Origin: Amoebidium appalachense
Taxonomy: Eukaryota; Protista; Ichthyosporea
Reading direction: 5' to 3'
Assembly (NCBI GenBank): GCA_963693365.1
Contig: CAVNZM010000007.1
Location: 5,329,962-5,393,961 of the forward strand
Length of the DNA: 64,000 nucleotides
In this document: positions 1-64,000 of the stretch, piece by piece
Layout: each line of letters begins with the position of its first letter
Numbering within the stretch: position 1 is the stretch's first letter
Notes under the pieces: generated by a model
What the model was told of the DNA's origin: nothing
Database searches by the model: none
Seen by the model: only the letters and a program-made list of their open reading frames with translations
Position numbers and translations under genes: made by a program

Positions 1-67
1 GTAATAAATAAACTGAAGAAACGAATCCAGAGGATGAGGTGGTGGTTGTGGGAATGCGGGAGGACCG

Positions 68-118
<51 letters not shown>

Positions 119-1320
119 AGGGGCCGACGGAAAGCAGAGCTCGTAGCTCAAAACATAAGCTACCGACCATTTTTGTGACCCGCTCCAGCGCCAGTTGGGT
201 TCTCGATGTTTTCTCCCGTTCCAGCCATCTTGCCACCGGAAGTTCACCACAAGAGATTATGGCCTTATGTTATTTGTAAAAAGGATATCAGAGTTCCTTC
301 AGTAAAAACGAACGAAAAGTTGACCAGAAAGCTAAGGTATCGACAAAAAAGAGAAAAGACACCTTCTCATGTAACATGTACAATGTATGCCGCGGTCAAA
401 CCACACACTGCCAAGACTTGCCAAGAAGCGAGAGCAGTCACACTTTCACAGCCAGCATGCTGCCCGCACGCGTATTACGAATTTTGGCGCCTTTTTGAAT
501 TGATGGCCACTGGTGATTGGTTAAGAAAGGAAAGGGGTGCAAAAACGGCACACAACTTAGCGGATAGTATTTCAGCACATAATAGCCTAATTTGACCAAT
601 CGCCAGCTTCCCCATAATATACTCTATTTACATTGAAGAAAAAAAAACACAAAGAAGCTTTCTGATAGTGTCTAAGAGAAGGAAAGCAAGAGCCGACAGC
701 GTGGATCTGTGCAGGCACATTACAGCCTGCTCGGTGAAAAGTGGGTAGTACCAAAGCCAATATATATTTTAAATCAGTCAGTTTAATTGCAACTAAAATG
801 TTAAATGTCTTTCTGAACGCACCCAAACGTGATAAAGTCATGCTAAATAGATGGTAGGGCACCCATCGCGGTAACGCCGTCACAACGCCAACGGTCCGTT
901 TCTTCGTTGATGTATTCAAAGTTTAAAAAAAAAACGTTCGTTTTGAAGTGCGGGTGCTTGCTAGGATTCGGATGTTTATCGCATTGTCTTTACCTGTAGC
1001 TCTATTTCTATATTATTACTTGTAACACTTATCTAAACTTACGTTTCAGTCACCCCTTTCTTGTGGTCTTATCTCACAGTTTGTCCACCTGGTTTTTCTG
1101 TAAAGCGGATGTTCTTTCAACTAGTTCTAGTACTGTTTTTCTTGCTTTACTCAATAGCATACCTTTTCGCGTTCATCATTTTCACTACTGTTATTTATCG
1201 CGCTCCCGTTATTCATCCTTACACTTCATACCCCTTTTTCTTCTAGATTGACTCACTAGTTTTCTGAAACCCCCCGTTTCATCCACCCTCTAATCATAAT
1301 TCGCCCGTTTCTCTTCAGCC

Positions 1321-2719
1321 ATGAAGCCAGCTCAGAAGAAGAGGGCGTGTGCAATTGCCCAGAGGAGGGCCCAAGTAACACGGTCACCCAGAAAACAGAA
1401 AAATGAGCCACAGACAGATTACACAAAGACCCTTCCAGATGAGCTTTTGACCCTTGCATTCGGCCACCTTAGTCTCAAGGATAGGGGAAGTGTTTCTTTG
1501 GTGTGTAAACGTTGGTCAAAGTGCGTGCGACAAACGCCTTTCCACGGTGAGCTGACGTGTAGCTTCACACCCGGAACAGTAAAGGAAAAGATAGCGGGGT
1601 TTTCCAAGTGGGCAAACAGCGTCACGGTTATGTCTCTCGTCATCGGAGAAGGGGTTGACAAGGACATTGTAGGCGCACACAGGCACATTAACTCTGCCCT
1701 CGCGTCTGCGAGCCTACTGCACACTCTTCTAGTTGAGTGGAGGGGAAAATCTTCCACCACGGGATTGTCTTTCCTGCGCAACCTGTCCCACATTCGCTGC
1801 CTTAAGCTGTCGGGTGTTCCGGGCAAGGGTGCACACCTGGAAACCCTCGCCGGGTGCAAGAATATCGAAAAAGTCGACATTTTGAGCCACGAAACGAACA
1901 GCCAGGTGAAGCTCACCGGTTTAAAATCGCTACACAAGCTAAAGGAGTTCCGCTGGCAGGGTGTCCGTGTTCCGCACAAAGATTTCCTCAAGCCCCTAGC
2001 AAAGTGTCGTATGCTCGAGAAAATCATGTTTGCGGCTGGACAGTGCAACCACCACTACCACTTCCTCTTCCACTTGGACATCGCATGCCTCTCTGGGCTC
2101 CCGCTCCACACCTTGTATGTGTGCGGGGCGAGGGTGCTCGGTCTTTCCGAGCTTGCAAGCAGCAGCACGGGGGAACATGCTACAAACCGTGGCCCTGTGT
2201 AAGAGCGGGCTAGTGAATGCAGACCTCGCAGACGTCGGTAGGCTCAAGAACGTCGTTTCCCTCACGCTTACAAACAACGGTTCGATTACGGACATCACCC
2301 CTCTTGGCCATCTCAAGAAGGTGAAGAACGTGTCTTTGAGCAACACACAGGTAGACAGTGTGGAGGGTCTTGCCGGGTGTGAGAATCTGGAAACTCTGGA
2401 CGTGCAGGATTCGCACGTGAGGGACGTTGGGCCGGTGAGCGGGTGTGTGCGACTGTCGGTGGTGATGATAGACAGAGGCACGAACGTAGAGGGACTCTCG
2501 GAGAGGGTGGAGGTTTGTTATCCCCCAGACCCCTTGGATGACATGCTCTTCCCTTTCATGATGATGAACAGCGCCATGTCTTTCAACCTCATCCCGTTTT
2601 TGATTTGGGGTGGGTTATATGGTGGCATGATGGATTCGTCGGATGGAGAGGACAGCACGCTGGGTTTTGACGAATCCGATGAGGATGTGTGGGGGTCTGA
2701 CAGCGAAGGCGAGGTGTAA
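1321..2719 (+). CDS. Intronless F-box + leucine-rich repeat protein (~465 aa once one frameshift near 2157-2173 is corrected)
   Basis: ORF 1321-2202 has the F-box motif LPDELLTLAFGHLSLKDRGSVSLVCKRWSKCV followed by LRR-like repeats. The overlapping ORF ending at 2719 continues the LRRs (ITDITPLGHLKKVKNVSLSNTQVDSVEGLAGCENLETLDV) and ends in an acidic tail. Removing one G from the G5 run at 2169-2173 (or one A at 2157-2158) fuses them. Confidence 0.8.
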
Positions 2720-3678
2720 TGATCAGTAGGGGGAGGTGGGTGTGTGGGTGGTAGAGTAGGGGTTGTGAGTATCTAGTGCTGCTTTCGTAGCTGCCTATAT
2801 ATGGCCCGTGTTCATATCCGTACTCGTGTTTGTTGTTATGTTGTGCTATATGACGAAAATATGATTATGCGCGAACTTTTACCGTTGAATTTGGTGTGGA
2901 TGTGATAGGTTGCATGTTTTGGTGGTGGTGGGTTCTCCTTGAAGGAACGTAAGTTGTGTCTAATACTGCTGAATATTTAATGCATGTGTATGGCGCCTGA
3001 GTCTAACACGGGCATTTTATGGTACAGATTACTTCTTGTTTATTGTATAGATAATGCTGCTACCGGGTTCCCAACGAAACAGAACCATATATGAATATTG
3101 TTACGAAATACGTCTCTGTCGTTTTTGTTCTCAAGTACAACTTTTAACGAAGTCCGCAATTTGATGGCTTTCCCATACTACGAAGTGAATTAACATCCTT
3201 TCTTGTAAGTGTAACACGTCATTTGGCAAGTGACTGTGTAACTTGCATCGAACGTGAAAGTCATATGCAAGGTATGTTCTATGCATAATGACACAACTCT
3301 TGAACTACCGTGATAGTGGAACTTGAGTGTGAAGAGTCAGGCAAGACATGTTCCGGTTGCAGTTATTGCCGATGTTTGAGACATGCTCTTGAACACGACG
3401 TGCGCCTGCGCTTTCCACGTAACATCCAAGCAAACCATCTCAGTGCAAAAAATCACACGAAGCTTTGGTTGACGTACCCGGGCGTGTGCACGCAACACTG
3501 CACTTCGGTGTTCCAGCACATATTGTTTTCACACCATGATTTGCCCCCTCCCCATCCCCACTGGTTGCCCCCACCACCACATCAACAACCTCATGGCACC
3601 CAACCCATGGCTCACACTTATCCAAAACCGAAACCACCGTATGCCTGCAAAAGAATATTAACTTTGAAATGCATTACC

Positions 3679-3679
<1 letters not shown>

Positions 3680-3768
<89 letters not shown>
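3680..3768. repeat. Pure poly-C tract of 89 nt, the longest homopolymer seen; similar tracts at 69-117 (G49), 24298-24356 (G59) and many other sites
   Basis: Directly visible. Exact lengths may be affected by sequencing error. Confidence 0.9.
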
Positions 3769-3769
<1 letters not shown>

Positions 3770-3949
3770 CGTAATATATGTTAACGTTAAACCTGTGTTC
3801 TAGGTGGCCGTGCCCCACCCCCTCCCCCAACCCCCCCGGCCCCACACGCTCCTTTTCTTCTTCTCAGTCCTCCCCCCTCCTCCTCCCCCTCCCCCCTCTC
3901 CCCTGGCCCCCCATTTCTTTTCTTCTTCTTAGCCCCCCCCTCCCCTCCC

Positions 3950-3991
<42 letters not shown>

Positions 3992-6014
3992 GTCTCCCCC
4001 TCCCCCCCGCACACACACACCCAAGCCCTGCCCTGCCCCGGGCCCGCGCCCCCTCGTTTCCTTTCAACTTTTTTTTTCTTTTTTTCTTTTTTTCTTTTTT
4101 GGGGGGGGGGGTTGTCGGAATATATGCGTTAGGACAACACAAACAAAAAGCAATTTTGCGAACTTAACTTGCGAAGGTATACCGATGTTAGCAGAGCCCG
4201 TATTTGAGGAGAAGGATGGAGGGAGGGACGGAGGGAAGAGGGGAGGGGGGAGAGGGGGGGCTGGGCAAGGGGCAGCTAGGCATGGCATAAGCACAAAATC
4301 ACAGAAATTTACACGTACACTTCACACACACATGAGCTGCCCAAATGTTCTTACATTCCCTCGAGGATCCGTACGTAGTTCACGTTCTGAGCCCCTGGCT
4401 GCTAGTGCACATGTCCAGATGCTTGTTGCAAACTCCCTGAATCCGCTTGAAGGTAGTTTGCTGAAATAAACTCCAGCTAGTATTTAGCTTTATCTTTTTG
4501 ATATTGTACAACTAACATTTAATTTTACCAATTCGCCTTAAGAATGATGATATCATTCGGAGCCCCAACTTCCTTAACATTCGTCGAAAAACACGGGGGA
4601 AAAATGTGCGCAGGCCCCCCTTGGCAAGATCATGAAAGCCACGAATGCCACAGCGTTTTACCATTATGTCTGTGAAGATGTATTAGTAGCCGGGGCTTCA
4701 GGCACGGGAACACACTGGCAATGCTACATGGCACCTGTGTGTCCTTGACATGGTTATAAGATCTTCAGCACAACAGAACTACAAAAAAATAGGACCCGAA
4801 TGCTGGCTGGTAATTCCTGTTAAGAGGCGCTTTTTTGTTCTTAGACTTGTAAGGTTTATTACACAACATATATTGTAGGTGAACAAGTGCATGCATATGC
4901 ACGCGCACACACCAGTCTACACGAAGGCACGCACCGCTTGTTGTCTTAGAAGTGCGACGCATACACTTATCACAGTCAAGGACAAAGAATCACACATGCC
5001 AATGATTTATTTACCCCCTTCCTCTTTCCCCTTCCCCCCTTCCCCCCGGCGCCGCGTGTCTTTTGTCTCGCCCATCTCTTAGAGCCTGAGCCTCACACGA
5101 TGCCTGTCACCCTCCCGGGCAACATCGTGTGCGTGTAAGTGTGTGTGCAATTAATTAATTGCAAGTTGATTGAACGATGCGTCGGGCTGGAGATAGAAGG
5201 TACTTTGCATTCACTGACGTTTGGGTAGTCTCATAGCAAATGTGGCTTTATTGCCGTTTTCCTCTTCGAACGTAATTGCATTCGCATACTCTTGAATTCT
5301 TTCAGTCACGAAAAGCAAGTGCACACAGAAGTGCACACCAACAAATTTGACTGGAACACCTGAACATGACACGACCACACGTGATATAAGGATAACCTTT
5401 GAAGCCGTAAACTTGTGGCCAATTTATTGATTTGAAAACCAAAGGCTGTTAACTTTGTTAGCGGGTAAACTTGTGAGGCGGTAACCCATGGGCGCGTAAA
5501 TCGTGCGATCTGATTGGTCAGATCAAAAGCCTTCCTTCGTCATTTTGTCGCGCGCGGTTGAACAGAACACAACGGTCCCTGCTTCAAGTTGAAGTTTTCA
5601 TAGTTTCCGTTCTGTTTTTTCGGGTCTATCTTTCGAAAATACTTAAACTGTTTGGGTAAAGTAAACATATATGAAGTCTAAGCACCGTTGATAGTAATTC
5701 GTGCATTCTTAACGCTCACATTCGTAAAAACCAAACTTTACAGTGCAGCTCTCTCCATTCGTTCAGGAGGTTTTGAGCTCCCATGTTAGTCTTTGGACCA
5801 GAAGTACTCCAGTGATTCTTCTCTAAAGACCTTCTCTAGAGACCAACGCATATTGCTATTAGCGTTCTAACAGCCGCCATCTGGCTTTTTATCGGCGATT
5901 GATGGTTTATTTCTTGGCTCCTGTCTGGTAGCATGTTCTAGTTTATTGGGATCTTAGATCTAGAGGTGTTAGGGATCCGTTCTTTGATAACATCATCAAG
6001 CAGACTCTGTGAAG

Positions 6015-6337
6015 ATGTCTGCACCAGTTATGCAAATAGACCCAGAGGCACTGTCCTTTATGGACATTGGCCTCCTTTTTATTAGGAAAATTCAGGATAG
6101 CATGCCCGGCCTTCCAGAGAATCTTTGGCCCGGGGAATACCTCGAGTTGTATGTGAAGCCATGGCTTAACGTATACGTGAAGCCGTGGTGGGATGCATAC
6201 ATCAGGACACTATATACCGAGGTAAGCTTTACACGTGCCGTGCGTGTGTTCTATGATGTAATGGCAATTGCACTCTGTTAGATAACTTAGATCTCTGAAC
6301 GGGAAATACAAGCAACAACACTACACATCGTTTTGCG

Positions 6338-6377
<40 letters not shown>

Positions 6378-6727
6378 CCCCCCTCCGGCCCCGCCGCCCT
6401 CCCCGCCCCATCCCCCACACACGCACACATTCCTTTCCCCACCAATGCCATTTTTTTCAAGGTCACACAGTACGCAGGAATACAATCACGTGCGCACAAA
6501 TTAAACTCTACTAACTCAATTTATGTTGCCGGCATTTACATACATCTCTTTCTTTTTGCCAAGTGACGAGTCAGATAAGGTAATAGTTGCTGTGGCCGTG
6601 CGTGCTGTTTTCGGCGCTTTCTCCATTTTCTCGTGTGCTCACCCCCGTCCCCCCCCTAGCCTGCACGCACTGGTCTCCCCCTAACCATACATGTAGCCCC
6701 CTCCCCCCCCCCCCTCCCCCCCCCCCC

Positions 6728-6764
<37 letters not shown>

Positions 6765-7561
6765 CATTTTTTTTCCCGGGGTGGTATGTCCTGCATTGTA
6801 AACTACACATCGCAGAAGCACGCACCCACGTTCACCCATATAAACCAGAAACTTGTTACTTAACCTTCTTAGCAATCCTGTCTTTGTCGACTTCATGGCA
6901 AAAGAGTCCCCCATGACATACCTGTTTGTTGTTTTTTCTTTGTGTCACTCGACTGAAAATGCCTATGGGTTTCTATGTGCAGGACTATTCCTCCTACCAC
7001 GTTTTGATAGAGGTGCTGTTGTTCCTTGTTCTTCTCAAACTGCTCATCACCCCACGAGAGCGCAAGTCCAAGGAGGGGGAGAAGCTGACAGAAAAGGTGA
7101 GCTGATGTGTGGGGAAATAGAAAGGGAGGGTCCCCCCCCCCCCCCCCCCCCCTCCCCACCTCCCCTCTCCCTCTGGACTTCCTCACGTTTTTGGTCTGCT
7201 TTCCCCCACCCGCTAGGGGGGAGGGGGGGGGGGGGGGGCTTCTACGGAGGGGGCACATGCAGAGGGTTTGTGTTTGTGTGTGTGTGGGGGGGGGGGGGGG
7301 GGGAGGAGAGGGGCAGACAGAGTAGGGTGGGGGGGGGGGGGGGGAGAGGTGGGGGAAGAAAGGGGAGGGGGGGTGGGGGAGAAATTATGCTTATGATGGC
7401 AAGAAGGACATTTCCAAGGCAGAGAACGACAGAAAGTAAGATGGAAGAGAAAAGTGAAGGAGCAGGTTAGATAAGGGGGTTAGAAAGTATTGAGTGCTCA
7501 TGAAGCAACACGATTGTTTTCTTGTGGGAGGGGGCGGGGGGAGAGGGGGGGGTAGGGGGGG

Positions 7562-7592
<31 letters not shown>

Positions 7593-8241
7593 AAAGGGGG
7601 GAGAGTGCACGTGGACTGAATGCAGATGCTCAAACAGTATGTGTGACCCTCCGAGCTGTTTTTGTGAAAAACCGCCATAGGTTTCTTTAACCATTGCTTG
7701 TCGGAGAGCTCTCCCTTGCCCTCTCACTCCCCCTTCCGCTATCCCTCCCTCTTTCTCTCTCGCTTTCTCTCTCTCTCTGCCGCTCTCTCTCCCCTCACAC
7801 ACACACACACACACACTCTCTCTCTCTCTCTCTCCTCCTCCCCCTCCCCCCCCCCCCTCTCTCTTTCTCTCTCGCCCTTGCCCCTTACCGTTGCCCTTGC
7901 CCTCTTCCTTTTCTTTCTCGCGCGTGCACACACGCTCTCTGTCTCCCTCCCTCTCTCTCTCTATCCCCCCGCCCCCCTCTCCTCCCCCCTCCTCCCCCCC
8001 CCCCCCAAAAAACAAAACGGTTCATACCCACTTAAATGATGTCCACCCCCCCCCCCCCCCCCCACCCGCACACACACACAGACTCCCACCCATCCCTCCC
8101 CCCCCCCCCCCCCCCTCCCCCCCCCCCTCCCCCTCCCCCCCCCCCCCCCCCCCACCCCCCACAGAGACACACCCTACCCCCCAGCCCGGCCATAACCCAC
8201 ACACACACACACACGCACGCACACACACACACACACATACA

Positions 8242-8281
<40 letters not shown>

Positions 8282-8387
8282 AGATAGATGCGCTTGTGGA
8301 GGAATATGAGCCCGAGCCGCTGATGAGCCGTCTGGTGGATGAGGCAGACAGGGCCGTGGTGCAAAGGCCAGTCGTGGTCGGGTACGT

Positions 8388-8418
<31 letters not shown>

Positions 8419-8581
8419 GTGTGTGCGTGCGTGCGTGCGTGCGTGCGTGTGTGCGTGCGCATGTGTGTGTGTGTGTGTACGTGTGTTGAAGGGGGGGAGG
8501 GGGAGGGATGGGTGTGTGTAAAGGTGTGTAGGTGTGTATGCTGGCAGTTGATTGGTTGGGGTTAGGTGACCATGTATGTGG

Positions 8582-8669
<88 letters not shown>

Positions 8670-8710
8670 GGTGTGTATGTATCGTGTGTGTGGGTTTTTT
8701 TGGGACCTGT

Positions 8711-8741
<31 letters not shown>

Positions 8742-8884
8742 GGGGGGGATAAGATGTGAATGTAATTCCTGGGATTGATTGGGGGGGGGGGGGGGGGGGG
8801 GGGTGGAGGGGGTGGGAGGGAGGGAGGGAGAGGGAGGTGCAGAGGAAATTAGAGAATGAGAGGGGAGTGGTGTGTTTGTGTGCG

Positions 8885-8915
<31 letters not shown>

Positions 8916-10485
8916 TGTGGGGGAGGGGGGGGGGAGGGGAGGGGGAGGATGATGGTGCTGACTGCAGATTGTATTGTTTTTGTTGCAGACCTGCTACCCC
9001 CGTGTCCAAGTATTCAGACGGCAAGGAGAGAATTAATCTGGCTACATACGATTTCCTGGCTCTGGTCGGGGATAAGGAGGTCGAGGTATGTGGCTGCATG
9101 GATTTTTTTTTTTTTTTTTTTTTGGTGGGGGGGGGGGGGGAAGGGTTCGGTGTGCGTGCTGGGGGGAGGGATGGGGGAATCGGAAGGGTGGTAGGGGTGA
9201 GTGGGGAGAAAGGGGGAGGGGGGGGGGGGGGGGGAGGCAGTGGGGGATCGGGGTTGGGAGGCAGGCATGAGCGCGCGTGTGTGTTTGGGGGGGAGGGGGG
9301 TAGAGGGGATAGGGAGGGAAGGGATACGAGGGAAGGAAGAAATGACGGGCTTATGTCGATGCAAAGCGGCCGGATGGGGAAATTTTTTCGTTATTGCCAG
9401 TCTGTATTTGCGCTGGGAAGGTTGAGTCGGACAGGTGCCCGGAAGGGGGGGGGGGGGGGGGGGGGGGGGGAGGGAGGGGGAGAGAGACTATGTTAGTAAT
9501 TTTTGAGTGACTTGGGAGAGAGAAGAGCTGTGTTAACAAACACTGTCCTCCTCACACAGGAAGAGGCAAAGAAATCCATTCGAAGCCACGGAGTAGGCTC
9601 GTGTGGGCCCAGAGGTTTCTACGGCACAATAGGTATGTGTGTGTGTTTGCACGTGTTTGCGTATGTGTGTGCCTGTGTGTGGGTGTTCGTCTGTGTGTAC
9701 ACACACCTGCCTGTCTGCGTACCTTTTGATCCAGTACGCATGTGTGTGGGTGTTGAATGTGGGTGGCGGTATGGGTCCTATTTATTGTGAGTGGATGGTT
9801 GCACACATATGCATGTACCCATGCTTTTGACTCCTGCACTTTTTCTATCTTCGTTTCTTATTATCCCTCTTCCTGAATCCCCCCCCCCCCCCCCCCTTCC
9901 CCGGCCCTCCGTCCTCCCTTTATTCCCTGTTGCCCTCCTCTCCTTCCACCACCTTGTCAGGCACATATCTTTCTTTCTCTTTATCTTTCCGTCATTACCT
10001 TCCCCCTCCCCCCGTCCTTTCTTTCCCCCCTCCCCCCCACCTTTCCCTTATCTCCCACCTCTCGTGTTTTTCTCCCATTCCTTTTCCCTCTCAGCAACAC
10101 TATAGCACTGTGAAAATATCCACATGCAAAAATTATCCTGAAACACGCGTTCTTGCGAGATCTTCAGTCACCAACTCCCAGTGGAGAGCACGCGCACACA
10201 CACACAGACACACACACACATCAGGCATGTGGAAACGCACACCTCTGCATGCAACCGCACACACGCGCGCGCACACATACACACACACACACACACACGC
10301 ACACGTACACACGTACACACGTACACACACATGTACACACACACACACACGACAACACTCACGTTGCATACGTACACACACACACTCACGCACCCCTTTC
10401 CCCTCCCCCCTCCCCCCCCCCCCCCCCCCCCCCCACACACACACATACATACACACACTTACAACCCCCCACACACACAACATCC

Positions 10486-10516
<31 letters not shown>

Positions 10517-11176
10517 ACAACACCTCCCCCTTTCCCCCCTCCCTCCTCCCCCCCCCCCACACACACACACAAACACCCCTCCCCCCCCCCCCCTCCCATA
10601 CACACACAGATTCGCACATGACTCTCGAGGACAACCTAGCCAAGTTTCTTGGTGTCGAGGAGGTCATTCTCTACTCGTACGGATTTGCCACCGTCGCATC
10701 TGCCATCCCCGCTTACGCAAAACGTGGCGACATCATTTTCTGGTGTGTGTGTGTGTTGGGGGAGGGGGGGGGGGGGGGGGGAGAGAGAGAGAGAGAGAGA
10801 GGCATGTGTGGGACGGTGGGTGGGTGTTTGGGTGTGTTTGTATGTTAGTGTGTGTGTGTGTGTATGTGTGTGTGTGACTATGTGTACCTGGACGTGCGGA
10901 TGGGCATTGGTGTGTGTGTGTGTGGTCACCATCTCTCACCTTTTCAATTATAATGGCTTCTGTGTCTTGCTGTGCTGTTGGTTTAGTATCTTCTTTTCTC
11001 TCTCTCTATCTTTTTCCGTGTTTGCTAGTTGCCCCGGGCATGTCTGTTCGGAATGTGTGTTGTTGGGTGGTGGTGGTGATGATGTGGTGTGTGTGGGGGG
11101 GGAAGGGGAAAGGGGTGGGGAGGGAGGGAGGGAGGGGGGGGGGGGGGGGGGGGGGGGGCAGCATCTTGGAAGTGCG

Positions 11177-11244
<68 letters not shown>

Positions 11245-11826
11245 GTGGGGGGGGGGGGGGAGGGAGGGGAGGGGAGAAGGGGGAAGGGGGGACGTGAGTA
11301 GGTGTGTGTGCCTGAATTGTTCTGTGCAAGTACGTGTGCGCGTGTGTGCGTGCATGTGCGTGCATGTGCGCCTGTGCATGCGTGAAACTTGTTGTCTGGC
11401 CTCCAGACCGTGCCTCCGTGTGCTTGTGTGCCGACAACTGCACACACTTGGGTGAGCAGATCCACCACACGCGCGCGCGTGTGTGCACACACACACACAT
11501 ACACACCCACACACACACACACACACACACCCTTCTTCATCTATTTCCCCCTCTCTCCCACTCTTCCTCTCCCTCCCGCCCTCCCGCCCTCCCGCCCTCC
11601 CTCCCGCCCCCTCTTTTCTCTCCTCACCCGCCCATCCCCTCCCCCCTTAAACACCGCCACTTACCTCTCTCTCTCCCCCAACAATATGGGGGGGGGGGGG
11701 GAGGAGGAGGGGGGGGGGGATGAAGATATAGATCGATTATAGAAAGCAAATACTCCCTCCCCCCCCCTCCCCCCCAAACACCGCCATTTACCACTCTCTC
11801 CCCTCTCCCCCTCTTTCTCCCCCCCT

Positions 11827-11857
<31 letters not shown>

Positions 11858-12205
11858 CCCCGGCTTGCGCAGCGACCAGGGTGTATCTTTTGCCATCCAG
11901 AAGGGTCTGCAGGCGTCACGTAGCAATCTGCGGTGGTTCAAACACAACGACATAGAGGACTTGGAGAGAGTGCTGAAAGAACAGGAGGAGGAGGACAGGA
12001 GGGTGGGTGCAGGTGGGGTGGGTGGGGGGAGAGGGGGGGGGGGGGGGGGGGGGGGAGGGGGGATGTTATTTTCCACTGCTATTTTTTCACGTTTCCGAAC
12101 TCGGAAGGAGGTTGGGTAGGAAGCTGCGGAGGCAGCCGGAGGAGGAGGAGGACAGGAACGGGTTTTCTTTCTCCCTTTCTTACTTTCTTTCTTGCTTAAT
12201 TAGTT

Positions 12206-12255
<50 letters not shown>

Positions 12256-12504
12256 CTAGTATCTAATAATTAGAGTATATATTTTTTTGCCTCTTTTTGT
12301 AAAGCTAGGACACTGTGTGAGTGTGTGTGTATGTGTAGGGAGGGAGGGGGGTATTCGTCCTCTGAATGTCATGCTTCATGTCTCTCCCCGCATATGCATG
12401 CACACGCACAACATTGAAAACAACACGACATGTGTGCATGCACGCACGCACACAAACACACGTACACGCACGCACACCTACACACACGTACACGTATACA
12501 CACG

Positions 12505-12559
<55 letters not shown>

Positions 12560-13357
12560 CACCTAACACTAATTCTTCGCCCTCCTCCCCCTCTCCCCCC
12601 CCTCCCCCTTCAAAAATAAATAAAAACCGCAGAAACCAGCAAAGGCAGCCAAGATCAGGCGGTTCCTAGTCATCGAGGGTCTCTATGCAAATTTCGGCGA
12701 CATCTGCCCCCTACCAAAAATCGTATGCAGCCCCCCCCCCCCCCGTCCCCCCCCCCCCCCCCCCCTGAGGATGGGCTCTGCTTATGACGCATACTGTGCG
12801 CATTGCTGATTTTGCATACTTGAATGTTTGTCTTTGCGTGTGTCCTGCACCATGCTTCTCATCGTGTATGCGTACTTCGTACCGTGTTCCGCATTCAAAC
12901 CCCCACCTCCCCCCCCCCTCCCCCAGCCCCTTCTTCTCATCAGCGGCAGTCGCTTCTCCACCTTCTTTTTTTCAGTGTTTTTGCCTCCCCTGTCCCCCCT
13001 CCCCCACCCCACCCCCACCACCACCCCCACTCCTATTTCCACATCCTTCATCTTTCATCGGGCATTGTCTGCCTGTCCAGTGTGTGTGTGTGGGGGGGGG
13101 GGGGGGGGGGGGGGGGGGAGGGGGTGTGTGTGTGGGGGGGGGGGGGGGGAGGGGGGGAGAAGAGGGAGGGAGGGGAGGGGGGCAAGGGGGGGAGGGGGGA
13201 GGGGGGGTTACACCGCTGGGTATGTTAGGTGTGTGCATGTGATGTCGTGTCGGTGAAGGGCCTGGAAGGGGGGGAGGGGGTGGGTGGGTGGGTGGGTGGG
13301 TGGGTGGGTGGATGGATGGATGGGCGTGTGCGGGTGTGTGCGTGTGTGCGTGCATGC

Positions 13358-13401
<44 letters not shown>

Positions 13402-13651
13402 CGGTGGTGGGGGTGATGGTGGTGGTGGTGGTGGTTGGGGGGGGGGAGGGGAGGGGTGGTATGCAAATGTCGTTTGGCACGGCGGCACTAGACACATTGG
13501 CACCCGTGCACACAAACACATGAACACATAGAATACGCATACACATGCACATATGGGTGCTATGCACAGTAATACACACGCACACATTCAACAATGTTTT
13601 CCACCTGACCCTTGATGTCGTCTTTTTCTCTGGCTCTCGTTCTCTCTCTTT

Positions 13652-13689
<38 letters not shown>

Positions 13690-13794
13690 CCTCCCTCCCT
13701 CCCCCTCCCCCTTTACCTGCCAGTATCTGTCAACAGATAAATGCCCACACCGACACGCATACTCGCATGCACGCACACAACACACATCTCTCTC

Positions 13795-13827
<33 letters not shown>

Positions 13828-13850
13828 CCCCCCCCCCCCCCCCCCCCCCG

Positions 13851-13890
<40 letters not shown>

Positions 13891-13934
13891 TCTCTCTCTC
13901 CTCTCTCTCCTCACACTCACACACACACCCTCTC

Positions 13935-13976
<42 letters not shown>

Positions 13977-14235
13977 CCCCCCCCCCCCCCCCCCCCCCCT
14001 CCCCCCTTTACCTGCCAGTATCCGTCAACAGAGAAAAGCCCACACCGACACGCATACTCACACCTACACACACGTACACACACGTACACACACGTACACG
14101 TACTCACACGTACACGCAGGTGGAGCTCAAGTACAAGTACAAGTTCCGCATCTTCATGGAGGAGAGCATGTCCTTCGGTGTCCTCGGCAAGACGGGCAAG
14201 GGTGTTACAGAGCATTTCGGCGTTAACGTATGCCC

Positions 14236-14271
<36 letters not shown>

Positions 14272-14394
14272 CCCCTCTCTTCAACCCGAACCTGGCTTCC
14301 TTCTCGCCTCACCCTCCATACATGCACCGCAAGCACATACCCCCCCACCCTCCTCCCACACCCACCCACTCACACACACGCACACAAACACACG

Positions 14395-14493
<99 letters not shown>

Positions 14494-14883
14494 ACACACA
14501 CAATATATACCACCATCCCCGTGCTCCCAATCAAAAGAAACGCTCACCTGTCGTATCAATTCACCATAACCCCACCTTTGCCAGTTCAATAAAACATGTA
14601 CGTCTCTTTGTTGCCAATGCAGGGTTTTTTGGCATGACGAATGCAGGCACACACAAGATCTACACTTGTAATCACACACACGCACACACACACAAACTTG
14701 ACACACAACCGCGCACACACGCAAACACACTACACACACAAGCGCGCGCGCACACATTCGCACACACACTCAAACAACACTAACACACTCACACTCACAC
14801 TCACACTAACTTACACAGGCGCACACACACACACACACACGTACACATGTATGCACACTCACACACATGCACACGCACACGTA

Positions 14884-14950
<67 letters not shown>

Positions 14951-14952
14951 AG

Positions 14953-14986
<34 letters not shown>

Positions 14987-15108
14987 TCACGGACATCGAC
15001 CAGATTTGCGCGTCAATGGAAGGGGCCCTCGGTTCCGTGGGTGGATTCTGTGCAGGTTCAACCTTCGTTATTGATCACCAGGTGTGTGCGTGCGTGTGTG
15101 TGTGTGCA

Positions 15109-15174
<66 letters not shown>

Positions 15175-16021
15175 CGTGTGTGTGCGTGCGCCCGCGCGCG
15201 CGCGTGTGCGTGTTTCCCCCTTCCAACACAAACACTCACACGTTTATCGCTGTGAGGCTAGGTGTTGAAACTTAGACGCAGATTGTGACTTGGGCCAATC
15301 TGAAGACGGATTCTGCCGATGTTGCATACTACGTGTCACTGACGTTGCGTAGTTGAATGCTTTTGCGTTTGCATTTGTCAGGCAACACTGTGTTTCTCAT
15401 CGTGTCATTGTACCTCGTATTCTTTTCCAAATCCTACCCCCCATCCCCCCCCCCCCCCCCCCCCCCCCCCCATGCATACTCTTCATGTATGGTTTGCACT
15501 CTGCATCGTGTTATCCGTTGTTCTTGTGTACTTCGTACTTAATGACGCATTCAACCCCCCCCCCCCCCCCCCCCCCCCGAGGATGGGTTTTGCTACTTTT
15601 GCATACCGTGTGCGTTGCTGGTGTTGCATACTTGAATGTTTGCTTTTGCCTGTGTCCGGCACCCTGTTCCTCGTCGTTTAGTTGTACTTCATAACATGTT
15701 CCGCATTCTATAAATACATGGTATACAAGCCCGAGTATTATTAAATTATCACTCCGTGTCATCTACTTCCCCATCTACAACATACACCCTTGGTTGCGCT
15801 CTTGCCTGCAAAATCCACATTGTATCGTCCGTCGTGATTGTGTACTTTGCGTTTGGTAATGCTTTTCAGTGAGGTTTTTCTTCCCCCTTCTCCCCTACCA
15901 CAAACCTCCCCCACCCCTTCAACCCCCGCTCCCCTTTGTGTACTTGGTAAAAATCTTAACCTTCCCCCTCCCCCCCCCCCCCTTCCATGTGTACTTCGTA
16001 CTCTATAACACATTCTAACTT

Positions 16022-16052
<31 letters not shown>

Positions 16053-16595
16053 TCCCCCCCTTCATCTTTTAGCGTCTGTCTGGTGCCGGTTACTGCTTTT
16101 CCGCCTCCCTGCCCCCTTTCCTTGCCGATGCGGCCTCGTGTGGGCTCAGACGGATGGAGGCACAGCCAGATATGTTCCAGGACCTACAGAGGAAGGTGTG
16201 TGTGTGCGTGTGTGCGTGCGTGCGTGCGTGCGTTCGTGCGTGCGTTCGTGCGTTCGTGCGTGTGTGTGTGTGTGTGCATGTGTGTATGTCTGTGTGTGTG
16301 TGGGGAGGGGAGAGAGGGGGGGGGGGGGGGGGGGGGAGAGGGGCTGCTTGGATGCCGGGATGTGTATCCCGCCTACAGTTTATGCATTTGTTCACTGACT
16401 TACCCTCGTGTGTGCATGCCTCTGGACGCGTGTGTGTGTGTCGTGCCAGCTAACACCTCCCCCCCCTCCCCCCCCCCCCCTTCCCCTCCTCCCAACCTTC
16501 CATCCCGTGCACAGTGCGCTTCCCCCCCTTGCCCCAACCCTGATTCCATGCACACACACACACACACAAACGCACGCACGTACGCGCACTTTCAA

Positions 16596-16627
<32 letters not shown>

Positions 16628-16996
16628 ACACACACGTACACACACGTACACAGTCGCAGTATCTCCGGCAGCTGCTGCAGGGCAAGCTGCGGTGGGTGGC
16701 AGTTGGGGGGGGATGACATTTCACCAATCATACACCTGCGTATCAGCGACAGCAGCATGCAGTACGACCAGCAGAACAGCGAACTGCAGAGGATTGTCGA
16801 CAGGGTGCGCAATTTTCCCTCTCTTTTTTGTCTGTTTGTATGATTGTATAATGTTTTTCGTGGGGTTTTTTTGTTTGTTTGTTTGTTTGTTTTCGTTTCA
16901 TTTGTTCGTTGGAGACTGAGGTGCGCGCTCGTGTGTGTGTGGTGGGTAGTGGGAAGGGGTGGGTGGGTGGGTGTGGGTATGGTTTTTTTTTTTTTT

Positions 16997-17045
<49 letters not shown>

Positions 17046-17882
17046 ACAAGATGCAGGTATGATTATCAATGTGTTCTCAAGAACCAATTTTGTGTTGTCT
17101 CATTTTCCCCCTTCATGACGGTTGGCAGGCATATGCTTGTGTTTCGAGTGAGGAGGGGGGGGGGGGGGGGGGGGGGTTGAGGTGTAACGCAGAAATGGGA
17201 GGGTTGAGTAAGAAGTCCTTGCTCTGTGTTTGTTACAGTCATGTTTGCCTGTGAATGTGGATGTGATTAGACCTGAAAGGGGGTTTCTCTTAGCTTTCCG
17301 GGTCGGGTCGGGTCAGAGGGATTTCTAGCTATGTGATTAGCGTGCTGCACATCAACTGCGCACCATCGTTTGGCCGGAAGCATGTTACAGATGCGCCAAA
17401 ATACAACAAAAAGAAAAAAGAAAAGAGAGAAAAAAGAAGGGGAAAGGGGGGAAATAATAATTAAGCGTCAGGAAGAAGATTGCAGCTCCAGATTTTGATT
17501 TATATGCTGAGCAATTGGCTTGACCCGGATGTGCTGGAATGGGGACAAATAATCGGCCTAAGAGACCCCCTTTAAGCGTGTTTTTTTTTTTTTTTTTTTT
17601 TTTTTTTTTGTTGTTGTTGTTGGGGGGGGGGGGGGGGGGGGGGGATTAATGTCACTCCATGTATTTTTGTTGCGCTGGAAGGGATGGGGGGCTGCGGGTT
17701 GACGAAGGAAGAAAAAAAGTTTGGGGATCCCCTTGTGATATCGTACTAACCTAACCCTTACCACACACGCACGCGCACACACACACACACAGAATATACA
17801 TGTCCACACGTCACACACTGTTACACACACATACACACACACACACACACAGACAATACATGCCCACACGTCTCACACACTG

Positions 17883-17970
<88 letters not shown>

Positions 17971-18100
17971 ACACAGTGCTGGGACAAGGGCCTAGCCCTT
18001 ACCCGCTCCAAGTACATCGTTGACAAGGAGGTCTTCAATCCCGCCCCTTCCATCCGCATCGTCATTTCCATCGGCCACACTGAGCAGGTAAAGCCCCCCC

Positions 18101-18137
<37 letters not shown>

Positions 18138-18431
18138 AAAAACTCCTTCCCCCCCAACCCTCTTTGCGTGCTCTGCAAAACCCCTGCTTTGTGTTGTCCG
18201 TCGTGGATGTGTACTGTAATTCTGTAACGCAACGCAACATAACTCCCCTGCCCCCCCCCCCCCCTCCTCCCCTTCCCCTCTCCCCCTCCCCCCCCCCTTT
18301 CCTCCCGCCTTCGTCACCGCCGCTGCCGTCCGGCATGCGGGTTATGTAATGATGTAGCTGTTTTCCGTTGTATCCGCATCGCCGCATTGCCTTATTTGTG
18401 GTGGATAGGTTCTTCGTATGTATACCGCAGT

Positions 18432-18475
<44 letters not shown>

Positions 18476-18792
18476 CCCACCACCACCACCACCACCACCC
18501 ACCCAGCCCTATTCCGTGCTGTCTTCATACGCTCTAGGTTTGCTTACCTCCTTGCCTATGACCATTTTGAAAAAGATTGGAAGTCTGGCATTTGTTGACC
18601 CCGTCTTCTCCCCGCCTTCTTCCCCCCCCCCCTCTCCCCCCCTCCCTCCTCCCTCCCCCCCCCCCCCCCCCCCCACCCCCGGGGTCAAAACACACTCGTA
18701 CACCACAAGCACCATGCACAGACACGTGTATACACAAACATGCACACGCGCCACCACACACACAAGATCACATGCACATGCACATGCGCACA

Positions 18793-18857
<65 letters not shown>

Positions 18858-18917
18858 CAACTGAAAAAGGCCGCTGATACGATCATCACTGTCTGCAAAG
18901 ACCTTACGTCCGAGTGA
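6015..18917 (+). CDS. SPTLC1: Serine palmitoyltransferase subunit 1 (LCB1), 14 exons, ~530 aa
   Basis: GT-AG exons with consistent phases: 6015-6221, 6983-7096, 8281-8381, 8989-9085, 9560-9632, 10610-10742, 11873-12002, 12633-12722, 14120-14227, 14986-15081, 16073-16195, 16654-16804, 17977-18087, 18858-18917. LCB1 motifs include [14 protein letters not shown] (TM), [88 protein letters not shown] and [10 protein letters not shown]. There is no PLP-binding Lys (CASMEGAL), as expected for LCB1. Exon 12 has one extra G in the G8 run at 16705-16712. Confidence 0.95.
12763..12899 (+). mobile_element. Truncated copy of the G/C-tract-associated SINE-like element (subfamily A) in SPTLC1 intron 8
   Basis: Reverse-complement match to part of the 27661 and 61250 copies (ccctgaggatgggctctgcttatgacgc...ccgcattcaaa). 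Flanked by C-runs on both sides. Confidence 0.8.
15255..16018 (+). mobile_element. Nest of at least 4 stacked, co-oriented element fragments in SPTLC1 intron 10 (about 15255-15435 old A, 15471-15554 B, 15579-15710 A, 15985-16018 B end)
   Basis: Recognisable motifs: gaaacttagacgca..gacttggg; tgtacttcgtactt..gacgcattcaa; gaggatggg..catacttgaatgtttg..ccgcattc. Fragments mostly begin or end at C-runs. Confidence 0.65.
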
Positions 18918-19613
18918 CCCATGGCAGCCCTGAAAAGTGTGTGAGGGTTGGGGGGGGGGGAGGGGGAATATGGCCTAAACCCGAGTTGCCAAGTTTGAGG
19001 CCTTTTTGGTAGGCCTGGCATGAACGAAGGTGACTGATCGAGAAAATTCAAAATCCTTTTTGAAATCCAATGCCGCAGTGCTGGCAACACTTTTTTTTGT
19101 TCCCTCTTACTTTGGTTATTTCCCCTCTTTTTGTTCGATGTAGCGAGCTGTGTGCATGTGTGTTGTGTCATACTGATGGTATCCGATTATGATATTCGCG
19201 TGTGGTTACTGGTGTGAACTCGCGATATGGGGATCTTTATTCATGGCTTTGCTAAGCCTATGCGAAATGGTAACAAACGAGTTTGTTAAGCACATCATGG
19301 TGTTGGCTAGAATTTCGTTTCTGAAAAATTTACTGCTTAACGTCAAACTTGACATCAGACTGATTCCCTTTGGCTGGGCCATCGCATCTTATTCCTATCG
19401 TAACGGTTTTCCTTCTTCTTTTTCTTCTTCATTTTTTTTTTCTTTTTTTTTTCTTTTTTTTTTTTTTTTGTGTGTGTGTGTGTGCGCGCGCGCGCGTGCG
19501 CGTGTGTGATTGAAGGGAGGACTCAAGGTGTGTGTGTGTGTGTGTGTGTGTGTGGTGGTGGTGGTGGGCGGAGGCCACGGGGGGGAGGGGGGAGGGGGGG
19601 GGAGGGGGGGAGG

Positions 19614-19644
<31 letters not shown>

Positions 19645-20075
19645 AGGAGGGGGACGGAGGGAATAGGTTTTAGAAAATGTGCAGTTGCAGTAGGGAATAA
19701 ATGTATGCCTCCGTACTGCATAACCACACCCACTCCTGGAATAGTGTGGCTGCAGGCACACTGCGCATAAGCAATCTCCAAACAAAGACTTTAAATCTGT
19801 GTTGGTTTATTGTGATGAAAACAACATGTATTTATGAGGGCCACACCAAGTTGTGAAATCCTCGGAATAGTCAAATCCTCGGAATAAACTCTGTTTGCCA
19901 ATAAGTTACGGGGAGAGGGCTACTGAAAGACACCAAAAAAAAATAGAAAAAGAAAAGCAAAGACGAAGAAAGAGAGGAATGAAATATCGTGATATATTTA
20001 GGAAGGAAAACTCGGGGAAATTTTAAATTTTGAGATTGAAATTTAATATTCAAGATTTAGGTTTGTGCGACGTGT

Positions 20076-21431
20076 TTAGGCTGTCACTGCTGCCACTCCC
20101 AGTGCATTCAGGTCAGCCACATGCAGCTTTGCACAGTTCTGGATCCGCACATTGTGCAAATACGGACAATTCTTAAGCCACGCAATATCGCTAACGTGCG
20201 GGTTGGACTCGAACATAAATTCCCGTAAATTCCCACACCCACGGAGGGGCGACACGTCCTTAAGGCCACGGGTGCTTGTGAGACACACTGACTGTAATTT
20301 CGCACACTTTGCCAGCGCCTGCACACTCTCAAGGTGCACCGCCGACGTAATTTTGATATCCGTCAAATTTTCGCACTTTTCAAGTGCCGAGATATCCCGG
20401 AGGGTGGTCGCATTTTCCATATTCAGTTTGCGTAATTTCCGGCACCAGGCCAGGGGTGCCAAATCGGTCACGGGCGGAGACATATGAAAGCTCAGTACCT
20501 CCAAGTCGGTGCATGCGGCAATGGGGCCAATTTCCGTTCCCCAAAATCCGGTAATTTCCAGTTCTTTCAGCTGTTTTGCCGTGGTCAGGCACTCGATGTT
20601 GCTCGGGCGGGGCCCACGGAAACCAAACACCTGCAGGCGGGAGAGCATGCAGGGAGTGAAATCCTGGGGAAGACTAGTTGCACTGCATTTGAGTTTGCGG
20701 AGTCTCTGAAGACGCGTTACGTCAAGGGGAACGGTGGCGTCGCAATCGAGAAATTCAAGTGCGGGGCAGTGGTGAAGAGAGATTTCTCCCTCGGCGCGAC
20801 CGAGCGTGAGCGTGCGGAGCTTGCGCAAAGACCGGAGGGAGGCCCAGCCGCTGTATTGCAGGCGGTTTCCACGCTTTGACGACGTGAATTTCACGGTGGA
20901 GAGGTTGGCCACGCTGGCCAAAGGTGAGAGGTTTACCTCGCCGAAGCACGTGATTTCGAGTGTGTGCAGGAGAGGCGCGTGTGTAGCGATGATGGGAAGG
21001 GCAGTGTGTGTGGGTGCGTTTTTCACTGACAGAGAGCGGACATACTTCAACGTAGTTAGCAATTGCCGCAAGTTGCCGGACCGTTCGTTTTCATCAGCCC
21101 CGAGTAACGGATAAGACAGCTCTAGCCGACTTATGGCACCCTTCCATGCAATCACCCCAGGGTGGAGGCCTGAAATTTCGAGAATTTCGGGTGGACAAGA
21201 TTCAGCTGGCGTGTTTGCGGCTGCGTGCGAGCACCTGTCGTTGTGTGCGGAAGCATCGGGGTGAACGCATATCACATCTTCTGAGAAGGGCGTTGTTCGC
21301 GAGACATCGTGCCACTTTTTGCATACGTGTGTGCATGTAACCCTGTCTGAAAGGGGAAGGAACGAAAACATGTGCGAGAGCACTTCGTTGGGTAGGTTGG
21401 AGATGTGAACGGAGTTTCTTGGCTGAGCCAT
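20076..21431 (-). CDS. Intronless F-box + leucine-rich repeat protein (451 aa from MAQPRNS)
   Basis: F-box ISNLPNEVLSHMFSFLPLSDRVTCTHVCKKWHDV followed by regular LRRs (LRDISALEKCENLTDIKI, LKDVSPLRGCGNLREF). ATG at 21431 is preferred over 21737 because TATATAAA (21616-21623) and CCAAT boxes lie inside the longer ORF's 5' extension. Confidence 0.9.
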   Translation of the reverse strand: MAQPRNSVHISNLPNEVLSHMFSFLPLSDRVTCTHVCKKWHDVSRTTPFSEDVICVHPDASAHNDRCSHAAANTPAESCPPEILEISGLHPGVIAWKGAISRLELSYPLLGADENERSGNLRQLLTTLKYVRSLSVKNAPTHTALPIIATHAPLLHTLEITCFGEVNLSPLASVANLSTVKFTSSKRGNRLQYSGWASLRSLRKLRTLTLGRAEGEISLHHCPALEFLDCDATVPLDVTRLQRLRKLKCSATSLPQDFTPCMLSRLQVFGFRGPRPSNIECLTTAKQLKELEITGFWGTEIGPIAACTDLEVLSFHMSPPVTDLAPLAWCRKLRKLNMENATTLRDISALEKCENLTDIKITSAVHLESVQALAKCAKLQSVCLTSTRGLKDVSPLRGCGNLREFMFESNPHVSDIAWLKNCPYLHNVRIQNCAKLHVADLNALGVAAVTA

Positions 21432-21615
21432 TTTGTCCCTCTTTTGTTTCTGTGAGTGGCGGAAGATATCTGTAGCTAAGGCACTCTGGTGTGTATGCCA
21501 AGAGAGGGATTCAAAGAAAATGGAAGCGTAACTTAGTAGAAGTGCGTCTAGATAACAAACATTTGTTGTCCAAAGCTCTAGCCCGCACATGTACAATCTG
21601 GCTGGCAGCCGCCCG

Positions 21616-21826
21616 TTTATATACCCCCGACAACGAAAGCCATCCACCAATCTAAAAGAGTGGCTCAAAGCACAGCTGATACTCTCTAAACCAATCAGCT
21701 GCTTATCTATTAGGCGCGTCTTTATTTGCATTGCCATATATGGCTAACTGGTGTAGCTCTGCAATATGACTGGTCCTTGTGTGGAGCCAATCTGACCAAT
21801 CATTTTTTACAATCGGTCTGATTGGT
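21616..21826 (-). promoter_or_regulatory. Probable promoter of the F-box/LRR gene: TATA box plus CCAAT cluster
   Basis: TATATAAA on the minus strand at 21616-21623; several CCAAT/ATTGG motifs between ~21647 and ~21826. Confidence 0.5.
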
Positions 21827-23149
21827 TGAACGCTCTAAACGATTATTTTGGAGGCTTTCCGAGATTCCGGCAGATCGACGTCAGGGTGTGAAAATTTTTG
21901 GCTAGTGCCAGTTTGGCATCTTTCCACCAGCCTGGATGGCTCTAATAGAGCCAACAACCGTTTTTAGGTGCCACTTTTCTAATGTATTTGGCCCTGTTAG
22001 GGCCATTTTTTTAGAAATGATGGACCTAGCCTCGAAAAGTTAGGGACAATTTTCGGACATTCAGGGACAATTTTCTGGCCCTAAACCCCCGATCGAAGTT
22101 CAGAATCGTGAAGGTTTTCTTTTTTAGTCGTTTTATGGCAAATGTACATGTTGGCTCATTTCCAAAGTTACGAGTGGGTGTTTGTTTTTCCATGTCATAC
22201 GGTCTGTGTGTGCATCTAAAACGCCAATGTCATACAACTTAGGCTTACACGCGTACAGTACACGGTGTGTACACGATAACACGTTGCTTTAAACTGGAGG
22301 AGTCAGTCGGCGTGCACGCACCGACAACTCATACGGTTCAGCTTGCAATTGATTGAACTTGAACTTGCAGGTACTGGTCAGCCCAGCTAAGTCAGCCCTG
22401 GATAATTCCAACTGTTTTGGGCTTGCCACATAGATTGCCACTGAGGTACACGGCTATATGACAATACAAAAGCACACAGTAGGTATACGTTGCTCAATAC
22501 ATGCCATACAGTTACTACTGTACCAAAAAACTAATATTATGGTCGTCGAACCTTTTGATGTTCGAGGGTTCGACAGCAGCACACAGTGTCAACTCCAATG
22601 CAGATGGATAGTTGACAGCCGGAACGCATGCATGTGCCAGGTTCGAACTTCATGCACATGCACACTGCATCAAAGATTAATATCGGGTTCATTCGCTCAC
22701 ACTTCTACATCTTCTTCCTTTCCCTCTTTTTCCCCTACCGTCTTGTACGTATAGCTATCTATGCCGTGGCCACCGCTTTTGGGTGGAGTATATATGTACT
22801 GGCCCGGCCACAAGAAAGGTTGAATGGATGTTCGTGTTGAATCCATTTTACATTTGTAGCCTTGCTTTGCTTTGTGATGCACGGCCTGCGCGCAGTTCTC
22901 TGTCGGTCATAATAATAAGAATAAAACCGTACTGTAGTTCATATGGGATGTGGCCCATCCCTCATAGTGTGCCAACATGGTGTCACTATGTAATGACAGG
23001 ATAATAAATAAGTGCAAGTACAATACTACATTCCGCACAGTTGGTATAAATGGTCTTGTGACATCGTTGATCATGGGCAGTTCTGCCTTCAACCCGTTAC
23101 TTGCCGAATTTGAGATTACTAGACAATATATCCCCCTCCTCGAGTTCCC

Positions 23150-23188
<39 letters not shown>

Positions 23189-23202
23189 TCCCTCCCTCCC
23201 CC

Positions 23203-23234
<32 letters not shown>

Positions 23235-23254
23235 AAAAAAAAAATCCCTCCCTC

Positions 23255-23289
<35 letters not shown>

Positions 23290-23665
23290 AAAACAGACGA
23301 AGAGAGAGAAAAGACAAGTGGGAACATGAAAAGGGGAACTAATACAGAACCAAAGTGACCAACGCGATTAAGAAGCCCTTGCACACTGTCAGGTTTGCAA
23401 GTAAAAATCGCTAAACATAAACAGGTAGCAAGCTGTAACATTCCAATCTTAGGACGAAATTTCGGCAATATAATAAACATATCGAGATTCTGAAGTGAGA
23501 TAGCCAAACCATGGGATAACATAGGGGCAGCGGTTTTTCTAATGCATCCAATGTACAGGTATTTCAAAAAAACACATGGCAGCAACATGTCATTCATCCT
23601 GTCTTCTAAATATAGCTGCAGCCTGCTCTGCATGTCAGAGACCAAACAGACACAGACACACATTA

Positions 23666-23708
<43 letters not shown>

Positions 23709-23745
23709 CAAGTCAGCCCCATCCCCACATCACACCAGAGGTCAT

Positions 23746-23862
<117 letters not shown>

Positions 23863-24006
23863 CACAGACACACACACACACACACCGAGGGAGAGAGTAG
23901 AACAAGCGCGGGGACAAAACCTCCTGCTTACCAATTCACTCCCGTTCCCAATTCATTTCTTTCTCCCCGTCTTCCACTTTTCCCACCTTTTCCGTTGCGG
24001 TATATT

Positions 24007-35074
<11,068 letters not shown>

Positions 35075-35972
35075 GCTAGCCGCACAAACTGGACAACGTT
35101 TCAATGTTGTATAAGCTCGGTTCGGTTTGACTATAACAGACTTCTTATACTCTTAATGATTGACTTGCTTTACTATGGATGTGGCGCGTTTACATCTATC
35201 TATCGATAATTGCTCGTGTGAGTAGCTTCTTTGCGTTTGTGCTCTTGGACTAGGTAGGTGAACGAGGTTGAAAATAGTGATGGTCTACTGAATTTGAAGC
35301 TGTGGCGTTTCCCTTGTGCGATGGTTAAATGCAGGCAGGCACGCCCTGAGCTACACTGTGGGGGGCAAGCACGAAAAAAAGAAAAAATTGAAAAATCCTA
35401 AACACGGCACGCTGATGAATTGCCTCGCCAAATAGCTTTTGTGTAATTGCTCGCCAAATTGCTTTCGTGTCATGTTCTGAATTGTTACAGATGCTCGTTT
35501 CGTGTGGTCATGATAAGGGTCTTGAGGCTGAGCCAAGCTTCAAGCGGCCGACGGCAGTTTGCGTGTATGTAAGCGCGGTAACATCAAAATGTGACATTTA
35601 GACGCTTTTAATGGTTCACAGCGCACCATAAGTTGTTTTAAACCCTTGATGGTATATAGAACTAATCAATTTTGTTCTATATAGCAGACATCTAGGCATG
35701 CTTGGTATGTGGCCGGGCAGCCTGAGCCTGAGGTACTGAATTGCACCCATTCATACAGTACAACGGTACTTGTATAGCCCTCTTTGGTTACACAATACAA
35801 ATACTTGCACTTATTTTTTCTTTTACGTCTTTGTATCACTCTCATGCACGTCCATGGGCACTCCGGAAAGATGTCGTCTCCTCAGGAGTACCGTGAGGAC
35901 ACACAGGCGACTGGGGTGAATTTTTCGCGGTCCGCGGGTCACGTGACACAATGATATGTGGCAGGCGCGCGC

Positions 35973-36117
35973 TGATTGGTGCGCTCTAACTCTGTCGTTA
36001 GCATGCCAAGGACAGGTCTAATGACGGCCATAAACCCACGATTCTGTTTGAAAAAGAACAGCTTTTATTTGCACGACTCAAAAGAAGGCCAGTGTTGGTC
36101 AATGAATCACATATAAA
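35973..36117 (+). promoter_or_regulatory. Probable promoter of the RING-TRAF gene within the divergent G-alpha/RING intergenic region
   Basis: CTGATTGG (reverse CCAAT) at ~35973 and TATAAA at 36112-36117, about 200 nt before the ATG. Confidence 0.45.
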
Positions 36118-36320
36118 GCCCATCCGCATCATTCACTTGTTATGAGCTTGCCACTATGCTGGCGCAAATTATTGCAGTGCACCTCATGCCTTGCACTCCG
36201 CGGAGCAAGGGTGTCATTTACCTGACATCATGCATATGAAAGCTCTCTACGCCCTCGAGCAATTGCAACCAAGCTGATTCAAGAAACACACTTTTGATTA
36301 ACATTGGGGTTCGGACCAAC

Positions 36321-37448
36321 ATGGAGAACACCAGCACGTTCGTTCGCCGGAAAGGAGGCACAGTGGCGGGTGCCGGGTACGACATTGATCGTTTTGTGGG
36401 TGATGTGGACGAAGACATGCTCTGTACGATATGCTATGGGGTTCTTAGGGACCCAGTCATGACCCCCTGCGAGCACCATTTCTGCCAGGGTTGCCTGGTT
36501 GACTGGTTGGGTAAGGAGGCATACTGCCCTCTGGATAGAAAATATCTTGTGCCGGAAATTCTGGTTAAACCGGCTCGGTTTTTTCTCAAGGCGCATTCAA
36601 GCCTTGTTTTACACTGCGACTATCTAGCTCGTGGGTGTGACGACGTTTTCACCCTGGGAATGCTTCCGGCGCATGTTGCCTCTTGCCCGAAACGTCCGGT
36701 TACCTGCACGAATGATGGATGTGGTGCAAACGTGAACGCAGACGAACAACGAGAGCATGAACGAAGGGCGTGCGAATACAGGACTGAGACTTGCAGGCAC
36801 TGCAATTCATCTGTGATGGTGTCGCACCTGCCACGGCACAGAAGCGAATGTGCGGGGAACCCTCAGAGGTTAAACGGCGTAGGCGACAACAACGGGACGT
36901 TGGGTGGTGTGATGTCTTCTTTGGACAGCCCCAATTCAAGCTTTCGTAATGGTATGGGGAATAACCATGAACAAGGATACGAGTCGTCATTTAATGACGG
37001 GGGCTCTAGTTTTCATGGGGATGGTGAGGTGGACTTGAGCAAAGAGCTGGCCAGAATGGAATTGCTGTTGATGCAAATTGGGCGGGGACAGGCGGCCCTG
37101 GAGGCGAGAGTTGATAGGTTACACAGGGACACAAAGTTCTGGTCTACAGATGTTATGAATTTGCAAGTGGCGGTGAGCAAAGAAGTGGAGGATGTGAAGA
37201 GGGAGGTGGTGAGATGTGGGCTGGTCTATGCACTCGCAGGAGATGCTGCCCATGGGGAGAATGGGGTGTGTGAGAAGGGTGGCAGAGGGTTTGAGATGGG
37301 GTTCGGGGAGGGGCATGGGGAGGGAGAGAGGGAGTGGGTGGGGGGCAGGTGGGAGTTGTCGTTTGTGGTTGTGTTTACTATGGGTGCTGTGTTTGGGTTG
37401 GTGTTGTATCACCTGTTGGGGTGTGTGCCCGGCGTTTTGGGGGTGTAG
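36321..37448 (+). CDS. Intronless RING-HC + TRAF-type zinc-finger E3 ligase (RNF41/NRDP1- or RNF151-like N-terminus) with coiled coil and C-terminal TM segment, 375 aa
   Basis: GYDIDRFVGDVDEDMLCTICYGVLRDPVMTPCEHHFCQGCLVDWLGKEAYCPLDR (C3HC4). TRAF-type fingers CDYLARGC..HVASC, CTNDGC..HERRAC, CRHC..HRSEC. Hydrophobic tail LSFVVVFTMGAVFGLVLYHLLG. Confidence 0.9.
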   Translation: MENTSTFVRRKGGTVAGAGYDIDRFVGDVDEDMLCTICYGVLRDPVMTPCEHHFCQGCLVDWLGKEAYCPLDRKYLVPEILVKPARFFLKAHSSLVLHCDYLARGCDDVFTLGMLPAHVASCPKRPVTCTNDGCGANVNADEQREHERRACEYRTETCRHCNSSVMVSHLPRHRSECAGNPQRLNGVGDNNGTLGGVMSSLDSPNSSFRNGMGNNHEQGYESSFNDGGSSFHGDGEVDLSKELARMELLLMQIGRGQAALEARVDRLHRDTKFWSTDVMNLQVAVSKEVEDVKREVVRCGLVYALAGDAAHGENGVCEKGGRGFEMGFGEGHGEGEREWVGGRWELSFVVVFTMGAVFGLVLYHLLGCVPGVLGV

Positions 37449-37777
37449 TGTTTTATATTCGTTGTTATGAGCAACAGGACTCCTTTTGGTGGGGGGGGGG
37501 GGGGGGGGGGGAGGGGGGAGGGCGCAGGGGGGGGGGAGGAGGAGGAAGGTAGCAATAGTTATCTCGTCCGAGCATTTTTTATGTGGCTTAGGTATGTGGA
37601 GTTCTACACAGTTTGCGAGTTTATGTACATACTCTCTCCCTTGGATAATCGAAAGCAGGAACTTCCAATAATATATTATATCGGATTTTACTTTCCCTCT
37701 GCTTGGGGGGGGGGGGGGGGGGGGGGGGGGAGGGGGGCACCTTGCTGTATTGGGCATAGTGGTGTTGCGTTGATGAC

Positions 37778-37838
37778 AGGGCCTCCTTTAAGTTTACTTA
37801 TAGGAGGAGGGCCTCCTTTAAGTTTACTTATAGGAGGC
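37778..37838. repeat. Two tandem copies of a ~31-bp hairpin-forming unit downstream of the RING gene
   Basis: agggcctcctttaagtttacttataggagg twice; each has cctcct/aggagg arms. Confidence 0.8.
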
Positions 37839-38361
37839 CTTGGTTGATGACCATAAATCTCTTTGTAAATAGATTAATGATAGCTTTGATGTAAAAGTAT
37901 TTTTACACGGCAGCATACCCGTAGACTAAATGTTTAAAGCAGCCAGAGGCACGGCCTAGGGCATGTAATCCAATATAAAAATTTGCCTTCGAAGGAGGTA
38001 TGGTGCGCGACCATCATAATACTACCAATAAATGAAGTTGCGTGTGTTCTACCTTTTTAAACATAGGCATGTAAGCCCCGAACTCGAGCGGTTGACATTT
38101 GTCAATCACATGTACAGGACCAAGTTGCTCCCTCCCTCCCTCCCTCCCCCCCCCCTCCTCCCACCCCCTTCCCCCCCCCCCCCCGGAACAGAAAAAAGAA
38201 AAAACGTGGCGCAACCACACCCACACCCAAGGTCCCCCCCCCCCCCCCCCCCCCTCCCCCGGCCCTTCCCCCCCCCCCCCCCCCCCCCCCCTCCCCACAC
38301 ACACACACATGCATGTCACAGCAAGCTATCTTGAGATTTGCCAATCACGGCACCAAGTTGC

Positions 38362-38394
<33 letters not shown>

Positions 38395-38714
38395 GCCCCC
38401 CCTGCCTGCCCGCCCACTCGGACAAACAAAACCTGACGCACGCACACCCGCACCCAAGGCCCCCCCCCCCCCCCCCCAAACCCCCCCCACACACACACAG
38501 AGACCGTACTAAGAATTATGTCCCCCTCAGTATTCTCATGCGGCCACCTTCATTCAACAAGTTACATACGGAATAACGACTCCACAGGATGTTCTCATAA
38601 TAGCTCAGGGTGGAATATATATATTCTAGAATTGGTTCTGTACTACTTGCTCCTTTTTCCATCTCCCTCCCCCCTTCCCCCCCCTCCCCCCCCCCCTCCC
38701 CCCCCCCCCCCCCC

Positions 38715-38745
<31 letters not shown>

Positions 38746-39216
38746 GAATGAATACAAACAAACAACCCCCCCAAAAAGAAACAAAAAAAACAAACACATA
38801 CTCACACTTTCTCACGATACAGACACGGTGACTGCCCCATAGGCATCTATGTGCATGGGGCAGGGATTATTACAGTTAATATAGATGCCCATCATCCGTG
38901 TACATCTGTGTAGGCGCGCGCGTGTTTGTGCGTGTGTGTGTTTGTGTGTGCTTGTGTGTGTTAGTGTGTGTTTGTGTGTGTGCGTGTGTGTGTGTGTGTG
39001 CATGTGTGTGGGTGCGGCGTGTGCGTTCCTGTGTGCGTGGGTGTGTGGGTGCATGGGTACGTGGGTGCGTGGTTGCGTGGGTGTGAGGGGGTGTCTGTGG
39101 GTGCTTGCGTGTGTTGTTGGGTGCATGCGTGTGTGCGTGCGTGCTTGTGTGGGTGTGTGTGTGCGTGTGTGTGCATGCGTTGTTGCGTGCGTGTGTGCAT
39201 GCCTGCGTGCAATCGC

Positions 39217-39259
<43 letters not shown>

Positions 39260-39263
39260 TGTG

Positions 39264-39347
<84 letters not shown>

Positions 39348-39446
39348 TGTGTTTGTGTGCCACAAGTGTGTCTGTGTGTATATACGCACAGAAACCTTAC
39401 GAACACGCACCACAACCACATTTATGTGGAGATGGGGTGGGGTGGG

Positions 39447-39477
<31 letters not shown>

Positions 39478-40293
39478 GGGGGTTGGCAGACAACATCAGT
39501 ATACTAGCACCGTCCACAGCGAAGTGCAACTGCGCGCATTACAGCGCGTGTGAGTTGCTCCTAGACCCAGTCCCGGCCACTCTTTCAGATTCTCCGACTT
39601 GCTCAGTGACTCACATGAACAGGAGGATTATTTGCACTTTCATCGGGAAATTAAATAAACTCCAAAACCTTCGTTTTATGCAGATTATGAGAAGCCTCTG
39701 AAAATTTTATTAGACCCCGGATGTTCATATTTATGTTGTGCACACAGAAGTTACAAGGCCTCCGGGGTCGGACCTTTCCAAAACCAGCCGGGCTCTCCCC
39801 CCCCCCCCCCCCCCCTCCCCCCTCCCCCCCCCTCCCCCCCTCCCCCTCTCCCCCCATCCTCCAATCCTCCCCTCTTTTTTAGTTCTAGCTAGAGCTCGAG
39901 CCCGTCAGCCTCGGTAGGCTCTGTGATTTTTGGGATTTAGATACTCCCTTTGTCTATTAGAGTCACAGTGACATCATCGTGCCTCATTTAAGTCCATCCG
40001 TTAGGTATGGATTTATTATTAGTAGTAGTATTACACATAATGATTAATATTGTTGTTATTATGATTTGCTTTAAAGATTGCAAGGGTTGATACATACACA
40101 GACTGAGTGCAGCAAGAACGGCATGGGCTATTTGTTCAACAGCCTCCCGTTCACCTACGTCACGTTTATACTATTGCGTTGGTGCGGCATGCGAGAACCT
40201 GAAACGCCTAACAAGCAACTAAGGTGATAAATATACTCAAAACAAATTCACAGTAGCCTTGTTCGCTCCCTTATATATGTATGTGAATTGCAG

Positions 40294-40850
40294 CTATGCA
40301 AACAGTGCCTCTGTGACGTCATTGTAGTAGGGGCCAGTGTGGAAGGCCATGGGGATGGCCACGCGTGTTGCCGTGGGGTCGTCCATTGCGAGGTCGACCA
40401 TCTGCAGGTTGCGCACGGCTGGCGTGGAGAAGTACAGCCGCCGGGCGCTGTGGTCACGCACAACGGTCCACGCCGTGGTCCAGTCGTCGGCGCCCTTGGC
40501 CAGCGACACGCGCCCAATCATAGCCGTGGCCGCGCTCACGTGGTCCACGGCCGGGTCGCTGCACACGTACGACTGCAGTTGGGGCCCCAGGGCCCCGGCC
40601 CAGGCCCCCCCGCTGCGCACGGCATTCTCCTGCAGCATGGCCATCTGCACCAGCCGGTCCTCGGGCGTGGTGCTGCCGGCGCCGTGCATGGCCACCTCGA
40701 GCGTGGCGTTGGACACCACCGCCACGTCCTCATAGTCGGTGCCGTTGAGCCGTGCCCGCAGTTCGGCCAGCATGACCTCCCACGTGGGGTCGTTGGTCAT
40801 GGTCATGACGTTTCGGCTGTCGTACATGCACACCCGCGCCCCGGCCTCAT
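40294..40850 (-). pseudogene. 5'-truncated choloylglycine hydrolase / penicillin V acylase family (Ntn hydrolase) gene fragment, left copy
   Basis: MTNDP, PEDRLVQ and TTAWTVVRDHSARRLYFSTP..VDL resemble the C-terminal half of this family. The N-terminal half with the catalytic Cys is absent. Very GC-rich and intronless. Confidence 0.65.
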
Positions 40851-40854
40851 GGGC

Positions 40855-41224
40855 CCACGCCCGAGGACCGGCTGGTGCAGATGGCCATGCTGCAGGAGAG
40901 TGCCGTGCGCAGCGGGGGGGCCTAGGCCGGGGCCCTGGGGCCCCACCTGCCGTCGCACGTGTGCAGCGACCCGGCCGCGGCCACGGCCATGATTGGGCGT
41001 GTGTCGCTGGCCAAGGGCGCCGACGACTGGACCACGGCCTGGACCGTTGTGCGCGACCACAGCGACCGGCGGCTGTACTTCTCCACGCCGGTCGTGCGCA
41101 ACCTGCAGATGATCGACCTCACAAAGCTGCGCCTGGACGACCCCACGGCCCCACGCGTGGCCATCCCCATGGCCTTCCACACCGGCCCCTACTACGATGA
41201 CGTCACAGGAAATGTTGGCATAGC
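40855..41224 (+). pseudogene. Second, inverted, more truncated and frameshifted copy of the same hydrolase fragment
   Basis: 40855-41208 is the reverse complement of 40311-40670 apart from substitutions and several indels (translation MIGRVSLAKGADDWTTAWTVVRDHSDRRLYFSTP). Confidence 0.7.
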
Positions 41225-41926
41225 TTTGAAATCACGATGTATGCATATGAGGCCCTACAAGGCTAGCCTTGCAAGCACAGTGCAATTTTTTCCCCTTTGT
41301 TTCTTTGTTACTTGCTGAAACACTCACGAAGCTTGAAGGGGGTCTGACTCACTCTTTTGGGCGGATCAACAAGCCCATTCGGTGCGTATCATGCCAGTTA
41401 TATGTGACCTTGAACGATTCGGATCTGACCCGACAACTAAAGGAAACCTCCTGTAAATTTGTCAATTGTTACCAATGGCATCTTACTATTAGTATTAATC
41501 TGAATAAAAAAAAACCCCTAACTCTTCTTGTTGCGCTTATTTCATTGGTGTGCAAAGTCCTTTGTATAGTTCCAGTGATAATATTCACAGAGTCTCATGA
41601 TTTTAACTCAACAAATCAATCCAATTTGAACAACAGTTTCGAAAAAATCTCAAATATGTATCATGATATAAAGATAACTCTCGGAAAAGACGTTGTGTGG
41701 GTGCATGTGTACACAGTACAGCAGTATTCTCTGGTTTTGGTTGGGAGCCTCCGAATTAGCCTGCAAGGCAAAGGTCATTTCAGTGATTTGGTGGTTATAA
41801 AACTAAAAAGCAATTCGAAGGTGAAGGGGGAATTTTCAAAGTTGGCATCAAGCCTGCAATATAGTGGGTTTAGGTCGGTTACTCGTGGGCACTCTTTGGT
41901 CCAAAATGGACGGAAGAGTGACGGAA

Positions 41927-41962
<36 letters not shown>

Positions 41963-42767
41963 GGGGGGGGGGGAGAGAAGGGGGTGTGGGGAAAGGGCAC
42001 CGGGAGAGGGGCGGAGTCTTTGTGTGTGTATGGAGGGGGGGGGAAGGGGGGGCTGGGGGGAGACCAAGCCAACTTTATGGTCACCCACCGTGTGCGCGCC
42101 TAATGTATTAGTTGTTCCATCTTAACGACGGCCCTGGGCGGCGGTGTCCCGGTTGCACAAGGTCCCCCCCCCCCCCCCCAAAAAAAAAAAATAAAAAAAA
42201 TAAAAATAAAATAAAATAAAATAAAAAAAACGGGGGGGGGGGGGGCGGTGGGGAAGGAGGAGGGGGGGGGGGAAGGGAGGGGGGGGGGGGGGGGGGGGGG
42301 GGGAGGAAAAAAAGGGGGGGGAGGGGGGAGGGGGGGGAGAGAAAGAAAGAAGAACAATAAACTGTTCAGCACCCTCCCCCCCCCACCGCCCTCCCCCCGC
42401 CCGGCCTCCCCTCCTCAACCCCAACCCTCCCCCCTTCCCCCCCCTTCCCCCGCCTCCCCACACACCCACACACACGTTTCCTCTCCGATATGCCTGTGTG
42501 CTCCTTCCCCGCGGCTCGCCCATATGCTACAACAATAAATGCGTAATTCACGGTGACGAGTATCCACTTTGAAATACAATACTTTATCGCTCCTGGGTTC
42601 GTTTTCATACCACTGACCCTCTCCCTTTTTTATAGGCTAAGTGACCGTCTTGCCAAGGCCACTCAAAAAAAGGCACACGCTGTGCAAAAGCACACTGGGG
42701 GGAACACACACCCACACAAAAATGATACTGACACAGCCACAAACGTGCACACACTGTTACACACGCG

Positions 42768-42846
<79 letters not shown>

Positions 42847-43083
42847 CATATTTCTTCAAGTTCAGCAGGCAGCTTCTGCAGTGATACTATCACCCCTACC
42901 CTCCCCTCTCTCTCTCCCCCCCCCCGGCCTGGACCCCTCATCCCTCCTCCAGACCCACCTCTTACAGGGAGTGACTAACATCATAAGTCAACGGTGTCAA
43001 ACGGTACTTTAGAGATAGAGTCTAATCATCCGGAGTGTAGTAGCCTCCGCTATCTTCATTTCTTCCCTATCATTTTTGGGTCG

Positions 43084-43136
<53 letters not shown>

Positions 43137-43381
43137 TGAAGGTGACGGGACCCGGTATATATCACAGAAACTTTATCGTTCATAGTGCCCGCTGCGTGTG
43201 CACTATAGATACTACATGTTGAACGTTACTATAAATGCAACTTATGAAGTAGGGCAGGCATTTCAAACGCATTTTAAACACAAAAACAGACACCAGCCCA
43301 ATGAGCTGTGAGTATGATCATGCGCCGGACAAGTGGCTTTTGCATACAGTGTATGCACATGTGTGCGCACGAGACCCACTC

Positions 43382-43462
<81 letters not shown>

Positions 43463-43960
43463 TGCGCGCGCCCGCCCGTGTGTGTTTTTGTTTGTGTGTA
43501 TGTCACTGTTCAGTGGGGAGGGTAGGTGTGTTGAGGAGGAGGGAGGGGATGTGCTGGCTTACAAAGTGTGCTTTTGTGGGTTCGTGCACAGGTAAAGGGG
43601 AGGGGGTAGGGGGGAGCGTAAGTAAAAAGACAATAGTGCCATTAAGCTCAAATTTTGCGCTAGCGAAAGACCAGACTGAATGCACCTACCAAATAAGCAA
43701 ACACGGCCCACCTTTTTCTCCCATCCCCTTTCCTCTCCCCTTCACACTTCCCAGACCGAGGCAGACATCTTCTTTCCTCATTCCCCCCCCCCTCCCCCCC
43801 CCCCCCTCCCCCCCCCCCCCAAAACCCTTTTCAAGCACCCACACAATTACCCGTTCACACCCACACACACATGACCGTGCGAATACATACATAAACAAAA
43901 AAACAAACACGACACTTACACGTTGACTCATGCGCACACGCACGCGCGCACGCACGCGCG

Positions 43961-44063
<103 letters not shown>

Positions 44064-44393
44064 ATATTCCAGCCAAACCCCATTCCTTTCAGTGTTCGGA
44101 GATATCAATATTCACAAGAATTTGTAAAAGTGTGGCATTAGTTGCACGCTATGTAGACAAAAGGGAGAAAGTGGGGAGAAGAGGGGACCCCCGGGGGGGG
44201 GGGGGGGGGGGGGGGGGGGGAGGGGGGGGGGGAGGGGGGGGCCGGGAAGGGGATAGATATCTCCCGGAGAGCGCGGGGCCTATAACTAGGGAGAGGGGTG
44301 GAGGGAGGGGAGGAGGAATGATTATTTCTTACCCCAGCCATCGATACATCCATTCCTACGATGGTGGGGCGGTGGTGGTGGTGGTGGTGGTGG

Positions 44394-44432
<39 letters not shown>

Positions 44433-45042
44433 AGGGCTGAAATTCTGAAAGGTGAGAGGCGGGAGGCCTGAGGTGCTTTTCCAGGAATAAAGGAAGAAAA
44501 TGGGGCGAAGATAGATACTGGAACGGAAACGAAGGTTGTTGGACAGAGCACAACGCAAAAAGATGAATACACACAGTTGTAGGTCACTCACCGGCAAATG
44601 CCCGCCCAATCAATTGGGTGTGCAGCCCGATTCATTTTCAAGTTTATTATTTTTTTAATTTATATTCAGGGTCATCTGTGGATGTACATGTATCGCGTCA
44701 TGTGCATATTATTGGAGCAGTTAGCTGGGGCTTGAAAATAAAATTTTGCACTGGCAACTCTCAGACTGAAGTCTCGTACCATTCATGACTTACAGGTATA
44801 TGCATTCTATTCATTTAATGAGCTCTATTCCTCAGTAATTAATGACGTTATGATACCTACTAGGGGGGGACTGTGGGCCCTTGCCACTCGTTCTCTTGTT
44901 CCTTCCACTCTATATATCTAGCCATCCAATAACGACACCAGTGACGCACCAAGATTATATTAAGACAAAGTCATCAAGGACCTGAGTACACAAAAGTATA
45001 TACCCTCATAACACTGGTAACGGTGCGTACATGTGTGCGTGC

Positions 45043-46574
45043 CTACTCGCGGTTCAGCCGATAGCTGTACGTGTAGGGGGGAGCCACGACGCTCTTTGAG
45101 TAGACGGTGTGTGTGCACGTGGACCGCTGCCGCACGGCCGCCCACATTTTCATGTTCTCTCTCGGCACCTGCACGGTCAGCACATACTGCCCGCTGGTCG
45201 TGTCGCCCACAGCCTCGCACACAGACTCTGCCCTCTGCGCCTTCTCGTCCGTCCACCCGAGGCACACAAACGTCTCCACAGAGGTGATGGGGTTGTCTTC
45301 GTTCTTGGTGTCGGGCTTGAGGTCCCACGTGATGGCCGCCGCAGTGGCCAAGGAGTTGCCCTCAAAGTAGGAGGTGGTGATGTTTAAAAGCTTCACGTTG
45401 TAGATTCGGTCGGTGTAGTTGTCCCACTTGCACCCAAAGTTGTCGGATTCGTCAGAGCTGCTTGCATCACTCGCCTCGTTCTTCTTCAGCTGGGTGAACG
45501 CGGTACGACCACCACACGAAGTCTAATATGCCATGCTCACTGACTCGACAACTCCCTCCTCGGGGGTAAACCCCAGGTCGCCGCGTGTGCCGTCCGTGTG
45601 CACACACCGTGTTTCCTTAATGCCGCTGTGCTTCTTAAGGTCCACACACGTCCAGGCGGTCAGACGGCCGGCCACCTCCTGTTTTTGCATGTCGTCCTGC
45701 GCGTCGATTCTAATCTCGGTGACGGAGGCACCGGGGATTTTATTGTTGCCTTCGCTAAGGAGCGGGAAGGGCTTGTTGGCGTCAAACGTTTTGGCGAAGT
45801 ATTGGAGCTTTGACGAGGGGGCCTTTGGTGGCTTGCAGAAAACGAGGGGATCTTTGAACTTTGCAAGGTCCTCGTTGCCGTGCTCTATGGGGATGCCCCC
45901 GGTGGCCATTGCGATTTTTTCGGTGCCGTTACGGAGCTTGCACGGAATGACCACCCCGTCAACGGGCACAATCTCACCGTTTATGGCGCCAGGGAGACGC
46001 CCGTGGGACAGGTACGCGGGAGAAGGACACGCGGCGTTCCTTGCGAAGTGACGTACATTCACACCATAGCCCACGGTGGTGTACAGGGTGAGTGCCTCGG
46101 GATATCCAACAATGGACGTGCCACCGGTCCTCTCGTCGGGGTCGTATGTGATCACGTGCATCATCATGACGTCACGCATCATGTTCGGGTTCTTTTGCAA
46201 AAGGTCCCAGGCGTAGTGGGGCACCTGGTCAAACGCATCGTTGGTTGGTGCGTACATGCGCAGAAGTTTCCAAACTCGACAAGGAACGTATCGTTTGTTG
46301 TCAGGTTCTTGTACACGCCGGTGGACTTGACTAGGCCGAAGAAGGTGGAAAACTCGGGGCGGGACTGAAGCTGTTCCCAGAGATCCTGGAATCCGTCCTT
46401 CTTTGACACAGAGCAGACCTTTGCATAGTTTGCACCGGCGTATTTATCGCAGTTGTCGTCGCAGGTGATGGCACTGGGGCAGTCGAGCGGGTAGCTGTAT
46501 CCGCGCTGTGTAGGCAGAGCGGCCTGGCCGGCTGTCACCAGGGTGGTGATGCGTGCAACGGCGGCGGCTGCCAT
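45043..46574 (-). pseudogene. Intronless fasciclin (FAS1)-domain, probably secreted, protein gene disrupted by one frameshift (~46258) and one in-frame TAG (45523-45525)
   Basis: LQSRPEFSTFFGLV..GNF|MYAPTNDAF (H1), MMMHVI and INGEIVPVDGVVIP (H2) form a FAS1 domain. The frame stays open after the TAG and joins ORF 45043-45396 in frame. TATATAAAA at 46637-46645 (-) and a CCAAT box at ~46684 lie upstream. Confidence 0.7.
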
Positions 46575-47501
46575 TCTTTCTTCAAAGTCTTTTGAGGGTT
46601 GCACTGACTTCTGATGTTTTGGGCGATCAGCGACGGTTTTATATAACTGGTTTCCCGGATCTGGTCAGATGACGGGCATTGCTGATTGGATGTATTGGAA
46701 TTCCGTTACAAGCCACTCTAGATCAGGACGCCCATAACAAGGTTGATGCGGTCGATGGTTTCCTGGTCACATATTCAATAAACATGCAAATATTTAGACA
46801 TATATATTTTATAGCACCATATTCTTCGACTCGTGCAACTGGCGGCAGTGGCGCGTACGAAGCTGGGAAGTTAGAAACAGAATGTTGGGTGTGGGGGGAC
46901 TATGGAATGCCGAGAATCTAAACAGGCTGAGTTCACGCGTTATGATCGGTGCTTTCTCCCCATTGGACGACAAAGATCTATGATGACGTCAAACACACGT
47001 GTCCGTAGTGTACACTCCGTGCATTTGTGCGCACGTGCAGCTCATAGCCGCCGGGATCCGAAATGCCGAATGCCCGAAATTTTGAAGGTTTTTGCAATTC
47101 ATATGTACCGTGAAACACTGGTACATATATGCCACAGTATGCATATGTGCTGATGGTGCTTTAGATACACGCATGTGGCCTGTATTATTATTAGTCAATC
47201 ACAGAACTTTTCACATTTTCTATCTATCGATTTGGCCAAGTTTGGCCATCATTTGGGCATTGAGTGATATGTGTAATTCGACTCGGCGACCAGTAACTGT
47301 GTTGTGCGTCGATATAATAAAAAAACACTGTTACAAATGATCATAAATGCTTCTAGAATAAATATGCACCGAATATGCTTTTGGTCCCTTTTCAGGTTTT
47401 TACCGTTTTGGTCATGTGACCACATGTACATGATCCGTCTGTCCAAGCTTGGTGGGTATGCGCAAGAGAAAAAGGTAGAGCTAGGTGCCCGCCCGTCCCC
47501 C

Positions 47502-47536
<35 letters not shown>

Positions 47537-47537
47537 C

Positions 47538-47578
<41 letters not shown>

Positions 47579-47730
47579 CCTTCCCCCCACCAACCCATAC
47601 CTACCAACGCCCCACCCCCCACCCCCCAGGTGGCACCGTCGCAACCACCACCATCACTATCAATTCCGTACTATCTAGTAGTATTCAAGGCAGTACCACC
47701 GGACCTCTGTGGCACTACCACCGTGACCAC

Positions 47731-47765
<35 letters not shown>

Positions 47766-47822
47766 CGCACACACACACACACACACACATACACACAAAC
47801 ACACACACACACACACACACAT

Positions 47823-47873
<51 letters not shown>

Positions 47874-48812
47874 CCAGTGAGGCACACGCGCAAACACACA
47901 CACACAGTATTACACCGCACACATACAGTGGCACACGCACACGCGCGCACACACAGTAACCGTTGCACATAAGCACACCCGTGCACATGTACACACACAC
48001 ACACACACACACCGTTAGAGAGCTCTAGAGAGAGAGGTACGGCCACACACACACACCTACACCAACAAACACACCACCCACCACTCGCACATAATAATAG
48101 TAGGCATTTTCTGGACCTCCAGAAAGAACCAAAATCAAGGCCAAGAAAATGATCAGGAGACCAGGATCATCATCATCAACGAATCTTAATGTCTTTCTTT
48201 GATTTGTTGTAGAGTTTTCAGTACTATACATGCACAAGTCTCAGTCTGACCTTTACATCATATCCTGGAGTCGACATAGGCCACTTAGGCGGTAAGCTCA
48301 ATCGGTGCTAATCGGATCTTCACTATGATCGGCACTTTCATCCAATCAGATATCACTCAACCTATTTTAGGACCAGACCCCCCCGCCTCTTCACTACAAA
48401 ATCCAACCAAATAATATGTGTGCGAATGTTCACATACACACATACATGCACACATGCACACACACGCACATACACACAAATATGTACATCACTCGTATAT
48501 CACAGTACCTCCTAGATACAGCTATATAAAACAAATCCAGGCCCTACTTAGCGATATTATCGAACCAAACATTGTACCTCAACTCAAAGGTTTGCGCTGG
48601 TCGTCAGATAACCTATGTTAAGTGCTCGATTGTGATGCTCTAAAAAGCAAACCACGTGCACATACACTCTAACCCTTGCACATGTATTTTACGTCGCATG
48701 GGTCGGTCCCGTATGGATGCAAGCCCAATCATTTTGTGTGTTGGTGTTGTGTTGTTGTGTGTGTGTGTGTGTGTGCGTGTGTGTGTGTGTGCGTGTGCGT
48801 GTGCGTGTGCGT

Positions 48813-48848
<36 letters not shown>

Positions 48849-49405
48849 TTGAGTGTGAAAGTGTGGGACAATCATCGTGTGTATTACATTCGTGTCTCGT
48901 GTCCCCCCCCCCCCCCCAAAAAAAAAAAAAAAAAAAATCCGTCACCCACCCACACACCCACAACCAAAAAAAAAAAAAAAAAAAAGGCGAACGTCGAGCC
49001 GTCACCACCCGTTCGTGATGAATGCAAAGAAAACCATAAAAAGGAATTGAAGAACGCTAGGTTCCTCACCTTAGAACAAAGCAGACCGAGGGAATAAAGG
49101 CACAGGGGACATATATACAGTGACGTCATCAACTTGACTTTTTTGCCTAACTCCCCTCTGGTCAGCGCCGGCACCGGCAGCAAGACTCCTTCCATCGCTT
49201 TCCGCCACTCAGGCCTTAATTGCCGCCAATTTCTCATCGTCACATCATATAAGGAATCAAATTCATCGCCGAATATAAATCTTTTAACAGACCAATCATG
49301 CCGCGCACACATACATTTTAACATTTATAAAGTTCGGTACTTGCTTTATCCTTGATCTGGGGCATACTCTTACGAAATTGCAGGTTTTTCGTGCGGAGGT
49401 TTCTT

Positions 49406-49850
49406 TCAATGGTGTTGCTGGTGCCGATTCGTCGCAAACGCCAACAGCAAATCGGCGTCGTTCCGATCGCTTTCCGATTGCTCCCGATTACCCAACGATC
49501 CGCTCCCACCCGCACCAATGCCCATCCTCGCATCCCCATAATACACCTGTTGCTGATGTTGTTGTTGTGTTTGCATTTGTCCGTGTGCGTGTGCATATTG
49601 AGGGGCGGGTGTGTTTGGGACATAATAGCCGGCGGGGGGCGGAGGTCCAGAATACGATAACTGACCCGATCCGGGTGATGAAAGCATGCGGGGGGTGGCC
49701 ATAGAGAGGAGGGCGAGAACTTCGGCCGTTTCCGTGACCGTTGATTCGCCCCCCCTCTCCCTCTCTTCGGCCTGGGCGACGCTCAGTTGCGCAAACGGCG
49801 CAGATTGGTTGAGAGCGGGCCAACGGGGGGGAGTGTACCTCAATGACCCG

Positions 49851-49898
<48 letters not shown>

Positions 49899-51552
49899 GG
49901 GGGGGGGGGGGGGAGGGGAGAGGGGGAGGGGGAGTGAGTGTGAGTGTGAGTGTATGGGTGGGTGTGTGCGTGTGCGCGTGCTTGTGCGTGTGTGTGTGCA
50001 TGTGCGTGTGTGTGCACGTGTGTGTTTGCGTTCTGGGACCACATTGTCAAGGTAAGCGTGGAAATGAGCACAGTAAGTGTACATACACAACACAATACGA
50101 GACTCGTGAAGAGCGAATCAAGGTTAAAGGGTTACGACGGGGACGGGGGGTTAATAATGTGCTATAGAGGGCGAAGCACATTTTCATGATGGTCAAAACA
50201 ATGTAGAACGCAAACCCACACATGGGGGAAGTTGAGAGTGGGGAAAGAGGGAGTGTGGCAGCAATTGGGGAGGAAAAATCCACGGGGGGAATTGGGTGTG
50301 GGTGGGCGGAGGGGGGGGGGGGGGGGGTAGAACGAGAGGGGGGGGGGGGGGGGGGGGGAAGGGAAATACCTGGAGGGTCTGTACGGCCAGTAGGGACGGT
50401 GGTGTTTGGCGTGTGTGGCCGGGGAGGGGTGGAAGGGCAGAGCCGAGGAGTGTGCGCATACAGCAGGACACACACGAAGAGAGGACAGAGCCGTTGCTGC
50501 CCCCCTCGAGACAGAACACGACACGGCCGTGGCACACACTCATGAGGAGGTGAGTCATGTAGGCGTAACCTGCAGAATGTGTGTACATGTGTGCGTGGGT
50601 GTGCATGTACGTGTGTGTGTGGGGGGGGGTGGGGGGAGGGAAAGGAGGGAAAGGGGGGAGGGGGTGTACATGTGTGAGTGTGTTTCAAGGATGCCCGGGG
50701 GGGGGGGGGGGGGGGGGAGGGGGTGCAGAAGGGGCGGGGGGGTTAGCATGTGTTGAAGATTTCGAAGGGGGTGGGGAGTTAGGACAGAGGGGAGGGGAGG
50801 GGGAGGGAGCAGGGGGGGAGGGAGGTTGAGAGGTCCATTACAGGAGGTCAGGAAGGAAAAATAGCATCGGGCGGGTGGCACCGAAAGACGGGGGGGGGGG
50901 GGGGGGGGGGGGGGGAGGGGGGGAGGAGCAGGTATGTATGTAGGAAACGGGAAATGATACGTGGCGCATGTCTCTGATGAATACAGTCACCCACGTAAGA
51001 ATAACGATGAATACAGTCACCCACTTAAGAATAACGATGAATACAGTCACCCGCTTAAGAATAACGATGAATACAGTCACCCACTTAAGAATAACGATGA
51101 ATACAGTCACCCACTTAAGAATAACAAGAGCAACCACAACAACCACATGAACAACAACATTACTGAAATAACCATACCAATGACAACGACAACAGAAAAC
51201 AACAAGTGTTCACTCTTATCACTATAGAATAATGACAACAATAACCATAACAACAATCAAAAACACTTCTCATTTTTCGTAATTTTACCTTCAGGGGAAA
51301 CGGTAAAACCCTCATTGTCCCCCTCTGCAGCGTTGAATCCCGCAGACACGAGCACGACCGTGGGAGCAAAGGAGGCCACCACTGGGAGAACTACTGTGCG
51401 CATGGCTGCTAGGTACTCGGCATCACCAAACACCTGGTTGTCTGGGTGTGTACGTGTGTGTACGTGTGTGTGTGCGTACGTGTGTTTGTGGGGTTGGGGA
51501 GGGGAGGGGGGGGAGGGGGTTAGAATGTGTTATAGAGAACGAATGGGCGGGC

Positions 51553-51604
<52 letters not shown>

Positions 51605-52908
51605 TGGGGGGGGGGGGGGGGGGGGGTAAGTTGGTACTACAGAACCAACGGCGAAGATACATGGCCGAAAAGGATACGTGCATTGACTTGTGACCGGGAT
51701 CTTTTTTTCTTTTTCGTTTTAGTTTTCGTTTTCTTTCCTATATTTTTTTCCCGGGGTTGGGGGAGGGGCTGTTTCCCCCCCCCCCCCCCCCCCCCCCCTC
51801 ATTTACACACAGAAATTCACATCCACCCACCCACACATTGCACAAACACACAATCGACCAACACACAACCACAACACACACACACACGCACACGCACACG
51901 CACACGCACACGCACACGCACACACACACACACACATACACACACAAACACCCACACCCACCCACACACACAGAGACACCAAAACGGAGGTAGGAAGGGA
52001 AAAAACAAACAAAACAAAAAAAACACACACACACACAAAAAAAGAGAGAGAGAAAGGGGAAAACAACAGAAAGAAAAACACTTCAACATACCGGTATCCC
52101 AAGGAATGTTGATGGTGTAGCCTGTCCCCTCCCCTGCCCCGACCTCCAACAACCCCCCAGAGTGCGGGTATTGGCTGCCGCCGTCATACCGATGCATCGA
52201 GATATACAGAACTGATAATCGGATATCCGTAGTTAGATATACAACACTTGAACAACAAGAGACACGATGTATACAAAATGATAGTCGAATTTTCGTGGTA
52301 AGATGTATGTATAACACAGCGCCATTTGCATAATAAGAGAACGGGAATATACCGAATCAAACACCCATCTTTAAACATAGACATCATGCAACTAACTTGC
52401 AGACCCCAAATGAACAGAGCTGCCTTAAACCAACCACCGCATCTCCCATTTTAGACAAAATCGAGGCTGATCCGATCGAGGATCCCAAATTGCCCTGGCG
52501 CCGCCTAAGAAATTATTGAACTTATCAAGCAATTGAGGGAGTGACGTCACTGTGGAAAAAGTGTGCCCAGAATGACGTCACTCCCTCTATCGCTTGTCAA
52601 GTTCGATAATTTCTAAGGCGGCGCCAGGGAGATTTGGAATCCTCGATCGGATCAACCTGGATTCTTTCTAAAATGAGAGATGCGGTGGTTGGTTTAAGTT
52701 GTGATGTGATATCATGATACGTAGACACACTTAACGGCACGAAGGAGCATACCAGAATGTGTGTTTATAAACAGGGGCCCCATAGCATCAGTGTTTGCCA
52801 ACTTCACCTTTCACCATTTAATGTCTTGTTGCTAAGTCTTGTGCTAACAAACAAATTGTTCTTTCAACCTGGCACGTGAAGTCCCTCCCCCCCCCCCCCC
52901 CCCCTCCT

Positions 52909-52994
<86 letters not shown>

Positions 52995-54676
52995 CCCCCC
53001 CCCCCCCCCCCCCTCACACACGGCGCGCGCGCACACACGTATGCTTGCATACACACACACACACACACCGTGCGTGGGCGTGAGCGCACAAATGGGCACA
53101 CGCACACACACGCGCACGCACACACATGCACGCACACACACGCACACGCACACACACCCACACAAATGCACGCACACGCACACGCACACACAAACACACA
53201 CACACGCACACGCACGCACACACACAAACACACGCACACACACCTGATGTGTCTTCGTAGAATATCGACTGTGTGCCCTTGCCGTGGCATGCATCCTGCA
53301 TAGCAGTTGGCTTAGTAAATTGTTCATTCATACTCATTCTCCCAATCCCTTGTAGCAAAAAGCACAAACCCACCCTCGCTGTCTTGTCCATCCCTTACAC
53401 CCCCCCCCCCCCCCCCCCCCCCCCCCCTCTCTTCCCCCTCCCAACACAAAAATGAAAAATAGGAAAAAGTCCCACACAAAAGCAGAGGTGCGCCCGCACA
53501 CACATGCAAGCACACACAGTGACACACGGCACGCCTAGGCTAAAACCTACACGTTCAGCACCCACCCACACCTTTCTGCACCCCCTCCCCTATGCACCAG
53601 ACTCGGACATCCGGGGAGAAGGGTGTGCACGTGTAATTTTCAAAGTGAGTGGGCATGTGTGAGTGCCCGATTTTGCAAACATGCATGTGCATGCCCATGT
53701 TTTTAAATTAGGAGGCTGGGGAGAGGGGGAGGCTGGGGAGAGCGGGGAGGGGGGGGGGGGGGGGGGGGGTTTGGAAGGGAATGTGGTCCGCAGCATGAAC
53801 GCACAGATCCACAATAGTATAGCTTCATGCGGTTAAGGATATGGAGAAGAAAACACACACACAGTAATGTATCTGACATGGGAAGGAGAGGGCTTTTTTC
53901 TTTTCTTCCTTCTTCTCTTCCTTCCTGCTTCTTCTTTCTTTTCTGTTTTTCTTTTTTTTTTTCCTGCTTTGGGAACAGGGGGTGTGCGCAAGGGGAGGGG
54001 GGGAGGGGGGGAAGGGGAGGGGGGGGGGGGGGGAGAGAGAGAGAGAGGGGAGGGGGGAGGGAGGGAGGGAGGGAGAGGGGGGGGGGGGGGGGGGGGGATC
54101 ACAAACCCAGTCTATGATGGCTATCCTGTCCACCTTGTGTTGGTCCCGTAGCACCCGGGCAGCTATTGCAACATTGTTGAGGTAGCATCCACCCCTAATA
54201 AGGTTATTTTGTGCAGTGTCAGATTGGTGGGCCGTCATGCAATGTTCCCTAAATAGGCAATTCTGCTTGGTGTCGGATTGGTCGGCTGTCGTGCGCACAT
54301 GCGTTAACACGGAGAGACGGTGCATAACTGGAAGTAAATAGATAATAATGTGTGACACAAGATAGAAGTGTTACGGTGCATGTCGAGTTTCTTTGATGAT
54401 TGATTGGTCCCTTATCATGGCTGGCAGGCTCATGAAGTTGCAACACAGGCTGCCACAGAGCTGCTATTGATTGGCCTATTGTCACGGCTTGCATGTGAAT
54501 AAAAAGCCTCGATTGGTCTAATGTCATGGACTGTGTGCACATCAAGGAACCTGATTGGTCAAGCATCACGGCATGCACGTGCATGGAGGTGCTTAGTTGA
54601 TCTACAACAAGGGGTGGTGTGCAAAGCATACTCTCTTCCACAGGGGAGGAGGGGAGAAGGGGAGAGGTATGTGTGT

Positions 54677-54707
<31 letters not shown>

Positions 54708-54794
54708 GGGAAGAGGGAGATAGAGAGAGATATTTAGAGAGATACTTGAAGAGAGGGAGAGACAGATAGGGAGAGGGGGAGAGAGAGGGAGAGA

Positions 54795-54869
<75 letters not shown>

Positions 54870-55345
54870 GAGAGACAGACATACAGACAGAGAGAGTGAC
54901 CGTTCGGAAGACAGACATGGAAGAAGACATCGTTAGACCTACAGAAAGACAAACACACACACAGACATTCACAAAGACAGGCAGAGAGAGGCAGGCAGAG
55001 ACAGACAGAGGGACAAAACGTACCCCGGGCCATCCCTACTAGCCTGCATGCCCGGTGGCCTGACCAGAGCCAGTGCATTTCTCAGCTCCCCGCTGGCCAC
55101 GGCACATGCGGCATCCACGGCACAGCCACACGCCATAATGCTGGCGGTCATGCTAGAGGCACCCCCCCAGTACGTGTCTGCACTAAGTCCTTGGCCTCCA
55201 CACTGGTGTACACGTGTATGTGGAGGGGGTAAGTGGAAGGGGTAAGGATGCGTAGGTAAGAGCATGGGTGAGTGAGTGAGTGAGTGTGTGTGTACGTGTG
55301 TGTGTGTGTGTGGTGGTGGGTGGGTGGGGGAGGGAGGGAAGGGTT

Positions 55346-55379
<34 letters not shown>

Positions 55380-55479
55380 GGGGTGGGGTTGGGGTTGGGT
55401 GGGGTGGGGTGGGGAGGGAGGCGAGGGGGAGTATGTGGGTAGGTAGGGTGGTAGGGTGGTAGGGTGTCTGGGTGGTCTG

Positions 55480-55563
<84 letters not shown>

Positions 55564-55797
55564 GGTGTGTGTGTATGTGGTTGTGTGTGTGCGTAAGTGG
55601 GAAAGCAATTGTGGTATAATGTTACTTTAACTCTTCATTAGTTGTATGTATTATGTTGTGTGTGTTGTGTCTTTTGCGTGTGTCCCAATGTGTTTTATGT
55701 ATGTGTATGTGTGCACGCACACACGTCCATAAGTCCACATGCGTACGCGCGCTTGCCCCTGTGTGCGCTTATGGAAGTATGTATATACATATATACG

Positions 55798-55882
<85 letters not shown>

Positions 55883-56673
55883 TGCGTGTCCGTGTGGGTG
55901 CGCGCGCGCACGTGTGCCACCATTAAAAGGGAAACAGGCCAGGGTGAACAATCGGTAACCTGAATAGTTCGGTGGTGCCATGAGTTGTAACGAGCCATGA
56001 AATAAGAAGTTAGCATCAAGAGACAAGATCTAAGGGACACACTGAACACGTGAAGGTGTGTGCACAAGCACGTTCACCTGATTGCAGAGATGATACCACT
56101 GATGTGTTGTTGCAACGAAGCATGGCTGGGTAGGGAGGTGCCGGAGGGCCGGGGGGGGGGGGGGGGGGGGGGGGGTGTGTGTGTGGGGGGGGGGGGCGGG
56201 GCAGGGGGGGGAGAGGGAAGGGGGAGGGGGCCCCCCGGGGGTTTGAATGCGTCAAAAAGTACGAAGTACACAAGAACAAACGGATAACACGATGCAGAAT
56301 GGGGGGAGGGGGGAAGGGGGTGTTACCGGTAGGGGTACGAGAGGTGTATCGGATGGAAAAGGCCCCCAAGCCAAGGTCTCCAGTGAGTGCAGGTACTGGT
56401 CACTGTGCACCAATCGTATCTGTGTACCACACACCAAATTTGGTTAATTCACAAGCCACCACAAGTAACTATCCATTTCTTTCCGTCTCTTCTTTTCTTT
56501 TCTTTTTCCCCTCAGTTTCCTTCATCTAGTTCTGACCTTTATTCTTTCACTCACTTCATTCGCTCCTTTCTTTCGTTTTTCATTCATTAGTCCCTTCCAT
56601 ACTCTCTTTCTTTCTTTTACCCCCCCCCCCCCCCCCCCCCCCTTTCTCCCTTCCCCCGCAAAAAGGAGGAACT

Positions 56674-56723
<50 letters not shown>

Positions 56724-57311
56724 GAGGGGGGAGGCTAAAATGTGGAACACAAGAAGAAGTGCAAGTACACGATGAGAAACACCGTGCAGGACGCAAGCAA
56801 GTATGCAACATGAGCAACGCACACAGTATGCAAAAAAAGCAGAGCCCCATCCTCAGGGGAAGGCCCAATTCATCAACTGCATCTGAGTTTCGACCCCTTA
56901 GCCTCGTTTACCCCGGGGGAGGAGGGGGGGGGACGGGGGGAGGGGGGGGGGTTTTGAATGCGTCAAAAAGTACGAAGTACACAAGAACAAACGGATAACA
57001 CGATGCAGAATGCAAGCCATACATAAAGAGTATGCATAATAAGCAGAGCCCATCCTCAGGGGGGCCCACGTCATCCACAGTACCCGAGTTTGGGGGGGGG
57101 AGGGGGGGAGGGGACGGGGGGTTGGGGGGGATACATACCTGGTCTCTAGTAGCAGCACGGGGCCTCATGGTTCTACATCGGGCCAGCAGGCCCGAATCGT
57201 GCAAATGGGCCAACATGGTGTGCAGACGGGCCGGGTAGTCACTGTGCGCACTGTCGTTGCTGCACGTGCACCGGTGCTGAAGAACACTCTCGTCGTAGTA
57301 GATGCCCGTGG

Positions 57312-57380
<69 letters not shown>

Positions 57381-58532
57381 GGCGGGGGGGGGGGGGGGGG
57401 GGGGGGGGTTTGAATGCGGAACACGGTACAAAGTACGCATACACGACGAGAAGCATGGTGCAGGACACATGCAAAGGCAAACATTCAAGTATGCAACATC
57501 AGCCATGTGCACAGTATGCGTCATAAGCAGAGCCCATCCTCAGGGAGGACCCAAGTCATCAATTGCGTCTGAGTTTCGACCCCTTAGCCCGCGTATATAC
57601 GACACTCCAACTCAGACAGCAGCATCAACTGAGCTTGGGCGGGTCAACCCGTCTTGATCAAAGACGAGCAGGGTTGCTTATGCAAGCAAGGTGAGCAAAA
57701 CGGTGAAGATGTGTGTGCAAACTAATGCAGTGCAGCGAAAAATGTGTATGTGCTTACAGATGCACGACACAGAGCAACCATGCCCGGTTGCATGGAGTAA
57801 AGGGGGGGGGGGGGGGGGGGGGGAGGGTATTCTTTTCAGTATTACGGGTATGCGTCACTTTTCTTGTTGTGTTTCACATTTTCCGGGTGTTTTGTAAACA
57901 TTGCCGGTATGTTTCACTAGTACTGATGATGATGACCATAGTTGTAGCAACACTATCAAAGTTTTCCTGACAGTTGCGCGCTGAGAGAAGTAACGCCCCT
58001 GGGGCCGGCGCAGGGACGGGAAGGGGCGGGAAGGGGGGGGGGGGGGGGGGGAGGGTGGGTGGGAAGGGGGTATTTTACATCTGCAGAGACGGAGGGAGGA
58101 GTCTGCAATGTCGAGTGAGGGGAGTGCTGTGGGTGGACGATTGGTTTGGGGTCTGGGGAGTTGATGTCGTTGGGGGGAGTGGTGGGGTTGCTGCTGGCCG
58201 GGCTGGGAGTGGACCGTACGGACGCACGCTCGGCTGCGAAAAAGAAGAAAGAAAGGAGGAAAAAACAAGGGGGGGGGGGGGGGGGAGCGGGTTAGATGCA
58301 CATTCATAACAAACAACACAATGCAAAGGATGCATAATAAGAAAAGACCATCCGCAGAAAGGGGGGGCCAAGTCAAGAGAGGGATAGGGGGGAGGGAAGA
58401 GGAAGCTAATAAATATAGACTATAAAGCACACATTCACGAACTACAACATAGGAGTTGTTTTCTTTTCTGTTTTCTCCTTTCTCTTTTTTCTTTTCTTTA
58501 TTCTTCTTCTTCTTCTTTTTTTTTTTTTTTTT

Positions 58533-58575
<43 letters not shown>

Positions 58576-59293
58576 AATATCTGTTGATTGATGGGAGTAT
58601 GTTTGTGGGTCCTGACATCCGATTGGGAAACGGGGGGGGAGGGGGGGGGGGAGGGGTCTCTGTACAGATGGGTATGCAAACATCCTTTCCTCTTCCCCTC
58701 CTCCCCCCCCCCTTCTCCCTGTCCTTCCACCCTTCTCTCCCATGTCCTATTCTCCGCTCACTCTCCCCCCTCTAAACCATATGCCCCTTCATCTATCACT
58801 CTTTGTTCACTGACATAACTTCACGTGTGTGTCCAGGAAGAGATGTGGGGAGGGGAGGGAGGGGGGGGGCACACGACTTGTATGCATTATTGGTGGTGGT
58901 GGTGGTGGTGGTGGTGGTGAGTGTGTGTGCGTGTGTGTGCGTGCGTGTGCGCGCGTCCGTGCGTGTGTGTATGCGTGTGTGTGGAGGGGAGGGGGGGGGC
59001 TTTTTGCTCACCCGCTACTTGATTTGGATGGACTGCCTCTGGAGCGGAGGGGTGAAACGACATTGCCATATAGTGCGTGGGGGGTTGGGGTGCCTGACGT
59101 AGGGGGGACTCATTGGTAGCCGCATAAGAACCCCCCGGGGGGTAGAACGGCAATATGCGATGTTGCTGCTGTGTTGGGTATGGATCGGGCGGGCTTAGGT
59201 GTTTCTTGACCAACCCACGCATCTGCACATGTTGGGATGGGTGAGGTCACATAGACAATGGGAAATGGGGCATAAACAGAAGTAGCTACAATA

Positions 59294-59324
<31 letters not shown>

Positions 59325-59915
59325 CCCCCCTGCGCACACACCACCACCACCACCAACAACAACACCATCTCCCTTCCAATCCTACTCGTCGCAATAACCA
59401 TACAGACAGACGTGTACACGTACACACCCACAACCAACCATCCGTCCACCCCCACCCAAGCACAAATAAGCCCAAGCACACATGCCACACACACACACAA
59501 ACACTTACACACACGCATACAACCTGCATACAACCCCCCCTCCCCCCCCCCCCCCCCCGGGGCCTACACACACACCCACACACACACATTCACCCACCTG
59601 CCCACATCCACCCACCCACCCACTTACACAACGCAAACACAACCCCCCCCCCCACACACACACACACACGCAACCACATCGACACACCAACCCCCCCCCC
59701 CCCCCCCCCTACACACACACACACACACACACACACACGTACATGTGAAGGCTGTGAATGGGACCACGTAGCAGGGCGGTGAAGTGGTGGAGGCTGTTGT
59801 GCATTGCGGAAGCTGGAAGAAGCATCTGCAGGTCTATGGTGACTGGTCTTACGGTCCACAACATATTTGCGGATGCGGTGACGTAGGTTGTCCTGACTCG
59901 TTACAGCTTGAACAC
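49406..59915 (-). CDS. Class IIa histone deacetylase homologue (HDAC4/5/7/9-like), catalytically degenerate; start codon not resolved
   Basis: Exons in transcript order: 59915-59743, 59222-59012, 58233-58079, 57312-57139, 56419-56327, 56125-56078, 55202-55024, 54194-54107, 53295-53244, 52211-52092, 51441-51289, 50569-50370, 49850-49406. Phases are consistent. Motifs: [123 protein letters not shown]. Two assembly anomalies: no AG at the 57313 acceptor, and one extra base in the G7 run at 49825-49831. Confidence 0.9.
50976..51125. repeat. Intronic minisatellite, 5 x 30 bp (gatgaatacagtcacccacttaagaataac)
   Basis: Five near-identical head-to-tail units with no spacers, so not a CRISPR array. 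Confidence 0.95.
52425..52697. mobile_element. Palindromic MITE (~265 bp) bounded by TTAA, in an HDAC intron
   Basis: Terminal arms ttaaaccaaccaccgcatctc / gagatgcggtggttggtttaa. Internal arms tgatccgatcgagga / tcctcgatcggatca, ccctggcgccgcct / aggcggcgccaggg and gagggagtgacgtca / tgacgtcactccctc. Confidence 0.85.
54222..54571. repeat. Intronic array of six GATTGG-N6-RTCRYG motifs (CCAAT-containing)
   Basis: Motif starts at 54222, 54276, 54402, 54469, 54511 and 54553; the last three are 42 bp apart. Confidence 0.6.
56242..57091 (-). mobile_element. Three truncated element copies in HDAC introns: 56242-56300 (B), ~56736-56910 (diverged A-like), 56952-57091 (B)
   Basis: The B copies match the start of 26710-27338 almost exactly. 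All start after a G-run and stop at or next to a G-run. The HDAC exon 56327-56419 lies between them. Confidence 0.8.
57409..57801 (-). mobile_element. Full-length subfamily-A element embedded in a G-run
   Basis: Nearly identical to 61250-61644; G-runs directly on both sides. Confidence 0.9.
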
Positions 59916-60508
59916 CTGGAAAATAGGAAAGGGGTTAAGAACGGGAAAAACGGAACATGGGTTGAACCTTACAACGGGAGGATAGGGTCTAGGCCCTGAA
60001 AAAGAGCCACATGGGATCTCAGACCTGAAAAAGGGGGTATAACAGTATAGTATAACAGGCTTAAATTTATGTTGGCGCTTCGCAGCGTCACATAAAATGT
60101 GCTGTCCGTGTGAGGTAAGTTGGAATTAGTTAGTGGGTTTGCCTTGATATGGTGCGATCTCCTAAAATAGGATGAAGGAATTTAAGTCAACATAAAAAGG
60201 AATCCTGGAGAAACAGGTATGCAAGTCGGTGGTATGTATTATACCCAAAAGGTCAAATTAGGTTTGGTTAGTGCTTTACTGAATACCAAGTTTGAAATTG
60301 TCACAGCATTTGATCAACCTAGATGCGCCAAGATGGATTTACATCAAGCCAAATAATCAATCGGTCCATGTCGACAATTTTATGTCTGAGAAAAAAGAAA
60401 GGCAAAAGCTAGAGAAGCTACTTAGTATGGAAGTGCATTGCTGGGCTGATGCTAAATGAACCCGGAAGGGGGCACATATGTACTAGTGAGGGTGGCCATA
60501 TCGATATC

Positions 60509-60810
60509 TGATTGGCAGCTGCTGTGGTGTGTCTGGTGCGACCTGAGCCAATCAAAAATCGCCCGGCTCGCCCGCCGCTGTGGTGTGGGCTCCCGCATCC
60601 AACTATGTGCGTGGGAGCCACCCACATGCGGCCACTCAACACAACACCGTCTACACTGCTTGCACCGTCTTTCCGCACCAATCGGTAGGTCTTTGAGATG
60701 TGATTGATTGGCGACTTGGACTCTAACAGCCATTTTCTGAGCGAAGCAAACGATTCCTATATAGATTATCTATTACCGGCCAGTCATATCACTGCAAAAA
60801 GCTGATTGGT
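60509..60810. promoter_or_regulatory. CCAAT-box cluster, candidate promoter upstream of HDAC exon 59915
   Basis: At least five CCAAT/ATTGG motifs (ctgattggc, agccaatca, accaatcgg, tgattggc, ctgattggt) in a repeat-free stretch resembling the regions upstream of other genes in the window. Confidence 0.45.
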
Positions 60811-61249
60811 GCAGAAAGACGGTGCAAGCACTGTACGCACTCCACACAACATAGTTTATGTCAATAATTTGCGCAAATAAACCTAGACGGTAATTCTGAC
60901 GGCCAAATGTCCATGCGACACAGACTGTTGGGTACATAGCCCTTAGGAACTTAAAATTGCAAGTGCTTGAAGTGGATGGCAAGCGTTGAAAAAGTGCCAG
61001 AAGCAATTGATATGGTTTTTAGTGATTGGCATATACTCGCGTGATTAAATCTCGTAAATACACAATAGATAAAACATGTCTTTGCTAGCAGATATATCAT
61101 GGTATTGCAAAATAGTAAGTTGCTGGTGACATGAACCACTCTCATTCGTGTCTTGCCCGATCATTTGCGATTGAACTCCCTTCCTTTCAAAACGAAGTTA
61201 TGTATTTTTTTTTTTTATTTTTTTTTTTTTTTTTTTGGGGGGGGGGGGG

Positions 61250-61968
61250 TTTTGAATGCGGAACACGGTACAAAGTACGCATACACGACGAGAAGCATGG
61301 TGCAGGACACATGCAAAGGCAAACATTCAAGTATGCAACATCAGCCATGTGCACAGTATGCGTCATAAGCAGAGCCCATCCTCAGGGAGGACCCAAGTCA
61401 TCAATTGCGTCTGAGTTTCGACCCCTTAGCCCGCGTATATACGACACTCCAACTCAGACAGCAGCATCAACTGAGCTTGGGCGGGTCAACCCGTCTTGAT
61501 CAAAGACGAGCAGGGTTGCTTATGCAAGCAAGGTGAGCAAAACGGTGAAGATGTGTGTGCAAACTAATGCAGTGCAGCGAAAAATGTGTATGTGCTTACA
61601 GATGCACGACACAGAGCAACCATGCCCGGTTGCATGGAAGTAAAGCGGTCTCCACACAGTGGTCTGTCCTGAAAGGACACCTCTGAAAGAAGACTGGGGG
61701 GGTTTTGAATGCGGAACACGGTACAAAGTACGCATACACGACGAGAAGCATGGTGCAGGACACATGCAAAGGCAAACATTCAAGTATGCAACATCAGCCA
61801 TGTGCACAGTATGCGTCATAAGCAGAGCCCATCCTCAGGGAGGACCCAAGTCATCAATTGCGTCTGAGTTTCGACCCCTTAGCCCGCGTATATACGACAC
61901 TCCAACTCAGACAGCAGCATCAACTGAGCTTGGGCGGGTCAACCCGTCTTGATCAAAGACGAGCAGGG
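61250..61968 (-). mobile_element. Tandem pair of subfamily-A elements: full-length 61250-61644 and truncated 61703-61968
   Basis: Both begin G-run|ttttgaatgcgg. The second stops at gacgagcaggg and merges into a G-run. Confidence 0.9.
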
Positions 61969-62441
61969 GGGGGGGGGGGGGGGGGGGGTGATGGAACCGC
62001 GTGGGCCCCACGTGTGTGGCTCGAACACCCAACAAATTATTCCCCTCCGTTCTGGAAAATCATCAAGCCGCTTCTCATTTATTCACAACATACAACGCGT
62101 GATGATATTGTTAGCTCTGGCTCGAATCTGCCTTGGGAGAGTTTGCAATCCCCAGGCCTCCAGGCAATAAGAAATGAGGAGTACCCACCATGTGCGATCT
62201 TGTATATCCAAAAACTTCCAACGCGTGATAATATACTGCTTTGGCTCATATATGCCCGGGGGAGGTCAGAAATCCCCCACCCCCAGAGCTCCAGCACTAA
62301 CGTTTTAACCTGGGGAGAAAATGAATACCTACTATCCAATTGCGGGGGCGATTATTTGTACAAGAACGGCAGCGTTCCTTTTAGAAAAGCACACACGCTC
62401 ATGCTACATGCACACACAGACACCCACGCACGCACGCATGT

Positions 62442-62488
<47 letters not shown>

Positions 62489-62745
62489 AAGACTATGCCC
62501 ATCCCCTCACTTGTACCTGCGTAATTCACAAACACTGTAACGAAGAATACACAAACACAACCCGCCCATCCACCCTCCCAAGGAGGCATGCAATTTGGAC
62601 AAGCACATGCCTGTGCCCTTTCGTCACACCTTCCCACAGATGCACCTCACAAAACTGCGCGATCCACGAAATGACGATATTTTCAGTTCTCCGAGAAATC
62701 TAAAAAAGAAAAGAAAAAAAAGAAGGAAAAGGAAAGGAAAGTCAC

Positions 62746-63570
62746 CTGGAGGACTGGTTCCAGTGGCAGGCAAGCTCTGTGCGGAGGGCGTCTGAAAGTT
62801 GGTCGGTTGCACCGATTTGTCATCTGAATAAAGATTCACGTCATGTTAGCACCAGGATTAAAACCAACACTCCTGTTCGACCGTAAAGCATCTTCAAGGT
62901 CTTTCTCAAGACAGCAACACCGCCCAGGAGCAAGCAAAAACAACGAGCGAATAAACGGCATATATTTGAGATCAGATCTCTTAGTCAGCAACCCACCAAC
63001 CGCATCAACAAATGTAAACACCAAGTTTCTACCCTCAACCAAACACAGAACATTAGAACATCAAGCAACGTTTGCTAGGAAACACATACCTGGACCATCA
63101 AGAGAGGGCAAGGAGCTGATGACGTGCTGTCCCTGTTCAGTGAAGTAGTTGACAAATTCGGTGATGTTTCCAATGGCAAGGTCGTCCACAGCAGTGGTGC
63201 TGCAGCAAATGGGGTTAGAATGCGGAAGATAACTAAAAACAACCGAGGTTCCTTAACTCGTCAAGCTAACACAACGAGAAAGTAGGTTCTCCATAACACA
63301 ATCTTTAAAATCTAGATCAGGCGATGATTACGTGCACCAGGTGTGGTACATATCTATGCTGCTCGTGCGAAAAGAGGCAGTCGTCGTTTACAAAGACCCC
63401 AGCCCCTTGAAACCTTACCTGCCAAAAATAAGAGAGGATCTCTGTGTCTCCTTTGTGCCCTCCGGGCCGTTGTAGCTCTTCCATCTTCTAAGGTCCTTGC
63501 GATGGGGTGTCTTAGGAGGCACAAGCGAAGGGGCAGAAGGGGCGTTCTGATCCACGTCCATGGACGCCAT
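62746..63570 (-). CDS. Three spliced coding exons of an unknown low-complexity protein; possibly the 5' exons of the class IIa HDAC
   Basis: Exons 63570-63419, 63199-63090 and 62823-62746 have good splice sites (gtaagg, gtatgt, gtgact; ctaac branch point) and matching phases. Translation: MASMDVDQNAPSAPSLVPPKTPHRKDLRRWKSYNGPEG...LPATGTSPP. It ends in phase 1, which fits HDAC exon 59915. Splicing instead to the acceptor at 62700 ends the protein at DFSEN-stop. Confidence 0.55.
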
Positions 63571-64000
63571 CCGCCCTCCAGCCACTTGGCTGAACCGTGC
63601 CAGAAACAGAATAAAGGGCCATAAAAGGTTTCAAAAACTCTGAAATAAGCGAATTCCTCTCCTTCTCTGAAGTATAATATTAAAAAAGGTTTCCTTTTCC
63701 GCCTGAGGAATTGAAAAATCGGTGGGTACCCCACAAATGATGGTATGCAGGGGGCTAAGAACAAAGACTATCCAACCGCCAGCTCCACACCCGAACATGC
63801 ACCAACCTGATGCTTATAAAAGAAATACGCTACAAACCTACACTTTCGAGCCCTTCTTTTGGCACTATTCTAGCACCACACGGCTTGTTTCTCAGTCCAA
63901 ACCGTGTGCACAAACGAGCATGGCCAAACGAAACCGCCCCCAAAGCGCACACAGCCTCAGTGCCTGTGGAGACAAGACGGTGACGCGCGCCCGCCTACAG

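What the first reader, a model, noticed from the sequence alone, without database searches (positions are those of the whole stretch)
49406..57312. Class IIa HDAC with an almost completely dismantled active site but intact structural zinc site (pseudo-deacetylase)
Seen, using human HDAC4 numbering from recalled motifs: PPGHHA is PPGMQA (H802/H803 to M/Q, 55044-55049); GFC is GGC (F812G); DVHHGNG is DACHGKG (zinc ligand H842C, 53287-53295); GFD is GFN (zinc ligand D934N, 51332-51334); LEGGH/Y is LEGGS (50496-50498). The class IIa-specific CCHC site is kept with exact spacing ([11 protein letters not shown] plus CGG), as are the fold motifs and the C-terminal NES-like [11 protein letters not shown]. 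Known: vertebrate class IIa enzymes are weak because of one Tyr-to-His change but keep the catalytic zinc and His pair, and act largely as NCoR/HDAC3 scaffolds. Inference: an independent and far more complete conversion to a pure scaffold or reader. The changes concentrate at catalytic positions across five exons, arguing against random decay.
Basis: partly seen in the sequence, partly recalled or inferred. Interest (0 to 1): 0.8.

Follow-up and report, generated by a model that had tools for sequence, protein, structure and literature searches.

The report
Enzyme-dead HDAC4 in an animal relative
This gene, likely from a single-celled relative of animals, encodes an HDAC4-type chromatin regulator that keeps its fold residues and structural zinc site but has lost nearly all catalytic residues, so it likely works as a binding adaptor rather than an enzyme, and a filasterean relative shows part of the same loss.

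Summary
Confirmed and extended. The minus strand carries a 15-exon, 793-aa class IIa (HDAC4-like) gene, 63570 to 49406. H802M, H803Q, F812G, H842C, D934N and 976S are real; D840 and the C667/C669/H675/C751 zinc site are kept. Of 106 columns conserved in class IIa, 6 of 7 catalytic ones changed against 18 of 99 others (p=5e-4). An apparent frameshift is an assembly error (3 of 4 runs); two 3.2-kb contigs fit a spliced mRNA, but joints were not shown. The best relative is a Pigoraptor chileana (Filasterea) protein that shares F812G and an N-terminal helix and has also lost H842, D934 and Tyr976. The pair groups at 99/95, though AU tests do not reject alternatives. Catalytic decay also appears in 5 of 35 reference class IIa rows. 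The conversion is therefore probably not unique to this gene. A vertebrate-type SMRT/NCoR link is doubtful: four SMRT-contact residues changed. Most likely a dead adaptor with a MEF2-binding-like helix; the partner is unknown. The scan earlier noted a dead class I HDAC on other DNA, not this gene. New variant of a known kind.

The parts
63419..63570 (-). Exon 1 (coding part), ATG at 63570
   Evidence: First Met after an in-frame stop; GT donor; the model is open over 793 aa
63090..63199 (-). Exon 2; holds an N-terminal helix (63097-63174) shared with the Pigoraptor protein
   Evidence: Score 46, 1 of 1000 shuffles as high; reciprocal best among 323 proteins and in the six-frame window; helix 101-127 in the P0126 model
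62746..62823 (-). Exon 3 (low-complexity linker)
   Evidence: AG/GT ends, frame fits; no homology support
59743..59915 (-). Exon 4; basic amphipathic segment 59848-59901 resembling the class IIa MEF2-binding helix or the NLS
   Evidence: Ungapped profile: MEF2 motif 0 of 500 shuffles, NLS 3 of 500; a local HMM did not pick it for the MEF2 motif
59012..59222 (-). Exon 5 (low complexity)
   Evidence: AG/GT ends chosen for frame; no homology support
58079..58233 (-). Exon 6 (Pro/Ser-rich linker)
   Evidence: AG/GT ends
57139..57312 (-). Exon 7: start of the deacetylase domain, with C667, C669, H675 of the structural zinc site; acceptor reads CG in the window
   Evidence: Aligns to HDAC4 2VQJ, E 1e-9
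56327..56419 (-). Exon 8 (class IIa insert, shortened)
55024..55202 (-). Exon 9: C751 and D759 kept; H802M and H803Q at 55049-55044
   Evidence: Top PDB hits are HDAC4, E 3e-11; Pfam PF00850
54107..54194 (-). Exon 10: F812G at 54190-54188, shared with Pigoraptor
53244..53295 (-). Exon 11: D840 kept, H842C, N845K
52092..52211 (-). Exon 12: F870Q, F871Y, G873H on the pocket rim
51289..51441 (-). Exon 13: D934N at 51334-51332; loop 939-944 shortened by three residues (L943 lost)
50370..50569 (-). Exon 14: position 976 is Ser at 50498-50496
49406..49850 (-). Exon 15: end of the domain, NES-like helix (about 49700-49732), Gln-rich tail, stop 49408-49406; one surplus base at 49825 in the assembly
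   Evidence: X11, X9, X1 lack the base

Best explanation
The gene encodes a class IIa (HDAC4-like) protein that has lost the catalytic His pair, two of three catalytic zinc ligands and the 976 residue while keeping the fold residues and structural zinc ligands, so it is predicted to have no deacylase activity and likely works as an adaptor that tethers a partner to transcription factors. Shown: the substitutions, their clustering, the open frame, class IIa placement, and a filasterean relative with overlapping losses. Inferred: (1) no stable catalytic zinc and no general acid-base, so no hydrolysis; (2) the structural zinc holds the class IIa loops in the closed, partner-binding form, since the four closed-form ligands are kept and the open-form ligand H678 is not; (3) the rim of the old active site, widened by F812G and the short 939-944 loop, binds a protein partner other than the vertebrate SMRT GSI peptide; (4) the basic helix in exon 4 docks on a MEF2-type factor or serves as NLS, and the C-terminal helix exports the protein, as in animal class IIa HDACs.
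For: Substitutions and kept ligands. Enrichment 6 of 7 against 18 of 99, p=5e-4; 82 of 106 conserved columns kept. The six main changes need at least 12 base changes in 18 nt, whereas neutral drift of 0.2 changes per site leaves the 405-codon frame open in 2 of 1000 simulations and 0.5 in 0 of 1000. The frameshift is an assembly error, and X11/X9 contigs run 2323 and 2316 nt upstream of 49850 against 1938 nt of modelled coding exons, while the X1 contig stops 23 nt into the intron. Five runs hold 0.20-0.26 of the words, near the exon share of 0.15-0.22. P0126 is the best match (340 bits, next 319) with F812G, H842Y, D934G, 976A; 10 of its 15 losses overlap the 24 in this protein (p=9e-5). The P0126 model matches closed, SMRT-bound HDAC4 5ZOP best (TM 0.95 over the target, rmsd 2.0). 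All six residues called class IIa-specific SMRT contacts in PMC4498904 are kept or conservatively changed (C667, C669, C751, D759, T760, F871Y). Human class IIa repression does not depend on the Tyr/His residue (PMC7288346, passage).
Against: No activity, metal or partner data exist. No splice joint was seen directly, and the RNA label of X11 is the tool's guess (X9 is labelled DNA?). The CG acceptor before exon 7 is unexplained. No close orthologue was found, so dN/dS could not be computed and a very recent loss of function is not excluded. The 14-3-3 motifs of animal class IIa are not recognisable here (S246-type 24, S350-type 271, S467-type 291, S632-type 8 of 500 shuffles as high), though Pigoraptor keeps two. 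The MEF2-like helix is absent from P0126 (475 of 500) and fits the NLS nearly as well. The spliced protein itself was not folded.
Confidence: 0.66

Rival explanations
1. A reader: the metal-free, widened pocket binds an acyl-lysine mark or a small metabolite without cutting it, and this binding gates the protein's location or partners.
For: F812G is shared with Pigoraptor and found in none of the 35 reference class IIa rows (34 Phe, 1 Cys) or 23 outgroup domains, which looks like a selected change in pocket shape. D759, an aromatic at 871 and R681 are kept.
Against: The residues that replace H842, D934 and 976 differ between the two proteins (Cys/Tyr, Asn/Gly, Ser/Ala), which fits free drift better than a new shared ligand site. 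Groups that would hold an acyl carbonyl are gone.
Confidence: 0.12
2. A vertebrate-style scaffold that binds GSI-type motifs of an NCoR/SMRT-like corepressor and so recruits HDAC3.
For: 16 of the 21 surface residues needed for SMRT binding in human HDAC4 (PMC4498904, section 18) are identical, and the closed-form zinc ligands required for GSI binding (PMC4505066, passages) are kept.
Against: H803, F812, H842 and N845 changed. The GSI isoleucine packs between F812 and F871 (PMC6294515, passages), and H803Y, H842L and N845S impair SMRT binding (PMC4498904, passage). Whether the organism has GSI motifs could not be tested: no genome is held.
Confidence: 0.1
3. An enzyme with altered chemistry: D840, C842 and N934 still bind a metal, or C842 acts as a nucleophile, on an unknown substrate.
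For: D840 is kept in both proteins, Cys is a good zinc ligand, and Asn at 934 occurs in P0104/P0191, which otherwise have an intact site.
Against: Both catalytic histidines and the 976 residue are gone; H802 is invariant in 35 of 35 class IIa and 23 of 23 outgroup rows. Pigoraptor has Tyr and Gly at the two ligand positions, so no alternative site is shared.
Confidence: 0.06
4. A recent pseudogene or a redundant paralogue under relaxed selection.
For: Long branch (0.95 changes per site against 0.57 for Pigoraptor), CG acceptor at exon 7, eroded 14-3-3 motifs; an intact paralogue could not be sought.
Against: No stop in 793 codons; 13 of 14 introns read GT-AG (with the exon 5 donor moved one base); the only frameshift is an assembly error; contigs fit a full-length mRNA; losses are focused and multi-step.
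Confidence: 0.06

Closest known systems
Vertebrate class IIa HDACs (HDAC4/5/7/9; PDB 5ZOP, 2VQW)
   Same: C-terminal deacetylase domain, class IIa structural zinc site, long disordered N-terminus, NES-like C-terminal helix, weak or no catalysis
   Different: Vertebrates change only Tyr to His at 976 and keep H802, H803, D840, H842, D934 and F812; here only D840 remains. No recognisable 14-3-3 motifs; an extra N-terminal helix is shared with Pigoraptor.
Pigoraptor chileana class IIa protein (EukProt EP01137_P006391, P0126)
   Same: Best match (42% identity); F812G; H842, D934 and 976 lost; structural zinc ligands kept; shared N-terminal helix
   Different: Keeps H802/H803 and the S246- and S350-type motifs; lacks the MEF2-like helix; different replacement residues; I found no paper describing it
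HDAC10 C-terminal pseudo-deacetylase domain (PMC5454378, section read)
   Same: HDAC fold without zinc ligands or catalytic residues
   Different: It is fused to an active domain, lacks several helices and loops L1-L5, and diverges fast; this protein is a stand-alone class IIa domain that keeps its loops, apart from a three-residue shortening, and a structural zinc site
Partly degenerate animal class IIa proteins (Sycon P0151; Ciona P0154, Styela P0180; Trichuris P0121; unnamed P0104, P0094, P0017)
   Same: Loss of one to four catalytic or zinc-binding residues
   Different: None loses H802; they sit apart in the tree, so these look like separate losses; single database models, not checked for errors

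Membership tests
Zn-dependent HDAC superfamily (PF00850) | Deacetylase domain by profile | tested here: met
   5 of 6 exons scanned hit PF00850, three above the curated cut-off
Class IIa HDAC | Structural zinc ligands C667, C669, H675, C751 | tested here: met
   All four kept
Class IIa HDAC | Groups with class IIa rather than class IIb in a tree | tested here: inconclusive
   Inside class IIa at 97/82 and 95/82, but the AU test does not reject joining it to the outgroup (p=0.29)
Class IIa HDAC | Single C-terminal domain after a long N-terminal region, with a C-terminal NES-like helix | tested here: met
   293-aa N-terminal part; the helix aligns with the class IIa C-terminal helix; export itself not tested
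Class IIa HDAC | MEF2-binding motif | tested here: inconclusive
   Ungapped profile 0 of 500 shuffles at residues 119-136, NLS profile 3 of 500 on the same stretch; HMM not significant, 39 of 500 and elsewhere
Class IIa HDAC | 14-3-3 phospho-serine motifs (S246, S467, S632 types) | tested here: not met
   24, 291 and 8 of 500 shuffles as high; the S246 type is clear in P0126 (0 of 500)
Active HDAC | His-His dyad H802/H803 | tested here: not met
   Met/Gln
Active HDAC | Catalytic zinc triad D840, H842, D934 | tested here: not met
   Asp, Cys, Asn
Active HDAC | Tyr (or vertebrate His) at 976 | tested here: not met
   Ser
SMRT/NCoR-binding class IIa scaffold | Surface residues needed for GSI-motif binding | tested here: inconclusive
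   16 of 21 identical; H803, F812, H842, N845 changed, F871 to Tyr (list from PMC4498904)
SMRT/NCoR-binding class IIa scaffold | Binding to a corepressor and HDAC3 | not testable with these tools
   No genome is held; needs pull-downs
Pseudogene | Stops, frameshifts, broken splice sites, no transcript | tested here: not met
   No stops; the frameshift is absent from 3 of 4 runs; mRNA-like contigs; one CG acceptor unresolved

The most novel reading that the evidence does not exclude
Single-celled relatives of animals carry an old, zinc-less branch of HDAC4 that gave up catalysis before animals arose and reshaped its pocket (F812G) and gained a private N-terminal helix for a new binding job; the non-enzymatic role of class IIa HDACs is then ancestral, and catalysis has been shed repeatedly across Holozoa.
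Probability: 0.35. Interest if true: 0.75.

Novelty: new variant of a known kind. Interest (0 to 1): 0.55.

Why it matters
Whether class IIa HDACs are enzymes at all is an open question (PMC4505066 discussion passage; PMC12383505 passages), and the papers I read place the catalytic weakening in vertebrates. A full-length, apparently expressed class IIa protein with almost no catalytic residue left is a natural null. It shows which surfaces selection keeps once chemistry is gone: the structural zinc loops, D759/T760 and the C-terminal helix. It also makes the scaffold-versus-enzyme question testable in a simple system. The Pigoraptor relative and the partial losses in sponge, tunicate and nematode proteins suggest the drift towards a non-enzyme is older and more common than the vertebrate Tyr-to-His change.

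Tried and rejected
No whole genome is held, so paralogues, MEF2 and NCoR could not be sought. No listed run is on record as RNA; this is no evidence either way. Splice joints were not obtained from reads. X2 shows a 2-base loss at 49749 in one contig of depth 5.4 and ends inside the 49825 run; treated as uninformative. Word-index search with exon 9: 0 hits of 37 candidates; with exon 13: 20 hits of 80 candidates, none close; with the P0126 stretch: the best 120 listed of 2529 were HDAC6 and animal class IIa, no further unicellular holozoan by name. Metagenome scan: 2 loci of 597 stretches, both with an intact His pair or an unrelated HDAC, and the scan stopped at 23 of 64 parts. Aligning nine exons on one scaffold failed and was dropped. 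ESM Atlas gave only generic HDAC clusters for P0126 and no hit for exon 2. Exon 4 had no PDB hit. Exons 4 and 5 show no similarity to the P0126 N-terminus (600 and 641 of 1000 shuffles). A shared motif at the two C-termini was rejected (943 and 752 of 1000). Rare-residue sharing does not single out P0126 (4 of 74; best row 7 of 76). AU tests do not reject alternative trees (p=0.29, 0.26). An apparent H842C in P0098 from pairwise BLAST vanished in the multiple alignment. Complex prediction (N-terminal helix on the domain) was not available, so that idea is untested. Paper searches found nothing on class IIa HDACs of unicellular holozoans: 0 papers; 1, unrelated by listing; 67 matches, none of the 20 listed mentions HDAC4. 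One chromatin-evolution paper sought by DOI is not held, and most subscription papers are not covered.
Full report
Gene model. Reading both ends of every exon from the sequence gives 15 exons on the minus strand from an ATG at 63570 to a stop at 49408-49406, encoding 793 aa without an internal stop. The deacetylase domain starts at 57312. Five of six exons scanned hit Pfam PF00850, and exon 9 matches HDAC4 structures best. Introns are rich in CA repeats and C or G runs. The host is likely a holozoan: an exon of the neighbouring serine palmitoyltransferase 1 gene scores 59.5 bits to the top 473-aa chain (the human enzyme, by recall of those entries) against 29.5-35.9 for the other SPT1/LCB1 chains, and the best HDAC relative is filasterean. 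'Single-celled' is inferred from the tree position outside animal rows.

Two blemishes. The window has seven identical bases at 49825-49831, which shifts the last exon. Contigs of runs X11, X9 and X1 each lack one base there; X2 ends inside the run (3 of 4). So the shift is an assembly error, and the NES-like helix is in frame. The acceptor before 57312 reads CG, directly after a CA microsatellite. A dropped base is the simple reading, since the first strand of the domain just downstream is conserved, but this was not checked. The next AG in frame (57277) would remove that strand and keep the zinc ligands.

Expression. No run is on record as RNA. The X11 and X9 contigs are 3227 and 3256 nt, lie on the minus strand and extend 2323 and 2316 nt upstream of 49850. 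The modelled upstream coding exons total 1938 nt, leaving about 380 nt of leader; an AG lies 392 nt before the ATG. The X1 contig stops 23 nt into the intron at the microsatellite. Five runs hold 0.20-0.26 of the words, close to the exon share of 0.15-0.22. This fits a full spliced mRNA, but it is an inference: no joint was displayed.

The active site. In the 61-row alignment (numbering from Aotus HDAC4, P0071) the protein has H802M, H803Q, F812G, D840 kept, H842C, N845K, F871Y, D934N, 976S, and a three-residue shortening of the 939-944 loop. The catalytic zinc of HDAC4 is held by D840, H842 and D934 (PMC6294515, passages). C667, C669, H675 and C751 are kept. H678, which replaces C669 in the open form (PMC4505066, passage), is Tyr here and Val in Pigoraptor, though it is His in only 25 of 35 reference rows. 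Of 106 columns at least 90% conserved in 35 reference class IIa rows, 82 are kept; 6 of 7 catalytic columns changed against 18 of 99 others (p=5e-4). The six main changes need at least 12 base changes in 18 nt; uniform neutral drift of 0.2 per site leaves the frame open in 2 of 1000 simulations. Random decay is therefore unlikely, though a very recent loss of function would leave no such trace. The 61 rows came from 115 non-redundant domains; I left out 51 HDAC6-type domains for run time and three gappy class IIa models (P0008, P0037, P0040).

Relatives. A HMMER search of 1.84 billion representatives with exon 9 gave 201 hits, 150 listed. Scored on the whole domain, the best of 170 proteins then held was P0126 (340 bits, next 319), a Pigoraptor chileana protein from EukProt. 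It keeps the His pair but has F812G, H842Y, D934G and 976A. Ten of its 15 losses at conserved columns overlap the 24 here (p=9e-5; same residue in 2). A 25-residue helix in exon 2 is its reciprocal best match (BLASTP alone found no alignment). The pair groups at 99/95 and 94/91 with nine active-site columns removed, outside the animal rows. Against this, AU tests reject neither placing the query with the outgroup (p=0.29) nor Pigoraptor with animals (p=0.26), rare residues do not single out P0126, and both are long branches. A shared ancestral loss is likely but not shown; the differing replacements at 842, 934 and 976 fit either one loss followed by drift or separate losses. The AlphaFold model of P0126 has a confident domain and a disordered N-terminus with the shared helix at pLDDT 62-71, and matches SMRT-bound HDAC4 5ZOP best.

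Recurrence. Five of the 35 reference class IIa rows have lost catalytic residues: Sycon P0151 (H803Q, F812C, D840S, H842T), Ciona P0154 and Styela P0180 (D934S, 976F), Trichuris P0121 (H803M), unnamed P0191 (D934N). P0017 and P0094 have D840A. None of 23 outgroup domains has such losses. An unnamed protein, P0118, branches below all of these with an intact site, which suggests the class IIa ancestor was active. These are database models that I did not verify.

Mechanism. Without the His dyad, two zinc ligands and the 976 residue, hydrolysis by the HDAC mechanism is not expected (established knowledge of the family). What is kept is the binding side: the closed-form zinc ligands needed for peptide binding (PMC4505066, passages) and 16 of the 21 surface residues mapped for SMRT binding (PMC4498904, section 18). 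The changed ones are H803, F812, H842, N845 and F871Y; the SMRT isoleucine sits between F812 and F871 (PMC6294515, passages), so vertebrate-type binding is probably weakened and another partner is more likely. Residues 119-136 (59901-59848) fit the MEF2-binding profile built from 30 animal N-termini (0 of 500 shuffles) and the NLS profile (3 of 500), with six profiles tried; a gapped HMM did not confirm the MEF2 reading, and P0126 lacks it. In Drosophila some HDAC4 effects need the MEF2 site and not the catalytic site, while others need catalysis (PMC10763444, passages). My best reading is a non-catalytic adaptor (0.66), ahead of reader (0.12), canonical NCoR scaffold (0.10), altered enzyme (0.06) and pseudogene (0.06).

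Comparison and novelty. Dead HDAC domains are known (HDAC10 pseudo-deacetylase, PMC5454378, section 6), and vertebrate class IIa enzymes are called pseudoenzymes (PMC12383505, passages); PMC7288346 (passages) states the Tyr-to-His change is found only in vertebrates. Ten paper searches showed no description of a zinc-less class IIa HDAC in unicellular holozoans, within a library that lacks most subscription papers; I read no supplements, and HDAC tables in comparative-genomics supplements could list such proteins. PMC10868454 was searched for five residue names with no hits. The scan's earlier notes held one dead class I HDAC from another genome and nothing on this gene or P0126. Verdict: real, a new variant of a known kind, interest 0.55.

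Noticed in passing
window 6980-16700 (+): Multi-exon serine palmitoyltransferase 1 gene; one exon scores 59.5 bits to the top SPT1 chain against 29.5-35.9 for the other SPT1/LCB1 chains
   Followed up: partly
window 1300-2716 (+) and 20079-21743 (-): Two intron-poor F-box plus leucine-rich-repeat genes; the first is split over two frames near 2000-2200, possibly another assembly slip
   Followed up: partly
window 36240-37445 (+): Single-exon RING plus TRAF-type zinc-finger ORF, 402 aa
   Followed up: partly
window about 31000-35150 (-): Exons that look like a G-protein alpha subunit with a long Cys-containing N-terminus; weak Pfam hit PF00503, E 0.09
   Followed up: partly
window 57395-57694, 61237-61536, 61696-61968, 27647-27946, 12760-12913 and four shorter copies: A dispersed repeat of about 300 bp with copies 74-100% identical, mostly in introns and often flanked by C runs; probably a young non-autonomous mobile element
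   Followed up: partly
window 52424-52700: About 260-bp imperfect palindrome (85% arm identity) in intron 11, MITE-like
   Followed up: no
window 50946-51155: 30-bp tandem repeat, about five copies, in intron 13
   Followed up: no
window 40231-41315: A short coding-like segment present twice, in opposite orientations (about 40330-40730 and 40930-41300); no Pfam hit
   Followed up: no
window 45046-46664 (-): ORFs in three successive frames with a weak fasciclin hit (E 0.004); may be one surface-protein gene with introns or assembly slips
   Followed up: no
P0151 (Sycon ciliatum, EukProt), P0154/P0180 (tunicates), P0007 (unnamed): Animal-side class IIa proteins with their own catalytic losses; P0007 has H842Y, D934N, 976V while its cluster mate P0172 keeps H842
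   Followed up: partly
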